A stretch of 63,777 nucleotides of DNA, filler included, from Reclinomonas americana ATCC 50394 (taxonomy: Eukaryota): NCBI GenBank assembly GCA_048213135.1. It is 15 parts of 15 records of this genome, joined end to end, with 100 filler letters (N's around TTAATTAATTAA, not from the genome) between each part and the next. Parts side by side here need not be neighbours in the genome. Positions count along the whole stretch, not along the records: positions 36,157 to 41,866 come from AFZH01021626.1; positions 41,967 to 44,728 come from AFZH01021627.1; positions 44,829 to 46,287 come from AFZH01021628.1; positions 46,388 to 56,431 come from AFZH01021629.1; 11 more parts are not named here. One strand, given 5' to 3'. Under the pieces are notes generated by a model. The model did not search any database and was not told where the DNA came from. It was given only the letters and a program-made list of their open reading frames with translations. Shown piece by piece: positions 1 through 63,777 of this stretch. Positions within the stretch are counted from its first letter, which is position 1; each line of letters begins with the position of its first letter. The position numbers and the translations under genes were made by a program.

Positions 1-614
1 CTGCCGCTCCTGCCGCGGCTGCCATTGCTCAACACAGCCTACTCTCGCGAACAAGGCGGAAAAACAAATGAATGCAAATATCGCCAAATTTTTACAGGAA
101 ATATTGTTCCATGTCAAACCAAAAGAAAGGGGACGCAGTGGGGGACGCAGTTGGGGACATTCTCGCAGGTCGTTTCATTGGAGACTTTGACGCAGTAATG
201 CAGAAGTCCTTGCAACGTGAGTCTACGGCAGTTCCAGCGCAGTGTGTTTGCTGCGCCAAGGTGTGTTTGTGTGCCAAGGTCATTATCGGCAAGGGATTTG
301 TGGACACTTGTCGCATAATTGCAAAGTGGCAAATGCAGTGTTTTGTTGTGTGCATTCAGCGGCCAGTTGATCAGTGGCGACGACGTCGACGTCGCGGTCG
401 GCGCAGCAGCTGCGATGATGGTGAAGCACAATGCATGTGATCACGTGGTGCACAGGTTCCTTGCGATTGCAACTGCCCCCGTGTGGCGCATCTTGTAATC
501 CACAACAACATGAGAATGACAGTCAGTGAGACTTGATCTTGCGCTCGCTTCGTTGTCCTGCGAAGTGGCCATTGAAACTTTGCCTCTCTCGCTCTCTCTG
601 CGCACTCATCAATC

Positions 615-925
615 ATGCGATCAGCGCGAGGTCGTGCGCGTCCTGAGCGAGAACAAGAGGAAGAGGAGGAGGAAGAAGGAGAAGAAGAAGAGGAGCAGCA
701 GCAACGCGCGTGGGATCCAGAGGGAATCGTCGGCACTGCGTTGCATGAGGGCGACACGGATTCGGAGGTGAGAGGTGGTTTGAAGAGAGAGGGAGGGAGG
801 GGGAAGGGAGAGGGAGAGAAGGGAGGGAGAAGGAGGGGGAGAGAGACAACAACACTTGTGATGCAATCAAGCACTCCACACTCGCTCATCTGTTGGTGTG
901 CGTGTGAGTGTGTGTGTGTGTGTGA

Positions 926-966
<41 letters not shown>

Positions 967-1642
967 GAGAGCGAGAAAGACTGCAAGACTTGTGATGCAT
1001 TGATTCACTCACTCTCTCTCTCTCACTCACTCTCTCTCATTTCTGTTGTGTGTGTGTGTGTGAGAGAGAGAGAGTGAGTGAGTGAGTGTGTGTGTGAGAG
1101 TGCGAAAGACTGCAAGACTTGTGATGCATTGAGACTCTCTCTCTCTCACACACTCTCATTTCTGTTGTGTGTGTGTGTGTGTGTGAGTGTGTGTGTGTGT
1201 GTGTGTGTGTTTGTGTGTGAGTGTGCGTGTGTGTCTGTGTGTCTCAATGTGAGAATGCATGCATTGGTGCATATGCGAGCGTGTGTGTGTGTGCGATGGA
1301 GAGTGAGAGAGGTTCTCTCTTTCTCTCATGTGTCGTGCGTGCATCATTCATTCACGCAGTGGTCTCGTTTGCATACGTTTTCTTGCCTCCAACTCTCACT
1401 GTCTCTTGCGCCTTCTGTGTGTCAAGAGTTTTTCTGTCGCCTTCTCTCTCTCCTTCTGTTTTCCTTCTCTCACGCTCTCTTGCTGAGTGAGAGACGCGAC
1501 GAGGGTGCACATGTGCTTCTCGTTCAGCCTCTCAGTACCTCGCCTTTGTGTGATAGAGGCGAGACGCCAGAGTTCTGTCGCTCGCTCCCCTTGTGTTTCA
1601 TTCTCTCCTTCTCTGAGAAGCAAGAATGCAAGAGATTTCTGT

Positions 1643-1687
<45 letters not shown>

Positions 1688-4600
1688 TGTGCCTCTCTCT
1701 CGTTCGATCTCGCAATCTCCCTTTCTATGCATGAGCGAGAAGCCAGGACTCATTCTGCGCGCGCGCTCTCTCTCGCTCTCTGTTTCTCGCTCATTCACTC
1801 GCTCATCGCAGGAGGAACGCAGCAAGCGCAAGCGCGGCGGTTACTTCAAACGCAAAGTCAGCGATGCGAAGAAGAATGAGCATGTTGCCGTTCACGAGCA
1901 AATGGTTTGGAGGCAGGGGGGGACGGGAGACAGAGAAGGCGTAGGAAGGGACAGTTGGCGTTTTCTGCTGCGATTTACTCCTGCACAACTAAGTCAGAAG
2001 CTGGCACGAAAGCGAGAGAGAGAGAGAGAAGGAAAAGGCAGGCGGTATTAGAAGAGACGACCAACGAGAAGAAAGAGAGTATTTAGTTCATCGCCTCTGC
2101 GGCTATACGAAACCAAGAGTCGATCTATGTGTGTGTGCGTAGAAGAGAAGAAACGAGGAAGGAGTAGTAAGAAACGAACGAACGAGAGACGACGAGAACG
2201 AAAGAGAGAGAGAGAGAGAGAGAGAGGGAAAGAGAGAGAGAGAGTTGGTTCCTGCCTCTGCGGTAGATGTTTGTGGAAGGAGGGAAGGAAGGAGAGAAAC
2301 AAAGATGCAGAGGAGGAAAGAGAGGCAGAGTGCGAGAGCGAGTGACGAGAGATTGAGTCCATGCCTTTTCTGTGATCGAAACCATGAGTCGATCTGTGTG
2401 TCTGTGAATGAAAGAGGGGAAGGGAAGGGAAAAGAAGAAACGAGTGCGAGAGCAAGAAGCACAAGGATGAAAGATAGGGAGAGAGAGAGAGAGCAAGCAG
2501 AAACATGCTATGCTTGTGTGCGTGAGTTCACGACTCTACATCTGCCTTGTATGCACACGGCGGACAATGAGAGAACAGCGATCAAATGTGTAAAGACGAC
2601 GCGATAAGGGTGTCACTCTCACCGCCATCTGTCGCTCGCTGCACATGTGCATAAGAGATGATGAGAGGGGAAGAGAGAAGACAACGTGAGAGAGAGGTGG
2701 TAAGACAGGAGACCACTCAGTTCGAATAGCGTGTGTGTGTGTGTGTTGTTATGTTGTGTGTGTGTGTGTGTGTGTGTGTGTGGTGGTGGTGGCGATGATG
2801 GCGTATCTCCACAACCATTGTGATGCGCCGTCACGCTCTCTCTTTCTCTCCTCCCCTTGCCTACTCACTTCCCCTCTCCTTCTCCCCCAACCCCACAGGT
2901 CTACGACGAAGAAGGCCGCCGTCGCTTCCACGGCGCCTTCACCGGCGGCTTCTCCGCCGGCTACTTCAACACCGTCGGTTCCAAAGAGGGCTGGGCACCC
3001 TCCCAGTTCCGCTCCTCCCGCGACCAGCGCGCCAGGTTTCAGGGGCAGCGCGTGGAGGACATTATGGATGAGGAGGATATGAGGGTGAGCAAGTGATGGG
3101 AGAAGAGAGAGGGCGACATGATGTGTTGGGACCCTTAGCACACTTCCTATTATCGTACGCTTGTGGGCATGCTTGGTATGCAAGAGAGAGAGAGAGAGGG
3201 CGAGATGATGTGTTGGGAATCTTAGCACACTTGCTCTCATTGTGCGCTTGTCGGCATGCTTGGCGTGTAAGAGAGTGAGATGTTCACGTCTTGGCACTCG
3301 CACTGTCACTCTCTTTCACAGCTTCTGTTTTCAACCATCGTCCGTCATCGTGATGAACTATCCGTGCTCTTCGGATGCATTGTTCTCTTTGTTGCACCCA
3401 CATCTGTTCCTCATTGCCTTCTCTCGATGCCCGCAAAAGCAACTGTTGTTTTCTCTCCTTTTTGTGAGTTGCAGTCCATGACGAACTTTCTTTACCTCTT
3501 CACATGCAGTCCTGACAACCCGTTGTCTGCTCACCTTTGCTCGCTCGCTCTCTCTCTCTCTCTCTTGCACCGCCACATCTGTTTGTCTCCACCATCGCTC
3601 TTGATAGTGATCAGTCTTGCCTTCCAACCCCATTGCCTCAACTTTCTCTCTCTCTCACCAGGAACTCGGCCTCGGCTCCCAACTCGTCGCCAAGGCACAA
3701 TTCCGCGAATTCCCCGCTGCCGGCGAAGAGGGAGCGGCCGCAGCCTCCGGCGCAGCATCATCCTCCGGCTCTCGCGCGTTTCGTCTCTGCTCTCCCTCCC
3801 CCACCCCCTCTTCCTTCCCTTCCTCTCACCACCCTGTCCCAGCCTTCCCTCGCTCTTCTCCTCCGACGCGGTGGTGGCCAGCCGTCGCTCCATCGGCGAG
3901 CAGCTTCTCCGACGCATGGGCTGGAAGAAGGGCCAGGGCATCGGTGCGCACAAGCAGAAGAAGAAGACCAAGAGGAAGCAAGCGGAACCTGGTGCGTGAC
4001 ATTTCTCCGCGCTGCGCGTTCGGGTGAGTGGCTAAACCATGGCGAACGCAGATGCCGGTGGTCGGCGAACGTACGGTGCCCCACTCCCGCCACACCTTCT
4101 CCAGCAGCGAGCACTGGTCGATGATGGTGCAGATGGCGATGGTGATGACGACGACGATGATGACGAGGACGATGAGTGGGTCGCTCCAGCGGACAAACCG
4201 GTGAGTCGGGGAGGAACCCGATTGTTCTTTCTGTCTCTCTCTCTCTCTCTCTCTCACTCGCGCGCGCGCGCAACTGTACACAATGCACGTGCAAGTCAGC
4301 CACTGCAATAGCGATATTAGTCTGCCTGCTCTTCCTCCATCTCGCCTGGCCTCCTTCCCTCCTTTTCTCTCATTCTCTCTTCCTGTTGTCGTGTTTGAGT
4401 GTCTCGCTTTGTTTCTCTCGTGACAGAGCGCACCATCTCTACAACCACAGTGCACCTTCAAGTCAGCCACAGCGATATCAATAATACGCTGCCTTCTCGT
4501 CCTCGAATCTGCATGTCCTTTACCTCTCCTCCTCTCTCCCTCTCTCCCTCTTTTTCTTTCGCCCTGTTACCGCGCTGGCGTATCTCGCTTCGTTTCTCTC

Positions 4601-7344
4601 GCGACAGAGCGCTCACCATCTCCAGAGCCACAATTCACCTGCAAGTCAGCCGCAGCGATATTGATGCCTCTGCCTTCTCTTTACTTCTCCTCCTCTCTCC
4701 CTCTCTCCCTGGTATTCTTGCGCCCTGTTGCCGCGCTGGCGTGCCTCGCTTGCTCCTTTCTTCTTGGCAAAGTGATTCTTCTTCATCTCGACGACGAGAG
4801 TGCGATTGTCTGCATCTCTATCTCTCTCTCTCTTCGCTGGTTTCATTGCCCATTGCCCGTTCCTCACCATTCCCTTCCCCTCACCCCCATCACAGTCCGT
4901 CCATCGCGAAGGCAAGACCGACTTTTTCGGCATTGGCTACGATCCGCTGGCCAGTGCCCCAGAATTCAAAAGTATGTGCTGCTGCGAACTGCATCAATAT
5001 CTGCAACACTCGCTAACAATCATCTCCCTCTCCCGCATCAGCTGCGCGTATGCTGCAGCCGTCAGGACAGGGCGGCAAGAAGGCCACGCTCGCGGAACTC
5101 CTGAAAGGTACGGTGTTACTGCTGGGTTGCGTTGCTCGAACATGTCACTCACTGCGCGTTGCAGGTGGCGCAATTGCAGAGAGCGGCTTCGGCACTGGCG
5201 TGTTGGACGATGCGGACGACACGGCGGTGTATTCGGTGGATTGTTGAGTTGCTGTGGGAAGAGAGAGTGAGAAGAGGACAGATGGCGAGATACACAGAGA
5301 GGGAATGATTGCGCCGCTTGTTCAGGCGCCTACAACATTCTTGTTTCGAAGAACGCGCAGTCAGACTGAGAGAAAGAGAGAATCTGGCACGTAGACATGT
5401 GTCAGGAGAGATTGAGTGAGAGAGAATGTATGCGTGTGAGAGACAGAGAGATAGACTGAGGCGAGAGAGAGAAGGACACACACACACAAACACACAGAGA
5501 GAGATCCAAATCATCACCCTGCCTCCCATCTACCTACTTTCGCTCACCATCCTTCTCTATTCAACAGTGGAGGAATACGACATTCCCACCCGCGCTTCCG
5601 CCAGCGGCTCCGTGATCGACGACGAGCAGCTTTCACTCGTCTTCAAGGCGGCGAGCGAACACAAGCGTCGCCGACCCGAGTACGAGCCGGTATTATTCCT
5701 TCGTTTGTGCCTTCCTTTATTGCTCTGCTTGTTGAATCCCTGCCCGCAGGACCTCTCGATGCGCTGCACTGACGGCCGACCTCCACTCCGCGGATTCGCA
5801 CTGGCTCGTCGGTCGCAGACGCAGGCTAAATGGTGACTGCTCGCGCTCGTCTAGTGGCTGTTGTTTGTCATTCGTTGCTGTGTCTTGTTTCTCAGGCTCC
5901 GAGCATCTCATCTTCGCCTTCCATTGCGTCCTTTCTCACCTTGTCTTCCTTTTATCACCGTGCACCATTCTCTCGTTCATTTCACTCTTTTTTCTCCCTT
6001 TCTGTCATTCTCTCTTCCTTTCTCGCCCTTCTCTCCTTCTCTCCTCGTCAGTCTCGCGTTCAGTTCTCGTCCATCTCTCCATCTCTCTTCGCCCCTCTCT
6101 CCTATTCTCGCCCATTGCTTCCTTTTCTCTTTTCTCCCTTTCTTTCATTCTCTCTTCCTTTGCTCTATTCCCTTTCTTCTCTCCTCGCCCTTCTCGCATT
6201 CTCTTCTTGCCATCTCTCCTTCCCTCCTCGCCCATCTCTCCTTCCCTCATCGCCCTTCCCTCCCTCTCGCCCTTTCCTTAATTCTTCTTCCTTTGCTTCC
6301 ATCCGTTGCTTCTCTTTCGCCATCTGTCCTTCTCAGCTCGCCCATCTCTCCTTCCCTCTTCGGCCTTTCCTTCATTCTCTCTTCCGCTGCTTCAGTCTCT
6401 TCCTTTCTCGTCCTCCTCTCCTCACTGCCTGTCGCACTTCCCTTGTTTGATCCCTTTCTCACTTTTGTTGTCTGCATTTACCATTCTGTATCTCTCACCT
6501 TTGTTCCCTCTTTCCCCCCTCCTTTCGCCCTCCTTTTCCCCTCCTTTCCCCTCCTTTCCCCCCTCACTTCCTCTCACCCTTTTCTCCTCCCTTCCCCCTC
6601 CTTTCCCCCTCCTTCCCAATCACCATTCCCCTCTCCATCCCCAAATCACAGGTTCCCCCCACCGCAAGTCCCACCCGATTTTGTACCCTTTCACCGCTTC
6701 CCACCGACATACCAGTCCGACATTCGTGCGTAGCCTCTATGTACGCCTTTAACAGCTGCCTTCTACTCATTCTCATATTCGCACACAGCATACGACATTC
6801 CCGCCGACGCGCGCTTCCGCGTGGACGCCGAAGGAGTGCACGTGCATCGCAACCTGACTGCCCCCGATCGATCGCGTATCTTGGGAGAGCAGCAGCTGGA
6901 GCGCACGCAGCGTGAGTCTTGCTCGCTCTCTTCCCTGTTTCACTCGGCTCGCTTCTCACTCTCCTTTTGCGCGCAGCACGCGGCACGGTCATGGACTTCT
7001 TGTCGCCGGCCGATCGAGAGCGACTGACATCGTACATTCGAACGAGCATTCTCAAGACTCCGGGAACGGCCTCCACTGCCTCGACGACGGCCACCACCGC
7101 TGCTGCCCCGGCAGCTGATCGTTGCGTCGCACTAAACCCTGCTTTGTCGAAAATCGTCAAAGAATTATGGGCAGAGCGAGACGGTAGAACAAGGGGCGAG
7201 CAGTGGAAAAAGGAGAAANNNNNNNNNNNNNNNNNNNNNNNNNNNNNNNNNNNNNNNNNNNNTTAATTAATTAANNNNNNNNNNNNNNNNNNNNNNNNNN
7301 NNNNNNNNNNNNNNNNNNAGAGGAGTGGAGAGGAAAGGAGAGGA

Positions 7345-7387
<43 letters not shown>

Positions 7388-10166
7388 CAGCACAAGGAAA
7401 CAGCAGTCAAAGCAGTTGAACAGTGGAGATAGAGAAGAGTGTAAGTGTCCGAGCTGGCGACTAACTGATAGAAGAAGAACAAAGAACTAGAGGACTGAGA
7501 GAGCTAGAGGACTGAGATAGCAAGAAGGCAAGGAAGGAGTAGAGAAGAGAGGAGAGGAGAGAAGAGGAGAAGAGAGGAGTGGAGAGGAAAGTAGAGGTGG
7601 AGAGTGAGTGCGGAGAGAGACGTCCAAAGACAGTTCATTCATCTTTTGCAGCACGGGAACGACAGACCGAGAGAGAACAGAAAACTCCATTACGCAACTC
7701 ACCTCCGTGTTCCACACTGCACACCCAAACACGCAGAGAGAGTCAACAATCACACCATACAACCTTTCTCTCTCTGGTTGCCTTCTCCCAGTCTGCTTGT
7801 CTCTTCTCTCTCTTCTTCTCCCTTGAAAACCTCTCTCTCTTTCTCTTTGTCTTTCCCTCTCTCTCTCTCTCTCCCACATCTTCTCCCTTCTCCGCCGCCG
7901 AAGGGGAGTCGAAGCAGTTAAATTCTGCTGAGGAGCACGAATTATGGCGTCAGTGCTGGCATAGAAAACAAGGATGAGAAGAGTGAAATGGCCAGGGAGC
8001 ACGCATCGAGGAAGTTGAATGCGGAAGACGGATGTGGTTGAGTGTGTGAAAGCAGAAAATTCGAGAAGGAGCGAGAGATTGTATCGCAGCCTTCTCTGGA
8101 ACCATTGAATCCGACAAGACAGAGTACGCAGCCCTTTGTGATGCACTGACACATGCCCATTGCAGAGCCGTACTGTCCCTGATAAGAAGAAACCAGTGCG
8201 TTCCAGTGCCGACTGGGAACCATGTCCACTGCTGTGCAAGCGATTCAATGTGGCTGATCCGTATTCGAGTGGTCGAGTTGCGTTGCACGAGATGCTGGGT
8301 TACCTGTATTTCGTTCTCTCTTCGTGGACGTCGTCCTCTTTGTTGCCGCGCTGTATTCAGTTGTCTTCTGCTCTCTTCTTCTCATCTCATGTTTTATCCC
8401 TTCTCCCATCTTTTCTTCCTCTCATCGCGTCTCATCTCTCTTCTCTCCTCAGCTTTTTGCCTCTCTTCTCTTCCCTTCTCTTCTTCTCTTCTTTTCACTT
8501 CTCTTCTCTCATTATCTCGTCTCTCGTTCTTGTTTTGTCTCGTCTTCTCTTCTCATGTCTTACCCCTCTTCTCATCTCTTTTCCCATCTTCTGTTCGTCT
8601 CATCGCGTCTCATCTCTCTTCTCTCCACTGTTTTCTTTGCCTCTCTTCTCTTCCCTACCTTTCCCTTCTTCTCTTCTTTCACTCCTCTTCTCTCTTTGTT
8701 TATCTCGTCTCTCTTTTTTCTTCTCATATCACGTCTTCTCTTCTCGTGTCATTCTTCCCTTCTGGTCTCTGTTCTCATCTCTTCTCTTTTCCCTTTCTTC
8801 TCCTCTGTTCTTCTCTTTTCCTCTCTTCTCTTGCCTTCTCTTCTCTCTATTTCCCTCGCTTGTTCTCTCCCCATCTGTTCTCCACTCTTCTCTTTTCTTC
8901 TCTCCCCTGCTCTCTTCTTTTCTCATCTCCCCTCCTCTCATGTCCTCTTTTCTCTTCTGTGCCCATCTCTCCTCTTGTCTGCTCTCTTCCCTGCCCTTCC
9001 GGTATCTTCTGTTCTCTCATCTGATCTCATTTCTCTTCTCCTCTCTACCCCCTCTCTTCTTTGCATTCCTCCCTTCTCTCACCCCTTTCCTTGCTTCCGC
9101 AGCGCGTCCGCCCCTCTCTCCTCGCCGCCGCCGCCCGCCAACAACCTGGCGTAGCATCGGTCGTACCCGACCTCAGTCGACTGCCTTCTGCCCCCGCCAC
9201 CTCCACCAGCGTCACCGCCCACCCCCCTCCCCCACCCCCACCACCCCCTCCTCCTCCTCCCCCACCCCCACCCCCACCACCACCACCACCATCCTCACGC
9301 CCCCCTCGCATGACTGCTGCCGCCATGATGGAATCAGACGACGACGACGACGACACAGAAGCCGGTCCACCACGCCCGCCACCCTCCGCACAGCCGACCG
9401 CCGCCGTCATCATGGAGCCAGTGCGCGTCGAAGTCGCCGAGGACCGCACCCAGTTGCCAAAGTTCCAACCGGAGAAGAGACCACCGATGAATCTCTTCAA
9501 GGCCATTTTCAGCGAGGAGGACAGCGACGACGACGACGCTGATGACGACGACGAAGCAGATGAGGAGGAGAAGGACAAAAAGGCAGTGAGGATGGAGGAA
9601 GACAGCGCACCTCCGCCACCCCCTCCGCCGCCACCACTACCAGCACCGATGGCTGTGGACAAGCCGGCCGGCCACCGCAATATCTTTGATCAGCTGGCCG
9701 CCGAGAAGCAGAAGCAAACAGAGTCTGCCAAGCCGGCCATGTTGCGTGGGGGGCTGCGGTTGAACTTGTTGTTTGTGCCAGCTCATCTCTTTGTGAACAG
9801 ACCGGAGCTGCCCGCCGAACTGGACTCTCTCTTTGGCGGCGGTGGCAAGACTGTGAACCCGGCGCAGCCGCAAGGTAATTACCAATTTGTATTGACTGCG
9901 ATTGGATTGCCGCGAGGCTCATTAGGTGACTCTGTGTTTGCAGCCATCTCCACCGTGTATCCCGAGCCGTCGGAGGGTCCGGCAGCGAAACCGTCTGAGC
10001 CGAAGAAACGGAAATCCGGCAACGATGATGTGAGTTGTACAGGCATGCACACATCCTTCTGCTCACTCTCTCGAGCGTGTCGACGGTTTCTTGCTTCTCT
10101 CGGGTTGTCAACTCTTTGTCTTCACTTGGATTCGAGGTCAGGCAGTGCGGTGTACCAAGATCATTT

Positions 10167-10206
<40 letters not shown>

Positions 10207-11516
10207 CGTCTATCTCTCTCTCTTTCCGTTCATTCGCAACGCAGTTATCAGATATCGCGCAATCTTGTTTCATGCTTGCATTGTCTCCCCCCTGATACTC
10301 TCAATCAACTGTTGTTTGAGAACCGTCCTATGTCTGCCTCGTTCTTTCTCTCGTATGAAAGCGACTGGTCATATGTGCTGCTGGCAACGCACGCACACGT
10401 GCGCGCGATTCTTACATTCTTCTGCGAAGATCGCTCATTCTCTTCGCGACTCAGCCTCTCATCCCCGTGTCTGATAACAGTCTTCTTTCTCCCCCTCTGT
10501 ATCTCTTGCGTGTCGCCATCGCTTGCGAGTGGTCAATTGTTCTGCAGACAACACGCGCACACGTGCGCGCGATTCTTAGCTTTCTATGTGAAGCACTCTC
10601 GTTCTCTTCGACAGTTTCGCTTCACCACCGTCGCTTTGCTTGCTCGGCATTCTTGCTATGAACGTGGCTTTCTTGTATTTGAGGACTTTGTTTCTCCATG
10701 CATGGCTCACGCTTACGAGTGGTCATCTGTACTGTGGGCAACGCGCGCACACGTGCGCGCGATTGATAACTATTTTTGTAAGAAGCGCTCTCGTTCTCTT
10801 TGCGACGTATCCAACATCTCCCTTTTGCTCGTCAATCTATCTGAGATCATTACGTGCATGTGTTTGAGGACTTTGTTTCTCCATGTGTATCCTTTTTGCG
10901 CAAACATTGCTTGCGAGTGGTCTATTGTTCTGCAGACAACGCGCGCACACGTGCGCGCGATTCTATTCTGTCTCCCTTCCCCTCATCCCCCCTCCCCTTC
11001 TTGCCACAGCTGGCCCCCGCCGCCGCCTTCTTCGGCATCACCGACATTAGCAAGCTCTCCACCGCCGAACTCGCCAAGGCCTCCAAAAACCTCTCCGCCT
11101 TTCTCCGCGCCAGCGGCTACGACGTCAGCTCCGGCGCCGGCAGCAGCAGCAGCGACGAAAGCAGCAGCCGTCGCAGCAAGAAGCACGGCAAGAGCGACAA
11201 GCATCGCAAAGACCGCCACAAGGACGACAAGAAGAAGCGGAAGAAGAGCAAGGACGACGACGACGACAAGAAGAGGAAGAAAAAGAAGAAGTCGAAGAGC
11301 AAGGACAAGAGCAAGGACAAGGATCGACGCAGTGGTCATCGGCGTCGGCATGACAGCAGTAGCAGCAGCGGCGGCGACTCTGACAGCGACCGCCATCGTC
11401 GCTCACGTCGCGCCCGCTCTGCGTCGCCACCACCGTCGGCCGTTGTCGCGCCAGCCATGCCGAGCAGTGCACCACCCGCCGGCCGACATCGGATTACTGC
11501 GGCCGACTTTATGTGA
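615..11516 (+). CDS. GPATCH1: G-patch domain-containing protein 1 (GPATCH1/TOUGH), multi-exon, spans the first gap
   Basis: GT-AG exons at 615-767, 1812-1904, 2899-3084 ([32 protein letters not shown], the family N-terminal signature), 3662-3777 and 3843-3991 (G-patch [19 protein letters not shown]). Later family motifs: [34 protein letters not shown] (~8215), [11 protein letters not shown] (~9480), and a Lys/Ser-rich tail ending ITAADFM*. Some internal exon edges are approximate. Confidence 0.9.
7219..7318. other. Artificial contig linker (44 N + TTAATTAATTAA six-frame stop + 44 N); 14 copies in the window
   Basis: The identical 100-bp spacer occurs at 7219, 13006, 16002, 18262, 23963, 28142, 32994, 36057, 41867, 44729, 46288, 56432, 58932 and 61495. 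True gap sizes are unknown. Confidence 0.99.
10360..10965. repeat. Intronic degenerate repeat, 4 units about 165-200 bp apart, with a palindromic core
   Basis: (G)CG(A/C)..GTGGTC...CAAC(G/A)C(G/A)CGCACACGTGCGCGCGATT recurs near 10386, 10550, 10740 and 10937. The intervening sequence is partly shared between units. Confidence 0.8.
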
Positions 11517-11608
11517 CAGTTGGTAAAGGGAGAGCGACAGCTGCTATACATTTGTTTGGTTGTCTGCCATTCTCTCCCTCTCTCCCTCTCTCCTCTCGCT
11601 CACTTCTC

Positions 11609-12610
11609 CTACTCCGTCTGCGACCGCCGCTGCACCTCCACCTGGTCACCCTTGTTGCTGTCGTGGCGATGGTGGTGGTGCTTGCCGCTCTCCTTGGTGG
11701 TGCCGGCGGCTGTGCCCACGCCGGTACCGGTCACGGCGCCAGTGCCGCGGGTGTTCGAGTCGCCACTCACATACGATCCTTCGGGTTGACTCTCGTCGAA
11801 CGGATGTGTCACCGCCAGAGGATTGGTGCCGGGGAAGGGATTGGTCGGATTGGCACCGGCCATGGCCAGGCGAGCGTCGAACGACGCTGGCTGGATGGCG
11901 ATGGAGCCCACGTTGGAGGAATCCTCCGCCATTACGCCGCCCTCCAGACCCGTCGGTGGCGGGCGCTGCGCACGCAGTCGATCCTGCTGCTCCTGCTGCG
12001 ACAGGCATTCCTGCTGCTGATGCGGTGGGAATGCATGAAGCGGCGGCTGTTGCTGCTGGATGATCGGCTGCTGCTGCTGTTGCTGAAGGAATGGCTGTTC
12101 GCGAATGATTCTCGGATGTTCCTGCTGTTGCTGCTGCCAGTCCTGCTGCTGCTCCAGCACTTGTCCGCGAACAATGTCCGCGTGCGGCTGCGCCGGCCAC
12201 CCTTGCTGCTGCTGCGGCTGGTCGCGAATAAAGGTGGATTCTGGTTCCGTGCGCTGGTGGTGGTGGTGACGCTGACGATGCTCGTGTTCGCGCTGCAGGT
12301 CGTCCTCCTCCAGTTCGCGACGCTGCTGCCAGCGCAACTGATCCTGTTGTTGCTGCTGCCACACCTCCTCTCGCAGCTGCTGCTCCTGCGTCGGCGGTCC
12401 CGACTGCTGCCAGCGCTGTGCGGCCTCGACATCGCCCGGTACCACACTCTTGACCGGCACAAAGCCCTGCGACGGCGGCACCTGCTGACCGAACGTCGTC
12501 TGCTGCTGCTGCTGCTGCAGCGGATCAATGTATCCCTGTTGTGCCTGCTGAATCAGGCGCTGCTGTTGCGGCTGCGGGGGCGAGATGCGGCCGGACTGTT
12601 GGCTCTCCAT
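11609..12610 (-). CDS. Intronless glutamine-rich hypothetical protein (333 aa)
   Basis: Long ORF with a GCCATGG start context and CAG-rich coding composition, convergent with GPATCH1. No recognisable domain. Confidence 0.55.
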   Translation of the reverse strand: MESQQSGRISPPQPQQQRLIQQAQQGYIDPLQQQQQQTTFGQQVPPSQGFVPVKSVVPGDVEAAQRWQQSGPPTQEQQLREEVWQQQQQDQLRWQQRRELEEDDLQREHEHRQRHHHHQRTEPESTFIRDQPQQQQGWPAQPHADIVRGQVLEQQQDWQQQQQEHPRIIREQPFLQQQQQQPIIQQQQPPLHAFPPHQQQECLSQQEQQDRLRAQRPPPTGLEGGVMAEDSSNVGSIAIQPASFDARLAMAGANPTNPFPGTNPLAVTHPFDESQPEGSYVSGDSNTRGTGAVTGTGVGTAAGTTKESGKHHHHRHDSNKGDQVEVQRRSQTE

Positions 12611-13105
12611 GGCGACAGAGTTGAAAAAACAACGAGGGCGAATTCAAGTGTGAGGAAAACGAACAAACAAAAATTGATTCCGTCGTCTCGATTCTTCCGT
12701 TCGACAACATTCGTGCATTGTTTCATGTCATCTCACACTTACTCAGTCTCCCCTTCCATCTTTGAGAAGATCACCGTGCCAATGGCGTAAATCAGGCAGA
12801 TGCCGTAGCCCGCCGCACTGATGAGCGCTTGTATTTTCAAGGCGAAGCTGCAGTTCGACGGTGGTAAGTTGTCTCAATATTCTTGGATTCTCTTTTTTTC
12901 CGATGCAACTTCAACACGGTTTGCGGCGTGACTTCGTCGCTGAGCAGCTCCATGATGAGGGGTGGATCGGCGGGCACTCGCTGCGGCCACATGTCTGCGA
13001 TTGCANNNNNNNNNNNNNNNNNNNNNNNNNNNNNNNNNNNNNNNNNNNNTTAATTAATTAANNNNNNNNNNNNNNNNNNNNNNNNNNNNNNNNNNNNNNN
13101 NNNNN

Positions 13106-13929
13106 GGTCGAGACGATGAAGCGCGGGTCCTTGCCGAGGCGGGCGGAGTCCGAGATCGTCAGGCCCGAGAACGGGCTGTAATGGATCTGCCCGGCTCCAT
13201 CTGGGCGGCGGCGGCGGCGCGGTCGGTGACCACGCGCCAGACGATCCGGTCGAGATAGGGCGCATTGGCGCGCCAGTAATTCGGATTGCGCTCGGCGATG
13301 ACATGCTGGCCGCGCTCGTACTGCACGAACTTGAACGGGCCGGTGCCGACCGGCGCGAGATTGACCGGGTTCTGGCGGATGTCGCCCTTGCCCTCGTAGA
13401 GATGACGCGGCGAGATGTAGCCGAGGTCCGGCAGCGCCCGCAGCAAGAGGTTGAGCGGCATCGGGCGCTCATAGCGGAACACCGCCGTCAGCGGGTCTGG
13501 CGTGTCGACCGCGGTGAGGAAGAGCTGCAGCGTCGAGCCGTAGTTCAGGATCTTCTTCCACATCTCCATCGCCGTGTACTGCACGTCGGCGGAGGTGAAA
13601 GGCTTGCCGTCATGCCAGGTCACGCCCGAGCGGAGCTTGAAGGTGATGGTCTTGCCGTCGGGCGACGATTCCCAGCTCTCGGCGAGCACGCCGACCGGCT
13701 GGCCCTTGGCGTCGAGATCGACCAGCTGCTCCTGGATCTTGCCGCCGATGATGTAGACGCCGGTCGAGGCCTGCAGGCTCGGGTTGAGCTGGCGCTGCTC
13801 GGCGCCGTAATGGACGGTGAAGACGCCGCCCTTGCGCGGCGTTTCCTGGGCGAAGGAGCGCATCGGGAACAGCACGCTGGAGGCGATGGCGGCGCTGGTC
13901 ATCAGCGCGGCGCGGCGGGTCATATCCAT
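13106..13929 (-). CDS. ABC transporter substrate-binding protein, peptide/nickel (family 5); 3' truncated
   Basis: GGAG RBS, then a Tat signal MDMTRRAALMTSAA; motifs LAESWESSPDGKTITFKLRSGVTWHDGKPFTSADV and PVGTGPFKF. A 1-bp frameshift near 13195, close to the contig end, is probably a sequencing error. Confidence 0.92.
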
Positions 13930-14027
13930 CGATTGTCTCCTGGGGCCGGCGTGCATATCAGGCACGATGCGGGCGTCACGAGACCCCGTCAATGCGACGG
14001 GGCCATTCTTGAAAATGGAAAGCCGCC

Positions 14028-14879
14028 CTATTGCGGCAGGAAACTCACGATCAGGCCGTTGGCCGAGGCCGCCGGTACGCTGAGCGCCGTGCCATGCCGG
14101 ATACCGACAGGGCCGAGTGCCTTGGCGGCGCCGTCGAGATTGGTGCTCGCCAGCACGATCGCCACCGCGCCGGCAGGGGCCGCACCAACCCGCACCGCCT
14201 CCGGATAACGTCGGGCAAGGCCGGCCGCGTCGTAGAACAGGAAGTCGGCGCGCTTGCCCCCGGACGGGACCAGCCAGCCATCGTCCTGCTGCGTCACCGG
14301 CTCGTCGATCAGCCGGCTCAGATGCTCGGCGGCGGCCTTCGGATCGTCGGCGAGCACCTCGACCCGGATGATCCGGCTCGCGCCGTTGGCGTGACTCCGC
14401 AGTTCCGGAATCCAGACGGTCTCGCGGGTCAGGTGCTGGCAGGCGAAGATGCGCAGGCTGCCGGGGTTCTCGTCGAGCGGCCAGCGGAAGACGTTGAACT
14501 TTGCCTCGCCCTTGCCGCCATTGGGCAGATCGACCGGGCGGCCGAAATGCACCGGGCCGAGCGCCTCGAGACCGCGACTCTTGAGTTCGTCCGCGCCGGC
14601 GGCGGCGTCGTCAGTGGTGAAAGCGGCCCGCTCGATGCCTTCACGCTCTTTGAGGAAGTCGCGGGTCGGCTTGTTGTGCTCGGTCTCGGCGAGGATGCCG
14701 AGCAGCTCGACATAGTCCTCGCCCAACATGATCGTGTAGTTGCCGCTGCCGAGGATCGCCGAATGCGTGCCGCGCGGCGAGACGGTGAAGCCGAGGCTCT
14801 GCCATTGCCGAGCGGAAGCGTCGAGATCGCGAACCGTCACCACGACGTGGTCGAGACCGAGGATATGCTTGAGCGGCAT
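14028..14879 (-). CDS. VOC/glyoxalase-like family protein (Glyoxalase_3 type)
   Basis: Motifs LDHVVVTVRDL, LGFTVSPRGTH, YVELLG and HANGA; good RBS. Confidence 0.88.
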   Translation of the reverse strand: MPLKHILGLDHVVVTVRDLDASARQWQSLGFTVSPRGTHSAILGSGNYTIMLGEDYVELLGILAETEHNKPTRDFLKEREGIERAAFTTDDAAAGADELKSRGLEALGPVHFGRPVDLPNGGKGEAKFNVFRWPLDENPGSLRIFACQHLTRETVWIPELRSHANGASRIIRVEVLADDPKAAAEHLSRLIDEPVTQQDDGWLVPSGGKRADFLFYDAAGLARRYPEAVRVGAAPAGAVAIVLASTNLDGAAKALGPVGIRHGTALSVPAASANGLIVSFLPQ

Positions 14880-15205
14880 GAAGCCCCCTTATGATCAGAA
14901 CCCAACGGAAGGAGAGTTCATCCGAACGCAGAGAGGGGCGCAACCGCTCCGGGATGGCGTTTCCTGCAACCCCCGCTGCGCCGCAGACATAGCGTCGGGA
15001 GAATAGTCTTTTCAAGAACACGAGAAGCGAAGCCAAAATTTGGTATAAATCAATCGTTTCACGCCAATAAGATAGAAAACTGTTCTCCGGCAGATGAACG
15101 GCCGGGAAGGACCTACTTGCAGGCCGGCGGTCCTGGCGGCAAGGATAGGAGCGTGCTCGTCCCAAGGGACTGCGTTCATCCCTTCCTAGCCGAAAGACGC
15201 CGCCG

Positions 15206-16001
15206 ATGACTGCCCCCTCCTCCGTCACCTGGCCGCCTTCGCTCTGGGCCGCGACGGCTCAGCCCGGCCCCGTGCTCGGGACGCTGGAAGGCGCGATCGA
15301 GAGCGATGTCGTGGTGATCGGCGCCGGCTTCACCGGGCTTTCGACCGCGATCCATCTGCGCGAGAGCGGGGTCGGAGTCACAATTGTTGAGGCGGCCGAA
15401 CCGGGCTGGGGCGCTTCGGGGCGCAACAACGGCCAGGTCATCCCGACGCTCGCCGGCCATGACCCTTCGGCGATGACCGCCCGGCATGGCGAGGCCGGCG
15501 AGCGCTTCAACGCCGTGCTCCGCGATGCCGCGCAATATCTCTTCGAGCTCGTGCGCAAATATGAGATCCCCGCCGAAGCCGAGCAGGCTGGCTGGGTCCA
15601 GCCGGTGCATTCGCCGGGGCGCTTCAAGCTCGCCGAGAAGCGCGTCCGGGAATGGTCGGCGATCGGCGCGCCGGTCGAACTGCTCGATCGTGCCGCGACA
15701 GCGGATATGCTCGGCTCGGATGCCTGGTTCGGCGGCTTCTGGAACCGCACCGGCGGGCATATCAACCCGCTCGCCTTGACCCGAGGCCTCGCCGAGGTCG
15801 CGCTCAAGCTCGGCGCGACCATCCATGCCCGCTCGCCGGCGGTGAGCATGGCGCATCAGAACGGCCGCTGGCTGGTGAAGACGGCGAAGGGCTCGGTGAC
15901 GGCGCGGGCGCTCGTGCTGGCGACGAACGCCTATACCGGCGAGTTCGAGCCCGGCCTCGCCCCTGACATCGCCAATGAGGTGATCCCGGTCCTGTCCTGG
16001 C
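15206..16001 (+). CDS. FAD-dependent oxidoreductase (DAO/PuuB-like); 3' truncated
   Basis: DVVVIGAGFTGLSTA dinucleotide-binding motif, GASGRNNG, LATNAY. Confidence 0.92.
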
Positions 16002-16101
16002 NNNNNNNNNNNNNNNNNNNNNNNNNNNNNNNNNNNNNNNNNNNNTTAATTAATTAANNNNNNNNNNNNNNNNNNNNNNNNNNNNNNNNNNNNNNNNNNN
16101 N

Positions 16102-16538
16102 TACTTGACCTCAACCGCTTGGTTTTGACGTAGCGCCGCAATCATCGTGCGCAACGTATCGTTATTGACGCCTCGAGCAGGCACGGGCGGCCCGGCGTAG
16201 GGAGGAAGGCGGGCAATCCAAGATTCGGAGGAAGTCAAGATGCCTTCGGAGATGGACCGAAGCTGGTTGAGGTACTGACCGGCATCTGGGTTTAAAAAGC
16301 AGGGTTGGAATGCGCTGCTCGCGACATAGCGCTTCGCGCTTTTGTCGTAGGTTGCGTTGTGAGGCGCCCGCTCTTGATAGAGCGTCAGATCCTTCGATGC
16401 CTGCGGAACCGACACATCGAACATCTGGACAATATCTGAGCGGTTAACACCGCCGTCCCAGAAGAGCCGGAACTCGATGAATTCGAGGCGGCGTTCAACA
16501 CCCCATTTCAGCGCGGTCTCGCTTTCCGGCATCGCCAT
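16102..16538 (-). CDS. BrxR/CapW-type wHTH-WYL transcriptional regulator; 3' truncated
   Basis: The N-terminus ERRLEFIEFRLFWDGGVNRSDIVQMFDVSVPQASKDLTLYQERAPHN matches the wHTH of this family. The sequence breaks at the start of the WYL domain. The start codon could be 16532. Confidence 0.85.
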
Positions 16539-16554
16539 TCGCCTCCAAGCGTAG

Positions 16555-16611
16555 ATGCGTATAAAAACTATATGGACATATCAGAGTGATCTGTGTAGTT
16601 AGTATCCTCAT
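16555..16611. promoter_or_regulatory. Imperfect inverted repeat, candidate WYL-regulator operator
   Basis: Arms at 16555-16576 and 16590-16611 (15/22 complementary) with a 13-bp spacer, in an AT-rich divergent intergenic region. Confidence 0.5.
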
Positions 16612-16674
16612 AAATGGTGCCCCGTCAATGGCGAACGAGGCGCAACGGATAGCACTTGAAGGGGAGAAGGGGTT

Positions 16675-18236
16675 ATGTCCGTCTCGGGTCGATCCACCCT
16701 GGTCGTTCAAGGGCGCCTGGCCATGCGGGAGGCTCGTCTGACGGCTGCTCGTGGTGGTCATCAGGGCCTCCAGATCATGTCCTTCGAGCAAGCTGCTGTC
16801 CGGCTTGCCGGCGGCTTCTCTCGGCCCATCGATGACGAAAGCTTGCGTGCAGCCATTCAGGCAGCTCTGCCCGCGACACCGATGGGCGAATTGGAGAGCA
16901 TCAAGGCTCTTCCCGGCATGATCGATGCGGCAGCCGATACACTTCACAAAGCCTGGCGCGCAGGCATCGATCTAGCCGCACACGCAGCCGCTCATCCGCG
17001 TCTCGCCGCCATCGCACGCCTGGAAGCGGCCGTTCGCGACCGGCTTCCATTCGGCATGATGCGGCCCCTCGACATCGTCGCTGCTGCGAACGCCCGCCTT
17101 GGTCATACGTCGGCGGTCCTCGGTCAGATGGAGATCGTCGGGCTGACCGAACTCTCACCGTGCTGGAGGCCGCTGCTCCAAGCGCTGACCGCCCATATCC
17201 CCGTGCGGTGGATGGCCGGCCCGAGGAGCGTTCCCGCGTGGTTGGATGGCACGGGTGTCGTGATCTCGCGCACACCGGTGCAAGCGCCGGGCATCAGCTC
17301 CGTCAGCGCGGCGACTTCTTATCATGAGGCCATCGAGGCGATGCGCTGGGCACGCAGCCTGCTCGCCTCGGGCGTCTCCCCCTCGGAGATCGCGATCGCG
17401 ACCGCCTCGCCCGCCGACTATGACGATCACTTCCTGGCCCTACGCGCCGACGCCAACATTGATCTGCATTTCGTCCATGGCGTCCGAACCGTCACCACTC
17501 GCGAGGGCCAGGCGGCCGCGGCGCTGGCCGACATCGTGGTTCGCGGCTTGTCGCAGTCGCGGCTGCGCCGTCTCGCGGCGCACTGCCGAGACAGCGGGCC
17601 TTTCGAGACCCTGCCCGAAGGCTGGCTACGGGTCCTGCCGACCGATGCACCACTTTCAACACCGGGCGCCTGGAATCGCCTGTTGGCCCGATTGACGCCG
17701 GAAGACTGGCCCGACGGCGCCGACCACGCTCCGGCGCTGCGCACAGCGGTGGAGACCCTGGCAAAAGGATCGGAGGCTGCCAGCGAGATCGGAGCAGCTT
17801 TCCTCACGGGTCGCGCGCTTGCGATCTGGCGCAAGGCGCTGCTCGCCGGACCCGCCGCCTCGATTGACGCGACTCTTGAAACCCTGAAGCAGGACGACGG
17901 GCTGGAGGCGTGCGTATGCGTCGCCTGGATGCCGGCCAGCGCGCTCGCGGCATCTCCCCGTCGTTTCGTGCGCCTCCTTGGGCTCAATTCTTCGCGCTGG
18001 CCGCGCGGGATCGCCGAGGACCGGCTGATCCCGGACCATATCATCCCGACCCCGGTGCTCGATCCGCTCCCGGTCAACCTCGCCGACCGCCGCGATTTCG
18101 AGACGATCCTCGCCACGACGGCCGATACCGTTGTTTTGTCGCGCGCACGGCGTGACAGCGACGGGCGCCTCCTCGGTCGCAGCCCTCTGCTCGCCGGACG
18201 TGGCGACGAAATCTACCTGCGCCGCAATCCGACGCC
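16675..18236 (+). CDS. AddB-like / PD-(D/E)XK nuclease family protein, N-terminal part; truncated
   Basis: Long ORF with a strong RBS and degenerate helicase-like motifs (SEIAIA, VRLLGLNSSRWP, VVLSRARRDSDGR). The nuclease domain itself is not in the window, and the apparent stop codon lies in adaptor sequence. Confidence 0.65.
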
Positions 18237-18261
18237 CTGAGACTGCCAAGGCACACAGGGG
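18237..18261 (+). other. Untrimmed 454 Titanium adaptor B
   Basis: CTGAGACTGCCAAGGCACACAGGGG at the contig end matches the 454 adaptor B reverse complement. Confidence 0.95.
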
Positions 18262-18567
18262 NNNNNNNNNNNNNNNNNNNNNNNNNNNNNNNNNNNNNNN
18301 NNNNNTTAATTAATTAANNNNNNNNNNNNNNNNNNNNNNNNNNNNNNNNNNNNNNNNNNNNGAACCTAACGTCATGCGCAGCAGTACTGGCTGATCAACC
18401 TCGGGGAATTTTTCAATCTCGCGGAAGGCAAGGCCTGAATTCGGGTTCATCCGAAGCAGGTTGGCGGAGGAGGCCTTGCACCTTTTGGCGGGGGGTGAGA
18501 CATCCCTGATGGAAACAAGCTCCTATCGAGAGTTCAACTCAAACGATCGGTTATGCGAACTTCTTCG

Positions 18568-19998
18568 CTAACGTGTCACGAAGCCCGGAAGCCATTCGTC
18601 ATCCCGGCCTGATACAGCGTCCAACCATTCCGAGATGACAGAGTCCAACCCGTCTTCGAATGAAGCATGCTCCCTGAAGAAATCGACGATCTTGGGGTAA
18701 GGGCTACCGCGCCCCTCAAGCGCCGCATACAGCCCGCTTAGCTCGGCTGAGTCGTGACTCTCGTATTCTGTGACCGCTTCGATTATCGCGTCGAGATCCG
18801 CGAGGAAGCCGAAACCATGGTCGCTGTAGGTATCGGAATGCGGCTCAAGCAGTAGGTCCCATCGCTGGGGCCATTTGTCCCTCGCGGTCTTGCTGCCAGC
18901 CTCCTCCCGCGCCCATTGATAGTAGGTCGCGGCCCGCCACCATGCTTCCGGAACATTCCTGCCCAAAAGCTTCTGAGGGCGGTCCATATGCAAAGTGGCT
19001 TCGAGCAGCCGCCGCCGAACGGGAGCGGCCTGACGTTCAAGCAGTTCGAGGATCGCGGGTTCGGGTCGAAACTTCCAACCATATGGCCGGTGTCCGAATT
19101 TTTGCAGAGCGACGCTGAGATAGTCCGCTCTCGGATACGGCATGAGCTCGACAATGCGTTCTTGCGAGAGCTCGATGCTCTCCCAGTCAGCTGGCAGATT
19201 TCTGGTCCATGTATCATCGGGGTCTCGCATCAGGCGCGCATTGAGCACAGCAGCATCTCGCTTGAGAAAATCTTTCTCCCGCGCGGACTGAGGCACGGCA
19301 TCCTCTGGTGCCTTAGGGGCCTCCTGGCTTGCCGGTGCTGCCAGGGGCCTTCGACGCAGGCCTCCCTCTGGCCAGCGCGATCTGCCATGCCGATCGAGCA
19401 GGGGGCTGGCCCGCGTGGGTATCGCGCGCCTATCCGGCGAAGCATGTGCAGCCACGAACGAGTCGAATATGGCTGAGGTTTCTTCCGCGTCCTCCGCGTT
19501 GACACCCAACCGCTCGGCCAGCGCCGCAACGGTCGTCGCGGCTGAAGCGAGGCCCGAGTATGTGGACCGAACTTGCCGTTCGAGCTCCTCATAAGCGGCT
19601 CGATCCGCGAGGTACTCGAGGTAGTGATCGAGCGAAGCGCGTATGGCTCTGAATTCTGAATCCGCTCCCTTCTTAGGATCCCGCCCGCCTCGGGCGGCCG
19701 CCTCCTGCAAGCGGCGCTCTTCCACGAGAGCCTGCAGTATCGCGGACCGTGCTAGAGCGATGGCATGGTGTCGCGTCGCGCCTGTCGATAGGTGGCCTTT
19801 GGCGACAGCGTCATCGAGTGTCGCCTGAAGAATGGCCGCGTCACCAGCCGTGCCGACCCAGGTCGCGTTGTCTCCGAACAGCAAAGCCACGAGATCAACG
19901 GAGTCCTTGGGCAATTCCCCAGCAGCCATCGCTTGAGCCAGTCGAGCGACAAGCAGCCTCCTGTTCCGGATGAACGTCATGCGACCGAGAACGGCCAT
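18568..19998 (-). CDS. Hypothetical protein (476 aa)
   Basis: Long ORF with an AGGTG RBS, divergent from the relaxase. No recognised domain. Confidence 0.7.
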   Translation of the reverse strand: MAVLGRMTFIRNRRLLVARLAQAMAAGELPKDSVDLVALLFGDNATWVGTAGDAAILQATLDDAVAKGHLSTGATRHHAIALARSAILQALVEERRLQEAAARGGRDPKKGADSEFRAIRASLDHYLEYLADRAAYEELERQVRSTYSGLASAATTVAALAERLGVNAEDAEETSAIFDSFVAAHASPDRRAIPTRASPLLDRHGRSRWPEGGLRRRPLAAPASQEAPKAPEDAVPQSAREKDFLKRDAAVLNARLMRDPDDTWTRNLPADWESIELSQERIVELMPYPRADYLSVALQKFGHRPYGWKFRPEPAILELLERQAAPVRRRLLEATLHMDRPQKLLGRNVPEAWWRAATYYQWAREEAGSKTARDKWPQRWDLLLEPHSDTYSDHGFGFLADLDAIIEAVTEYESHDSAELSGLYAALEGRGSPYPKIVDFFREHASFEDGLDSVISEWLDAVSGRDDEWLPGFVTR

Positions 19999-20008
19999 GG
20001 ATCACACC

Positions 20009-20149
20009 TGTAGGCTCAAATGAATTATTGGCCATACATAACATGTAGGCGTTAATCATCCAATGGACATACAGAATTGGCCGCCGGGGCGGCTCGGCAG
20101 GAATGCTGCAAGGTGGTGAAGTAGGCTCAAAATAGGCTTTAGGCATACA
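20009..20149. promoter_or_regulatory. Three 30-bp quasi-palindromic boxes (T/A)GTAGGC-N17-CATACA
   Basis: Copies at 20009-20038, 20044-20073 and 20120-20149 have identical arm spacing. Confidence 0.7.
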
Positions 20150-20159
20150 AGGATAAACA

Positions 20160-20285
20160 GTGCGCGACAGACAAACCCTCCGCACGCCAGAATGGCGAGC
20201 AGAGGGTTCGTGGGCGCAAGACGCAGATCGGCTCGGCGAGCCTCTCGCCCGAGCGGCCTTCGGCCCCCTCGCGCTTACAAGCCGG
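20160..20285. other. Candidate oriT region
   Basis: Several hairpins upstream of the relaxase. The minus strand reads TGTAAGCGCG at 20270-20279, which resembles the MOBQ nic core TAAGTGCG. Confidence 0.35.
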
Positions 20286-20308
20286 ACCCTGAGGAACTCG
20301 TGTAATTT

Positions 20309-22264
20309 ATGGGGATAACGCTGGCGCGCCCGGCCATAGGTGGCATCATTTCCTTGACATCGATTCAACGAATGATTCGGGCCATGCAAAAGCAGCTGAC
20401 GTTGGAAGAGGTAGACCGCCTCGAAAAAAGCGTGAAGACCTTCGCCATCTCGGTGGTTGACCGCGTCCTGGATCGCGCTCTGCGAAACGCGCGGCTGGAC
20501 GCGCATTACGCCGCTCAGAGGGCTCTCTCGGGTGGCTCTTTCGCACGCTCGACCGGGCGCTCGGCGCGTCTCTCAAAGGTTATCGTGCGTGCCCTGAAAT
20601 CGCATTATACGCAGATCGCAGTGCCACCTTCGGTGCGGCTGACGATGCCGGGCGGCGGTGTCAGCTTTCATTTCGATCACGTCTCGGTTTCGGCGCGTTC
20701 AATGGCGCTCCAGAAGGGTGAGCGTCGAAACGGCGTCAACAAGTGGCACAAGCAGCCATACGCTCGCGACATTCGCTGGACCTCTCGGGCATCTGCGCAT
20801 CAGATCTATATCGAGCGGCCGTCTGCTCGCGATGAGATCGAAGAGTGGGATGCGGCGCGCGCGCAGCGCTATATCGAAGACGCTGACAAGGTTGCTTTGA
20901 ACGGCGGCAAAGGGAACGATGACTTCTCCTTCGGCAACATCGGCCAAACGCTCCGGGAACGGACCGAGTTCTGGGAACTGGCCTGCAAGGGAGCCGAACG
21001 CGAAAACGGGATCATCCAGCACCGATTCATCGTGCAGTTGCCGAAGGAAGCTTCTGCGCTTGAGCGCAAAGCGATAATGGAAGCTTTCGTCGCGCCGTTT
21101 CAGAAAGAGGGAATGCGCTTCTGGGTGGCTCTTCACGCGCCCACGGCTGACAATGATCCCCGGAACTTTCACGCACACGTTGTGATGTATCATCGCCCGG
21201 CCAGGAAGGTGCTATGGAGCGATCCAGCCTCGGGATCAGACACGCCCGTCAGAATTTGGGATTTCGCCTGTGCGCGGCGCGAAAAGACCAAATGTCGGCG
21301 CTGGAAGGTCATCTTCCCCGAGAGGCAGAAGGTCCCTGACTGGATGCGGGGTCCATTTGTCCTTAAGCAGCGGAGGCGGTTTGCCGACTGCGTCAACGAA
21401 GTGATGAGCGCGGCTGGGAAGGGCCACGTCAAATACGATCCGCGCAGCTACGAAGAGGCTGGAATCAAGGCAACACCGGAGAAAAAGGCGAAATACGCGA
21501 GCAAGGTCGATCGACACGACCGGGATCACACGATCGATGAGCTGGTTGGGGACCTCGCGACCAAGAACCACTCTGAGTCTCGTCGAATACACGAGGGTGA
21601 ATGGGATATCCTCAGCGAGCTCGAGGCACGCCTGGCGGCAGGCTTGCCGGTCTCTGTGGCGTCGCTGCATGAGGCTACTCGGATCCCTATGACGGTCACC
21701 GGGTCTAACATCTCCGGACAAGTTGGCCCGGAGGCGCGATCGGCCGCCGAGACCTATGCCAAAGCGCGTCTCGACCAGCTGCACTCGCGAGAGCAGGCTG
21801 ACCTTGAGATCGGAATTCTGGACACGGCCGCATCGGCTACCGCGCCGGATGCCGTCAGGCGTCATCGAGCCAGACTGAAGGCTCAGTTGTCCCAGGGCTC
21901 GCCGCAGGCGCGTGAGAGGACGCGAACCGCTCATTCGGAAGTGGCTGATGATGCAGAGGCCGAAGCGCTCCATGATGCCGCTATGCGCGAACGCGAGACA
22001 AGGCGGCGGCAGTTCGACAGGGAGCTCGCGACTCGCGAAGCGGAAACCCGCTTTGCGCTCGATCGCCTGCTCATGTCCCTGCGCCGGGAGCAGCGACAGC
22101 GTAATCGGCAAAATGCCTCTATTGCCCCAATGCAGGTGCGCAGCTCCCCGGAGCAACGGGCAGCATCTCGTGCTGAAAGCCCATCTGCCGCAGCCGTGTC
22201 AGCAGAGCCGATTCGGCGCCCCACCACAGCTCCTGCGCCGCGTGGAAAGGGGTATGGCGACTAG
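20309..22264 (+). CDS. MobA/MobL (MOBQ) family relaxase
   Basis: Motifs QHRFIVQLPKE, VALHAPTADNDPRNFHAHVVM (HUH) and YDPRSYEEAGI, with a helical C-terminus. The start may be 20372 or 20384. Confidence 0.85.
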   Translation: MGITLARPAIGGIISLTSIQRMIRAMQKQLTLEEVDRLEKSVKTFAISVVDRVLDRALRNARLDAHYAAQRALSGGSFARSTGRSARLSKVIVRALKSHYTQIAVPPSVRLTMPGGGVSFHFDHVSVSARSMALQKGERRNGVNKWHKQPYARDIRWTSRASAHQIYIERPSARDEIEEWDAARAQRYIEDADKVALNGGKGNDDFSFGNIGQTLRERTEFWELACKGAERENGIIQHRFIVQLPKEASALERKAIMEAFVAPFQKEGMRFWVALHAPTADNDPRNFHAHVVMYHRPARKVLWSDPASGSDTPVRIWDFACARREKTKCRRWKVIFPERQKVPDWMRGPFVLKQRRRFADCVNEVMSAAGKGHVKYDPRSYEEAGIKATPEKKAKYASKVDRHDRDHTIDELVGDLATKNHSESRRIHEGEWDILSELEARLAAGLPVSVASLHEATRIPMTVTGSNISGQVGPEARSAAETYAKARLDQLHSREQADLEIGILDTAASATAPDAVRRHRARLKAQLSQGSPQARERTRTAHSEVADDAEAEALHDAAMRERETRRRQFDRELATREAETRFALDRLLMSLRREQRQRNRQNASIAPMQVRSSPEQRAASRAESPSAAAVSAEPIRRPTTAPAPRGKGYGD

Positions 22265-22488
22265 CCATTGGGCAGAGGCCCGGTAACTGGGCGAGAACAG
22301 GCTTCACTCGCGTCGGCAGAAAATCGGCATAAACACGGGCATACGGTGCAAAGGTCAACGTTTGCATCGCGAACAGCCATCGAAGCCCGGAGGGGCCAGA
22401 ACAGGGGAAGCGGAACCTCGCCGAGGTCAACCCCCGAGAATTGAGCTGAGAGCCGTTCCGGGAAACGCAAGACGGAACGGAATTTCCC

Positions 22489-22941
22489 ATGAAGACGAAG
22501 ACCGAGCAGGCGACGGGCGACGATCAGGCGCGCCCGACGCAGAGCGAACTCGCCCGCTACCAGCGGGCTTATCAAGTGAGCAGCCGACACAGCGAGATCT
22601 ACCCGAGGTGGCAAGCCGCGATGGCGCATGCCGTCCTGCTCGAGCATGACGGCGACCGGATCTACCCGGATCAGGGCCACTTGAATGGCCGCCAGCTTGC
22701 CGAAGGCGCCCGGGCGACGGCGCGCGCCTTCGCGCTACTGATCGCAGAATCTCCGGCCCGCTCGGAGCAGGAATTGTCCAACAAGATCAGCATCTACGAG
22801 ATGATGGTCTTCCTCGATGGCGAGCGCGAACGCTCGCGCACGCCCTACATGGTCGAGATCGCCATGCATGCCGATGCCTCGGCGCTCGGGATCGACCTCC
22901 GGAAGGAGCCGATCGCTAACGGCCCCGGCGGCGTGCAGTGA
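22489..22941 (+). CDS. Hypothetical protein (150 aa) with a PARSxxxLxxK motif
   Basis: Starts MKTKT like the 24683 gene and contains PARSEQELSNKI; 10 nt from the next gene. Confidence 0.75.
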   Translation: MKTKTEQATGDDQARPTQSELARYQRAYQVSSRHSEIYPRWQAAMAHAVLLEHDGDRIYPDQGHLNGRQLAEGARATARAFALLIAESPARSEQELSNKISIYEMMVFLDGERERSRTPYMVEIAMHADASALGIDLRKEPIANGPGGVQ

Positions 22942-22951
22942 GGGATCGGTC

Positions 22952-23962
22952 ATGAGTTACATCGTTGTCGATCTCGAGACGACCGGGCTCGATCCGAAGT
23001 GGAATCTGGCGCTGCAGGCTGCGATGATTCATGCCGATGGCGATCTCAATCCGATCGACGAGCTGTCAATGCGGTGCCGGCTGCCCGCACATATCGTGCC
23101 CTCGCCAAAGGCGCTGCTGGTGACAGGAATCCGGCCTGAACAGTTGGAGCAAGCGCCGCTGTCGAGCACAGAGTTGCTCGCCACCATCGCCAGGATGCTG
23201 TCGCACTGGGCGCCCGCGACGGTGATCGGCTACAACACGCTCGCCTTTGACGAGGAAGTCTTGCGACACAGCTTCTTCTCGCACCTGCTTCCACCCTATG
23301 CGACGCAGGCGGCGGGCATGCGTCGTGCCGATCTGCTTACGATGGCGCGGGCCGTAGCGCTGCTGGAGTCCTCGGCCATCACCGTGCCGATCAATCCCGC
23401 CGGCAAGCCGAGCTTCCGGCTCGGCGACATTTGCCGCGCCAACAACATCACCCTGTCGGAGGATGACGCGCATGACGCACTGGCGGATGCCCGCGCCACA
23501 CTCGCCCTGTTTCGGCATCTCAAAACTGTGGCGCCGAGCACCATCGCGATCATGCTCGAGAACAGCCACAAGAGCGGCCCGATCGGGCGGCTCGCCAGCG
23601 GCGAGCTTCTTCTGCTGGGTGGCCAGCAGAAGCTGACGCCGGTGGTTGGCCTCACCGCCAACCCGACTGTCGCGACATCCTGGGCCGCGATCGATCTCAC
23701 CATCGACCCAACGGACTATATCGATCTCGGTTACGACGAGGTCGCGAAGCTTCTGTCGGCTCGAGGCCCCCGACCGGTCCGGACGGTCAAGATCAATGCG
23801 CAGCCGCTGCTGGTGCCCTTCGCGTCGGGCTCCCACGCCCTCGCCGAGGACCAGCGCGATGAGGCGCTCTACAACGAGCGCGCAGACCGGATCCGCCGGC
23901 ATGAGGGTTTCCGCCGGCATGTGGCTACTGCGCTGGCGAACCGCTTCGCCGATCGCGAAGCG
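22952..23962 (+). CDS. Exonuclease I (SbcB)-like DEDDh 3'-5' exonuclease; 3' truncated
   Basis: Motifs VVDLETTG, PSPKALLVTGI, GYNTLAFDEEVLR, KPSFRL and AHDALADARAT. Confidence 0.88.
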
Positions 23963-24063
23963 NNNNNNNNNNNNNNNNNNNNNNNNNNNNNNNNNNNNNN
24001 NNNNNNTTAATTAATTAANNNNNNNNNNNNNNNNNNNNNNNNNNNNNNNNNNNNNNNNNNNNC

Positions 24064-24537
24064 CTGGCGGAATGGCCGCTGGAGCGCTTCGACCTCGTCG
24101 CCGGGCTGGCGCTGCGCGGCGGCGTCCCCGACTTCGCCGATCGCGAGCTCAATCTCTGGGCAGCCTTCGCCAGGGCTGCGCCGGACCTCGATAAGCTCGC
24201 GAGGCGGGCCCGGACGATGTTCGGCATCAGCGATCGACTGATCACTCTCGCCGCGACTGGACCCGATAATGCCTCCGAGCTCATGGTCGCCGCCGAAGGG
24301 GCCCGCATCGCGGCCTACCTCGCCGCGGCCCAGGTGATGATCTGGCCGCCGCGCGGCGCGGCCGGGCTGGCGGCGAAGAACGAGATCGTCGCGCTGATCA
24401 ACCAGCGCGGCGAATCCGGCGATCCGGTGGAGATGCAGGCCGCCATCCGCCACGTCGCCGCGGAATCCGCCTGGCTGAAGTCGTTGTCGTCCGAGATGCG
24501 CGAGCGGCTCAAATTCGAGTGGAGTGAGATCGTCTGA
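24064..24537 (+). CDS. Hypothetical protein, 5' truncated; paralogue of 24683-25630
   Basis: The frame is open from the contig edge. AAFARAAPDLDKLARRARTM and IWPPRGAAGLAAK align with EAFFYAPPDFGELLDRARAL and LWPARSEGDLAAK in the next gene. Confidence 0.75.
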   Translation: MAEWPLERFDLVAGLALRGGVPDFADRELNLWAAFARAAPDLDKLARRARTMFGISDRLITLAATGPDNASELMVAAEGARIAAYLAAAQVMIWPPRGAAGLAAKNEIVALINQRGESGDPVEMQAAIRHVAAESAWLKSLSSEMRERLKFEWSEIV

Positions 24538-24562
24538 CGAGCCCGTCCGGGCACAGGACAGG

Positions 24563-24591
24563 AGGCAGCGCCGGCACCGGCGCTGCCTTTT
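24563..24591 (+). terminator. Intrinsic terminator-like hairpin
   Basis: AGGCAGCGCCG-GCAC-CGGCGCTGCCT followed by TTT. Confidence 0.65.
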
Positions 24592-24682
24592 CGATTCAAG
24601 TCCGGCCCGGGAGGCCGAAGCAGAGAGGGAGAAAAAGCGACTGCCACGAGCAGATCACCCCCGAAAATCAGGAATTCAGACC

Positions 24683-25630
24683 ATGAAGACCAAGACCTCC
24701 CGCGCCACGACGAAGCTCAGCACGATCATGCGCGACACCGTCCACCATCCCGTGACCGACGATCTCGCCGGTCTCGATCGTCTCGTTCCGGAGGCTCCAA
24801 GCGAATTCGAGCAGTTCGCGCTCTTCCATGCGCAGCTGCCAGCCCTGCTCGAGCTGCGCGGCCGCGGCCAGGTTCACTCTGAGCAGGTGCAGCGCCTCAT
24901 CAAGCTCCTTGCCAAGGAGCCGGACCTCGTCGGAACCTGGATAGACGTCGCCAACGCGATGACGGTGCTGACGAACGCATCCCACCTCGCGCTAATGCTG
25001 CTGCCCGCCCGCACCGATGATGACAGCTGGACGCTAGGCGATTTGGGGCGCCACCTGCTCAATCGCGCACGAGCCCATGGCGATCAGCGCGATATCGATC
25101 TGGCACGCCGCGTCGTCGGGCGCCTGCCCGCCACGCCGCGGCTCAATCTGAGCCGTGAGCCCGAGGCCGTCCAGGACATGATCAACGCGATGGTCCGCCG
25201 GGCCGCCGCACTCCACCCGGCTCCGGACGCGTTCCATGAAGTTGGGCGCCCCGGCATCCATGTGCTCGAACAGGCGGATAGTCTCGAGGCCTTCTTCTAC
25301 GCGCCGCCGGATTTCGGCGAACTGCTTGATCGGGCCAGGGCGCTGCTCCGCAAGATCGACGGCCTCCGGCTTCATCATCTTCCGCCAGTCCGCGAGCAGC
25401 CCGCATACGAGGGCATGCTCATACTCGCTTACGCAAAGCTGCTGCGCATCGCGCTCTGGCCGGCCCGGAGCGAAGGCGACCTCGCAGCAAAGATCGCGGC
25501 CAGCGACCTCGTTCGCTCGCGCGACGGCGACGCCGACCGCTACCGGGCGCTCTTCGAGATCGCTCTCGGACAGGGCGAGACCATCGCGCGGCAGAGCGAC
25601 CGGTTCATCAATCTCGATCGCGCGGACTGA
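24683..25630 (+). CDS. Hypothetical protein (315 aa)
   Basis: AGGA RBS before ATGAAGACCAAGACC, GC3-rich codons and a WPARSEGDLAAK motif. Confidence 0.78.
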   Translation: MKTKTSRATTKLSTIMRDTVHHPVTDDLAGLDRLVPEAPSEFEQFALFHAQLPALLELRGRGQVHSEQVQRLIKLLAKEPDLVGTWIDVANAMTVLTNASHLALMLLPARTDDDSWTLGDLGRHLLNRARAHGDQRDIDLARRVVGRLPATPRLNLSREPEAVQDMINAMVRRAAALHPAPDAFHEVGRPGIHVLEQADSLEAFFYAPPDFGELLDRARALLRKIDGLRLHHLPPVREQPAYEGMLILAYAKLLRIALWPARSEGDLAAKIAASDLVRSRDGDADRYRALFEIALGQGETIARQSDRFINLDRAD

Positions 25631-25665
25631 CAGACGAAGGACCAGCTCAACCTGATGCCTAAGAG

Positions 25666-25691
25666 GGCGCGTCCATCCGGACGCGCCTTTT
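25666..25691 (+). terminator. Intrinsic terminator-like hairpin
   Basis: GGCGCGTCC-ATCC-GGACGCGCC followed by TTTT. Confidence 0.65.
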
Positions 25692-25767
25692 CCGTTTCAG
25701 GAGAGGGGTGGAAGAGCTGACCAGCTACCCCCGAAAGCCAATCCAGGCCGGGAAGCAGAAACAGGAC

Positions 25768-26919
25768 ATGACGACAAGGAAGAGCAAGCGGCAGGAGGCC
25801 TACTCCGTCCTCGGCGACACCAAGCCGGTCGCAATCGACGTGACCAACGGCACCTCGACATCATCCGCGGAATCCGAAAGCCTTGCCTCCTCGGCCCAAG
25901 ACCGCACGCACGTCGCGATCTTCGACCGCGACGCACTCCATAGGCAGCTACGACTCGGCGGCGTGCACGACAGCTACGACAGCGCCGCTGTTCCATTGTC
26001 GACGTCGCAGGAAGAGCAGGCCCGGCTCGAGCGCTTGCGCACGCTCTACTTCGAGAATCCGGAGCGGACGCTCCTCATCGGGACGATTGAGATGCATGCA
26101 GCTCTCGCTGCGCTCCGCGACGAATGCCCGGCCTTCCTGCCAGTGATCGATCTCGTCGACCGCGCCGTCCATCTGTCGAGGATGGCGGGAACAGGCCTTG
26201 CGATACCGCCGCTGCTCCTCGTCGGTGCGCCGGGCACGGGAAAGACTCATTTCAGCAAGCGATTGGCGGCAGCGCTCGGCGCCGAGCAGCACGCCTTCAG
26301 CTGTGCGACGAATTCGGATGCTCAAGCGCTGGTAATCGGGCACCCGGTCTCCTGGAAAGGAGCTCGCATGGGCGTGGTCACCGAGGCCCTGCTGGGTGGC
26401 GAAATCGCCAATCCGCTGATCGTGCTCGACGAGCTCGACAAGTTCGTCACGCATGTGACGGAGCAGCCCTACAACACGCTTCTCGCTCTCCTCGAGCCTG
26501 AAAACGCGTCAGCGCTGGTCGATGAATATCTGCGAGTACCCTTCGACGTCTCTCATGTGTTGATCCTCGCCACGGCTAACGATCTCAACGCGCTACCCGA
26601 GTTTATTCGCGATCGCCTGTTGATCATCCGCGTCCTCGCGCCGAGCGGCTTGGGGCTGCTGGCCGTCACCAGACGCATCGTCCAGACGATCATTGCCGCG
26701 CATCGCGACGTCTTCGACCAACCCGACGACGTGGTCATCATGCGACTGGCAAGAGCCCATCCGCGCCGTGTCCGACGCGTTGCGACGCTCGCTCTCGGTC
26801 ATGCCGCCGCCGCCAGCCGGACGCGCATCCTCGTTAACGACATCGATGCCGCTGAACGGATCGCTGCAGACGCCCCGACGGCCATGCCGATCGGCTTTCT
26901 CCAGCATCATCACGCTTGA
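25768..26919 (+). CDS. Stand-alone Lon-type AAA+ ATPase with no protease domain
   Basis: Walker A GAPGTGKT, Walker B LIVLDELDK, the Lon-like segment LLALLEPE...DEYLRVPFDVSHVLILATAN, and a C-terminal PIGF. Confidence 0.85.
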   Translation: MTTRKSKRQEAYSVLGDTKPVAIDVTNGTSTSSAESESLASSAQDRTHVAIFDRDALHRQLRLGGVHDSYDSAAVPLSTSQEEQARLERLRTLYFENPERTLLIGTIEMHAALAALRDECPAFLPVIDLVDRAVHLSRMAGTGLAIPPLLLVGAPGTGKTHFSKRLAAALGAEQHAFSCATNSDAQALVIGHPVSWKGARMGVVTEALLGGEIANPLIVLDELDKFVTHVTEQPYNTLLALLEPENASALVDEYLRVPFDVSHVLILATANDLNALPEFIRDRLLIIRVLAPSGLGLLAVTRRIVQTIIAAHRDVFDQPDDVVIMRLARAHPRRVRRVATLALGHAAAASRTRILVNDIDAAERIAADAPTAMPIGFLQHHHA

Positions 26920-26962
26920 ACGCGCTTCCCCTCATTCACCGACCACACTGAAAGACGTCTCC

Positions 26963-27805
26963 ATGACCACGAATACGCCTGCCGGCAGCGCGGGGGCCAG
27001 CCTTCCCCGTATCCAGCCCATTGGCAGCAGCGCAGCCGTCACGCGCTACCTGAGAACCGATTGGCCCAGGGTGGGCGGGTCAAACTTTCGTCCTCTTACG
27101 CACGACGCCTTCCTGAAGCCGTGCTTCGCCCTGCGCTATCAGCCGGGATTTCTGGTCAGCGTCTATCTGGCAGCATGCGGCAACGCGCCTGGCGATCTGA
27201 AAGGGACCACGGGTTTGCTTGGTGTCGCGCGCCGCCTCCAACTGCCTCTGTACAAGGTGTCTGCGACCGAATGTGCCGATCCCAGGATCAGGTTGAAGGA
27301 ACTCAATCGGGATCGCTATGCCGCCAACGTCATCGACCCGGACGGTGCCTTCCTTCAGGAAGAGGGATTCCAGCAGTGGACTTTTCAGCAATTCCTGCCG
27401 GATCGCGAGCCGTTGCCGGGATCGCCCGTCATCGACCAGGGGCGCTTCTTCACGGTGCGTCGGCCGCACGACATGGACAAGGATGCCTTCGACAAGCTGC
27501 TGCATGTCCGGTTGAAGGCGGCCAGCTTTAATGCGTTTCTGCAATCCCGCGCAGGAAAGGCACACTGCGCAACGCTCGGTCTCAAGCCCGAGGAGCAGAT
27601 GCGCTACACGCACTATCGCTTCGCCGAGACGCCTCGCATCGATCCTGCCCAAGAGCTTTATATCTTCAGGCCCGCTGGGGAGGATTCCGATCGGCTTCTC
27701 GGGATCATCGAAAAGCTGATCTACGACTGGGTGACCGGGGCGATCCCGCGCGAGCCGGCCTGGTGGCGCGATCCGGGCCAGCAGGCCCGGCGACGCCTCG
27801 CATAA
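26963..27805 (+). CDS. Hypothetical protein, possibly a divergent GIY-YIG (T5orf172-like) nuclease
   Basis: The pattern VSVYLAAC...LYKVSAT...PRIRLKELN recalls VY...YKIGxT...RxxEL. The ORF is solid but the family call is weak. Confidence 0.55.
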   Translation: MTTNTPAGSAGASLPRIQPIGSSAAVTRYLRTDWPRVGGSNFRPLTHDAFLKPCFALRYQPGFLVSVYLAACGNAPGDLKGTTGLLGVARRLQLPLYKVSATECADPRIRLKELNRDRYAANVIDPDGAFLQEEGFQQWTFQQFLPDREPLPGSPVIDQGRFFTVRRPHDMDKDAFDKLLHVRLKAASFNAFLQSRAGKAHCATLGLKPEEQMRYTHYRFAETPRIDPAQELYIFRPAGEDSDRLLGIIEKLIYDWVTGAIPREPAWWRDPGQQARRRLA

Positions 27806-27827
27806 TGCACCGAGTTGCAGCCGGGTT

Positions 27828-28432
27828 TCAGGAAGCTGCCCAGTCGGTCACCATCAGGCCCGGCACGCGCTCAAACTCACGTCGGTTGCCAGTGACGAGG
27901 ACCGCGCCACGCCGACGTGCCTGTGCCGCGATCAGCGTGTCATAAGCTCCGATCGGGGTTCCCGCTGCTTCGAGCGCGGCGCGGATGTCGCCGGCTTCGC
28001 CGGCGTCACCATCGTCGAGCGGGACAATCTCGAAGCCCTCGGAAAGGAATGCGTCGAGAACCCTCCCGGAGGATTCGCGGCGGTTGCTCTTCGCGATGCC
28101 ATATCTGAGTTCGAAGATCACGATCGGCGAAATGAGGAGCCNNNNNNNNNNNNNNNNNNNNNNNNNNNNNNNNNNNNNNNNNNNNTTAATTAATTAANNN
28201 NNNNNNNNNNNNNNNNNNNNNNNNNNNNNNNNNNNNNNNNNATGCGTCGAGAACCCTTCCCGGAGGATTCGCGGCGGTTGCTCTTCGCGATGCCATATCT
28301 GAGTTCGAAGATCACGATCGGCGAAATGAGGAGCCGGGTTCCTGCGGTGAGTTCCTGCTGAAGCCTAAGATCGACAGCGGGAACCCGGCCATTGAGCGCG
28401 TGCACGATGACATTGGTATCGAGCAGAAACAT
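27828..28432 (-). CDS. vapC: VapC PIN-domain toxin (split by a gap whose flanks overlap)
   Basis: Motifs LLDTN, ELRYG, GTPIGAYDTLIAAQAR and VTGNRREFERVPGL. 28049-28141 duplicates 28242-28335 with a 1-bp indel, so this is a single gene. Confidence 0.93.
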
Positions 28433-28437
28433 GCTGC

Positions 28438-28710
28438 TCAGCCGAAATCGACCGCAGCGTCCGGCTCCGCCGGAGGATCGTCAGGCAGCCTTTCGGTGAG
28501 AAAGTCGCGGGCTCCCAGCGCATCCAGCCTGGCACGCCAGACTGCTGCGTCGAATGCCGGCTTTGCGATCGGCTCAAGGATAACCTTGTCACCGACCTTG
28601 CTGACCTGCACCTCTGTCCCCTCGAACCGAAACTCCTTCGGAAGACGAACAGCCTGACTGCGGCCATGCATGAAGAGCTTGGCTGTCGCTGCGTTGCCCT
28701 GAGCGCCCAT
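28438..28710 (-). CDS. vapB: VapB antitoxin, AbrB/MazE fold
   Basis: [20 protein letters not shown] motif, GGAGG RBS, 5 nt upstream of vapC. Confidence 0.92.
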
Positions 28711-28726
28711 CGACACCTCCATTTCG

Positions 28727-28747
28727 ATATCTACCGTTGATAGATAT
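28727..28747. promoter_or_regulatory. vapBC operator palindrome
   Basis: ATATCTA-N7-TAGATAT immediately upstream of the vapB RBS. Confidence 0.7.
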
Positions 28748-28789
28748 TGCAGGAGCTGGACGTGTCAATATGACAAGCCCGATACTGCA

Positions 28790-30475
28790 TCATCTCGAAC
28801 CTCCAAACGCGACCTTCTGAGCCTCGACCCAATCCGATGACAGCTTCGGGAACAGTGGCGGAGGGGCGACAACCTTTCGTCTCTCTGACCCGCCCGAGCT
28901 AAGGATGCACGGCGCGGTCGGCCAGAGGGGCTGTCCAGGCCAATGTCCCACAGCGGCGAGGACGCGCTCGGCGGTTCCAGGGATAAAGCTCCACGCGGTC
29001 TGGGCAGCAATTTCGACCAACGTGACCGCTGTTCTGATGACGACGGCGGTTCGCACGGGATCATTGGCATGGGTCGACCAGGGCGCCTCCCTGGCAAGGT
29101 ACGCATTCCCGAGCCGCCAGATCTGCCGCACCTCGTCGGCTGCCTTGCGAACGGATAGGTCCTTGTGATGCCCTCGAAGCGAAGTGAGATGTGCCTCGAT
29201 TTGGCGAGACAGCTCGCGTTCGGGCGCGTCGATGGCGCCAATTTCCGGAACGATGCCGCCATATCGACTCTCCACGAACTTGAGAGTTCGGCTTACGAAG
29301 TTTCCGAAAGTGTCTGCCAGGTCGTGGTTTATATCGGCTGCAAACCTCTCGAAGGTGAAGTCCGTGTCGCTGCTCTCAGGCGCATTGGACGCCAGCCACC
29401 AGCGCCAGTAGTCGGCCGGCAGCAAGGCCAGAGCCTGATCGAGGAAGATACCGCGCCGCAGGCTGGTCGAGAACTTGCCACCGTCATAGGTCAGCCAGTT
29501 CACGCCCTTGATCACGTCGACGGTCTTCCACGGCTCGCGCGAGCCGAGCAGCGTGCAAGGAAAGCTCACGGCGTGGAATGGAACGTTGTCCTTGCCAAGA
29601 AATTGCCGGTAGTCGACGTCGTGGGCGTCCCACCACCATCGACGCCAATCTCTCCCGTCGGCGGCGTCACACCATTCCTGCGTCGCTGCGATGTAGGCAA
29701 TCGGCGCATCGAACCAGACATAGAAAACCTTGCCCTCGAAGCCCGGCTTCGGCACTGGCACTCCCCAGTCGAGATCGCGGGTGATGCAGCGGTCCTGGAT
29801 GCCCTCGTTCAACCATTTCCGGGCGATGGACGTCACGAGCGGTGGCCAGCCCGGGCGCGACGCGATCCAGGTCTCCAGCTCGCCGACCAGCGCTGACTGT
29901 CGCAAGAAAAGATGCCGGCTCGAGCGGATCTCCAGTCTCTCGCTGCCTGACAGGAGCGAGCGCGCGTCGATCAGGTCGACGGGGTCGAGCGGGCGCGTAC
30001 AATTCTCGCACTGGTCGCCTCGCGCTCGCTCGAAGCGACAATGGGGACAGGTGCCGATGATGTAGCGGTCAGGCAGAAAGCGCCCGTCTTCGGGAGAATA
30101 GACCTGATCGAGGACGCGCTCCTCGATGAAGCCATTGTCTTCGAGGCAGCGGAAAAAGTGCTGGGTCAACGCACGGTTATGCGAGGAAGACGAACGGCCG
30201 AAATGATCGAACGAGAGATCGAGCCGGCGATAGATCGCCGCTTGGATCTCGTGTTGCTCCCGGCAGAAATCCGCGACCTGCTGGCCAGCTTCCGCTGCTG
30301 CAATTTCGGCTGGCGTACCATGTTCGTCGGTTGCGCAGATAAACAGGACGTCGTCGCCAATCTGCCGCCGGAGGCGCGCGTGAATGTCAGCCGGCAGCAG
30401 GGAGCCTGCGAAGTTGCCGAGATGCTTGATGCCATTGATGTAAGGCAGTGCGCTTGTGATGAGTGCCTTCGCCAT
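28790..30475 (-). CDS. metG: Methionine--tRNA ligase (MetRS2-like), probably an accessory copy
   Basis: ITSALPYINGIKHLGN (HIGH motif), TDEHG, zinc knuckle CPHC...GDQCENC, FYVWFDAPIAY and KFSTS (KMSKS motif); no C-terminal tRNA-binding domain. Confidence 0.96.
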   Translation of the reverse strand: MAKALITSALPYINGIKHLGNFAGSLLPADIHARLRRQIGDDVLFICATDEHGTPAEIAAAEAGQQVADFCREQHEIQAAIYRRLDLSFDHFGRSSSSHNRALTQHFFRCLEDNGFIEERVLDQVYSPEDGRFLPDRYIIGTCPHCRFERARGDQCENCTRPLDPVDLIDARSLLSGSERLEIRSSRHLFLRQSALVGELETWIASRPGWPPLVTSIARKWLNEGIQDRCITRDLDWGVPVPKPGFEGKVFYVWFDAPIAYIAATQEWCDAADGRDWRRWWWDAHDVDYRQFLGKDNVPFHAVSFPCTLLGSREPWKTVDVIKGVNWLTYDGGKFSTSLRRGIFLDQALALLPADYWRWWLASNAPESSDTDFTFERFAADINHDLADTFGNFVSRTLKFVESRYGGIVPEIGAIDAPERELSRQIEAHLTSLRGHHKDLSVRKAADEVRQIWRLGNAYLAREAPWSTHANDPVRTAVVIRTAVTLVEIAAQTAWSFIPGTAERVLAAVGHWPGQPLWPTAPCILSSGGSERRKVVAPPPLFPKLSSDWVEAQKVAFGGSR

Positions 30476-30527
30476 GATGCCCTCCCTGGGGTCATTTCAC
30501 GGGTCAAGCGCCAGACCTTCGATCAAC

Positions 30528-30557
30528 AAAAAAGCCCTCCGCAGATCCGGAGGGCTT
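30528..30557 (-). terminator. Intrinsic terminator in the metG leader (attenuator)
   Basis: The minus strand reads AAGCCCTCCG-GATCTG-CGGAGGGCTT-TTTT, about 50 nt upstream of the metG start. Confidence 0.85.
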
Positions 30558-30594
30558 GGGTCCAGCGCTTACACGCGCGGCGATAGGCACGCGC

Positions 30595-30663
30595 TCAACC
30601 CCTCCGGCCAATCTCCTGCTGGTCGGGCCTGCGCATTCGCGTGGCGGGGAAGGACGAAAACAT
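30595..30663 (-). CDS. Putative metG leader peptide MFSSFPATRMRRPDQQEIGRRG
   Basis: GGAG RBS 6 nt upstream and one internal Met codon (30634-30636). Its 3' end contains the strand complementary to the terminator 5' arm. Confidence 0.6.
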   Translation of the reverse strand: MFSSFPATRMRRPDQQEIGRRG

Positions 30664-30825
30664 CAAAGGCTCCAGGGCGATGCAATACGAATGAACGCAA
30701 ATGTTCCGTGGAGCAAGGGGCGGCGCTCGTCGAGCCTGACACACGACAGTGGATGGGCATCTGTCATCATCTGGCACGGCCCGGTGCTTTCTGATGGTCT
30801 TCAGCTTCACGAGGTAATGCTACCC

Positions 30826-32028
30826 ATGTCTCGAACCTACACCCGCCAGGAGATGTACGACCTCGTCTGGTCGAAGGCGCTTCGGTTGCTGTGTGCCGAT
30901 TTCAACGTGTCGGACGTGGCCCTGAAGAAGGCATGCCGCAAGGCGGACGTGCCGACGCCGCCGGTGGGTTACTGGAACAAGCTCCAGGCCGGCAAGAAGG
31001 TGACGCAGATACCGCTGCCGCGGCGTGGGCTTGGGATGTCCGACAGCGTACCCGTCGGATCGGCACGCTGGGAATATGGTCGCCGCGATGCCTTGGACCC
31101 GTTGCCTCCAGAGCCCGTTTTCGATGGCGATGAAAGTGACGTCCGGGCGCGGGCGGTCAAGCTGGTCGGCAAAGTTGCCATTCCTCGCGATTTCACGCGG
31201 GCGAGTCCAATCGTTCGTCAATTGCTTGACGAGGACGAGCGGCGCCTCGAGGAAGCGCGCAAGAACCGGTACTACTGGCAAACTCCCCGCTACGTTCTCC
31301 CAATCGATCGGCGCCGGCTGAGGCTTGCCAATGGCCTGCTGCTCGGCATCGCGTCCGCTGGCGGACGCGCCCATCTCTCCGACAAGGACGCTCTCACGTT
31401 CTCCGTTGTCGTGGGCGACCAAAGCGTCGGGCTCTCGATCGACAAGGTCGTTACGCGAAGCCGGGCGGTGCGCGGGCAGCCGGCTCCCGATCCGGTCGAG
31501 ACGATCGAGATCTCGATCAGCGGGTGGGGGTATAAGGACGGCAAACTGCATCTCTGGAAGGACGAGCCCGACGCAAAGCTTGAATCCCTGGCAACGGAAA
31601 TCGTTGTGGCGGTCTTCGCAGACGGCGAACTGCGACATCGGCATCATGTGATCGACCAGCACAAGCATCTCGTTGCTTGGCGCGCCGAGGAGATCGAGAA
31701 CCGGCGCAAGGCGAAGATCGAGGCGGAACGGAAGGAGCGCGAGAGGCAGGAACGCCTGGCAAAAGAGCGCGTGGAAAGGCTTCTTGGGGATGCCGCGGCC
31801 TTCCGCAAGGCTACGGACATCCGTGCCTACGTTGCCGCGGCGCTGGCCGTTTCTCCTGCCGACACCGATCCCGCTGCCATCGAGGTGTGGCGGCGGTGGG
31901 CTCTGGCTCAGGCCGACCGGATCGATCCTGTCGTCAACCGGAGCTTCGTTGCGCTTTCGGCCGACCTGCTGGGCAGCGAGCCCATACCGGAGGCCGCTGG
32001 ACCGGAAGGCCAGGAGTCACAGGAGTGA
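30826..32028 (+). CDS. Hypothetical protein with an N-terminal HTH-like motif (TRxExYxxVW...PPxGYWxK)
   Basis: TRQEMYDLVWSK...VSDVALKKACRKADVPTPPVGYWNK and a charged coiled-coil; this pattern is common on genomic islands. Confidence 0.75.
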   Translation: MSRTYTRQEMYDLVWSKALRLLCADFNVSDVALKKACRKADVPTPPVGYWNKLQAGKKVTQIPLPRRGLGMSDSVPVGSARWEYGRRDALDPLPPEPVFDGDESDVRARAVKLVGKVAIPRDFTRASPIVRQLLDEDERRLEEARKNRYYWQTPRYVLPIDRRRLRLANGLLLGIASAGGRAHLSDKDALTFSVVVGDQSVGLSIDKVVTRSRAVRGQPAPDPVETIEISISGWGYKDGKLHLWKDEPDAKLESLATEIVVAVFADGELRHRHHVIDQHKHLVAWRAEEIENRRKAKIEAERKERERQERLAKERVERLLGDAAAFRKATDIRAYVAAALAVSPADTDPAAIEVWRRWALAQADRIDPVVNRSFVALSADLLGSEPIPEAAGPEGQESQE

Positions 32029-32050
32029 CAGCTGTTTCAGCTGTTACGCG

Positions 32051-32993
32051 TCAGGCCGCATCATTCGCGGGTGCGTGGCCGGGCACGATATAGGTCCCGT
32101 AGGCAGTCCGGATAATATCGCCTTTGGCATCCATCCTGCGCAACGTCGTCCGCGCCGTGCCGGGCTTGATCTCGAGCGCAGCTGCGACTTCGGCTGGAGC
32201 GACAGACCGTCCCTGGGCGATGATGAACTCGATGATCCGCTGTTGCTCGGGAAAAAGGGATGTGACGTCCTGACCCTGAACCGGGCGCCAGCACATGGCC
32301 TGGCGGTCGAAGGCAACGATCTCATCAACCTCCTCAATGTCGCGCCCGCGCGCCAGGAGACGGCAGTTGGTCCGGCCTCGCACCATAACCAAGCTTGTAT
32401 CGGCAGCGCCCAGCACGCCAACCGTGCCGAGGATACGCTGATGCGCATCGCGCCCACCGGATCCCTTCGAGAGATGATGAACGAGGATGATTCCGATCCT
32501 CGCTAGGTCCGCGATCTCGCGGAGGCGAGAGATCTCCTCATAGGCACCCTGGTACGACGATCTCGGCGCCAGCGGTCGAATCCGCTCGAACACATCGACG
32601 ATAATCGCGCGGGGCCGGGGGCAGGTCCTTGCCCAGTCGAGCATGGCTTCAGCGCCACCCTGATCGAGCCGGTCCCAAGTTGTCGTCAGGGCAAGACGCG
32701 ACGGCCAGCCTGTGCTGCCGAGCATGCTGCTCAGGCGACCGTGAAGGCGGGCTTCGTTGTCTTCCAGAGCCAGATACAGAACTTCGCCGGGCAGACAGCT
32801 CCTTTCGCCGAGGCAGCCCACGCCGCGGGCGATGGATGCGGCGACGTCGAGCGCCAGCCAGGACTTCCCGGCCTTTGGCTCGCCGGCGAGGAGGGTCACA
32901 CCCTTCGGGATAAGGCGATCGACGAGGAAGTCGGTGGGGGGATAGGTTCGGGCGCTGAGCTGATCAGCTGTGACGATGGTGCCAGAGCCTGAA
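32051..32993 (-). CDS. AAA_25 / RepA-like SF4 helicase with a C-terminal wHTH; 5' truncated
   Basis: Motifs LLAGEPKAGKSWLAL, VLYLALED, IIVDVF and ILVHHLSK; the frame is open to the contig edge. Confidence 0.85.
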
Positions 32994-33094
32994 NNNNNNN
33001 NNNNNNNNNNNNNNNNNNNNNNNNNNNNNNNNNNNNNTTAATTAATTAANNNNNNNNNNNNNNNNNNNNNNNNNNNNNNNNNNNNNNNNNNNNC

Positions 33095-33937
33095 GAACGC
33101 CGCAGTACCGGGCTCATGCAGGAGCTGGTCAAGGCGGCGAACACCATCGGGATGCTGGCCCAGCCGGTTGGGCAGCGGACGGGGTCGACCTACCGGCCTA
33201 TCGTCGTTCTGGGTGTGGTGCGGGTTGATACGAAGGCGACAATCACCGGCGAATACATCGACACGGTCAGTCGCGAGGCCTTCAAGGTCACGGTCAAGGG
33301 CACGGACATTTCGTTGTCGCCGGGCGACATCATCGGGTTGCAGGACGGCATCGTCTCGTATGTCGATCCGCTCACCCTGGTACCCATGCAGTTTCGCGAT
33401 GGTGGCGCGGTCGAGCCGTTCCAAAATATCGGGTCCGATCCGGGGACTGCCGCGCCGTCCAGCCGTCTGTCGCCAGGCGCAGAGTTGATCAAGAGGCGAG
33501 CGCCGGGTGTCGTCGTGAAACCTCCCCGGGCGCCGGCGGGTGACCTGACACAAGGGGAAGTTCGCCACTTCGGCGAGGATGGCGAGACGCTCCTGCGACT
33601 TCTCGCGATCTATGGACCACTGATCGGGCAGTATGCGCGAGAGCAGGTTCGCAAGCCGAAGGAAGTTTGCCTGCGGCTCAATCGCGAGGGGCACCGGACC
33701 ATGGCGGGAGCGACATGGACGAACCGGCTCGTCTACTTCCTGCTCAAGCTGCTGTTCGAGAGGCCGGCCAGGCCCGCCGCCGCAACACAACGCCCTGCGA
33801 CGTCGATGAGCCGCGGAAATCCGCGCCGATCGTCTCAGGTTGCCAGCGAGATTGAAGGCGAAGGGGCCGAGCAAGCCCTGATAGCAAAGCTCGGGCAGTT
33901 GGGACGCGTGACGGTTGCGAAACCGCGCTCCCGCTGA
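33095..33937 (+). CDS. Hypothetical protein, probably 5' truncated
   Basis: The frame is open from the contig edge and converges on the integrase. No recognised domain. Confidence 0.5.
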   Translation, partial: ERRSTGLMQELVKAANTIGMLAQPVGQRTGSTYRPIVVLGVVRVDTKATITGEYIDTVSREAFKVTVKGTDISLSPGDIIGLQDGIVSYVDPLTLVPMQFRDGGAVEPFQNIGSDPGTAAPSSRLSPGAELIKRRAPGVVVKPPRAPAGDLTQGEVRHFGEDGETLLRLLAIYGPLIGQYAREQVRKPKEVCLRLNREGHRTMAGATWTNRLVYFLLKLLFERPARPAAATQRPATSMSRGNPRRSSQVASEIEGEGAEQALIAKLGQLGRVTVAKPRSR

Positions 33938-33973
33938 TGTGTCAGGGGGAGCGCAATCTCCGAGCGGTTGCGA

Positions 33974-35947
33974 TCAGTCCTGGTCGTCGAAGCTGGCGGG
34001 GGGAGCCTTGGCGATCGCCTCTAGAATGCGATCGATATCAATCGGGATCACCAGCCGGTCGATGTTCTCTTTCAGCATCGCCAAGGCCTGCCCCTTATTA
34101 TAGACGCGGAAGGTCGACTTGCGGCGTGGGCTCATGTGACCGACGATCTCCTCCGCATGTTCCTGCGGGACCTTCGCGCGATGGAGCAGCGTGCAGACAC
34201 TGTGCCTGAAGGCATGGAAATCGAGCTCGAGTGGAAAGCCCGCTGCGATCTTGAAGTCTGAAAAGCGCCGACCGGGAGCCGCGCCCCACGAGTTCTGCTG
34301 GTTCGCGGCGGTGATCTCCGGAAACAGCCGCTCGGCGCCATCGCGACCCTCGACGCGCGCGGCCAGGAAACCAAGGCGCAACAGATTATCGTGCAGTGGC
34401 ACGAACCGCCGGCTCGGCTTGTCCCGGCGCTTGTCGCCCTTCAATTTCAGCGTCTTGTCGGTCTTGAGGTCGAAGTACCAGATACCGGTCTCTTCATCGC
34501 GCACGACGTGCCGGACACGCAGCTGGAAGATCTCCTCGCGCCGCATCCCGTGATGGGCTGCGATGATGACGCCCCACCAGAGCGGCGTCCGCGGAATGCA
34601 GGTGCCGATCGTCAGCCGATCGCGCTCCGAGCGACACCCGACAAAAAACGGCAGAGAGAACAGCTTTTCTTGCTGTTCCAGCTCCCACATGTCGCGGGCG
34701 CCCTTTTCGCGAAAGAGCGAACCTTCTTCCTCATCATCGTTCGTATCGACGGGCAGAAACAGGCCCTTCGTTGGTGTCTCCGCACCCGCGGGGACGGCGC
34801 CGTTGTCGATGCCGTATTCCCAGAGCAGGTTGAACAGGGAGAGATGCCGGTTGATGGTTTTTCCCTTCAGCTTCGGGATCTTCTCATCGTAGGGCTTGCC
34901 CTGGTCGAGGGCCATTGCCAGTTCAATCACATGCTTGAAGGAGCTTCCGTCCTTCAACATCCGTCCGAACTCGCCCCGGATGTACTGGGACGGCAGCTTC
35001 TGCAGCTGCCTGATCAGGTTGGAGATATGCGGCCGGGTAATCTGGTCGAGGGCGACGTCGCCGCAGAACTCGATCAGCAGCTTGTAGGTGCTCTTGCCCT
35101 GGATGGCCTGGGCATTGTCGATCCGCTTCTTCTCCACGGCATCGCTCAAGAAGGTCGACCAGATCTGGGACAGCCGAAGCCCTTTCCAGCTTGGTACCAC
35201 CACCGTGGGCGTAGCTGCATCGGTAACCGGACCGTCGGCCGTCTCGTCTCGGGCCTCGATCGCGCCGGTCCCCGCACGCTCTTGTCCGATCACCCAGGAG
35301 AGCGGCATCCGGTCCTGCACGCGCTCGCCGGGCTTCGCCGACCGCAGGCTCGCGTGGATCTGGGCGGGCGTCAGCGGGCAGTCCGCCGGCGGCGTGACGT
35401 CTCCCTCCCAGGAGATCGTGACCGAAGTGTCCTCACTCGAGGGCAGCGTGGCATACATGTCGGCAAAGCCTTCGGCGGCATGAATGCGGGCGCGGGTCAG
35501 CGCGTTCGTCACCAGCGCGGTCCGGATCTCGTCAGCTGACAGGTCGGCCGGGATTATTCCCTCGCGCATCGCCTGGTGGAGAAAGGCCGAAAGGCCCATC
35601 ATCTTGGCGCGCTGGTCCGTCGCATTTTCGAGAGGGTGGGCGGGTTGGCCTGCTGCGACGCGTCCGAGGACCGCGTCCTCATGCCTCGTCCAGGTGGCAC
35701 TTGCGATGCTGGCCTCCGCCAGAGAGCGGACTGCCTCTCGCGTCATCGCCGGGTTCGCACGGATCGTCATGAAGAGGGTCTCCGTCGCCTGCCACAGGGC
35801 TGATGCCATGCGGCGGGCTTCTCCGGGGGTAGCCCGGCCCAGGGACCTGACGATCTCGGTGGCACCGATTCGCGCTTTCAGATCCTGGGGGATTTTACGC
35901 CGAAACAGGGTAGTCGCCCCGCGACGCCGAGAACAAACGGTGATCAT
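33974..35947 (-). CDS. Tyrosine recombinase/integrase with an N-terminal DUF6538-like domain
   Basis: N-terminal FRRKIPQDL...EIVRSLG; catalytic GMRREEI, FHAFRH, VGH and a downstream Tyr (RVYNK). Confidence 0.9.
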   Translation of the reverse strand: MITVCSRRRGATTLFRRKIPQDLKARIGATEIVRSLGRATPGEARRMASALWQATETLFMTIRANPAMTREAVRSLAEASIASATWTRHEDAVLGRVAAGQPAHPLENATDQRAKMMGLSAFLHQAMREGIIPADLSADEIRTALVTNALTRARIHAAEGFADMYATLPSSEDTSVTISWEGDVTPPADCPLTPAQIHASLRSAKPGERVQDRMPLSWVIGQERAGTGAIEARDETADGPVTDAATPTVVVPSWKGLRLSQIWSTFLSDAVEKKRIDNAQAIQGKSTYKLLIEFCGDVALDQITRPHISNLIRQLQKLPSQYIRGEFGRMLKDGSSFKHVIELAMALDQGKPYDEKIPKLKGKTINRHLSLFNLLWEYGIDNGAVPAGAETPTKGLFLPVDTNDDEEEGSLFREKGARDMWELEQQEKLFSLPFFVGCRSERDRLTIGTCIPRTPLWWGVIIAAHHGMRREEIFQLRVRHVVRDEETGIWYFDLKTDKTLKLKGDKRRDKPSRRFVPLHDNLLRLGFLAARVEGRDGAERLFPEITAANQQNSWGAAPGRRFSDFKIAAGFPLELDFHAFRHSVCTLLHRAKVPQEHAEEIVGHMSPRRKSTFRVYNKGQALAMLKENIDRLVIPIDIDRILEAIAKAPPASFDDQD

Positions 35948-35981
35948 AGTAAACGCGGCCCATCAGACGCAGCTTGAGTGC

Positions 35982-36002
35982 GGTGGACCTGTCTGGTGGA
36001 CC
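35982..36002. repeat. GGTGGACC direct repeat upstream of the integrase (candidate arm-type sites)
   Basis: Copies at 35982-35989 and 35995-36002. Confidence 0.4.
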
Positions 36003-36175
36003 CATGCGCCTTGAGGGCACCGAACAGGCGCGCAAAAAGACTCAAGGAAATCAGCGNNNNNNNNNNNNNNNNNNNNNNNNNNNNNNNNNNNNNNNNNNNN
36101 TTAATTAATTAANNNNNNNNNNNNNNNNNNNNNNNNNNNNNNNNNNNNNNNNNNNNTCGTCTCTCTCTCTCTCTC

Positions 36176-36265
<90 letters not shown>

Positions 36266-36380
36266 CTCCCCTTCCTCCCTCCCCTTCCTCTCTCCCCTCC
36301 CTCTCCCTCCCCTTCCTCTCTCCCCTTACTCCCTCTCCTCCACCTATCCCTCCTGCCCTTCTCTCACTTGCTCGCCGCAG

Positions 36381-37578
36381 CCGACCTGCTGTCCCCGGAG
36401 GAACCCGATCGCATCTTCACCGACTTGGTGAAGCTGGACGAGGGCTCGAGCGGTGCCGTGTATCGCGGTGTCGACAGTCGCGACGGAACGGTGGTGGCCA
36501 TCAAGATCATTCAGATTCGTGCCGACACCAAGCTGGAGTCGCTGGAGAACGAAATTGCCATTCTGCAGACATGCGTGCACCCCAACATTGTGAAGTACAT
36601 TGGATCGTACTCGAAGGGCTCGGATCTGTGGGTGCGTATAAGCGCTGCTGCTCCTCACTGTCGCTTTGATGGCTGACTCAATCCTCGAAACCCCCCACAC
36701 GCACACACAGCTGGTGATGGAGTTTATGCAAGGCGGCAAGCTGACCGACGCGCTGCTTCCTCGGCGGTTCAATGAGGCGGAGATTGCCACTGTGTGCTTG
36801 CATTCGTTGCGCGGACTGGGCTACTTGCACGAGGCACAGCTGGTCCATCGTGATATCAAGAGTGACAATGTGTTGCTGGGTGCGAGGGGAGAGATCAAAG
36901 TTGGTGAGTTTGAATTGGGAAAGGGCAAAGTTTGTGTGATTTATTTTCCGTCTCAGGGACGAGAGAGTCTCTCTGTGCATCGCACTGTTACTTACTCTTC
37001 TCTCGACGCTCGCAGCGGACTTTGGTTTCTGCGCGGAGCTCACGGAGGGTGCTCAGAAGCGCCGTTCAGTGGTCGGCACACCGTACTGGATGGCGCCGGA
37101 GGTGATTCGTGGCATCGACTACGACACAAAAGTGGACATTTGGAGCATGGGCATTATGGCGCTGGAGTTGGCCGAGGGCGAGCCACCGCTGTTGGACTTG
37201 CCGCCGCTGCGAGTTTCGTGGGCGGTGGAGAGTGCAGTGTTTAGCAACTTCCCTTTCTGCGTGTGCACACATCGTTGCTCATCGGCGTATCGATCCTCCC
37301 TTGTGTGCTATATCCCCCTTCCTCCTCCCTTCCTCCCCCGTTCCCTTGTCCACTCATCCCTTCTTTTTTTTCGGCAGGCCCTCTTCGTGATCGCCACACA
37401 ACCACCCCCAACGCTGAAGGATGCCAGTCGCTGGACGCCCGAGTTCCGCGACTTTTTGGCTCGCTGCCTGGCCAAGCTGCCACAGCAACGCGCGACGGCT
37501 GCGGAGCTGCTGGCGCATCCGTTCATTGCCGGTGCATCGGAGGACACGAGCTTTATCCGCGATCTCATCCCTCGCTAG
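36381..37578 (+). CDS. PAK/STE20 family Ser/Thr kinase; 5' partial, 4 exons
   Basis: Exons at 36381-36631, 36711-36903, 37016-37212 and 37378-37578; motifs VAIK, HRDIKSDNVLL, ADFGFCA, VGTPYWMAPE and AEGEPP. Confidence 0.93.
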
Positions 37579-37827
37579 TGTGGATCAACAGCATGCATGC
37601 CCGCCCGCCTGCTTGTCAGGAGGCCTTGGTGTTGGTCGCTTTGTTTTCGCTTTCTCGCTGCCGCTGTTTCTTTCCCCCCTTCTACTTTTGCTCCTGCTTG
37701 TACACACGCACACTTATCGTTACCCTGTCAAGGAAAGAATATGAACCAAAAAATGTATGTACCCGCTTGCTTACAATGAAGAGAAAGAAGGTGAATGTTT
37801 CCTTGTTCTCCAACTGTTTATTGCAGC

Positions 37828-38919
37828 TCACAATCGGCTATTGGCAAAGCATCGATGGACGACCACCTCCGCCTCCTCCACCACAAAGCACCGCAGCACA
37901 ATCTCCACCAGACAGCGCTGCTCATCCTCGTCACCCCCTTCCACGCCTTGTTGCATCTCTTGCACGACGCGCATGGCCGACCGCGCACAGTCGAGCTCCT
38001 GCTGCGCGAGATCAAAGGGAGTGGACCACACCCGCACAGTCATGTCCTGGCCACCCGCACTCGCAATGTGGCGACCGTCGAGGGAGACAGCGACAGAATA
38101 CACTGGACCAGAGTGTCCCTCCAACCGTCGTACCTCCTCTCCGCTCGCCATCGACCACACTCGCACTGTCATATCTCGACTTCCGCTCACAACATGTTGG
38201 CCGTCGGTGGAGACGGCGAGAGAGCTCACCTCGCTCGTGTGCCCCTCCAGCCGCTGCACTTCCTCGCCTGTTGCCAGCGACCACACCCGGACCGTGAGGT
38301 CCCGACCACCGCTCACCACATGCAGCCCGTCGGGAGTGACAGCGACTGACCGCACCAAGTGAGTGTGCCCCACAAACCGGCGCACTTCCTCCCCGCTCCT
38401 CACAGACCACATGCGAATGGTTTTATCTCCACTTCCGCTCACGACATGCTGACTGTCGGGCGTGACGGCGACAGACCACACGATACCCGAGTGTCCCTTC
38501 AACAGCTGCACCTCGTCTCCACTCTCCAGTGACCACACTCGCACATTCGTGTCGAAACTGCCGCTCACGACATGCTGACCGTCGGGGGTGACAGTGATAG
38601 AGAACACAGTGTCAGTGTGACCTTTCAAAAGCCGCACTTCGTCACCACTCGCCAGTGACCACACTCGCACAGTGAAATCCCGACCACCACTGACAATGTG
38701 CTGGCCGTTGGGAGTGAGGGCGACACACATTGCGACGCGCGTGTGACCCATCAATCGTCGCACTTCTGCGCCACTCTCCACTGACCACACTCGCACTGAC
38801 ATGTCGGCTCCACAACTCACAATGTGCATGCCGTCGGCAGTGACAGCGATGGAGTACACACTGTTTGTGTGTCCGCGCAGGCACTTGCTGGGGAGAGAGG
38901 GTGGAGGTGGCGAGGACAT
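37828..38919 (-). CDS. WD40 array copy 1 (7 blades + conserved tail)
   Basis: Intronless; seven 42-aa GH...SG.D.TVRVWS repeats. Confidence 0.9.
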   Translation of the reverse strand: MSSPPPPSLPSKCLRGHTNSVYSIAVTADGMHIVSCGADMSVRVWSVESGAEVRRLMGHTRVAMCVALTPNGQHIVSGGRDFTVRVWSLASGDEVRLLKGHTDTVFSITVTPDGQHVVSGSFDTNVRVWSLESGDEVQLLKGHSGIVWSVAVTPDSQHVVSGSGDKTIRMWSVRSGEEVRRFVGHTHLVRSVAVTPDGLHVVSGGRDLTVRVWSLATGEEVQRLEGHTSEVSSLAVSTDGQHVVSGSRDMTVRVWSMASGEEVRRLEGHSGPVYSVAVSLDGRHIASAGGQDMTVRVWSTPFDLAQQELDCARSAMRVVQEMQQGVEGGDEDEQRCLVEIVLRCFVVEEAEVVVHRCFANSRL

Positions 38920-39179
38920 GGTGCGTGCGAGAGAGGTACGTACGTAAGAAGCTGTAAGAGAGAGAGAGAGTGTTGCTTGTCCTCCACGGCAGGGACATAT
39001 GTTGTCGAAAAGCACGTCAGCGACCCGTGGGTGAATTTTTACTGCACGGAAACTGCAGGGAAGGCAACACTGCTTTTGCAGTCACCACATATAACCTCGT
39101 GAGAAAAAATGCACGGAAAGGAAAGAGAGAAAGAGAGAAGGACGCTCTTCCATGCCAGGTGAAGTTCACTGCATCACGA

Positions 39180-39897
39180 TCACAGTCGGAGACTGCTGTC
39201 AGTAAAGCACCGATAAACCACGACCTCTGCCTCCTCCACCAGAAAGCAGCGCAGCACAATCTCCACCAAGCAGCGCTGCTCCTCCGCATCACTTACTTCC
39301 ACATCTTGTTGCATCTCCTGCACCACGCGCATGGCCGTCCGCGCACAGTCGAGCTCCTGCTGAGCGAGCCCAAATGGAGTGGACCACACCCGCACACTCA
39401 TGTCCTGACCACCTGCACTCGCAATGTGGCGACCGTCGGGGGAGACAGCGACGTAATACACATCACGAGTGTGTCCCTCCAACCGACGCAGCTCATCTCC
39501 ACTCGCCAGTGACCACACTCGCGCTGTCTTGTCCTGGCTTCCGCTCACTATATACTGGCCATCAGGAGTGACGACGACAGTATATCCACGAAGAGTGTCC
39601 CTCCAATCGTCGAACTTCCTCGCCAGTCGCCAGCGACCACACTCGCACCGTTCTGTCAGCGCTCCCGCTCACTACATGCTGATCATCGGGAGTGATGGCG
39701 ACACACATAACTGCGAGCACGTGACCCACCATTCGCCGCAGCTCTTCTCCACTCTCCACAGACCACACTCGAACTGTGAGGTCGGCTCCACCACTCACAA
39801 TGTTCATGCCGTCGGGAGTGACGGCGACGGAGTACACACAGCCTGTGTGTCCGCGCAGGGTCTTGCAGGGGAGAGGGAGTGGAGGAGGAGACGACAT
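39180..39897 (-). pseudogene. WD40 array copy 2 (4 blades, frameshift near 39575)
   Basis: Two ORF halves in different frames, and about 3 repeats shorter than its siblings. Confidence 0.75.
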
Positions 39898-40231
39898 CGA
39901 GTGCGTGCGCGTGACTCGTGATTTGTCGCTTGTCCTCCACGGAAGGGACATATCTTGCCGGAGACTTGCGTCGTCGCTTGTCAACGCTGTGATGCAACAT
40001 GACGGAGTTTACTGAACGGAAACTGAAGCAGCGGGATAGATCCCCGTTGCGTTCACAAGAGAGCGTGAATGTCTCGAGAGGGACTATCGTGAAAACGGAC
40101 AGACTGTGAAAAGGGAGGAGGAACGAGGGAAAGAGGGAGGGAGGGAGGGAGGGAGGGAGGGAGACAGAGAGGGAGGGAGAGAGAGAGAGAGAGTCACTCT
40201 TCCATAACAGGCGAAACTCGCTGCACCACGA

Positions 40232-41555
40232 TCACAGTCCGAGACTGCTGTCAGAGAAGCACCGATTAACCACGACCTCAGCCTCCTCAACCAAGAAACA
40301 GCGAAGCACAATCTCCACCAGGCATCGTGAATTCTCATCGTCACCCTCTTCCACTTTTTGCTGCATCTCCTGCACGATGCGCATGGCCGTCCGCGCACAC
40401 CCCTGCTCCTGACGAGCGAGCCCGCACGGCGTCGACCACAAACGCACCGTCGTATCCAAACCACCACTCATTAGTTTTGACCCGACGGTGAATGTGACAG
40501 GATGCAGCTCTTTGACCCTTAACCCTTAACCCGGGGGCCCCTACCCTTGACCCTTTGCTCTTGACCGTTGGCTTCCTGGGCCCTTGACCCTTAACCCGAG
40601 TGTGGGGCAAAAGTTGTGTCTTGCGCAAGTCGCGAAATGTAAGTAGAGACTCCGATTTGCATGACCAACTGTCGCAGTGCATCTTCACATTACTAGATAC
40701 AATGTGCTCACCGTCACGTGCAACGGTGACAGCATACACATCACCAGCGTGTCCCCCCAGCCGTCGCACTTCCTCGCCACTCGCCAGTGACCACACGCGT
40801 ACAGTTCTGTCACCGCTCCCGCTCACTACATGTTGGCCGTCGGGAGTGACGCTGACTGACCACACGGTGTCAGTGTGACCTTTCAACTGCCGAAGCTCCT
40901 CTCCACTCGAAAGTGACCACAGCCGCAGTATTCTGTCCTCGCCGCCGCTCACAATTAAGCAACTGTCTGGCGTGATGGCGACCGACCGCACCCCATTTGT
41001 ATGGCCTTCCAACCGTCGCACTTCCTCGCCACTCACCAGAGACCACACACGCACCGTGGTGTCAGCGCTGCCACTCACGACATGCTGACCATCGGGAGTG
41101 ACAGCGATTGAATGCACATTGCTAGTGTGTCCCTCCAGTCGCCGCATCTCCTCTCCGCTCGCCAGTGACCACACCCGCACTGTCATGTCCTGGCCTCCGC
41201 TCACGACGTGCTGGCCATCGGGAGTGACGACGGCAGATAACACCCACGCAGAGTGTCCTTTCATCAGCCGCAATTCCTCACCATTTGCCAGCGACCACAC
41301 TCGCACAGTTCTATCAGCGCTCCCGCTCACTATGTGCTGACCATCGAGAGTGAGGGCGACAGACATCACCCACCCAGTGTGTCCCTCCAATCGCCGCACT
41401 TCAGCGCCGCTTTCCACTGACCAGAAGGTCACTTCCGTGCCGGCTCCACCACTCACGAAGTGCAGCCCATCAGCAGTGAAGGCGAAAGAAAACACACTGT
41501 CTGTGTGCCCGCGCAAACACTTGCAGGGCAGAGAAGGCGGAGGAGGAGACGCCAT
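40232..41555 (-). pseudogene. WD40 array copy 3, disrupted by a 229-bp insertion in blade 7
   Basis: HIV|SGGLDTTVRLW is split by the insertion relative to the paralogue at ~45130. Confidence 0.85.
40471..40699 (-). mobile_element. Small insertion, Helitron-like ends, internal TTAAGGG/TCAAGGG repeats
   Basis: Absent from the paralogue. The minus strand reads A|TCTAGT...GTCGGGTCAAAACTAA|T, with no clear target-site duplication. Confidence 0.5.
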
Positions 41556-41785
41556 CAAGTGCGTGTGCGTGACTCCGTCGTTCGTGATTTGTCGCTTGTC
41601 CTCCACGGCAGGGACATACGTTGTCGAAGACGAAGCACGTCAACGACCCGCTGGGTGAAACAACTGCACGGAAACTGAAGTAGCAGGGAAGGCAACACTG
41701 CTTTCGCAAATAAAGGGAGACAAAACGACGGACGCATACTATACAAACAAATGAGAAATTGGCAATAACAGAGAGAGAGAGAGAT

Positions 41786-41827
<42 letters not shown>

Positions 41828-41966
41828 AGAAAGAGTGGTCTCGACAAGAGACGGCCACTGCGTCACNNNNNNNNNNNNNNNNNNNNNNNNNNNNNNNNNN
41901 NNNNNNNNNNTTAATTAATTAANNNNNNNNNNNNNNNNNNNNNNNNNNNNNNNNNNNNNNNNNNNN

Positions 41967-42967
41967 AAGCAACGAGGATCCTCCTCGTCACCTCCATCCA
42001 CATCTTGTTGCATCCCTTGCACGATACGCATGGCCGTCCGCGCACAGTCGAGCTCATGGCCAACAAGACCACACGGCGTCGACCATACTCGCACAAGCGA
42101 GTCCCCACCCGCACTCACTACGTGCTGTCCATTGGGTGAGATGGCGACAGACCACACCGATCCGGTGTGTCCCTCCAACCGCTGCAGTTCCTCGCCAGTC
42201 GCCAGCGACCACACCCGCACTGTTTTGTCCCCACTCCCGCTCACTGCATGCTGCCCGTCGTAGGTGATGGCAACAGACGACACCCAGGCCGTATGGCCCT
42301 CCAGCCGTCGCACTTCTCGTCCACTCGCCAGTGACCACACCAGCAACGTCATGTCCACACTCGCACTCACGGCATGTTCACCATCGGGAGCGACAGCAAC
42401 TGACATCACCGCGCCCATATGCCCCGCGAACAGTTGCACCTGTTCTCCGCTCGCCAGTGACCACACGCGCACCGATGTGTCGTCACTCGCACTGACAACG
42501 ACGTGACCAGTGGGAGAGACGGCAACGGATCGCACAGCGCCCAAGTGCCTCTCCAACCGTCGCACCTCCTCGCCACTCTCCATTGCCCACACCCGCACAG
42601 TGTTGTCTCGGCCACCACTGACTATGTGCCGACCATCGGGTGTGACGGTGACGGACCACACCACACCAACGTGTCCCTCCAATCGCCACACTTCTGCGCC
42701 ACTCGCCAGCGACCACACGCGCACAGTGCCGTCAACACTACCACTGATAATCAACTCCCCACTGGGTGCAACAGCAACAGACCACACGAAGAGAGTGTGG
42801 CCTTCCAACCGACGCACTTCGTCGCCACTCGCCAGTGAACACACTCGCACTGTCTTGTTCTCATTCCCGCTCACCAAGTGCTGACCATCGGGAGTGACGG
42901 CGACAGACGACACCGTCAGAGCGTGCCCATCATGCAAGCACATGCAGGGGAAATACAAGGACGACAT
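41967..42967 (-). CDS. WD40 array copy 4; 3' truncated by a gap
   Basis: Seven repeats plus the start of the conserved tail. Confidence 0.88.
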
Positions 42968-43200
42968 GAGCGTGCGACAGTGTGTGGAGAATATGTCCTT
43001 CAGGGAAGGGACAAGACCACCTACACCCACAGTACGGGTACGGTAACTTGCCAACGCTGTAGAGAGTGCTGCTGCACGATTGTTTATTGCGTGTGAAGAA
43101 ACGGAACGACGAACTGAAGGATCGGCAGTGACGCAACAAACTTCAGAGGTGAGGGAGGGAGGAAGGGAGGAAGGGAGAGAGAGAGGAGAAAAGACGCTCT

Positions 43201-44310
43201 TTACCAAGAGAGGTCCACTCGGAGACTAGTACTGCTACCGGTGAAGCACCGATGGACAACAACCTCTGCCTCTTCCACCAGGAAACAGCGCAGCACAATC
43301 TCCGCCAGGCATCGTGGGTCTAACTCCTCCTCTTCCACGTCTTGCTGCATCTCCTGCACGATGCGCACGGCCGTCCGCGCATACTGGAGCTCCTGTTGAG
43401 CAAGCCCGCACGGCGTCGACCACACTCGCATCACGTCTTTATGGCAGCCACTCACAATGTGCTGACTATCTGAAGCAATAGAGACACAATACACAACACC
43501 CATATGCCCCTCCAACCGTCGTACCTCCTCTCCGCTCGCCAGTGACCACACGCGCACTGTCATATCTCGACTTCCGCTGACAACATGTCGGCCGTCGGTG
43601 GAAACAGCGACAGAGCTCACAGATACAGTGTGTCCGGCCAACCGTCGCACTTCCTCGCCACTCACAAGTGACCACACCCGCACCGTCTCGTCATAACTGC
43701 CACTGACAACATGCTGGCCGTCGGGAGTGACAGCAACAGACCGCACCCAGCCAGTGTGTCCCTCCAACCGGCGCACTTCCTCCCCACTCGTCAGCGACCA
43801 CACTCGCACCGTCTTGTCCCAACTCCCGCTCACGACATGCTGACTGTCGGGGGTGACAGCAACAGACCACACGATACCCGAGTGTCCCTCGATCCGTCGC
43901 ACCTCTTCACCGCTCACCATTGACCACACCCGTATAATCTTGTCAGAACTCCCGCTCACGACATGCTGACCGTCGGGAGTGACAGCGACAGAGAAGACCC
44001 TCTTAGAGTGTCCCTCCAGTCGTCGAACTTCCTCTCTCGTCGCCAGAGACCACACTCGCACAGTGTTGTCAGCGCTCCCACTCACGATATGCTGACCATC
44101 GGGAGTGACAGCAACAGCGAGCACCCAGCCAGTGTGCCCTTCGAATCGTTGCAGCTCTTCTCCACTCGCCAGAGACCAGATGCGCACTGTCATGTCGGCT
44201 CCACCACTCACAATGTGCATGCCGTCGGCAATGACGGCGACGGAGTACACACTGTTTGCGTGCCCGCGCAGGCACTTGTAGGGGAGAGAAGGCGGAGGTG
44301 GCGAGGACAT
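43201..44310 (-). CDS. WD40 array copy 5
   Basis: Starts MSSPPPPSLPYKCLRGH; seven repeats and the tail. Confidence 0.9.
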   Translation of the reverse strand: MSSPPPPSLPYKCLRGHANSVYSVAVIADGMHIVSGGADMTVRIWSLASGEELQRFEGHTGWVLAVAVTPDGQHIVSGSADNTVRVWSLATREEVRRLEGHSKRVFSVAVTPDGQHVVSGSSDKIIRVWSMVSGEEVRRIEGHSGIVWSVAVTPDSQHVVSGSWDKTVRVWSLTSGEEVRRLEGHTGWVRSVAVTPDGQHVVSGSYDETVRVWSLVSGEEVRRLAGHTVSVSSVAVSTDGRHVVSGSRDMTVRVWSLASGEEVRRLEGHMGVVYCVSIASDSQHIVSGCHKDVMRVWSTPCGLAQQELQYARTAVRIVQEMQQDVEEEELDPRCLAEIVLRCFLVEEAEVVVHRCFTGSSTSLRVDLSW

Positions 44311-44529
44311 CGAGTGCGTCTGAGTGGACTTTGTCGCGTGTCCTCCGCGGCAGCGAAGGGACATCTCGTGTCGGAAGGTCTCAAGCACGTCACCGATCAA
44401 CGCTGGGCGACACAGCATGACTGTTTACTGCGTGGAGAATAAGATATCAGCCCTGCTTTCGCAAGACAGTGGGAATGCCATGAAAATAGACGCGTACAAT
44501 GGAAACAGATGAGACATTGGCAACAACAA

Positions 44530-44598
<69 letters not shown>

Positions 44599-44889
44599 GA
44601 CGACGACGACGTACGTACGTACGTACGTACGTACGTACGACGTACGACGTACGACGTACGTACGACGTACGTACGTACGACGTCGTACGTACGACGACGA
44701 CGAACGAACCGTACCGTACCGTACCGAANNNNNNNNNNNNNNNNNNNNNNNNNNNNNNNNNNNNNNNNNNNNTTAATTAATTAANNNNNNNNNNNNNNNN
44801 NNNNNNNNNNNNNNNNNNNNNNNNNNNNGAGAGAGAGAGAGGGAAAGCAGGACGCTCTCCCATGCCAGGTGAAGTTCAGTGCGCCATGA

Positions 44890-45985
44890 TCACAGTCGGA
44901 GACTGCTGTCAGTGAAGCACCGATAAACCACGACCTCTGCCTCCTCCACCAGGAAGCAGCGGAGCACAATCTCCACCAGGCAACGTGGATCCTCCCTGTC
45001 GCCATCTCCTTCGCAGTCTTGCTGCATCTCCTGCACGATGCGCATGGCCGTCCGCGCATACTGGAGCTCCTGTTGAGCAAGCCCGCACGGCGTCGACCAC
45101 AAACGCACCGTCGTATCCAAGCCACCACTCACAATGTGCTCACCGTCACGTGTAACGGCGACAGCATACACATCACGAGCGTGTCCCCCCAGCCGTCGCA
45201 CTTCCTCGCCACTCTCAAGTGAACACACCCGGACTGTCTCGTCTATCCCCCCACTCACAAGGTGCAGACCGTCGGGAGCGACCGCGACACACCACACCCA
45301 GCCAGTGTGACCTTTCAACTGCCGAAGCTCCTCGCCACTCGACAGTGACCACACCCGAACCGTGAAGTCCCGACCACCGCTCACAACATGCTGCCCGTCG
45401 GGAGTGACAGCGACTGAACGCACAGCGTCGGTATGACCCGCCAACCGTCGCACCTCTTCACCACTCACCAGAGACCACACTCGCACCGTGGTATCAGCGC
45501 TGCCGCTCACGACATGCTGACCATCGGGAGTGACAGCGATTGAATACACAGTGTTAGTATGTCCCTCCAATCGCCGCACCTCCTCTCCGCTCGCCAGTGA
45601 CCACACCCACACTGTCATGTCCTGGCCTCCGCTCACGATGTGCTGGCCATCAGGAGTGACGACGGCAGAGTAAACCCAAGCAGCATGCCCCTCCAATCGT
45701 CGCTCCTCTTTTCCGCTCGCCAGCGACCACACTCGCACAGTTCTATCAGCGCTCCCGCTCACAACATGCTGACCATCGGGAGTGAGGGCGACAGACATCA
45801 CCCACCCAGTGTGTCCCTCCAATCGCCGCACTTCTGCGCCACTCCACTGACCAGATGCTCACTTCCGTGCCGGCTCCACCACTCACGAAGTGCAGCCCAT
45901 CAGCAGTGAAGGCGACAGAAAACACACTGTCTGTGTGCCCGCGCAGACACTTGCAGGGGAGAGAAGGCGGAGGAGGAGACGACAT
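44890..45985 (-). pseudogene. WD40 array copy 6, 2-bp deletion near 45845 (real or sequencing error)
   Basis: GTGGAGTGGC replaces GTGGAGAGTGGC; otherwise full length. Confidence 0.7.
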
Positions 45986-46241
45986 CGAGTGCGTGCGCGT
46001 GACTTAACTCGTGATTTGTCGCTAGTCCTCCAGGGTGGGGACATTTCTTGCCGGAGACTTGCGTCGTCGCTCGTCAACGCTGGGTGATGCAACATGACAG
46101 AGTTTACTGCACGGAAACGGAAGCAGCGGGATAGATCCCCATTGCGTTCGCAAGAGAGCGGGAATGTCTCGAGAGGGACTTTCGTGAAAACGGACAGACT
46201 GTGAAAGGGAGGCAAACGAGGGAAAGAGGGAGGGAGGGAGG

Positions 46242-46287
<46 letters not shown>

Positions 46288-46397
46288 NNNNNNNNNNNNN
46301 NNNNNNNNNNNNNNNNNNNNNNNNNNNNNNNTTAATTAATTAANNNNNNNNNNNNNNNNNNNNNNNNNNNNNNNNNNNNNNNNNNNNAGAGAGAGAG

Positions 46398-46435
<38 letters not shown>

Positions 46436-46483
46436 GGATGCTCTCCCGTGCCACCATGCAAGGTGAAGCTCACTGCTCCACGA

Positions 46484-47569
46484 TCACAGTCGGAGACTGC
46501 TGTCAGTGAAGCACCGATGAACGACCACCTCCACCTCCTCCACCAGGAAACAGCGAAGCACAATCTCCACCAGGCATCGTGGATCTGACTCCTCCTCCTC
46601 CCCCTGCATCTCCTGCACGACATGCAGTGTCGAGCGCGCACAGTCGAGTTCCTGCCGAGCGAGCCCGCACGGCGTCGACCACACCCGCACAGTCATGTCC
46701 TGGCCACCCGCACTCACAATGTGCTCACCGTCACGTGCAACGGCGACGGATCTCACCGGCCCAGTGTGTCCCTTCAACCGTCGCACCTCCTCTCCACTCA
46801 TCACAGACCACACGCGAACGGTCTTATCGCTACTGCCACTCACAACGTGCCGACTGTCAGGGGAAATAGAGACAGAGTGCACTCTGTCAGTGTGTCCCTC
46901 CAGCCGGCGCAGCTCCACGCCACTCGCCAGCAACCACACTCGCACTGTTCTATCAACGCCCCCACTCACAATCAGCTGGTTGTCCGCAGAGACGGCCACA
47001 GAGAGCACCGAACCAGCGTGACCCTTCAGTCGTCGCACTTCTTCTCCACTCTCAATGGACCACACTCGCACGGACGTGTCGCCACTTCCGCTCACAGCGA
47101 AAGGACTGTCAGGAGCGACGGCAACGCAGAACACCGAGAATACGTGCCCCTCCAACTGTCGCACTTCGCCTGCACTCGCCAGCGACCACACGTACACGTT
47201 CTTATCGCCGCACCCAATTACCATGTGCTGACAATCAGGCGCGACAGCGACTGCAAGGATTGCCATGTTGAAGCGCTGCGATCGTCGCACCTCTTCTCCA
47301 CTCGCCAGCGACCACATACGCACTGTGTGATCATAACACCCGCCCACAATGTGCTGCCCGTCGGGAGTGACGGTGACACAGCACACGTTATCTCTGCGCC
47401 TGCCCACCTGTCGCACCTCTTCCCCACTTGCCAGTGACCAGACGTGGACACCCTCATCGAAACTGCCAGTCACAATGTGTTGCCCGTCGGGAGTGACGAC
47501 GACGGCACGCACAGTGCCGAGCTGTCCACGCAAGGACTTGCAGCGGAGAACGCAGGGAGTGGAGAACAT
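46484..47569 (-). CDS. WD40 array copy 7
   Basis: 361-aa ORF with seven repeats and the tail. Confidence 0.9.
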   Translation of the reverse strand: MFSTPCVLRCKSLRGQLGTVRAVVVTPDGQHIVTGSFDEGVHVWSLASGEEVRQVGRRRDNVCCVTVTPDGQHIVGGCYDHTVRMWSLASGEEVRRSQRFNMAILAVAVAPDCQHMVIGCGDKNVYVWSLASAGEVRQLEGHVFSVFCVAVAPDSPFAVSGSGDTSVRVWSIESGEEVRRLKGHAGSVLSVAVSADNQLIVSGGVDRTVRVWLLASGVELRRLEGHTDRVHSVSISPDSRHVVSGSSDKTVRVWSVMSGEEVRRLKGHTGPVRSVAVARDGEHIVSAGGQDMTVRVWSTPCGLARQELDCARSTLHVVQEMQGEEEESDPRCLVEIVLRCFLVEEVEVVVHRCFTDSSLRL

Positions 47570-47689
47570 GCGTGTGCGCGCAGAGTGTGTCTAATGTGTC
47601 CAGGACTTCAGATATCTGCAAAGGTCGAAGTCTATCGTGGACCCTGGCTGGCTGCAGCTGCACATCGCGCGACCCTTTATTCACAGATC

Positions 47690-48757
47690 TCACAGTCGGA
47701 GACTGTCATCGACAAGGCAATGGTGAACGACCACCTCCGCCTCCTCCACCACAAAGCACCGCAGCACAATCTCCACCAAGCAGCGCACATCATCCTCTTC
47801 CTCCTCCCGCTGCATCTCCTGCACGACATGCAGTGTCGAGCGCGCACAGTCGAGCTCCTGTCGAGCGAGACCACACGGCGTTGACCACACGCGAACAATC
47901 GTATCGTCGCAGCCGCTCACCATGTGCTGCCCGTCGGGAGAAAAGGCGATGCTGCGCGCAAAGTCGGGGTGTTGCGGCAGTCGTCGCACTTCGTGTCCGC
48001 TCGCCAGCGACCACACTCTCACCAGCTGGTCGCCGCTCCCCGTGGCAAAGTGCAGATCATCGGGAGCGACGGCGACACACGACACCCAGTCAGTATGATA
48101 CTCCAAGGATCGCAGGTGCTGGCCACTGGTCAGCGACCACACACCGTGACCGCTGACGACGTGCTGACCGTCGCGAGTGATGGCCACTGCTGAGACTCCA
48201 CCGCAATGTCCTTCCAACAGTCGCACCAGCTCGCCACTCGCCAGCGACCACACGCGCACCGCATCATCGTAGCCTCCACTAACAATGTGGAGGCCATCTG
48301 GCGTGACAGCCACGGTGAACACCGCGCCACTGCGTGCATCCAATCTGCGCACCTGCTCCCCACTCGCCAGCGACCACACGCGCACGGTCTCGTCCCCACT
48401 CCCACTCACCACATGCTGGTCATCGGGTGTCACCGCAACAGTCAGCACTCCCTGCTTGTGCCCCTCCAATTTGCGCACTTGTTCACCACTGACCAGCGAC
48501 CACACGCGCACAGTCGTGTCCAAGCTCCCGCTCACCACGTGTCGACTGTCGTGCGTCACAGCAATGGACCACACAAAGTTGGAGTGACCCTCCAGTCGAC
48601 GCACTTCCTGGCCACTGGCAAGAGACCACACACGTATGGTCTTGTCGAAACTCCCCGTGACGATGTGGTGCCCGTCGCGGGTGAAGGCGATTGACCGGAC
48701 TGTGCCCAGGTGCCCTCGCAGGTGCTTGCACGTGAGTGGGCAGGCAGGTGAGGACAT
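47690..48757 (-). CDS. WD40 array copy 8
   Basis: Starts MSSPACPLTCKHLRGH; blade 5 is shortened. Confidence 0.88.
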   Translation of the reverse strand: MSSPACPLTCKHLRGHLGTVRSIAFTRDGHHIVTGSFDKTIRVWSLASGQEVRRLEGHSNFVWSIAVTHDSRHVVSGSLDTTVRVWSLVSGEQVRKLEGHKQGVLTVAVTPDDQHVVSGSGDETVRVWSLASGEQVRRLDARSGAVFTVAVTPDGLHIVSGGYDDAVRVWSLASGELVRLLEGHCGGVSAVAITRDGQHVVSGHGVWSLTSGQHLRSLEYHTDWVSCVAVAPDDLHFATGSGDQLVRVWSLASGHEVRRLPQHPDFARSIAFSPDGQHMVSGCDDTIVRVWSTPCGLARQELDCARSTLHVVQEMQREEEEDDVRCLVEIVLRCFVVEEAEVVVHHCLVDDSLRL

Positions 48758-48951
48758 GGTAGGCGTGGAGTCGTGAGACGATACGTAAGAAAGAGTTGTC
48801 CTTGAAAGAAGGGACGAGTCTGCACGTCGGAACGTCGGCACTGGGTGTCGTTGCACGACTGTTTACTGAACTCGGAGAGGCCAAGCGATCGTGGAAGGAG
48901 GCACGCACAAACACACTGGGAAAGAATGTAAAGAGAGAGACGACTCTCCGC

Positions 48952-50043
48952 CTACAATGAAAAACCACCATCGGCAAAGCACCTGTGGACAACCACCTCC
49001 GCCTCCTCCACCAGGAAGCAGCGCAGCACAATCTCCACCAGGCGTCTTGGATCGTCCTCATCTCCCCCTTCGCTGTCTTGTTGCATCTCTTGCACGACGC
49101 GCATCGCGGAACGGGCGCAGTCGAGCTCCTGCTGAGCGAGACCGCTCGGCGTGGACCACACTCGCACCGTATCGTCGTCACTCCCACTCACTATGTGATG
49201 ACCATCGGGAGTGGTGGCCACGCATTCCACCGCATAATAGTGACCGTGCAGTCGGCGGACTTCCTTGCCCGTGGCCAGTGACAAAACACGCACCGTCTCG
49301 TCTTCGCCCCCAGTCACCACGTACCGACCATCGGGAGTGACAGAGATCGATTTGACAAAGCCAGCGTGCCCCTCCAACCACCGTACCTCCTCCCCACTCG
49401 CCAGTGACCGCACTCGCACTGTCTCCTCATAACTGCAACTCACTATGTGCTGGCCATCGGGAGTGACAGCAACACAGGATACCCAGTCGGTGTGCCTATC
49501 AAGTCGTCGCACCTCAGCTCCACTCGCCAGGGACCACACGCGCACACTGCCATCCGCGCTCCCACTCACCACGTGCTGACCATCGGGAGAGACAGCGACT
49601 GACGACACCGTCGTGGTGTGTCCCTTCAACTGTCGCTCCTCAGCGCCACTCGCCAGTGACCACACACGCACGGTCTTATCAGCACTTCCACTGACTATGT
49701 GCAGGCCATCGGGAGTGACAGCAACCGAGGTCACACTCAAGTGGTGAGTCGTCGGCCGTCGCACCTCTTTTCCACTTGCCAGTGACCAGACACGCACGGA
49801 GTGGTCCCAGCTCCCACTTACCACGTGCCGACCGTCGGGAGTGACGGCGACACCGTGCACAGCATCCGTGTGTCCCTTCAGCAGTCGCACCTGCTGGCCA
49901 CTTGCCAGTGACCACACCCGGATCCTTCTGTCACCACTCCCGCTGACGATGTGCTGGCCATCGGGAGTGATGGCGACTGCGTACACTGAGTCAGTGTGCC
50001 TGCGCAAGCACTGGCATGGGAGAGAACGAGGAGTTGATGACAT
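48952..50043 (-). CDS. WD40 array copy 9
   Basis: Starts MSSTPRSLPCQCLRRH; seven repeats and the tail. Confidence 0.9.
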   Translation of the reverse strand: MSSTPRSLPCQCLRRHTDSVYAVAITPDGQHIVSGSGDRRIRVWSLASGQQVRLLKGHTDAVHGVAVTPDGRHVVSGSWDHSVRVWSLASGKEVRRPTTHHLSVTSVAVTPDGLHIVSGSADKTVRVWSLASGAEERQLKGHTTTVSSVAVSPDGQHVVSGSADGSVRVWSLASGAEVRRLDRHTDWVSCVAVTPDGQHIVSCSYEETVRVRSLASGEEVRWLEGHAGFVKSISVTPDGRYVVTGGEDETVRVLSLATGKEVRRLHGHYYAVECVATTPDGHHIVSGSDDDTVRVWSTPSGLAQQELDCARSAMRVVQEMQQDSEGGDEDDPRRLVEIVLRCFLVEEAEVVVHRCFADGGFSL

Positions 50044-50184
50044 GGTGAATGCGTGACGAAGTGTGTGAGAAAGTGAGTGTCCTTTGAAGGGGACACTTCT
50101 CTTGATTGCACGTCGGGACGTGTGAGTGATGCCACAACACAGTTTTACTGCAAACCAAGACAACTTCTCGACCTTCGTCTCCCG

Positions 50185-51270
50185 CTACGAAAAGAAACTG
50201 TTGCCACTGGAGAGTCGATAAACAACAACGCTTGCCTCCTCGACGATGAAGCATCGCAGCACGATCTCCGCCAAGCAGCGACGCCCCAGCTCCGTGTCAT
50301 CATCTTGCTGCATCGCCTGCACAGTGCGCATCGCGAACCGGACGTAGTCAAGCTCCTGCTGAGCGAGGCCGCACGGCGTGGACCACACTCGCACCGTCTC
50401 GTCGTTAGCCCCACTCACAATGCGATGACCGTCGGGAGTGATGGCCAAACAATGCACCGTGCCACTGTGACCCTCGAGTCGTCTTACTTCAATGCCAGTC
50501 GCCAGGGACCAGACACACACCGTCTCGTCCTCACCACCAGTCACCACGAACCGACCATCGGGAGCAACAGCGATTGCCAAGACCAATCCGGTGCATCCCT
50601 CCAACTGTCGCACTCCTTCTCCACTCGCCAGCGACCACACTCGCACGGACCTGTCAAAGCTGCCGCTAACAATGTGCTGGCCATCGGGAGTAACAGCAAC
50701 GCACGATATCCAGTTAGTGTGCCCGACCAGCAGTCGCACCTGCTCTCCAGTCGCCAGTGACCACACACGCACAGTGTGGTCCCAGCCCCCACTGACAATG
50801 TGCTGCCCATCGGGAGTGACGGCGACTGGGTCCACACCTGTGCTGTGTCCCTCCAACCGTCGCACTTCTTCTCCACTCGCCAGTGCCCACACTCGCACGG
50901 TCGTGTCCTCGCTCCCACTCACCACATGCCGACCATCGGGCGTGACGGCAACAGAGCGCACCTGACCAGTGTGTCCCTCCATCCGCCGCACCTCCTCACC
51001 ACTCGTCAGAGACCACACTCGCACAGTGGTGTCCCAGCTCCCACTCACAGCATGCTGACCATTGGGGGTGATCGCAACACAGTTCACCCACTTCGCGTGG
51101 CCCTCCAATCGTCTCACTTTGTCGCCACTTGCCAGTGACCACACCTGCAATGTGTTGTCAAAACTCCCGCTCACAGCATGCTGACCGTCGGGAGTGACAG
51201 CGACAGCGAACACTGAGTCAGTGTGACCGCGCAAACACTTGCATAAGACAGAAGAACGAGTCTCTGACAT
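50185..51270 (-). CDS. WD40 array copy 10
   Basis: 361-aa ORF with seven repeats and the tail. Confidence 0.9.
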   Translation of the reverse strand: MSETRSSVLCKCLRGHTDSVFAVAVTPDGQHAVSGSFDNTLQVWSLASGDKVRRLEGHAKWVNCVAITPNGQHAVSGSWDTTVRVWSLTSGEEVRRMEGHTGQVRSVAVTPDGRHVVSGSEDTTVRVWALASGEEVRRLEGHSTGVDPVAVTPDGQHIVSGGWDHTVRVWSLATGEQVRLLVGHTNWISCVAVTPDGQHIVSGSFDRSVRVWSLASGEGVRQLEGCTGLVLAIAVAPDGRFVVTGGEDETVCVWSLATGIEVRRLEGHSGTVHCLAITPDGHRIVSGANDETVRVWSTPCGLAQQELDYVRFAMRTVQAMQQDDDTELGRRCLAEIVLRCFIVEEASVVVYRLSSGNSFFS

Positions 51271-51349
51271 CGATGGTCAATGCCCGCGTGAGTCCTGCTC
51301 CGCAAGGAAGGGACATTGATGGATTGTCTACGTTGCCTTGCCACTTCAC

Positions 51350-54300
51350 TTACAACACATTCTTCAGTTGCTTCGACGCCCTCTCTCGCATGCACACCGC
51401 GTCTGTGGTTCCACCAAACGCCTGCGAATGCAGCATGCTCAGTCGCTTCTGACCCGAATCGTACTTCAGGTAGTGCTGCACGTGCGCAGCCGTCAGCACG
51501 CGCGGTCCGCGTCCGTGCACTCGATACACCTGCGTGCGTGACTGGTGTGTGAGAGAGAGACACACAGCAGCTATAAGTACTCTCCCCGCCACCTTCCTAA
51601 CTCACCCGATCTGTTTCCTGTCGCACCACGTACAGGCCTTTGTAGGCTGGTGCGAGGGCGCTGCGTACCAGCACCAGAAACTGATCTGTGGGTTCCACGG
51701 GTGCACCTGAAGCCGACGCGCCTGCTGTGCCGTCCATTACCGCCATTACCGCCTTTACACACACGCACGTTCAGGCACAGATCAAAAAAGGAAACAGGAG
51801 AGATACGCACCTCCAACTCTGGTTTGTGAATCGGTCCCGGCAGACACAGGTGTCGAATCGCATTGCGCACGAGCTGTGCGTTGGAGCGCGGCTTGAGCGC
51901 AATCACGGGCGGGATGGAAGGAGGAGCTGGAGGTGGAGGTGGTGGCGGCTGAGGTTGTTGCGGTGCCGAGGGCAGGCGAGCGTGCATCAGAGGAGCGGCA
52001 GATCGCGGGGCGGAAACGGCGCGACTGACGGGTGCTGACGGCGGAGGTGGCGGATCGACAGCTGGTGCGCGCGGTGACAGTGGTCGGGGCACTCGCGGTG
52101 GTTCTACCGCTGCCACCTCAGCCACCGGTGCAGGCGCAGCCGTCACCGTTGTCGCTGTTGTCGTGGTCGAGTCGTGCTCCGAGGGCGCCGAGGTCAGCAT
52201 GGATTGCGCACGCCGTTGTCGCCGTTGCTGCTCGAGAGCCGCCATGCGTCGCAAGAAACGCTCACGCTTGTTGTCGACATCGGTCGCGTGGCCCTTGTCG
52301 CCGATCCAATCCACGACAATCAGGCGACCTTTCAGTGCCGACGATGAGGATGACGAAGAGAGCGTGTCGGCACGGCCGACAGATTCGCCTCCTCCTTCCA
52401 CCTCCTCCTCTTGCGCCGCGAACTCGTCCCCTGCATCCTCCCTTCCCGCTGCCGGCGGCGACTCAGATGCAAAGCTCTGGCGCACACGTGCGGTCGGCGA
52501 CGTGACAGGTGACGATTGCGGTCGCGCCAGTGACGCCGGTGTTGAGCGGCGCACTGACGACGGCACAGCTGGACTGGGAGACGCCGACGCCCTTGCAGCT
52601 TCGTGATGACGGTGGCTGGTGAGATCGAGACTGGCCATGCTGGCGGCCACCGACGCCACCAGCGCCGGTGGAGGTCGCCGATGATGTGCCACCTCGCCGA
52701 AAAACTGTACCAGGGCCTGGCGGCGCACACGCTCACGTTCGAGTTGCCACGCTTGTGCGAGCAGAGTGCGTTCCTCCTGTAATCTCTCCCGCTGCGCGAT
52801 GAGCTCCATCCGCAAGAGCGCGTTCTGTCGCTGCAGAGCTCCGACTGCACACCAGGAACTTTAAGCGAAACAACAATAAAGGAAGTCGCATGACAACCCC
52901 TCTCACCATCCACTGATCCCTGCACTGGCGGCGGCAATTCGGCCATAACAATCGGTGCCACCATGTCCTGCACCAGTGCCGCAACGTTGAATGCGTCACT
53001 GCGTGCCGAAACGAGAGTGGCTTCCTGAGCCGAATGCGGTCGACCACTCATTGCGGCGGCAGCGGCTGCCGCAGTGGGCGAGCCGCCAAGCCGAGAAACC
53101 GTCCCACCCGCTGAGGTGGCCGGTCGCTGCATGCGAGACAGTGGCGGGGCGTGACTGCTGTGTTGGCCATATGCCGGAAGTCCATGTGGCGGCGACCCGG
53201 CTCCACCACCACCGCTCACGCCGACGAGTGCCAGACTCGCGCCATCCTCTTCAGCGTCGACGCGTGGTGTCGAGAGGTCGATAGAGATATGAGTCTCGCC
53301 GCGCCCGTGAGCAGCCGCCATTGGCGACGACGCGGAGGCACTCAGCAGTCGCGAAGCGCCAATTGATTCGACACTCATCTGCGTGTCCCACCAGCGACTG
53401 CCGGCCGACTCGGCCGGTTGCATGCTCGGTGTGTGGTGGACAGTCGCAGGAGAGGTGGCGGTGGACGCCGGCTGAAAGAATGGGAAGGAAGGGGGTGAGG
53501 GCGAAGAGAGAAAGAGTGGGGGAAAAGAAGCGAAGAATACCTGCGGAAGAGCGCGGAAGTGGGGCGGTGTGTGATCGTGACTCCCAGTGACCTGCACACA
53601 TGAGGGAAAGAATTTTAGCGGTCAACACGGAGTGCTGACTTGCTGTGGATTGCTAGGACCTTGATGGTCACGGGTTCGCCGCCGACGGTCAGCTGTGGGA
53701 AATAATGGGCCAGGTCAGCACACAGCAGACGCAGACACTTAAATCGCATGGTCACTCACATCACTGTGCGGTGTGAGAGGCGGCGGCTGCAGGGAACAAC
53801 CACAGATGAGCTGCATGGCACAGCGAGCAACTCGCAGGAAGGCTGATCTTACCGACAACACTCCAGGTGACTGAACACTCAGCAGCAACAAGAGCAATCA
53901 GCAACAACATTTCACGCGGCATGTGAGGTGTTTCATGACAATCACCTCGCCGTCCTGAACAAACGATTGACCGACCGGCAGAGCGGAGAATGGCAAGTCG
54001 TGATAGCCGGAGAATGGTGTCTGCTCGTCGCGGAACACGATGAACGGCAAGGCAGAAGAAGCACGATGTAAAGGAGAGACGCATACCAAGCTTCCGGAAG
54101 GCAGTGCTGCCAGTGTGTCCTACACGGGGTAATGAAGAGAGGATTGTGAGCGGATAAAGTATGGCAAGGTGAGGAGAAATGAACGTCGCACCGTGGCCAT
54201 GGACTGCATGGACGACTGTGAACGGGTGGGTGGCAAGTCAGTATCACATCGACAGGTCCTCCCCACCAGGCATGGACGCAACTCTCCACGTGACCGGATA

Positions 54301-56139
54301 CGACATGGTCTGCACAGCAAGGAATGAGTCAGCCCAAACATCACCAACCGTTCTCTTGTTCTAACAATTGTCACGAAACTGCACCCAGCTGCATGCTGGC
54401 CTCGGTGCGACGCGACTTGGAACCTGCACCATCGTCATATTCGTCACCTTCACCACGCCCGCCCTCGTTCTCCTCGTCATCATCCTCCTGCTGCTGCTCG
54501 GCGCGCACGCACGCCAACAACTTGGCGTACGGCGACATGCCAGTCATGCTTGCTAATGGGGGTACGGAGCGCAGCGGAGTCGACATGACCGACAGGGAGG
54601 GAGCGTCACCGCCACCGCCGCCAGGTGTGGCAATAGAACGGGCACTCGGCATTGCCGACGAGCCCACGACGGCCCACGAGGCGCGCAGGGATTCCATGTC
54701 GCTCGCCACCATGGATTCGCGTTGTGTCATGGCTGTGTGGGGAAGGAGGAAGGGGATAATGAGAAGGGGGGGACGAGGGAGAAGGTGGGGGAAGGAGGGG
54801 GAAGGAGGAGGAAGGAGAGGGAAGGAGGGGGAAGGAGGAGGAAGGAGGGGGAAGGAGGAGGAAGGAGGGGGAAGGAGGACGAAGGAGGGGAAGGAGGACG
54901 AAGGAGGGGAAGGAGGGGGAAGGAGAAGGAGGAGAAGAGGGAAGGGAGGGAGAGGAAGGCAAGGAGACAAATACTCTCTTCATCTGCCACTCACCTTGCA
55001 ACGAGGCACGAAGAGTAATGTACTCCTGCCACAGCGCCGCCTCGAATTCGGTCTCGTTGAGTGGCGCGTCGACATCTGATTGTGGCGGTGTGCCACCCAC
55101 ACTGCTGTCCTCGTCCTCGTCGTCATCACCCTCCTCTTCCTCCTCCTGCTGCTGCTCCACTCCCGACTCGTCGCCATCGTCGCCTCCATCGCCGCCGTAG
55201 AATCCGTACGCGTCCTGTGACCGATCTGCCCTCGCCGCCAACGCCGCCAGCGAGCGAGGTGACTGCCGCGGCTGTGGAGCCGACAGCTCCCACCATCCAA
55301 GACGCACCAAGAGCAGTATGCAGTCCACGAGAAACGACTGCAGAGGCGTGCGCAGGTCGGGTGTCGGCGCTGCGCACACTTCGGCGGGCGTGAAGGCGGG
55401 CAGCGGCAGGCCGCAACTGCACAGCGTGCCAAGGGCCAGCTCCCACACTGCCCGCGAGCCGATTTCGAGTGCTTCCCTGTGCACCGTCAGGAACCTCTCG
55501 TCCAGCGACTCTGCGACCGCCGACTCCAGTCGCGGCAGCACATAGACGCGCACGATTGCCTGGCAGAAGAGGGGAGCAGGGGAGGAGAGGGAGAAGGGAA
55601 GGAGAGGGAGAAGGGTTAGAGAGAGGGGAGAGATGGAGAGATAGGGATTAGAGAGAGGTAAAGGAGGGGGAGATGGAGAGAGGGAAATTGAGAGCGAGGT
55701 GGAAGGACCGAGGGAGAGAGACGAGAACAGAGAGAATTAAGAGTGATGTCGAGAGCACAGGGGGGAACGACACACACACACACACAGAGAGAAAGATAGA
55801 CAGGGAATCATCAAGACGAACCTCCACTGCCGATCCATCTCGCATCAAGTCCACAATGTCCAAGTCGCCCAACTCCCAGTCGTGACTGTCGCCGTCGTCG
55901 TCATCGACGTGCACCAGCGAGTCGTCGCCGGTCGCCGCGGACGTGGAGGAGTCGGCGCCACTTTGCATGGAAGTGCGCTTCACCCACAGCACCAGCGCCT
56001 CCTCAGCATCCACCGGTCGCAGATGAGGCGGCAGCGGTGCCAGGTGCTCCACCACCTCACGTACTGGCACGCAGCGTTGCACGTGGGCATGCATGAGGAG
56101 CGAGATGAGCAGGAGGTGCGCTTCCTCGTCGAAGGGGGA
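51350..56139 (-). CDS. CAMSAP/Patronin-like protein (CH + coiled coil + CKK); multi-exon, 5' partial
   Basis: CKK motifs RSNAQLVRNAIRHLCLPG, FLVLVR...YKGLY and GRGPRVL...LKYDSGQKR...TDAV. CAMSAP CH motifs DAEEALVLWV and DLMRDGS. The middle exons are approximate. Confidence 0.82.
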
Positions 56140-56958
56140 CTGTGGGGGAGGGTGGGGGGAGGAGGGGAAAGGTGGATGAGAAGGAGCAGAGGGGAAGGAA
56201 GGGAAGAGCAACGACAAAATGCAAGGCTGGAGAGAAGGCATGAGTGTGGAAGAGAGCGTGCTTGAAGAGGAGGACGAGGAGGAGGAAGGAAAGCGTGTTT
56301 ATGGAGGAGTGAGAAAGGCGACAACAGAATGCAAGGCTGGAGAGTGAGTGTGGAAGAGAGCGTGCTGGAGGAGGAGGACGAGGAGGAGGAAGGAAAGCGT
56401 GTTTGTGGAGGAGTGAGAAAGGCGACAACGGNNNNNNNNNNNNNNNNNNNNNNNNNNNNNNNNNNNNNNNNNNNNTTAATTAATTAANNNNNNNNNNNNN
56501 NNNNNNNNNNNNNNNNNNNNNNNNNNNNNNNTGAGAGCCACTGCGAGTGACAAAATGGAGAGAAGAGGGAGAAATAGATTCGAGAGTGACAGAAAGTGGT
56601 GGACACGCTCCTTGCGCGCATACGCGCGCAACGAGAGAGAGAGAGACGCTGACAGACAGGCTAGCCGACAGTCACGCACACTGCGAGAGCAGCGACAGAC
56701 ACACGGACAGGCACACAGACACCCAGACTAACACAGACACTTAGCCAAACACACGACAGAGACAGAAAAAGAGACAGAGTAAGATGAAAGTGAGGGAGAG
56801 GAAGGGAGAGAGGCACTGCGAGTGACACAAGGAGAGAAGAGCGACACAATTCCACACAGACATTGGGAGAACCAGAAGTCGAAGCCACTCGCACAGAGAG
56901 ATAATCGTGATGGGCTCTCTGCCATTCTCCGACTCACCTTCTCCTTCACTATTGCAGT

Positions 56959-58013
56959 CATGGTCAACGACGTGCAAACCACCATGCGCGTGCTGATTGT
57001 CTTGGCGTTGCGTTTTCTATGCACTCACTCGTCAGCTCCCTCTCCATTCAAATCTCATCAGCCTCCCCCGCCACCAGCCCGCTGCCCATCTTCTGGACGC
57101 TGTTCGACCAGCACGCTACTCGCTGGGTGTTCCAGGCACGTCTGATGGAACTCGGACCACTGGAGCCGGAGCAGACGACGCTGCTCAACCCACTGATGGT
57201 GGTGCTGTTTGTGCCGCTCTTTGAGTACATTTTCTACCCGCTGGCGCGCTGGTTCAAGCTGTCGACCAAGCACTTGCGCCGCATGTGGGTCGGCATGATC
57301 CTCATCTCGATCGCCTTTGTACTGGCCGCTCTGTTGGAGAAGCACATTGAGGACAGCACGCCCAAGTCGGTGCCGGTGTGGTGGCAGCTGCCGCAGTATG
57401 CGCTGCTGTCGGCCGGTGAAATCATGGTCTCCATCACCGGCCTCGAGTTTGCCTACTCCCAGGCGCCGCCGAAGATGAAGAGGTGCGTGAAAGGGAAGGG
57501 AAGGAAAAGAGAAGAGAAAGAAAGGAGAGAATTGTATAGTCTCCGCACAGCATTTCACTCCGCCCTGTCATTCCCTCTTTCCCTGACCCTCTCCCTCCCG
57601 TCCCCCCTCCTCACAGTGTGATCATGGCCTGCTTCCTGCTGACCACCGCCATCGGCAACGTGATTGTGGCCATCATCGCCGAGACCAAGTTCATCCCCGA
57701 CCAGACGTGGGAGTTTGTGTTCTTCGCAGCCCTCATGATGGTCACCATGTTTGTGTTCCTGTGGATCACGCGCAACTACGTCTACAAGACGCAGGTCTAC
57801 GCGGGAGAGCACGGCAATGACGATCCCAACGCGAGCGTCGCCGAGCCCCTGCAGCCGTCCAAGACGCGCAGCGACGAGCGCACTGGCGACGAGCACGACG
57901 ACGACATTTTCGATGACGAAGAGAGTGTGTCGTCGCCGGTGCGACAGCGGGCGGCGGAGAAGGTGCTGCGACAGCTGGACGGCTTGCCGGCAGCGCAGTC
58001 GAACCGCACGTGA
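56959..58013 (+). CDS. POT/PTR (SLC15) proton-dependent oligopeptide transporter; 5' partial
   Basis: Motifs PLPIFWTLFDQ, LNPLMV and WQLPQY...GEIMVSITGLEFAYSQAP; GT-AG introns. Confidence 0.93.
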
Positions 58014-58102
58014 GGCGTCCTTCGTTTGTGCACGTTTTCTGGTTTTCTCGTGAAAAAAATGGACTCTTCGTTGAGATCTTTTCTTCGCTTTGTTTACCAC
58101 TC

Positions 58103-58871
58103 TCATCGCTTGCCCTTGGCCTTGCCCTTCTTGCCCTTGCGTCGCTTGGTGAACTGTAGAGGAACCGCCGCGACGGCCATATTGACACTTGCTGAACTCT
58201 TCGAGGCCGATGCCGGCGCGGCGGCTGCAGCTGGCCCACTGACACTGAGCGCAGGTTCGGCGGCGGTGCCTCGACTGGCCTCGAGCATGTCGGCCACCGG
58301 ATCGCGACTGGCACCCGGCGTGGAGCCGGTGGCGGAGAAAATGGCACCGACACGCGCAATGTTACTCGTGATGAACCCGCGTGAGTAGCCGCGCGGCAGC
58401 AGCGGTTGCTTCAGTGCCTCGGCCAGCTGTGCTCGCAGCACGCGGTGCTCCCGCTCGTATCGCTTGCGCGTTTGTGCCAGCTCCACTTCGTCTTCCCTGC
58501 ATGGACGGGGATAGGAAGGCGAAGGATGGCAGTGAGAAGGGGACAGGGAAAGAGAGAGAGAGAGAGAACAGGAGAAGGTGCAATTCCTGCTGCATCGTGG
58601 ACAGGAAATAAACAATCGAAAGAGGGAGAGCGAATGTGAGAGAGAGAGAGAGAAAGAGAGTGCGGAAGCTGCATGTCCAGCAACAGGCGACTAACAAAGG
58701 AAGAGAAAGAAGGAAAGCGATCGAGAAAGAGACAAGGAGAACTGCAACAAGTCGGTGCACTCCCAGTTGCATCGTGGACAATCAACAATAAGAAGATGGA
58801 GGCAGAGAGCAGGAGAAGGTGCAATGAGTCGGTGCAGTTCCGGCTGCATCATGGACAGGAAACAAACCAAG

Positions 58872-58931
<60 letters not shown>

Positions 58932-60843
58932 NNNNNNNNNNNNNNNNNNNNNNNNNNNNNNNNNNNNNNNNNNNNTTAATTAATTAANNNNNNNNNNNNN
59001 NNNNNNNNNNNNNNNNNNNNNNNNNNNNNNNTGAAAGTTGGATAGGGCGTTCCAATTCGGAGAAAAAACAAAGGGAGATTGAGAGTGGGACGAAAAGAAG
59101 GGAAAGCGCAGACTTGAATCACAAAGACGTTCAGCAAGAAGAGTAAAAAAAGAAGAAGGCACACATACGGCTACGCCCACACGCAACTGGGTGCCGCTCG
59201 GCGTCCGCGCTCTCGCATCACAGTCGGCATCATCATTGTGGCAGACAGCAAGAATGTCTGCAATTCGCGGTCGTAGATGGCGTGCGGGAACTCGGGCTCG
59301 GGAGCCGGTGCGTCATCTTGCTCCAGCGTCTGCAAAATGTTCAACCGTGAGCGACCGACGCTCCTGCGGCAAGACACAAGAGCGACTCACCTTGCCAGTC
59401 ATGTAGTACAGCGTGCCCAAAATCTGCGACAGCTCGGGGAAGTGACCGTCGGCGACCATGCGATCGGCCTCGTCGATCACGAGGAAGCGCACGCTCGACA
59501 TGTCGGCCACGTGGCGGAACGAGTCTTCCATCAGCTGCCACAATCGACCTGCATTGCATAACTGGCGTGAGTGTGCAGAACAGCACGAGGGATACGCGGG
59601 TGACACAAAGCTGACCTGGTGTGGCGACGACAATGGGCGGTCGGTGCTTGGACATGATGCGCTCCTGCTTCTCCTGCGCCATGCCGCCGACCACGCGGAC
59701 CACACTACGCACACGCACATGTCAGCTCATGTTCGGTGGCTGTGCACTCCCCAAACCGCCTCTCACCACACACACGCACCTCTGCTCCAACACGGTACCG
59801 GCACACAGCTGCTCAATGACATCACCCACTTGCATGGCCAGTTCGCGCGTCGGCAACAAAATGAGGGCGACCAAGCCGCGCGGCACATCCTCTTTTGTCG
59901 GGCACACACGCAGGAGTGCGTCGACAATGGGAAGAGCATAGGCGAGAGTCTTGCCGCTGCCCGTTTCGGCGGCGGCGATGAGGTCCACGCGGCCCATGAT
60001 GGTGGAGGCGAGTGAGGCGCGCTGAACTGGTGTTGGTTGCACGAAGCCCATGGTTTTGGTCACCGCTGCGAACGAAAAGGGGAGGGGAAAAGGGAAAGTG
60101 AGGGGAAAGGGAGACAGGAGAAGTGGGGAGGGAAGCGAGAGGGGAAGGGAATGTGTGGGGGGAGACGGAAGTGAGAGGAGACGGAGTGGGGGGAGACGCG
60201 AGTGGGAGGGAGACGGAGTGGGGGGAGACGGAACGGCGGGAGACGGAAGTGAGGGGAGACGGAAGTGGGGGGACAGCAGGTAGAGGAGAGGAGAAAAGGG
60301 CAGAAGAGACAACGGGGGGGAGCAAAGCGGGGGAGACCACATGTGTGATCTCCTTGCAAAAGAGATACGCACCGTGAAGCGAAAGCGGATGCAATCCAAA
60401 GCCGTCCCACGAAGCAGACGATTCAACGTTCTCCATATCCTCCTCCTCGACAGCAGCAGCATCATCATCACCGTCGTCATGGTCACTCGCAACATGCTCG
60501 TCGACCTCCTCATCCACCTCGTCCTCCTCTGCCTCTTCCGCCGCCTCCTCCTCCTCCTCCTCCCCGTGCATGTCACTGTCGTCGTCGGATTCCGCAGGCG
60601 TCGCCACCACCACCTGCTTCTTCGTCTTCGGCTGCTTCTTCTTTGCCTGCTTCTTTCTCTTGTCTTTCTTCATCGGCTGCTCCTCTTCTTCGTCAGCCTC
60701 ACCGTCCTCCTCGCCACCCTCCGCAGTCGCACTCCACACAGGCTGCGAGATCTTGCCCTTTTTTCCCTTTTTCGGCTTCGCGGAGGAGTCGTCGCCCTTG
60801 CTCTCCTTCACCGCCTTCTTCGCGCGTTTGGTGGGTGGCTGCA
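58103..60843 (-). CDS. DDX24: DEAD-box RNA helicase DDX24/MAK5; multi-exon, middle lost in a gap, start not resolved
   Basis: Motifs [37 protein letters not shown] and [10 protein letters not shown]-terminal exon [13 protein letters not shown]...SRGFIT lies at 58103-58497. Confidence 0.8.
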
Positions 60844-61731
60844 AGAGGGACGAAAGTGAGAGTCAGAGAAGGGGGAGAGAGGAGGAGGAGGAGCAGATAT
60901 GGTTGCAGATGAACACAACAATGAGTGCTGCAAACGGCAAGGGCTGAGTTTGAAGAAAGAAGACGACAAGGTAAAAGAGCGAAAAGGGGAGCGAGAGCGC
61001 AGGAACAACATAAGGTGGATAAGCAAATGAAGAGAGACGGACAGAAAGTCGCGAGACCATTCACAGAGAGAGAAAGCTAAAGAGAGAGCGACTGCAAGCC
61101 AAGAAACAGCATGAAGGCGGCAAGGAGCTTGAGCAAGCGAGACTGTCAGTCGCCCTCTCACTCCATGAGTCGTGCATCTCTCTCGCTCCTTCTCGCCATG
61201 CCGTCTACTTCCAGCAACCAAGCACTTTTCTTGCAGTCTTCTTTCTTTGCGAGAGAGAGAACAAAGACAAAAAGAGGGAGCACAGAGACAAGACTGCAAG
61301 ACGAAGGACTGGAAGAGATGGATGGGATCGGCGGAGAGGAGAGGAAGGGAGTGATACATAGAGGGCATGTTCTATCTCTTGCATCACACCTTCCTCTCTC
61401 AATCATGCTGAATCAGTGCATCTCTCTCACTGTATTCCCTCTCAGTCTCCCCTGCTCTCTCTCCTACCTTCTCTCTCTCTCTCTCTCTCTCTCTNNNNNN
61501 NNNNNNNNNNNNNNNNNNNNNNNNNNNNNNNNNNNNNNTTAATTAATTAANNNNNNNNNNNNNNNNNNNNNNNNNNNNNNNNNNNNNNNNNNNNTCTCTC
61601 TCTCTCTCTCTCTCTCTCTCCTCCTGCTCACGGGTTCGATTTTTCCCTCGTGGTCACGAGTTCTCTCTCTCATTCTCTCCGTCATACTCCTCCTACTTCG
61701 CGAGTTCTCGTGCTTCTGACTCTCCCAATAG

Positions 61732-61839
61732 GCGGCCGCTCTTGAGCGCTACGCCAAGCATCCCGCCCACGTGCAGGTCGTCACTGAGCTGCTGCGCCCA
61801 ATCCTCGAAGACTCGCATGCCGTCGACTTTGAGCAGTGA
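61732..61839 (+). CDS. Last exon of a Dabb (stress-responsive A/B barrel) protein
   Basis: An AG acceptor is followed by AAALERYAKHPAHVQVVTELLRPILEDSHAVDFEQ*. Confidence 0.65.
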   Translation, partial: AAALERYAKHPAHVQVVTELLRPILEDSHAVDFEQ

Positions 61840-61990
61840 GAAGCGAGCGCAATCAAGGATCCAATGTGAAGCGCATGCGCTTGGTTTTCAGTTATTTTCC
61901 ACTTCACTTGCTTGCACACTCGTACTCAATCTCACACACACTTCTCTCATCTCTCGTCTAAGCCATTCGCACACATTCTGGCACACAATT

Positions 61991-63425
61991 TCACCAGAAG
62001 TAGCACTGCTCAAAGTCCGGCTCCACACTGCGCGCACAGATGATGAGAAAACAAAATCTCCCCCGTGACCCTCCCCCTTTTGCACACGCGCACGAAACTT
62101 CTCCGTGTACACCGGGTTAAAGTTGTAAATCAGGCGCTTGTCGAGCTCGGCAGGCGTGCTGAACTGGTGCGCGCTATTCCGTGCCTCGTCGACGAGGAAC
62201 TGGGAAAAGTACGTCATGGCGCGCACGGCGTCCGACGAGTGATCGATGACTTCGGCGGGGTTCCACTCGCTGTGCGTGGAGAGGGGGAAGGGGGAGGATG
62301 AGCGAGAAGGAAAGGGCAGCAGGAAAGGAAATGGGCACAAAGAGAAGTAGGGTACGGGGTAGGAGAAGAAGGAGGAAAAGGGAAAGGATGAGAATCAGGG
62401 TATGGAGAGAAAAGAAAGGGATAGAGAGAATAGGAGGGGAAGTGAGAGGATGAGCACAAGGGTAAGGGAGAGGATGAAACGGAGGGAAGGGAGAGAAGGA
62501 GGAGGAGGGAGAGGGAGAGGATGAGAAAGACGGAAAGAGAGAGGACGAGAAGGAAAGCAAGATAAGGAGGGAAAGAAGGGGATGAGAAGCGGGGAACTGG
62601 GAGAGGATGAGCACAAGGGAAAGAGACAGGACGAGGAGCAGGGTAAGGGAGACGATGAGAAGGAGAGTAAGGAAGAGAAAGAGAAGGAGAGAAAGGGAGA
62701 GGATGAGAAAGACGGAAAGAGAGAGGACGAGAAGGAAAGCAAGATAAGGAGGCAAAGAAGGAGACGAGAAGCGGGGAACTGAGAGAGGATGAGCATAAGG
62801 GAAAGGGAGAGGGGGAAAGATGAGTGACTATTCGGAGGCAGCAGGAAACGATCACAGTGGTGTACGAATGAATCGAGTGCACAAGAATGCAGATGACAGC
62901 TCCGCTAGCACGCAACAATTGATTCTTCTCGGGGTGCCATTGGCTGCCGTAGATGGGATAGTTCACGGCCTCCACGGTGGAGACAAAATCGCGCCCAACA
63001 CGGTCAACGTTCCATGACAGCATGGCGAAAAAGTTGGCAAGCGCCGGTGTGGAGGTGAACTTGGCAATCGTGATGCCCGACGAGTGATTGTTCATCGTCA
63101 CCGACTTGGTGTAGACCGTCGTCAGCACCTGCGCACAAACGGGAGGAGAAAAATGAGGCGACATTCGCCCACCGTCACATCGTGTGAAGGAGTCTCTCGC
63201 GCACATCAGCGGGGCAATTGCCGATACCCAGCATTCGCGACTGCGCGGCGGCATTCGTGGGCGACAACGGCAGCGTGAGGTTCTCCGAGTCGAACGGGTA
63301 ATCCAAAATGTTCGTGTTGTTGGAGGCCAGCACCATCAAAAACTCGAAGCCGAGGCACGTGCCCCACAGGGGGAAGTAGTCGCCGTTCTTGTTGGCTTGG
63401 AGGACCTTGTTGAACAGGAATTGGC
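61991..63425 (-). CDS. GGH: Gamma-glutamyl hydrolase (peptidase C26); multi-exon, 5' partial
   Basis: Motifs YFPLWGTCLGFE, YPIYGSQWHPEK, FLVDEAR and LIYNFNP; the final exon reads FEQCYFW*. Confidence 0.9.
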
Positions 63426-63580
63426 CTGGAAGGGGGTGAGAAGGGAAGAGGGGGGGGGGGTGAGAAGGGAAGGGGGGAGGGGAGAGTGAAAGACAATGCA
63501 GAGTGGGAGGATTGGTAGAATTGAAGAAAGAAAGGAAGCGAAAAATGGATTGGTGTTTTAGAATGCGTGAAGTGGTGCGA

Positions 63581-63657
<77 letters not shown>

Positions 63658-63777
63658 AGAAGAAGAGAGAGAGAAGAAGAAGAGAAGAGAGAAGAGAGAG
63701 AGAGAGAGTAGAGAGAGAGAGAGAGACGAGTAGAGAGTAGAGAGACGTAAGAGAGTAGAGAGAGAGAGAGACGAGAG

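Follow-up and report, generated by a model that had tools for sequence, protein, structure and literature searches.

The window analysed here is a stretch of 63,777 nucleotides, filler included, joined from 15 records of the Reclinomonas americana ATCC 50394 assembly (GCA_048213135.1). This assembly includes bacterial contigs, and the leader copies sit on Bosea-like ones, copy 1 on contig C6155 and copies 2 and 3 on contig C6156. The genes following the leaders, taken for cargo in the original prediction, are instead the conserved core of a tRNA-integrated Bosea island, which consists of hyp150, exonuclease I, two to five paralogous helical proteins, a Lon-type ATPase, and hyp280, followed by an integrase (Table 1). 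The artificial spacer between copies 1 and 2 corresponds to ~2 kb of extra genes in relatives, most of which carry two paralogous genes there, each with its own leader. At locus L027, the same module is followed by an integrase with 77% identity that adjoins tRNA-Gln; the integrase in the window probably belongs to the same island.

Table 1. Features of the island module in the window
Feature	Position	Strand	Remarks
Putative oriT	20170..20260	.	Inverted repeats flanking TTCGTGGGCGC, 5' of relaxase
MobA/MobL (MOBQ-like) relaxase	20309..22264	+	PF03389 E 3e-15; NF041496 below cut-off
Copy 1, class A leader of first gene (hyp150)	22385..22488	+	
Copy 1 purine tract	22403-22410	+	
Copy 1 GGAA-CCTC/GAGG hairpin	22412-22427	+	
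Copy 1 ACCCCCGAGAA	22430-22440	+	
Copy 1 long hairpin	22453-22480	+	Directly 5' of ATG
hyp150, small protein	22489..22941	+	No family match
Exonuclease I (SbcB-like)	22952..23962	+	Truncated by contig end; NF008746 E 7e-48 (below cut-off); PADLOC RTasSbcB E 1e-60
Artificial contig spacer	23963..24062	.	N-TTAATTAATTAA-N; between copies 1 and 2
par343-type paralogue, 3' end	24064..24537	+	tblastn 60-67% to relatives' par343b
S1 stem preceding copy 2, then GATTC	24560..24597	+	14 bp including G-U; short U run
Copy 2, class D leader	24603..24682	+	
Copy 2 optional hairpin	24603-24617	+	
Copy 2 purine tract	24623-24637	+	
Copy 2 hairpin	24639-24656	+	
Copy 2 ACCCCCGAAA	24657-24666	+	Then A-rich spacer
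hyp315, all-helical	24683..25630	+	Expanded paralogue family; pLDDT 89
S1 stem (hyp315b-type) and copy 3	25662..25767	+	S1 at 25662-25691
Copy 3 purine tract	25700-25714	+	
Copy 3 AGCT/AGCT hairpin	25715-25726	+	
Copy 3 ACCCCCGAAA	25727-25736	+	
Lon-type AAA ATPase without protease domain	25768..26919	+	PF00004; TIGR00763 covers residues 149-289 only
hyp280, final module gene	26963..27805	+	No family match
DUF6538 tyrosine integrase	33974..35947	-	Separate contig; PF20172 and PF00589

hyp150 has no match in Pfam, NCBIfam, PHROG, or PADLOC, its homologues form 27 clusters at 50% identity, and it is possibly a distant paralogue of hyp315 (hhalign only E 0.067). For hyp315, we found 64 homologues, the named ones mostly from Bosea, and fold searches gave no clear match. 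For hyp280, fold searches pointed weakly to HIGLE and Slx1, both GIY-YIG nucleases (Z 2.4-3.1), and gave nothing clear. In the atlas, the only clusters matched were unnamed ones, 313, 343, and 152 aa in length. The oriT-like motif upstream of the relaxase also occurs in two of the three relatives checked. A blastn search of 22200-26000 against plasmids gave zero matches, a hyp315 search of viral contigs gave no confirmed match, and one literature search gave no paper on integrative genomic islands with a relaxase in Bosea.

The same leader architecture, as predicted, occurs three times in the window: ACCCCCGA(G/A)A lies at 22430, 24657, and 25727, always on the + strand, and these three matches compare with 0.13 +/- 0.37 expected from 100 shuffles, none of which reached three. 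The inner hairpins ACCTC/GAGGT (22415), CTGC/GCAG (24641), and AGCTG/CAGCT (25715) are present, although the last leaves a 2-nt loop and is therefore 4 bp at most. Copies 1 and 2 share GCCCGG..GGCC..CAG, with the spacing in copy 1 off by one base, and the starts ATGAAGAC(G/C)AAGACC; the terminator-like stems ahead of copies 2 and 3 are also there, with the spacing of the TTCA tail of copy 3 off by one base, and no such stem precedes copy 1. Individual copies fold no better than their shuffles (z -0.64, -0.40, and -0.11). We scored 727 CCC sites with a matrix from which the window copies had been left out, and copy 2 ranked first; copy 3, the most degenerate copy, scored weakly at rank 4-6. A further site at 14931-14975 is leader-like by eye and was rejected outside the matrix top ten, and three more pattern matches in the same genome were judged non-leaders.

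In relatives, nearly all genes with their own intergenic gap are preceded by one layout, which runs 5' to 3' as a terminator-like stem (S1), GAUUC, a Shine-Dalgarno (SD)-like purine tract, a hairpin (P2), (A/G)CCC, ~20 A-rich bases, and ATG. This layout was found in 19 of 21 homology-chosen genes of complete genomes, drawn from loci originally detected by a model of classes B and C; none of the 133 control genes in the flanks showed it. RCCC at -17 to -28 was present in 21/21 and 18/133, respectively. The anchor is a purine followed by CC in all leaders but one. The distance from the S1 end to the anchor is mostly 37-47 nt, or ~25 nt longer where an extra hairpin is inserted; the gaps are mostly 115-135 nt, and the mean column identity across classes is 55%. 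Leaders are absent at the translationally coupled hyp150-exonuclease I junction, where the second gene starts 10 nt after the first, and at the hyp315b-Lon junction. Class G, which precedes hyp280 in many relatives and is absent in the window, has no P2 but retains RCCCC; therefore, the CCC may act as sequence. The gene order A-B-C-D-E-Lon-G is kept in 13 of 25 loci, the others showing mostly losses and duplications. A GANTC (CcrM) site follows S1 in 41 of 60 class B-D leaders and in 0 of 18 class E leaders; a role for CcrM was set aside. Of 111 Bosea genomes, 28 have leader matches, frequently on several islands each. The B/C model does not recover the three window copies, and an all-class model matches none of sixteen loci with distant hyp280 homologues. 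The class A pattern matched viral contigs at 10 sites, where the flanks were unrelated and module genes absent; we attribute these matches to chance.

Since the three hairpins of the window belong to different paralogous leader classes, their differences alone are not covariation. The hairpin claimed to covary does so as P2 of classes B and C in relatives, not between the window copies, and not in class A, where relatives keep GGAACCC-N6-GGGAACCCC as sequence. When the two paralogous classes B and C, the only ones for which covariation was counted and both falling in the assembly gap of the window, were treated as one alignment, 94% of the P2 cells were paired and five of seven pairs showed two-sided changes, a level reached in 0/500 shuffles. 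In the S1 stem of the same classes, 91% were paired, with two-sided change in 6/11 pairs. The class D leaders, to which copy 2 belongs, were compared by eye; the G-run/CCC stem showed no covariation. Internal non-Watson-Crick oppositions were G-T in 35 cases and A-C in two, against 317:316 in shuffles; among 39 distinct B/C-type hairpins, four internal pair positions include G-U and none includes A-C. The terminal pair of P2 is C-A in 12 of these hairpins. A hairpin that covaries, tolerates G-U, and nearly excludes internal A-C points to folded mRNA. Rfam 15 gave no match in the window at the gathering threshold, and what it matched in the window plus three loci lay outside the leaders and was chance-level; a likeness to cobalamin and glycine riboswitches was dropped, the Rfam match being absent. 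The suggestion of an unannotated structured RNA motif is thus supported by the missing Rfam match, the P2 covariation, and the + strand wobbles. The folded RNA signal is real and uncatalogued, and it has been detected so far in one genus, Bosea.

Enrichment of sigma70-like motifs is limited to the first gene: 6 of 23 first-gene leaders have such a site (0.8 expected), compared with 1 of 114 internal leaders (~4 expected). A promoter between the stop codon and S1 was rejected, the spacing not being conserved. The purine tract of classes B-H pairs with the anti-SD at -8 to -12 kcal/mol, while the normal SD position gives -3 to -5; the base order exceeds 95% of composition-matched shuffles in 18 of 76 B-E leaders, with zero in class C. 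ATG or GTG follows the SD-like tract in 16/16 class C and 12/18 class B leaders. Neither insulation of the ribosome-binding site nor a conserved upstream ORF held up: start-region accessibility showed no gain over a shuffled leader, and the starts, found in the B/C loops and past the anchor, lie in all frames and are absent in class E. A full-length RNase J homologue, slightly below cut-off, was found in five of five Bosea genomes.

We give an even chance to the reading, drawn from comparative sequence analysis, that the repeats are gene-boundary cassettes for RNA segmentation and stabilisation on one polycistronic island-core transcript, for which there are precedents (PMC10311766, PMC5737220, PMC6238624, PMC12403871). 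Transcription would begin at a single sigma70 promoter ahead of hyp150, and S1 would act both as a leaky, U-poor terminator and as a 3' barrier protecting the upstream cistron. An RNase E-type endonuclease may cut at the AU step 7-8 nt past S1; the new 5' end, beside a weak A-rich start, would be shielded by the SD-like purine tract and P2, closed by G-run/CCC pairing, through a 30S road-block, the hairpin, or both. Every gene would thereby become its own stabilised mRNA. Most copies would have arisen when a gene was duplicated in tandem together with its leader, and the Lon-type gene would acquire a leader upon loss of the preceding gene. A further reading, which we consider unlikely, is an island-specific portable RNA module in which a displaced SD is caged by the conserved CCC across the hairpin; the 30S subunit or a new-fold island protein would open it and simultaneously switch on the stability or translation of all genes of an uncharacterised nuclease-ATPase system, for example, after transfer or phage infection.

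It is unlikely that each unit is transcribed separately, with S1 terminating and an alternative sigma factor or an activator using the purine tract plus RCCC as its promoter. A terminator-like stem does adjoin the 5' side of each copy at near-constant spacing, RCCC is invariant at the sequence level, and in classes B-D a GGAA-like pentamer 15-18 nt before GT(C/A/G)A is, by eye, loosely ECF-like; however, this match is missing in A, E, and G, class-to-class spacing varies, no sigma factor gene was found in the module, and duplex DNA would not give the G-U polarity. More doubtful is a protein-binding site formed by P2, the 3' A, and CCC, used for joint translational repression or activation and possibly bound by the helical proteins, which have no known fold and have expanded alongside the leaders. 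Recognition is suggested by the invariance of A-CCC and by a G-U pair that 31 of the 39 hairpins retain, and the P2/CCC position is fixed immediately outside the start region, but loop and stem sequences vary widely between classes and no RNA-binding family was matched among the module proteins. Of the duplication and decay that the original prediction set against its own reading, duplication, in tandem and of gene plus leader, accounts for much of the repetition: par343a/b are ~42% identical, hyp315a/b ~36%, and par343b and hyp315b 28% over 120 aa, and the S1 of copy 3 is of the hyp315b type. A purely neutral relic of genes duplicated with their terminators and spacers is nevertheless very unlikely, given compensatory changes and an invariant anchor despite 30-40% protein identity, and related leaders ahead of the unrelated hyp280 and Lon genes; the structure is under selection rather than decaying.

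The remaining explanations are weaker. In eight of the nine loci where a relaxase was seen, it is upstream and on the strand of the module, and by the usual rule the transferred strand would then be the template; the minus strand also folds slightly better in class D (22/22) and class A (19/22). A Frpo-like ssDNA promoter on the transferred strand, as originally suggested, is still highly improbable, since 113 of 114 internal leaders have no -10/-35, the short stems fold as DNA at only -2 to -6 kcal/mol, the B/C wobbles become A-C mismatches on the presumed transferred strand, and the module would enter late. Even less probable is an attC-like cassette recombination site. The copy number varies, the minus strand loosely resembles a tRNA-Met T arm, and the leader windows, which make up 11% of the module, contain four of five ends of high-identity blocks, a count from three sequence pairs only and set against the generally faster divergence of intergenic DNA; but gene order is largely collinear, GTTRRRY boxes are absent from the aligned leaders, and the leaders stay constant while integrases vary among islands. 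The proposed site-specific exchange is thus not borne out, and homologous exchange at leaders is plausible. The least probable reading is an RNase P substrate, in which a short stem and RCC would mimic a tRNA acceptor end and be cut 5' of P2. ACC directly follows a 7-bp stem in classes B and C, and the purine-CC anchor is nearly universal; however, the fourth base is C rather than A, the class E GGGG run pairs with CCC (P 0.90), and classes A and G lack the required geometry.

If the segmentation and stabilisation reading is true, more than 120 natural variants in eight classes could be used to probe mRNA segmentation and stabilisation in a GC-rich alphaproteobacterium, and to test whether SD-like 5' stabilisers operate beyond Firmicutes. 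It would also draw attention to an undescribed island module that pairs exonuclease I with a Lon-type ATPase and also encodes a possible GIY-YIG-like protein and an expanded family of helical proteins, although its narrow taxonomic range (Bosea) limits the reach of the result.

Compared with known systems, the leaders differ from integron attC sites in lacking RYYYAAC/GTTRRRY boxes and in their unpermuted order; the islands carry a DUF6538 tyrosine integrase or a serine recombinase, and NCBIfam IntI models were unmatched. Frpo/ssi ssDNA promoters are likewise repeated hairpins before genes, on a relaxase-bearing element, but the leaders have short stems without -10/-35 hexamers, and their wobbles favour the coding strand. 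The literature on start-associated sequences yielded the mycobacteriophage case only: the SAS/ESAS of cluster K phages (PMC11373665) are conserved start-associated motifs at many genes, but SAS lies 3-9 bp from the start, ESAS has a SigA-like promoter, and the sequences are unlike the leaders. The PeSLs of T4-type phages (PMC4122927) are also composite stem-loop cassettes at gene boundaries and possible exchange points, yet they have a sigma70 early promoter and exchange unrelated genes, whereas nearly all internal leaders lack a sigma70-like site and the order is mostly fixed. EGeRS1 of pLS20-family plasmids (PMC8708921) is a repeated, structured mobile-element sequence before genes, without a housekeeping promoter and with read-through blocked; it is 400-750 bp long, branched, 62-95% identical, and linked to establishment genes, in contrast to diverged leaders of ~100 nt before core genes. 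STAB-SD and SD-like 5' stabilisers against RNase J (PMC5737220 and its reference 13) share a strong SD-like tract 40-50 nt before the true start, and the Bosea host has an RNase J homologue; however, they are known from Firmicutes, whereas the Bosea tract is repeated, predicted to be partly paired with CCC, and owes its strength largely to base composition. One narrow literature search for RNase E stem-loops gave no paper. The likeliest working analogue is the selective RNA processing and stabilisation (SRPS) stem-loops of the R. cellulolyticum cip-cel operon (PMC10311766) and Rhodobacter puf (PMC6238624), GC-rich intergenic stem-loops within a single operon that are cut downstream of the stem with both new ends protected. 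The leaders, for which such processing is proposed, likewise form conserved stem-loops between the co-oriented genes of an operon, but the SRPS stems are unrelated in sequence, whereas the leaders repeat one cassette in which RCCC is invariant and an SD-like tract is present.

We found every feature of the thrice-repeated leader architecture set out in the original prediction in the window. Gene starts curated by hand gave eight leader classes (A-H) with 129 distinct 48-nt cores, one H-class start without the anchor being left out. An internal leader consists of a terminator-like stem (S1) of 10-15 bp, a tail of 3-4 U and (C)GAUUC or UCAUG, followed by the purine tract GGAGG(G/U)GA, a hairpin (P2), the (A/G)CCC anchor, 18-27 A-rich nt and the ATG. 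Class A, the first-gene leader, lacks S1 and carries a near-fixed GGAACCC-N6-GGGAACCCC; class G, the leader of hyp280, lacks P2. The leader is missing at coupled junctions, and the Lon gene has one where it has its own gap, several of these being of the hyp315b type, as is copy 3. The window copies belong to classes A, D and F. RCCC lay at -17 to -28 before 21/21 genes picked by protein profile at complete-genome loci vs 18/133 flanking genes with automatically chosen starts, and the full layout before 19/21 vs 0/133; this test is only partly independent, since the loci were found via the B/C covariance model.

P2 was paired in 94% of cells in 34 B/C-type leaders, with two-sided changes at 5/7 pairs; 0/500 shuffles were as high and slid controls reached 22-51%, the cells being non-independent events. 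S1 behaves similarly. The proposed outer stem between the G-run and CCC pairs at 85% but never covaries, and the predicted upstream pairing of CCC is 0.32-0.90 depending on class. No covariation was seen within class A, and no better-than-shuffle folding of single window copies was found. Internal mismatches were 35 G-T vs 2 A-C (shuffles, 317:316); among 39 distinct hairpins, some letters of which are fixed by the search pattern, four internal positions showed G-U and none A-C, and the terminal pair was C-A in 12. Contrary to this G-U polarity, the minus strand folds better than the plus strand for classes A, D and H. The leaders most likely act on mRNA.

The B/C model gave 56 matches across 26 sources and none on the window's three copies; 12/15 weak matches were curated D, E or G anchors. 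It matched 28/111 genomes of the genus Bosea; a search of five Bosea genomes gave 39 matches in tandem ~1.1 kb apart. Module genes stood at all 20 fetched loci and in 10/11 further Bosea stretches around matches, the exception surrounding an E 0.25 match. A matrix made without the window copies, over 727 sites, placed copy 2 first, copy 1 second and copy 3 weakly. An all-class sequence-only model found no match at 16 loci with distant hyp280 homologues. Rfam had no match to the leaders. A search of a largely open-access literature collection returned no prior description of the island or motif. The leader family is real, uncatalogued and restricted to one genus.

The window chains short contigs via N44-TTAATTAATTAA-N44 spacers, out of a source assembly of 108 Mb and 16,441 contigs. 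Copy 1 lies on contig C6155 and copies 2 and 3 on C6156, in Bosea-like bacterial DNA flanked at both window ends by intron-rich eukaryotic genes, which by eye we take to be G-patch-like, STE20-like kinase and WD40-like repeat genes. Near-identical DNA occurs in metagenomes (sludge, soil, biofilm; four studies) as pieces, mostly with 0-1 differences, so the bacterial contigs come from a co-sequenced bacterium and are not eukaryotic gene sequence; the best holder, possibly linked to the source sample, was left out as independent evidence. Neighbouring contigs overlap in vapC, so their order is probably the original scaffold order. By eye, contig G000:C8291 (L005) of the source assembly is apparently also Bosea-like, with a chaperonin gene end and transporter genes. 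Module copies under Leifsonia and Stutzerimonas MAG labels (L011; protein P0031) are likely mis-binned Bosea contigs.

Positions of features in the window and in relative loci (L)
Feature	Location	Strand
Eukaryotic genes, long purine/pyrimidine introns	window 2900-11516, 36380-37580, 38500-53600	
Bacterial DNA	window 13106-36056	
Rejected look-alike	window 14931-14975	
Presumed WYL/BrxR-like gene start; divergent 521-aa gene	window 16104-18240	
Exonuclease	window 22952-23962	
GATTC after S1	window 24593-24597	
vapC overlap	window 28083-28141 and 28245-28340	
Methionyl-tRNA synthetase gene, vapBC	window 28790-30600	
Two-gene insert with XRE-type regulators	L012, about 6600-9800	reverse (two-gene part)
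RraA-like gene	L012 14234-14761; L014 14283-14810; L017 14266-14793; others	
tRNA-Met T arm antisense	L112 14086-14162	

The window genes run MobA/MobL relaxase, hyp150, exonuclease I, paralogue tail, hyp315, Lon-type ATPase and hyp280. Hyp315 had 64 homologues, and its alignment led to 15 genome loci (13 titled Bosea) and 11 metagenome loci, whose common order is hyp150, ExoI, par343a, par343b, hyp315a, hyp315b, Lon, hyp280. Next come a tyrosine integrase or serine recombinase in convergent orientation and a tRNA (Met, Leu, Arg, Glu or Gln), the tRNA found in 25/42 scanned stretches, including 7/9 regions of near-complete genomes. The DNA 5' of hyp150 differs between relatives; the genes behind the motifs, predicted to be cargo, are therefore the island core. 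True cargo is the methionyl-tRNA synthetase gene, with its hairpin-bearing leader, and the vapBC pair between hyp280 and hyp400, both missing from relative L027. Of 401 genomes sampled across the order, two, the centre genome among them, had the hyp315 family; hyp280 homologues were present in 42/401 sampled from the family. The top PADLOC match of the exonuclease is RT-associated SbcB (E 1e-60), and no reverse transcriptase was noticed. Since it also includes the ATPase and the GIY-YIG-like hyp280, the module may serve in defence or anti-defence. Another possible defence locus pairs a gene start, presumably of a WYL/BrxR-like regulator (no Pfam or NCBIfam match), with a divergent 521-aa gene without family. 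RraA is an RNase E inhibitor, and its family also includes aldolases; an RraA-like gene, matching below NCBIfam cut-offs, lies 3' of hyp280 in seven loci and in some of them has a hairpin leader of its own. L010, L012-L014, L017 and L030 carry a two-gene insert and one or two small XRE-type regulators between par343b and hyp315a, whose leader there has an extra hairpin and a GACGG/CCGTC stem.

The helical genes are paralogues, hyp150 weakly so, and duplication thus explains most leader copies. Compensatory changes, and leaders that recur ahead of unrelated genes, speak against the alternative of duplication followed by mere decay; duplication explains the family in part. The order A-B-C-D-E-Lon-G is shared by 13/25 loci; the remaining loci have losses or duplications or, in three cases, hyp315a placed after Lon. 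Four of five identity-block ends, from three sequence pairs only, fall within leaders. The tRNA-Met T arm is a common integration site; its antisense (GAGAGGG...GAACCCCCGA) looks like the window copies and class A, probably by chance. A stretch between two host genes (GAGAGGGG...ACCCCCG) looked alike by eye, scored low and was rejected. GATTC after S1 in classes B-D doubles as a CcrM GANTC site, and a second GANTC lies 8-9 nt 3' of the anchor in 14/43 B/D leaders; control by methylation state after transfer is conceivable.

Sigma70-like sites, scored by a Methylosinus consensus (PMC12403871, excerpt), occur in 6/23 class A leaders (0.8 expected) vs 1/114 internal leaders (about 4 expected), which fits one promoter. 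U-poor structured 3' ends are the commonest type in this family (PMC12403871, excerpt), which fits S1. Rhodobacter RNase E cleaves at AU (PMC6238624, excerpt), and AU 7-8 nt 3' of S1 is the best-conserved piece of the tail. Predicted pairing to the 16S tail, whose motif is present in five genomes, is far stronger for the purine tract than for the normal SD window, but the tract beats equal-composition shuffles in only 18/76 leaders. Ribosomes on SD-like sequences shield downstream RNA from RNase J (PMC5737220, excerpt), of which Bosea has a full-length homologue slightly under cut-off, and stem-loops beside cut sites segment cip-cel mRNA (PMC10311766, excerpt). Given the single-promoter pattern, S1, AU step, SD-like tract, RNase J homologue and cip-cel precedent, mRNA segmentation and stabilisation, every functional step of which we infer, is the best reading, with middling confidence. 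S1 would form the structured, U-poor 3' end of the upstream segment, AU would be an RNase E-type cut, and a ribosome on the purine tract would protect the downstream RNA against RNase J.

Like the leaders, EGeRS1 (PMC8708921), PeSL (PMC4122927) and SAS/ESAS (PMC11373665), as far as the excerpts of these sources describe them, are repeated start-associated cassettes, but the leaders are members of none. Although they belong to neither, SRPS stem-loops and STAB-SD are closest to the leaders by possible mode of action.

Follow-up and report, generated by a model that had tools for sequence, protein, structure and literature searches.

The leader of metG, a gene for methionyl-tRNA synthetase (MetRS), is probably a ribosome-mediated leader-peptide transcription attenuator that reports Met-tRNA supply to a second, horizontally spread metG. 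This assignment draws on sequence comparison and folding across many loci. The leader carries a short open reading frame (ORF) with a start codon and a loading signal, a cognate codon at a fixed place, an intrinsic terminator, and an antiterminator strand that would lie under a ribosome at the stop codon.

Leader ORF, terminator, and antiterminator upstream of metG

The window is the whole 63,777-nt stretch of DNA analyzed, in which contigs are joined by N44-TTAATTAATTAA-N44 linkers; the contig bearing the metG leader spans positions 28242-32993 only. The initial annotation had placed a ribosome-binding site, a 22-codon ORF with an internal Met codon, and a strong terminator on the minus strand, and all four are present. 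The features, in 5' to 3' order on the minus strand, are as follows.

30670..30673, minus strand: candidate Shine-Dalgarno sequence GGAG, with a 6-nt spacer to the ATG at 30663 (from sequence)
30595..30663, minus strand: leader ORF of 22 codons, MFSSFPATRMRRPDQQEIGRRG and stop; ATG at 30663, TGA at 30597-30595
30634..30639, minus strand: invariant pair of CGA (Arg, 30639-30637) and AUG (Met10, 30636-30634), the proposed sensing site
30620..30630, minus strand: region 1 (AGGCCCGACCA), 5' strand of the weak 1:2 hairpin; would be under a ribosome with the AUG in its A site
30591..30610, minus strand: region 2 (CCGGAGGGGUUGAGCGC), 5' strand of the antiterminator, comprising the final five codons and the stop with the bases that follow
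30575..30594, minus strand: middle G+C hairpin (GCGCG ... CGCGC), directly 3' of the stop codon (RNAalifold consensus)
30547..30568, minus strand: 3' strand of the antiterminator, GCGCU-G-GACC-CAAGC-CCUCCGG, overlapping the terminator 5' arm
30528..30557, minus strand: intrinsic terminator; stem 30557-30532, U run 30533-30528, hairpin -19.5 kcal/mol
30505..30517, minus strand: clamp strand GGUCUGGCGCUUG, pairing with 30571-30559 and enclosing the terminator hairpin (-39.8 kcal/mol)
30480..30486, minus strand: metG Shine-Dalgarno sequence GGGAGGG (from sequence)
28790..30475, minus strand: metG, encoding a MetRS of 561 aa, archaeal/eukaryotic/E. coli-like and without a C-terminal appended domain (Pfam tRNA-synt_1g and Anticodon_3)

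The 22-codon ORF is the 3' portion of a longer, GTG-started frame (30810-30595). The terminator stem has 10 pairs, 7 of them G-C, and a 6-nt loop, and is followed by TTTTTTGTT. A mutually exclusive antiterminator had been described, and the pairing holds: CCGGAGG (30607-30601), GGTT, G, and AGCGC (to 30591) can pair with GCGCT (30568-30564), G, GACC (30562-30559), and CCTCCGG (30553-30547). The alternative pairing of the last ORF codons with the terminator 5' arm comprises 8 bp. When the window transcript is folded up to the terminator loop, CCGGAGGG closes with CCCUCCGG, at -32.9 kcal/mol. The 1:2 hairpin of the initial annotation is present, though weak, with an energy of -12.0 kcal/mol over 30633-30595: its helix is 76.6% paired across 67 distinct sequences and covaries little, both sides having changed in 2 of 10 pairs. 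The untranslated default in the window therefore looks ON, not super-attenuated.

Taken alone, the window lies within chance expectation. The 225-nt fold has a z of -1.67, with 8 of 200 shuffles equally good, and one terminator-like site is found versus 1.2 expected in shuffles. The significance of the leader therefore comes from its conservation between loci, not from single-window statistics. No tRNA genes were found within the window, and a megablast of the 3-kb metG region against plasmids gave zero matches. A shared island of metG, an integrase (33974-35947), and a MobA/MobL relaxase (20309-22264) is unsupported, since the window is a chain of short joined contigs.

Conservation of the leader and folding with a masked ribosome

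The best 80 MetRS relatives from a first protein search were screened for the leader, which was present in 12. RNA model R1, run on the same 80 loci, recovered these 12 and the window only (next-best E-value, 0.045), and a terminator 36-63 nt 5' of metG was confined to the 12 leader-bearing loci. A second protein search covered 301 genomes of one family; the window-like MetRS type occurred in 8 of these, 6 of which carry the leader. Leader-bearing loci from protein homology alone number 18, and those obtained without a motif, by protein homology or the RNA model, number 20. Weak R1 matches in an order-wide search (L096-L101) were judged not to be leaders. Adding 68 further metagenome copies gave 67 distinct aligned sequences. 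The 68 aligned sequences that were retrieved by a pattern fixing CGAATG and GCCCGACC, many of them close relatives and non-independent, are uninformative on the conservation of these two motifs because the pattern fixes those positions.

The leader stays with metG while the upstream genes vary between loci; among 9 loci, we found no conserved gene neighborhood or biosynthetic cluster around metG. The MetRS N-terminus lies 17-79 nt 3' of the terminator in 56 of the 59 leaders with enough downstream DNA, and L148 has no metG downstream.

As the initial annotation had anticipated, the ORF and its Met codon are kept at homologous metG loci. An in-frame start is found in 67 of 69 leaders (ATG in 32, GTG in 35), 11 codons upstream of the Met codon in 50; the two exceptions are L165, which is truncated by a contig end, and L123, which has no ATG or GTG. 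A 4-nt Shine-Dalgarno core lies 4-16 nt 5' of the chosen start in 36 of the 67. By eye, L006, L033, L094, and L095 show the arrangement TTGACx-N17-hexamer-6 nt-start, and a TTGACx-type promoter so placed would make the ORF leaderless. The stop codon keeps its position but changes its letters (TGA in 34, TAG in 27, and TAA in 8 of 69 leaders). Met and stop share a frame in all 69 leaders and lie 13 codons apart in 62, 12 in 4, 11 in 2, and 21 in 1; in L134, the stop is 8 codons further downstream. The frame survives 3-nt length changes across leaders, and starts and Shine-Dalgarno cores are kept although the N-terminal sequence varies.

The Arg(CGA)-Met(AUG) pair is present in 20/20 leaders obtained by protein homology or the RNA model, and among the 685 Arg codons of the local genes, 57 (8.3%) are CGA. 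The number of non-start Met codons per leader is 1 in 37, 2 in 24, and 3 in 6 (n = 67).

RNAalifold on a MAFFT alignment returned the middle hairpin and the terminator only; the antiterminator was specified by hand and then counted. Across the 67 distinct sequences, the terminator helix is 88.0% paired. The antiterminator (columns 43-50 with 108-115) is 88.2% paired across the family, compared with 29-58% when its partner is slid; two-sided changes affect 3 of its 8 pairs, and 25 of 66 cells lack the pair at position 47/111. For the middle hairpin, pairing reaches 87.6%, and two-sided changes occur at 4 of 6 pairs. High conservation of the helices keeps covariation modest. The clamp duplex averages -19.7 kcal/mol (shuffles, -13.1 kcal/mol), reaches z < -2 in 39 of 63 leaders, and has paired letters that differ between subfamilies.

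Transcripts of 64 leaders, each ending at the terminator loop, were then folded either unmasked or with a ribosome footprint masked at Met, a check that the initial annotation had suggested. Masking at Met gave 59 of 64 leaders in which 5 nt or more of the terminator 5' arm paired with the last five codons and stop, whereas shuffling region 2 left the antiterminator in 21-34 of 64. The duplex between region 2 and the terminator arm was at -18.0 kcal/mol, compared with -10.8 kcal/mol when region 2 was shuffled, and the best-matching 18-nt leader stretch lay at most 4 nt from region 2 in 57 of 64. In ribosome-free folds, the antiterminator formed in 36 of 64 leaders and region 2 paired upstream in 29. 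Because the antiterminator already forms untranslated in those 36, the OFF state would be wholly reliant on a ribosome at the stop codon. All sequence-level predictions that had been set as tests beforehand came out favorably.

Proposed mechanism and alternative readings

In the proposed mechanism, transcription would begin upstream of the leader ORF, which is 22-26 codons long. On reaching the stop, the leading ribosome would cover region 2 (CCGGAGGGG), allowing the terminator (30557-30532) to form, and the terminated transcript would end about 45 nt short of metG. When Met-tRNA(Met) is scarce, the ribosome would wait at the single invariant AUG (codon 10) with region 1 covered and region 2 free. 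Free region 2 would then pair with the emerging terminator 5' arm, and RNA polymerase would continue into metG. We infer a stall at the AUG, a response to charging, and a rise in read-through.

The invariant and rare CGA, occupying the P site, may slow decoding in the A site, and a single Met codon would therefore be sensitive enough. Since the untranslated window leader folds into the antiterminator, failed initiation for want of fMet-tRNA would also be expected to give read-through. Some features run counter to this mechanism. Initiation on the leader itself should also fall when Met is short, and only one regulatory codon is invariant, not a run. In addition, Bradyrhizobium-like leaders carry extra Met codons at places where a stall would cover region 2.

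A more elaborate version of the attenuator is possible, although we consider it doubtful. The locus would be a horizontally moving cassette for an inducible swap of MetRS, in which the AUG is hypersensitive through a poorly decoded P-site CGA. The default would be ON, closed only by a ribosome at the stop; an inhibitor-insensitive type-2 MetRS would be switched on beside the type-1 housekeeping enzyme, and the clamp helix would be a second layer. If true, soil bacteria would possess in this locus a natural, regulated means of resisting natural products that target MetRS1, and the clamp helix might act, for example, in processing or stabilizing the mRNA or by pairing in trans with the leader RNA once released.

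It is unlikely that the leader is a translation-coupled attenuator for another signal, either through an R-M-x-x-P-D arrest peptide responding to a small molecule or ribosome-targeting antibiotic, or through slow CGA decoding (tRNA-Arg ICG) responding to Arg charging or general translation speed. The CGA is as invariant as the AUG, just one Met codon is fixed, and the leader peptides are rich in Arg. Pro at +3 (14/14) and Asp at +4 (12/14) are also conserved in the 13-codon leaders of the motif-independent set. RNA pairing may itself account for this peptide conservation, because region 1 (GCCCGACC) falls on the P-D-R codons and the CCGG stems fall on the Arg codons, and we know of no arrest motif that matches the leader peptide. 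Weighing against another signal, 30 of 67 leaders contain additional Met codons, and the regulated gene encodes a bona fide MetRS (TIGR00398 above cut-off), which makes Met-tRNA the logical signal.

Very improbable is an RNA-only regulator with an incidental ORF, whether as a riboswitch or as a leader bound by a protein or a tRNA (in the manner of a T-box, or by MetRS binding its own mRNA). Nucleotide conservation is strong outside the helices too, including CGAAUGC, and the AUG could in principle pair with a CAU anticodon. However, three different stop codons occupy one and the same position, length changes of 3 nt leave the frame intact, and starts and Shine-Dalgarno cores are conserved over a varying N-terminal sequence. 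By eye, no complement to CGAAUGC is conserved across subfamilies; the window and L001 have GCAUUCG upstream, and other subfamilies have GGCAU in hairpin 3. No riboswitch of the T-box, SAM, or any other class appeared in an Rfam scan extended to E = 10. A T-box-like reading, with the AUG as specifier and UGGA as acceptor pairing, was excluded because UGGN is not conserved across subfamilies: the bulge is present in the window (GCGCUGGA) but, by eye, not at that place in other subfamilies (e.g., L008).

It is also very improbable that the terminator is an ordinary one ending an upstream transcript (ORF 31668-30820 or a small RNA), with metG served by its own downstream promoter and the ORF and pairing coincidental; the fold and terminator of the window alone are within chance and the best Rfam hits are to the alphaproteobacterial sRNAs RcsR1 (18.9 bits; gathering score, 60) and mmgR (16.6 bits; gathering score, 41), but these hits are far under threshold and rest on the terminator hairpin, the leader accompanies metG while upstream genes differ by locus, and the 17-79-nt spacer is occupied by the clamp strand and Shine-Dalgarno sequence. 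A promoter 3' of the terminator, which the initial annotation had named as evidence against attenuation, was sought in the window, and the interval from the terminator to metG contains nothing promoter-like.

Related systems and the second MetRS

A Met-responsive attenuator ahead of metG would extend a well-known class. Textbook cases of leader-peptide attenuation cover Trp, His, Leu, Thr, Ile/Val, and Phe; classical attenuators carry runs of regulatory codons, and E. coli pheM-pheST is a classical leader-peptide attenuator of aminoacyl-tRNA synthetase genes. Met is awkward for attenuation because the sensor's own initiation needs Met-tRNA. The initial annotation knew of no described Met-codon attenuator for metG, and a search of the full-text literature likewise found no published Met leader-peptide attenuator.

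The gene for an auxiliary, antibiotic-resistant TrpRS of Streptomyces is reportedly regulated by leader-peptide attenuation, in work said to be by Vecchione and Sello (J Bacteriol, 2010). As in that system and pheM-pheST, the metG leader has a short ORF with cognate codon, an exclusive antiterminator and terminator, and a synthetase gene that would be under their control; as with the Streptomyces TrpRS, that gene is a second synthetase copy. Unlike both, its amino acid is Met, its one invariant codon always follows CGA, its anti-antiterminator is weak, and a helix clamps its terminator. In Firmicutes, T-box leaders of metS/metG prevent termination ahead of MetRS when charged tRNA-Met is short, binding tRNA directly without translation. 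The logic of the metG leader would be the same, but here there is no T-box match, and the ORF evidence points to the ribosome as reader. The trpL attenuator of trpE(G) in Sinorhizobium meliloti, with its sRNA rnTrpL and peptide peTrpL, is likewise ribosome-dependent and alphaproteobacterial, and efficient translation of its small ORF leads to termination and release of the leader RNA; it differs in using Trp codons and controlling a biosynthetic operon (PMC6614838, PMC7298713).

With about 70 distinct natural variants, a fixed geometry, and a single sensing codon paired with CGA, the leader family provides a testable system for termination control by one hungry codon. Codon-pair effects are known from yeast, and the family bears on whether they operate in bacterial regulation. 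The metG leader also offers a compact candidate for a Met-responsive genetic switch.

The metG product matches PF09334 (E = 4e-141) and PF19303 and scores 444.1 bits against TIGR00398 metG (cut-off, 336.35). It scores 520 bits against the full-length equivalog NF001100, below the cut-off of 587, because it lacks the C-terminal domain of that model. Among solved structures, the window MetRS scores 390 bits with 1rqg, 383 with 5gl7, 240 with E. coli entries, and 137 with 4dlp. The host copy in carrier genomes shows the reverse order, with 4dlp at 778 bits and 4dlp/2x1l as the closest. We take 1rqg and 5gl7 to be archaeal and human cytosolic MetRS, and the 4dlp/2x1l side to be Brucella and mycobacterial MetRS. 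By these scores, the window enzyme is predicted to be of the MetRS2 type and not MetRS1.

The accessory status proposed for this MetRS is borne out in relatives, as all 7 carrier genomes tested hold a second MetRS of the other, Brucella-type kind, with 26-27% identity to the window enzyme. The leader and the extra MetRS occur in many soil alphaproteobacteria, namely soil Hyphomicrobiales and relatives, and the MetRS gene is probably horizontally spread. Second MetRS2 genes render MetRS1 organisms insensitive to MetRS1 inhibitors (PMC8165550). Like those systems, the metG locus sets an archaeal/Gram-negative-type MetRS beside a type-1 housekeeping enzyme; unlike them, it is found in Alphaproteobacteria, has its own predicted attenuator, and has no biosynthetic cluster nearby (9 loci). 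A widespread second MetRS of putatively inhibitor-insensitive type in these soil bacteria would bear on natural resistance to MetRS inhibitors. Two Roseovarius genomes carry the window-like MetRS type without the leader, as their only MetRS.

The leader and its metG gene

The 561-aa gene at 30475-28790 on the minus strand is, by its sequence, a methionyl-tRNA synthetase (MetRS) gene. Its product matches Pfam tRNA-synt_1g (E = 4e-141) together with the MetRS anticodon domain and scores 444 bits on TIGR00398 metG, for which the cut-off is 336. The leader elements upstream were read from the sequence, except the terminator, which came from a terminator search.

Features of the leader, metG and the contig piece that carries them (28242-32993)
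32899-32051, AAA_25 primase/helicase-like ORF
31668-30820, ORF of 282 aa without a family
30673-30670, minus, Shine-Dalgarno-like GGAG of the leader ORF, 6 nt before the ATG at 30663
30663-30595, minus, leader ORF of 22 codons, MFSSFPATRMRRPDQQEIGRRG, ending in TGA (30597-30595)
30594-30575, minus, G+C (middle) hairpin
30557-30532, minus, terminator stem of 10 bp, then TTTTTTGTT
Between the terminator and the metG ATG, minus, 45-nt spacer and GGGAGGG
30475-28790, minus, metG, methionyl-tRNA synthetase, 561 aa
Low end of the piece, PIN-domain gene fragment

The leader pairings listed in the initial annotation were recovered in place on the minus strand. In a fold of the leader that ends at the terminator loop, CCGGAGGG (30607-30600) pairs with CCCUCCGG (30554-30547) to form the antiterminator, at -32.9 kcal/mol. 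The terminator hairpin by itself has -19.5 kcal/mol, and the segment of regions 1 and 2 has -12.0 kcal/mol. Taken alone, the window leader fold is within chance (z = -1.67), and the one terminator-like site in the region is no excess over the 1.2 found in shuffles. An Rfam scan of the leader (E up to 10) detected no riboswitch, T-box or leader family; the matches were sub-threshold sRNAs only, resting on the terminator.

Distribution of the leader and of its MetRS type

Protein homology to the window MetRS identified 536 relatives, and we retained the 80 best loci. The same leader, which had played no part in finding them, is present at 12 of these 80, all alphaproteobacterial (Bosea, Hyphomicrobiales MAGs, Bradyrhizobium sp. 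LTSP885, Reyranella soli and others), and only these 12 have a terminator 36-63 nt before metG. Run on the window and the 80 loci, R1, a covariance model built on the 12 loci and the window, recovers these 13 and no others (next match, E = 0.045). Among 151 genomes belonging to the same order as the Bradyrhizobium genome, seven had R1 matches at E <= 0.001; three are real (G001, G033 and G088), and the weak matches in the remaining four do not represent leaders. Searched at the protein level, 301 genomes from the family of the Bradyrhizobium genome yielded the window MetRS type in eight, six with the leader. The leader ORF, whose conservation the initial annotation named as a check, is thus conserved upstream of homologous metG genes, at 12 of 80 relatives and six of eight family loci. 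Because positives are few in both genome samples, the module is sporadic, at roughly 2-3% of genomes sampled.

We also scanned metagenomes with a pattern fixing CGAATG, GCCCGACC and CGGA. From more than 118 matches, 80 loci were taken and R1 accepted 68; the other 12, chance matches without a start, terminator or metG, served as an internal control. Alignment of the 68 with 14 genome loci and the window gave 83 leaders (67 distinct), in which the metagenome leaders are uninformative on the pattern-fixed letters and many are close relatives. Of the 59 leaders followed by 200 nt or more of sequence, 56 have a MetRS N-terminus 17-79 nt past the terminator; the exceptions are L165 (variant motif), L148 (other sequence) and L001. 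In L001, whose MetRS is the closest relative (90% identical), metG (2704-4383) has a TAA at codon 12, inside the conserved PYING; either the gene is a pseudogene or the TAA is a sequencing error, and the upstream leader is intact. At L220 (G407:C1), a MITE-like insert of about 180 nt that contains long inverted repeats separates the leader and terminator from metG. The genes around metG vary among the nine loci compared, none of which has a biosynthetic cluster nearby.

Among solved structures, the window MetRS is closest to 1rqg (390 bits) and 5gl7 (383 bits), which we take to be the archaeal and human cytosolic enzymes, followed by that of E. coli (240 bits), and it is distant from 4dlp (137 bits). 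A second MetRS of the other kind is present in all seven carrier genomes tested (L001, L002, L004, L006, L008, L010 and L012). Copies of that kind from Bosea and Bradyrhizobium share 26% and 27% identity, respectively, with the window MetRS, and the one from Bosea reaches 778 bits on 4dlp. R1 matches one place only in the Bradyrhizobium genome and gave no match at the second-copy MetRS loci. In two Roseovarius genomes, a leaderless window-type MetRS is the sole MetRS. In addition to its housekeeping enzyme, the genome of L010 (G457) has two leader-type copies (C2:30709-31884 and C44:210027-211202, both 457 bits). According to one published article, organisms making MetRS2, the window type, are poorly affected by MetRS1 inhibitors (PMC8165550).

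Probable translation of the leader and the proposed pairing switch

The leader is probably a trp-style attenuator specific for Met-tRNA; its sequence contains the parts and geometry of an attenuator, conserved and with a signature of translation. The internal Met codon noted at the outset is conserved in all 20 leaders found without the motif (18 by protein homology, two by R1), always as an Arg-Met pair with CGA as the Arg codon. Since CGA accounts for just 57 of 685 Arg codons (8.3%) across metG and neighboring genes of leader loci, the constraint is on the codon, beyond the residue. With the AUG (30636-30634) in the A site, we estimate from the usual footprint that the ribosome edge would lie near 30623, covering region 1 (30630-30620, the 5' strand of the 1:2 hairpin) and exposing region 2 (30610-30591, the 5' strand of the antiterminator); with the UGA in the A site, region 2 would be covered. 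Stalling at the AUG would then depend on Met-tRNA charging and affect read-through. By analogy, CGA in the P site may slow decoding of the next codon: in yeast, a preprint describes inhibitory codon pairs containing CGA, at which ribosomes have empty A sites and the mRNA takes up a conformation incompatible with decoding (bioRxiv 10.1101/755652).

The main oddity of such an attenuator is its single regulatory codon. Among 67 leaders, 37 have one non-start Met codon, 24 have two and six have three, with peptides such as R-M-P-M-P (L224) and K-M-R-M-P (L220). Also odd is that Met shortage would limit leader initiation too. With a default-ON fold, failed initiation would lead to read-through as well, but such a fold is predicted in only 36 of 64 leaders. 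In another reading, on which the invariant CGA-AUG bears, the leader encodes an arrest peptide or senses CGA/Arg or general translation; we consider this unlikely.

We counted ORF features in 69 leaders (64 distinct complete and five new family loci), leaving out L108 and L111 (cut before the U run) and L145 (cut before the stop). The stop codon is TGA in 34, TAG in 27 and TAA in eight, at one fixed spot right before the middle hairpin. It follows the Met by 13 codons in 62 leaders, 12 in four, 11 in two and 21 in one, and all length changes preserve the frame. The one is L134 (623-746), a metagenome leader of the window-like subfamily that has lost the usual stop; its ORF continues for eight more codons, into the middle hairpin, to a TAA, and the terminator is retained. 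An in-frame start (ATG in 32, GTG in 35) lies 8-17 codons before the Met, 11 in 50 leaders; L165 is cut by the contig end and L123 has none. The N-terminal residues vary freely (64 distinct peptides). A Shine-Dalgarno core is found 4-16 nt upstream of the start in 36 of 67. By eye, L006, L033, L094 and L095 have a candidate promoter (TTGACx-N17-hexamer) 6 nt from the start codon, which would make the ORF leaderless. Three interchangeable stops at one place and 3-nt indels are predicted by selection for translation; an RNA-only regulator does not predict them and is very improbable.

We folded 64 leaders only as far as the last base of the terminator loop, so that the 3' arm was not yet present; the folds agreed with the mutually exclusive antiterminator first proposed. 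Masking a ribosome at the Met gives pairing of at least 5 nt of the terminator 5' arm with the final five codons and stop in 59 of 64. Without a ribosome, this pairing occurs in 36 of 64, and region 2 has an upstream partner instead in 29; with the ribosome at the stop there is none, by construction. Shuffling region 2 left this pairing in 21-34 of 64. The duplex of region 2 with the terminator arm has an energy of -18.0 kcal/mol versus -10.8 (SD 3.6) in shuffles, beating all 20 shuffles in 47 of 64 leaders, and the best 18-nt partner stretch in the leader lies no more than 4 nt from region 2 in 57 of 64. The window leader already folds into the antiterminator when untranslated; therefore, in this model, a ribosome at the stop codon seems to be required for its OFF state.

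Covariation was uneven among the stems. The antiterminator, absent from the alignment model, is 88.2% paired (29-58% with the partner slid 1-3 columns), and three of its eight pairs changed on both sides. The middle hairpin (87.6%; four of six pairs changed on both sides) and the terminator (88.0%) were in the model, so both counts lean towards structure. The third small hairpin is 94.3% paired. The 1:2 hairpin, also absent from the model, is 76.6% paired with little covariation. An unrelated terminator with a metG promoter downstream of it is very improbable.

A full-text literature search for MetRS/metG leader peptides or attenuation and for Met-codon attenuation, with most subscription journals outside its coverage, returned nothing relevant. 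The closest published cases are pheST, which is controlled by an attenuator; the Streptomyces auxiliary TrpRS gene, reportedly controlled likewise in work by Vecchione and Sello; and S. meliloti trpL. Two articles describe the trpL attenuator (PMC6614838, PMC7298713).

A further predicted helix, the clamp, pairs 30571-30559, just before the terminator, with 30517-30505, past the U run, on the minus strand, enclosing the terminator (-39.8 kcal/mol); as modeled, it can exist only in read-through transcripts. It is conserved (mean duplex -19.7 versus -13.1 kcal/mol in shuffles; z < -2 in 39 of 63 leaders), with letters that differ by subfamily: GGACC/GGUCU, GACCCGA/UCGGGUU, CGAAAUC/GGAUUUCG and GAACCG/CGGUUC. 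In Reyranella-type leaders (L006, L033), the clamp strand past the U run shares bases with the metG Shine-Dalgarno.

Assembly and surroundings

The window contains 14 linkers, N44-TTAATTAATTAA-N44, within 7219-61594 (e.g., 36057-36156). Because it is a chain of separate contigs, gene neighborhoods across linkers are no evidence of linkage. An island joining metG to an integrase (33974-35947) and a MobA/MobL relaxase (20309-22264) was rejected, as both are on other pieces. L001, a contig of 5.9 kb from a Bosea MAG, aligns colinearly to 32993-28247 and next to 28141-27120, so the pieces 24063-28141 and 28242-32993, overlapping by about 88 nt, are truly adjacent. The PIN-domain gene directly downstream of metG (27828-28121 and 28242-28432, minus) is divided by their linker; its halves cover profile positions 2-48 and 38-119, which looks like an assembly break rather than a frameshift.

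Positions 1-10300 and 36157-63777 look eukaryote-like, not bacterial. They carry fragments of protein kinases (36666-37244) and many genes of near-identical 126-nt (42-aa) WD40 units (e.g., 37828-39015, 40744-41423 and 43508-44196), together with long microsatellites of the (TC)n, (AG)n and (GT)n types and low-complexity DNA with a purine/pyrimidine skew. We conclude that the assembly combines DNA of a Bosea-like bacterium with that of another organism.

What the first reader, a model, noticed from the sequence alone, without database searches (positions are those of the whole stretch)
37828..51270. Tandem array of 10 intronless WD40 genes with hypervariable positions: candidate protist immune or recognition repertoire
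Seen: ten co-oriented genes of up to about 1.1 kb, without introns, in a genome whose other genes are intron-dense. The 42-aa repeat scaffold is nearly invariant, but residues in GH(T/S)-XX-V-X-(S/C)V and SG(S/G)-X-D-X vary widely (e.g. DW, GW, NT, SE, HL; W/F/Y/A/R/G). Three copies are damaged. Known: fungal HNWD/HET-E receptors have internally conserved WD40 repeats with diversifying top-face residues. Inference: a birth-and-death family of ligand sensors lacking the NACHT domain.
Basis: partly seen in the sequence, partly recalled or inferred. Interest (0 to 1): 0.7.

Follow-up and report, generated by a model that had tools for sequence, protein, structure and literature searches.

The report
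Tandem WD40 propeller genes, variable faces
A protist genome carries a row of ten small, intron-free WD40 propeller genes that keep their scaffold and an unknown tail constant while the binding face changes, like a panel of recognition proteins with unknown targets.

Summary
Ten WD40 genes lie on the minus strand between 37828 and 51270. Six are intact (355-369 codons), one is cut by a gap and three are damaged. The window is a chain of 15 contigs joined by artificial 100-bp linkers. Linkage is therefore proven only within contigs (3+2+1+4 genes), although the repeat unit continues in phase across all three gaps.

- **Fold:** The tail is under purifying selection (dN/dS 0.22). It matches no Pfam or PDB family and has only three relatives among 1.84 billion representatives.
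- **Variation:** variability concentrates at repeat positions 12, 13, 15, 31 and 33, in the D-A loop, the start of strand A and the B-C turn. Positions 13, 15, 31 and 33 keep the spacing and flanking pattern of the four positively selected Podospora HNWD codons.
- **Selection:** my own ML codon model gives omega 1.7 there against 0.25 elsewhere, and 0 of 40 null simulations reach the observed value. Counting methods give 0.7-1.2.
- **Family membership:** there is no NACHT domain, no 85% internal repeat identity and no concerted evolution, so these are not HNWD members.

The best reading is a birth-and-death repertoire of binding adaptors with a common tail. Immune function is untested.

The parts
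37828..38919 (-). g1: intact WD40+tail gene, 363 codons
   Evidence: ORF; start; Pfam WD40 7 stretches
39180..39897 (-). g2: damaged copy, 4 blades, apparent 2-nt deletion in blade 3, tail intact
40232..41555 (-). g3: copy interrupted in blade 7; tail in another frame
40466..40694 (-). 229-nt insertion in g3 blade 7; no GT-AG ends; GGGTTAA-like repeats; no other copy in window
41867..41966 (.). artificial linker N44-TTAATTAATTAA-N44 (contig join) that removes the end of g4's tail
41967..42967 (-). g4: 7 blades, tail cut after about 40 residues by the linker
43201..44310 (-). g5: intact gene, 369 codons (modelled copy)
43204..43422 (-). tail-coding segment of g5. Others: g1 37831-38028, g2 39183-39386, g3 40235-40435, g6 44893-45099, g7 46487-46681, g8 47693-47887, g9 48955-49158, g10 50188-50385
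   Evidence: alignment A1; dN/dS 0.22
44729..44828 (.). artificial linker (contig join) between g6 and g5
44890..45985 (-). g6: apparent 2-nt deletion near 45844 at the blade 1/2 junction; blades 2-7 and tail open
46288..46387 (.). artificial linker inside a (TC)n tract between g7 and g6
46484..47569 (-). g7: intact gene, 361 codons, most divergent blades
47690..48757 (-). g8: intact frame, 355 codons, 5-codon in-frame deletion in blade 5
48952..50043 (-). g9: intact gene, 363 codons
50185..51270 (-). g10: intact gene, 361 codons
38979..38996 (-). upstream palindrome GTCCCTnCCnTGGAGGAC, 60 nt before the g1 ATG
39932..39949 (-). same palindrome, 35 nt before the g2 ATG
41598..41615 (-). same palindrome, 43 nt before the g3 ATG
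42995..43012 (-). same palindrome, 28 nt before the g4 ATG
46025..46042 (-). same palindrome, about 40 nt before the g6 ATG
48798..48815 (-). same palindrome, 41 nt before the g8 ATG
50079..50094 (-). same palindrome (shorter spacer), 36 nt before the g9 ATG
39038..39043 (-). AGTAAA hexamer 139 nt after the g2 stop. Like hexamers (A[AG]TAAA) follow g1 (+8), g3 (+221), g5 (+115), g8 (+11), g9 (+87), g10 (+38). Read as candidate poly(A) signals (inference)

Best explanation
This is a lineage-specific multigene family that evolves by tandem duplication, blade exchange and gene loss. Each gene encodes a small protein, probably cytosolic (inferred). The protein is one closed 7-bladed WD40 propeller followed by a family-specific tail of about 65 residues.

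The propeller scaffold and the tail are held constant by purifying selection. Four positions per blade turn over at or above the silent rate and are rich in aromatic residues. That makes 28 such positions per protein, all in the D-A loops, the first residues of strand A or the B-C turns. By WD40 topology these elements form the top face.

The most likely mechanism is inferred, not shown. Each paralog would bind a different protein or peptide ligand on its top face. The invariant tail would connect all of them to one common partner or complex. The array would then be a panel of interchangeable recognition adaptors. A shared palindrome 28-60 nt upstream of the start codons suggests common regulation.

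It is open whether the ligands are foreign (defence) or endogenous (for example substrates).
For: **Fold**
- Pfam WD40 gives 6-7 stretches in each of the 6 intact genes scanned, of 10 genes in all.
- The AlphaFold model has 28 strands in 7 blades at pLDDT above 90.
- The closest solved structure is the Thermomonospora WD40 domain 5yzv, at 40% identity and rmsd 1.0.

**Real paralogs**
- Blades are 65-94% identical at the nucleotide level.
- The whole-gene model gives omega 0.31 and a tree length of 6.85 substitutions per codon.

**Variable face**
- Entropy peaks at positions 31, 15, 13, 33 and 12.
- In the model these lie in the D-A loop, the start of strand A and the B-C turn.
- Positions 13/15 and 31/33 flank conserved V14 and D32. 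They are spaced as HNWD codons 7/9 and 25/27 are around codons 8 and 26.
- 59 distinct 5-residue combinations occur among 61 blades.

**Selection**
- The a-priori set 13, 15, 31, 33 gives omega 1.73 against 0.25 for the rest, with 2dlnL 22.4 against omega = 1.
- M2a beats M1a with 2dlnL 14.1.
- With a reduced fitting procedure the real data give omega 1.50 and 2dlnL 16.6. No null simulation reaches this: 0 of 20 without recombination and 0 of 20 with shuffled blades, where simulated omega was 0.78-1.15.
- W+F+Y make up 22% of these residues against 5.4% expected from codon frequencies, and Pro and Val are depleted. The sites are therefore not simply unconstrained.

**Tail**
- 27 columns are invariant across the 9 tails aligned, and dN/dS is 0.22.
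- The same tail follows two very divergent propellers, P0004 and P0005, and the transcript-derived ORF P0002.

**Exchange and loss**
- Per-blade nucleotide identity between g3 and g6 is 94, 83, 93, 69, 75 and 94%.
- g6 blade 5 is closest to g1 blade 5.
- Three copies are damaged.

**Shared upstream element:** the exact pattern occurs before 7 of 10 genes, and variants are seen by eye before the other three.
Against: - No ligand, partner or expression datum exists for these ten genes.
- Counting estimates (NG86) at the variable sites do not exceed 1. They are 0.82 pooled and 0.68, 0.91 and 1.2 in the three closest gene pairs.
- Synonymous differences are near saturation, with pS 0.55-0.67.
- The ML model is my own script. 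It uses branch lengths fixed up to a scale and F3x4 codon frequencies. It includes no variation in synonymous rate and no multi-nucleotide changes.
- Only 2 of 294 codons reach posterior above 0.9 under M2a.
- The tail is modelled at pLDDT 41-63, so its fold is unknown.
- Three of ten copies are damaged.
- The assembly is a draft, so the two 2-nt deletions and the 4-blade copy could be assembly errors.
- Array order across the three gaps is inferred.
Confidence: 0.55

Rival explanations
1. This is an ordinary redundant paralog expansion. The top-face positions are simply unconstrained and drift neutrally. There is no diversified ligand set, and the family is decaying.
For: - NG86 dN/dS at the variable sites is about 0.7-1.2.
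- Synonymous sites are near saturation.
- 3 of 10 copies are damaged.
- In any WD40 protein these loops are the least conserved positions (general knowledge).
Against: - The ML partition rejects omega = 1 in favour of 1.5-1.7, and 0 of 40 null simulations reach that value.
- Residue use at these sites is far from the mutational expectation: aromatics 22% against 5.4%, with Val and Pro depleted.
- The scaffold and the tail are under clear purifying selection, at 0.23-0.25 and 0.22. The proteins are therefore maintained.
Confidence: 0.2
2. These are substrate receptors of a shared enzyme complex, for example a ubiquitin ligase. The tail would dock to the complex and the propellers would select endogenous substrates. 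This is housekeeping or regulatory diversification, not defence.
For: - The layout is a variable propeller plus an invariant short C-terminal module.
- The tail is conserved even on very divergent propellers, P0004 and P0005.
- Expanded receptor families of this logic exist, such as WD40-SOCS-box and F-box proteins (recalled, not from a call).
Against: - The two window tails scanned (of 9 aligned) match no SOCS-box or other Pfam family at E up to 5.
- The tail profile matches no PDB sequence better than E = 1.
- No partner is known.
Confidence: 0.2
3. The propeller genes were acquired from bacteria by horizontal transfer and then amplified. This is a statement about origin and is compatible with any function.
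For: - The genes are intron-free beside an intron-containing kinase gene.
- The closest propellers are metagenome proteins with nearly the same repeat at 52-59% identity. Bacterial MAG and genome loci reach 31-52%.
- The closest solved structures are bacterial or designed propellers.
Against: - Regular, consensus-like WD40 repeats resemble each other across kingdoms, so identity is weak evidence of transfer.
- No bacterial locus carries the tail.
- The tail does occur in a EukProt transcript-derived ORF.
- GC3 does not separate the WD40 genes (0.63-0.71) from the kinase exons (0.70-0.78) or the bacterial ORFs (0.68-0.80).
- No phylogeny was made.
Confidence: 0.2
4. This is an assembly artefact: haplotypes, collapsed repeats, or bacterial contamination mistaken for a eukaryotic array.
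For: - The window is a chain of short contigs with artificial linkers.
- It holds about 23 kb of bacterial contigs.
- g2 has only 4 blades, and two copies carry 2-nt deletions.
Against: - The copies differ by 6-35% and have different top-face residues.
- Three or four copies lie on single contigs.
- The contig carrying g1-g3 also carries a kinase gene with GT-AG introns, (TC)n tracts and AATAAA-type signals.
- No reads could be examined.
Confidence: 0.04

Closest known systems
WD-repeat domains of Podospora anserina HNWD/NWD genes (het-e, het-d, het-r), as described in Paoletti et al. 2007 (PMC1805685; passages read) and Dyrka et al. 2014 (PMC4986451; passages read)
   Same: - 42-residue WD repeats.
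- Two pairs of highly variable codons flank a conserved residue, one pair in the d-a loop and one in the b-c turn. HNWD codons 7/9 and 25/27 correspond to positions 13/15 and 31/33 here.
- There are several paralogs, pseudogenes, and exchange of repeats between loci.
   Different: - No NACHT domain and no N-terminal effector domain.
- A fixed 7 blades, where at least 10 repeats are needed for HNWD incompatibility activity.
- Within-gene repeat identity is 49-66% (maximum 81%) against about 85% or more.
- No concerted evolution: blades are slightly closer to the same-index blade of other genes (0.675) than to other blades of their own gene (0.635).
- A unique C-terminal tail.
- The genes form a tandem array.
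Highly regular bacterial WD40 propellers: Thermomonospora WD40 domain 5yzv, 'highly repetitive propeller' 2ymu, metagenome proteins P0006/P0008/P0016/P0031, and the Gemmatimonadales MAG locus L001
   Same: - Nearly the same repeat text (...VAVTPDG..VVSGS.D.T.R.W.LA.G.E.R...GH...).
- 52-59% identity to the metagenome proteins and 31-52% to the bacterial loci.
- 38-40% identity and rmsd 0.9-1.0 to 5yzv and 2ymu.
- The variable residues sit at the same repeat positions (by eye).
   Different: - The bacterial proteins are 465-686 residues. They have long N-terminal regions or about 14 blades.
- None has the tail.
- The genes here are stand-alone 7-blade units in a eukaryotic array.
P0002 (116 aa, EukProt transcript-derived ORF), P0004 (394 aa) and P0005 (381 aa) from the 1.84-billion-protein representative library
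   Same: - All carry the same C-terminal tail, with profile E-values of 2.7e-23, 1.2e-6 and 1.1e-4.
- The tail directly follows a beta-propeller.
- P0002 is 55-64% identical to the last blade plus tail of all ten copies.
   Different: - P0004 and P0005 have irregular, weakly WD40-like propellers, 22-29% identical to the copies here.
- Their organisms and genomic context are unknown.
Expanded substrate-receptor families with a constant docking motif and a variable recognition domain (WD40-SOCS-box, F-box-WD40). Named from recall, not from a call
   Same: A small constant module is attached to a variable propeller, and there are many paralogs.
   Different: No SOCS-box, F-box or other Pfam match in the tail or the N-terminus.

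Membership tests
WD40 beta-propeller (Pfam PF00400) | Several WD40 repeats above the Pfam gathering score | tested here: met
   6-7 stretches and 208-260 bits against a cut-off of 27 in each of the 6 genes scanned, of 10 genes in all
WD40 beta-propeller (Pfam PF00400) | Closed 7-bladed propeller with four strands per blade | tested here: met
   The model has 28 strands at pLDDT above 90 over residues 11-298. Foldseek gives 5yzv at rmsd 1.0 and 40% identity. This is a prediction, not a solved structure.
Fungal HNWD / NACHT-WD NLR | NACHT (STAND) NTPase domain N-terminal to the repeats | tested here: not met
   The 25 best Pfam families listed for each gene are all propeller families. The ORFs start 8-17 residues before blade 1. 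Neighbouring genes lie 120-330 nt apart.
Fungal HNWD / NACHT-WD NLR | N-terminal effector domain (HET or other) | tested here: not met
   Same as above.
Fungal HNWD / NACHT-WD NLR | High internal repeat conservation (over 85% identity; Dyrka 2014) | tested here: not met
   Within-gene blade amino-acid identity has a mean of 0.49-0.66 and a maximum of 0.81 in 9 genes.
Fungal HNWD / NACHT-WD NLR | Concerted evolution of repeats within and between loci | tested here: not met
   Nucleotide identity is 0.635 within a gene, 0.675 between genes at the same blade index, and 0.631 between genes at different indices. Only occasional blade exchange is seen.
Fungal HNWD / NACHT-WD NLR | Variability concentrated on two codon pairs, in the d-a loop and the b-c turn | tested here: met
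   Entropy peaks at positions 13/15 and 31/33, around conserved V14 and D32. Loop assignment comes from the model. The spacing matches HNWD codons 7/9 and 25/27.
Fungal HNWD / NACHT-WD NLR | dN/dS above 1 at those codons | tested here: inconclusive
   My own ML model gives omega 1.73 with p about 2e-6, and 0 of 40 null simulations reach the observed value. NG86 counting gives 0.68-1.2.
WD40-SOCS-box type substrate receptors | Recognisable SOCS box (or other docking motif) at the C-terminus | tested here: not met
   No Pfam family at E up to 5, apart from one chance-level hit at 0.11, in the 2 window tails scanned of 9 aligned. The PDB profile search gives nothing better than E = 1.
Bacterial NLR-related multi-domain WD40 proteins | Long N-terminal region and/or a double propeller | tested here: not met
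   The relatives are 465-686 aa with N-terminal regions or about 14 blades. The genes here have 7 blades plus a tail.

The most novel reading that the evidence does not exclude
A non-self recognition repertoire that needs no NACHT domain. Each stand-alone propeller would sense a different foreign (viral, bacterial or allogeneic) protein on its fast-evolving, aromatic-rich top face. The invariant 65-residue tail would be a new signalling or effector-recruiting domain shared by the whole panel. New specificities would arise by tandem duplication and blade swapping. This would be a protist counterpart of the fungal and bacterial WD40 sensor domains with a different output module.
Probability: 0.2. 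Interest if true: 0.8.

Novelty: new variant of a known kind. Interest (0 to 1): 0.5.

Why it matters
WD40 propellers with a constant scaffold and a diversifying top face are known as the sensor halves of fungal NACHT-WD receptors. Closely similar regular repeats occur in long bacterial multi-domain proteins. Here the same design stands alone, in a tandem array in a protist, and is fused to a conserved tail that matches no Pfam or PDB family.

If the tail proves to be a docking or signalling module, the family would show a new way to couple a diversifiable recognition domain to an output. It would also give a compact, testable system: ten genes of 1.1 kb each, with 28 variable residues per protein. 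If it proves to be an ordinary adaptor family, it still defines a new conserved domain with very few relatives in current sequence collections.

Tried and rejected
- **Whole genome:** none is held, so genome-wide copy number could not be counted.
- **Sequencing runs:** No reads were laid, so expression, haplotypes and mis-assembly could not be tested.
- **Word-based search with the tail:** 12 candidates, none scored.
- **Atlas search on the tail:** no usable hit.
- **Tail profile against metagenome contigs and genome contigs:** 150 and 281 pattern matches, and none was confirmed.
- **Complex prediction with two copies of the tail:** no answer.
- **First simulation run:** discarded. The optimiser stalled at its starting value. 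It was redone with a bounded one-dimensional fit.
- **g3 insertion as an intron:** rejected as a canonical intron, because neither possible excision has GT-AG ends. A non-canonical intron or a small mobile element remains possible.
- **Zinc site in the tail:** rejected. Only one Cys is invariant in 9 tails.
- **C-terminal -SRL as a peroxisomal signal:** present only in g1, so rejected as a family feature.
- **The generic palindrome GTCC-N7-13-GGAC:** not enriched in the window (10 found, 9.4 expected). Only its specific form and its position before the WD40 genes are notable.
- **GC3:** does not discriminate origin.
- **Earlier-findings look-ups:** returned nothing relevant.
- **Literature searches:** among the papers listed, none describes such a family. 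This covers only the open-access library searched.

Full report
**What the window is.** The 63,777-base window is not one molecule. It consists of 15 segments joined by 14 identical 100-bp linkers, each 44 N, TTAATTAATTAA, then 44 N.

- Segments 13106-36056 are bacterial. They encode a family-5 solute-binding protein, a MobA/MobL relaxase, methionyl-tRNA synthetase and a phage-type integrase.
- The rest looks eukaryotic. The kinase gene at 36368-37579 (+) has three GT-AG introns of about 78-165 nt.
- Three linkers (41867, 44729, 46288) cut the WD40 array. Physical linkage is therefore shown only for g1-g3, g4-g5, g6 alone and g7-g10.
- On both sides of each of these gaps the sequence continues the same unit layout: a conserved stretch after the stop codon, a (TC)n tract, an A(A/G)TAAA hexamer, the palindrome and the ATG. 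I read the three linkers as scaffold gaps and the order as probably real, but this is an inference.
- No whole genome is held and no sequencing run was listed. Copy number, haplotypes, mis-assembly and expression could not be tested.

**The observation.**

- tblastn with one copy finds ten loci, all on the minus strand between 37837 and 51252, and nothing elsewhere in the window.
- Six copies are open from ATG to stop at 355-369 codons: g1, g5, g7, g8, g9 and g10.
- g4 loses the end of its tail in a gap.
- g2 keeps only four blades and has an apparent 2-nt deletion. g3 carries a 229-nt insertion in blade 7 without GT-AG ends. g6 has an apparent 2-nt deletion at the blade 1/2 junction.
- g8 has an in-frame loss of five codons in blade 5.
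- The genes lie 120-330 nt apart.
- Pfam finds 6-7 WD40 repeats in each of the six intact copies scanned. The 25 best families listed for each are all propeller models.

**Anatomy of the protein.** The AlphaFold model of g5 was built on an 11-row alignment of paralogs and three distant relatives.

- It has 28 strands forming seven four-stranded blades at pLDDT above 90. The N-terminal strand closes the last blade.
- Foldseek places it closest to the Thermomonospora WD40 domain 5yzv (40% identity, rmsd 1.0), designed symmetric propellers, and the 'highly repetitive propeller' 2ymu.
Nine tails align with 27 invariant columns, and their pooled dN/dS is 0.22.
- The model gives a helix, an acidic linker, a second helix and a hairpin, but only at pLDDT 41-63. 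The fold is therefore unknown.
- The two window tails scanned match no Pfam family at E up to 5, and the tail profile matches no PDB sequence better than E = 1.
- A profile search of 1.84 billion representatives finds four proteins. One is a spurious hit to a repetitive protein.
- The other three carry the tail directly after a propeller. P0002 is a 116-residue ORF that labels as a EukProt transcript-derived ORF. It is 55-64% identical to the last blade plus tail of all ten copies.
- P0004 and P0005 have irregular propellers only 22-29% identical to these copies.
- The tail is thus an independent, conserved and very rare module. At least one family member exists as a transcript in some protist.

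**Where the variation lies.** I extracted 58 blades in register and 62 after handling four with indels in a script. The four blades of g2 and blade 1 of g6 were left out.

- Entropy is highest at repeat positions 31, 15, 13, 33 and 12 (3.1-3.6 bits). It is below 1 bit at the scaffold positions.
- In the model, positions 12 and 13 lie in the D-A loop. Position 15 is the second residue of strand A. Positions 31 and 33 flank the conserved Asp of the B-C turn.
- Paoletti et al. 2007 (passages read) describe four strongly selected codons in Podospora HNWD repeats. They form two pairs, 7/9 and 25/27, around conserved codons 8 and 26. One pair is in the d-a loop and one in the b-c turn, on top of the propeller.
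- Positions 13/15 and 31/33 here have the same spacing and the same flanking logic.
- Among 61 blades there are 59 different five-residue combinations.
- Residue use at these sites is not what mutation alone would give. W+F+Y make up 22% against 5.4% expected from codon frequencies, while Val and Pro are depleted. Blades share ancestry, so the binomial p-values overstate significance.

**Selection.** Counting (Nei-Gojobori) gives the following dN/dS values.

| Comparison | Variable sites | Other sites |
|---|---|---|
| 215 same-index blade pairs, pooled | 0.82 | 0.22 |
| g3/g6 | 0.68 | 0.24 |
| g1/g5 | 0.91 | 0.26 |
| g9/g10 | 1.2 | 0.28 |

Synonymous differences are near saturation, with pS 0.55-0.67.

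I then wrote a Goldman-Yang type codon likelihood. It used 9 of the 10 genes (g2 left out), 294 codons, an IQ-TREE topology, and branch lengths fitted under one ratio.

- The one-ratio model gives omega 0.31 and a tree length of 6.85 substitutions per codon.
- The five most variable positions have omega 1.61 against 0.23 for the rest (2dlnL 19.4 against omega = 1). This set was chosen after looking at the data.
- The set fixed in advance from the Podospora pattern (13, 15, 31, 33) has omega 1.73 against 0.25 (2dlnL 22.4).
- M2a beats M1a (2dlnL 14.1). About 5% of codons fall in a class with omega 2.9, but only 2 of 294 codons pass posterior 0.9. Both are in blade 5, at positions 31 and 33.
- I simulated the null with omega = 1 at those sites. 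The trees were re-estimated for each replicate. One set had no recombination and the other had tip labels shuffled separately for each blade.
- With the same reduced fitting procedure the real data give omega 1.50 and 2dlnL 16.6. The simulations gave omega 0.78-1.15, and 0 of 20 plus 0 of 20 reached the real value. An earlier run was void because the optimiser stalled.

My reading is that the top-face sites turn over at least as fast as silent sites. The likelihood analysis favours diversifying selection, but the home-made model and the counting results leave this unsettled.

**How the family evolves.**

- Blades are 65-80% identical in nucleotides in most comparisons. The closest pairs reach 94% for g3/g6, 88% for g1/g5 and about 79% for g9/g10.
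- Identity along g3/g6 runs 94, 83, 93, 69, 75 and 94% by blade. Blade 5 of g6 is closest to blade 5 of g1. Blades have therefore been exchanged between copies.
- There is no concerted evolution in the Podospora sense. Mean nucleotide identity is 0.635 within a gene, 0.675 between genes at the same blade index and 0.631 at different indices.
- Within-gene amino-acid identity is 49-66% with a maximum of 81%. This is below the 85% used by Dyrka et al. 2014 to define high internal conservation.
- Together with three damaged copies, this is birth-and-death evolution with occasional exchange.

**Regulatory layout.**

- Each stop codon is followed at 8-221 nt by A(A/G)TAAA in 7 of the 9 copies whose downstream sequence could be read. 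In g6 and g7 the downstream sequence runs into a linker.
- About 100-115 nt further on lies the next ATG.
- A palindrome of the form GTCCCTnCCnTGGAGGAC lies 28-60 nt before the ATG in 7 of 10 copies. Variants with a longer or shorter spacer are seen by eye before g5, g7 and g10.
- The loose pattern GTCC-N7-13-GGAC is not enriched in the window (10 found, 9.4 expected). However, 7 of the 10 hits are these sites.
- I take the hexamers as candidate poly(A) signals and the palindrome as a shared promoter or 5'-UTR element. Both are inferences.

**Relatives of the propeller.**

- A word-based search found 2,676 proteins with E at or below 0.001 among 8,000 scored. The 120 listed are 31-59% identical over 60-96% of the query.
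- Of the five I read, four (P0006, P0008, P0016 and P0031) carry almost the same repeat text, with variable residues at the same positions. All four are 552-621 residues long with long N-terminal regions. The fifth, P0113 (465 residues), carries a closely related repeat.
- In one genome per prokaryote species, 286 of 338 pattern matches were confirmed. The best 80 are 31-52% identical and come from many phyla. The top locus encodes a 686-residue protein with about 14 blades.
- No prokaryotic contig matched the tail profile, and in most of the 80 loci the match ends by about residue 325, before most of the tail.
- An origin of the propeller by transfer from bacteria is possible. I did not test it by phylogeny.

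**Mechanism and verdict.**

- *Shown:* a real tandem family; a 7-blade propeller; a conserved new tail; variation focused on the D-A loop, the start of strand A and the B-C turn; purifying selection elsewhere; blade exchange; gene decay.
- *Inferred:* each paralog binds a different ligand on its top face; the tail links all paralogs to a common partner; the genes are co-regulated.
- *Not shown:* any ligand, any partner, expression of these copies, or any link to defence.

The family fails three defining tests for HNWD or NLR membership: the NACHT domain, 85% repeat identity and concerted evolution. It may work like the sensor half of such receptors, but it is not one of them. I rate it a new variant of a known kind. 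Four literature searches listed no description of a stand-alone WD40 array of this type. That covers only the open-access library searched.

Noticed in passing
whole window; linkers at 7219, 13006, 16002, 18262, 23963, 28142, 32994, 36057, 41867, 44729, 46288, 56432, 58932, 61495: The window is 15 contigs joined by identical 100-bp spacers (N44, TTAATTAATTAA, N44), which give a stop in all six frames. Neighbouring segments are not necessarily linked in the genome.
   Followed up: yes
13106-36056: Six consecutive segments look bacterial, with GC 0.58-0.67 and long ORFs. They encode a family-5 solute-binding protein, a glyoxalase-like protein, a MobA/MobL relaxase, an AAA ATPase, methionyl-tRNA synthetase and a phage-type integrase with DUF6538. 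They may come from a contaminant or an associated bacterium, possibly including an integrative mobile element.
   Followed up: partly
40466-40694 (-): A 229-nt insertion sits in blade 7 of g3. It has several GGGTTAA/GGGTCAA-like heptamers and a predicted stable fold (-65 kcal/mol, no shuffle control). It has no GT-AG ends and no second copy in the window. It could be a small mobile element or a non-canonical intron.
   Followed up: partly
just 3' of the stop codons of g2 (39180), g3 (40232), g6 (44890), g7 (46484): The first 40-45 nt after the stop are conserved between these four copies and contain a short palindrome (GTGAAnTTCAC-like). A (TC)n tract follows. This may be a 3'-UTR element.
   Followed up: no
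36368-37579 (+): A protein kinase gene with three GT-AG introns of about 78, 110 and 165 nt lies convergent with g1. About 250 nt separate the two stop codons.
   Followed up: partly
44500-44728 and many intergenic stretches: Long microsatellites, (TC)n/(GA)n, (CA)n and (TACG)n, lie at or near contig ends. They probably explain where the assembly broke.
   Followed up: no
37828-37836 (-): g1 alone ends in -SRL, a peroxisomal-type C-terminal tripeptide. Of the 9 complete tails, six end in -L-[RSG]-L and g5 and g10 end differently. It is probably a coincidence.
   Followed up: no
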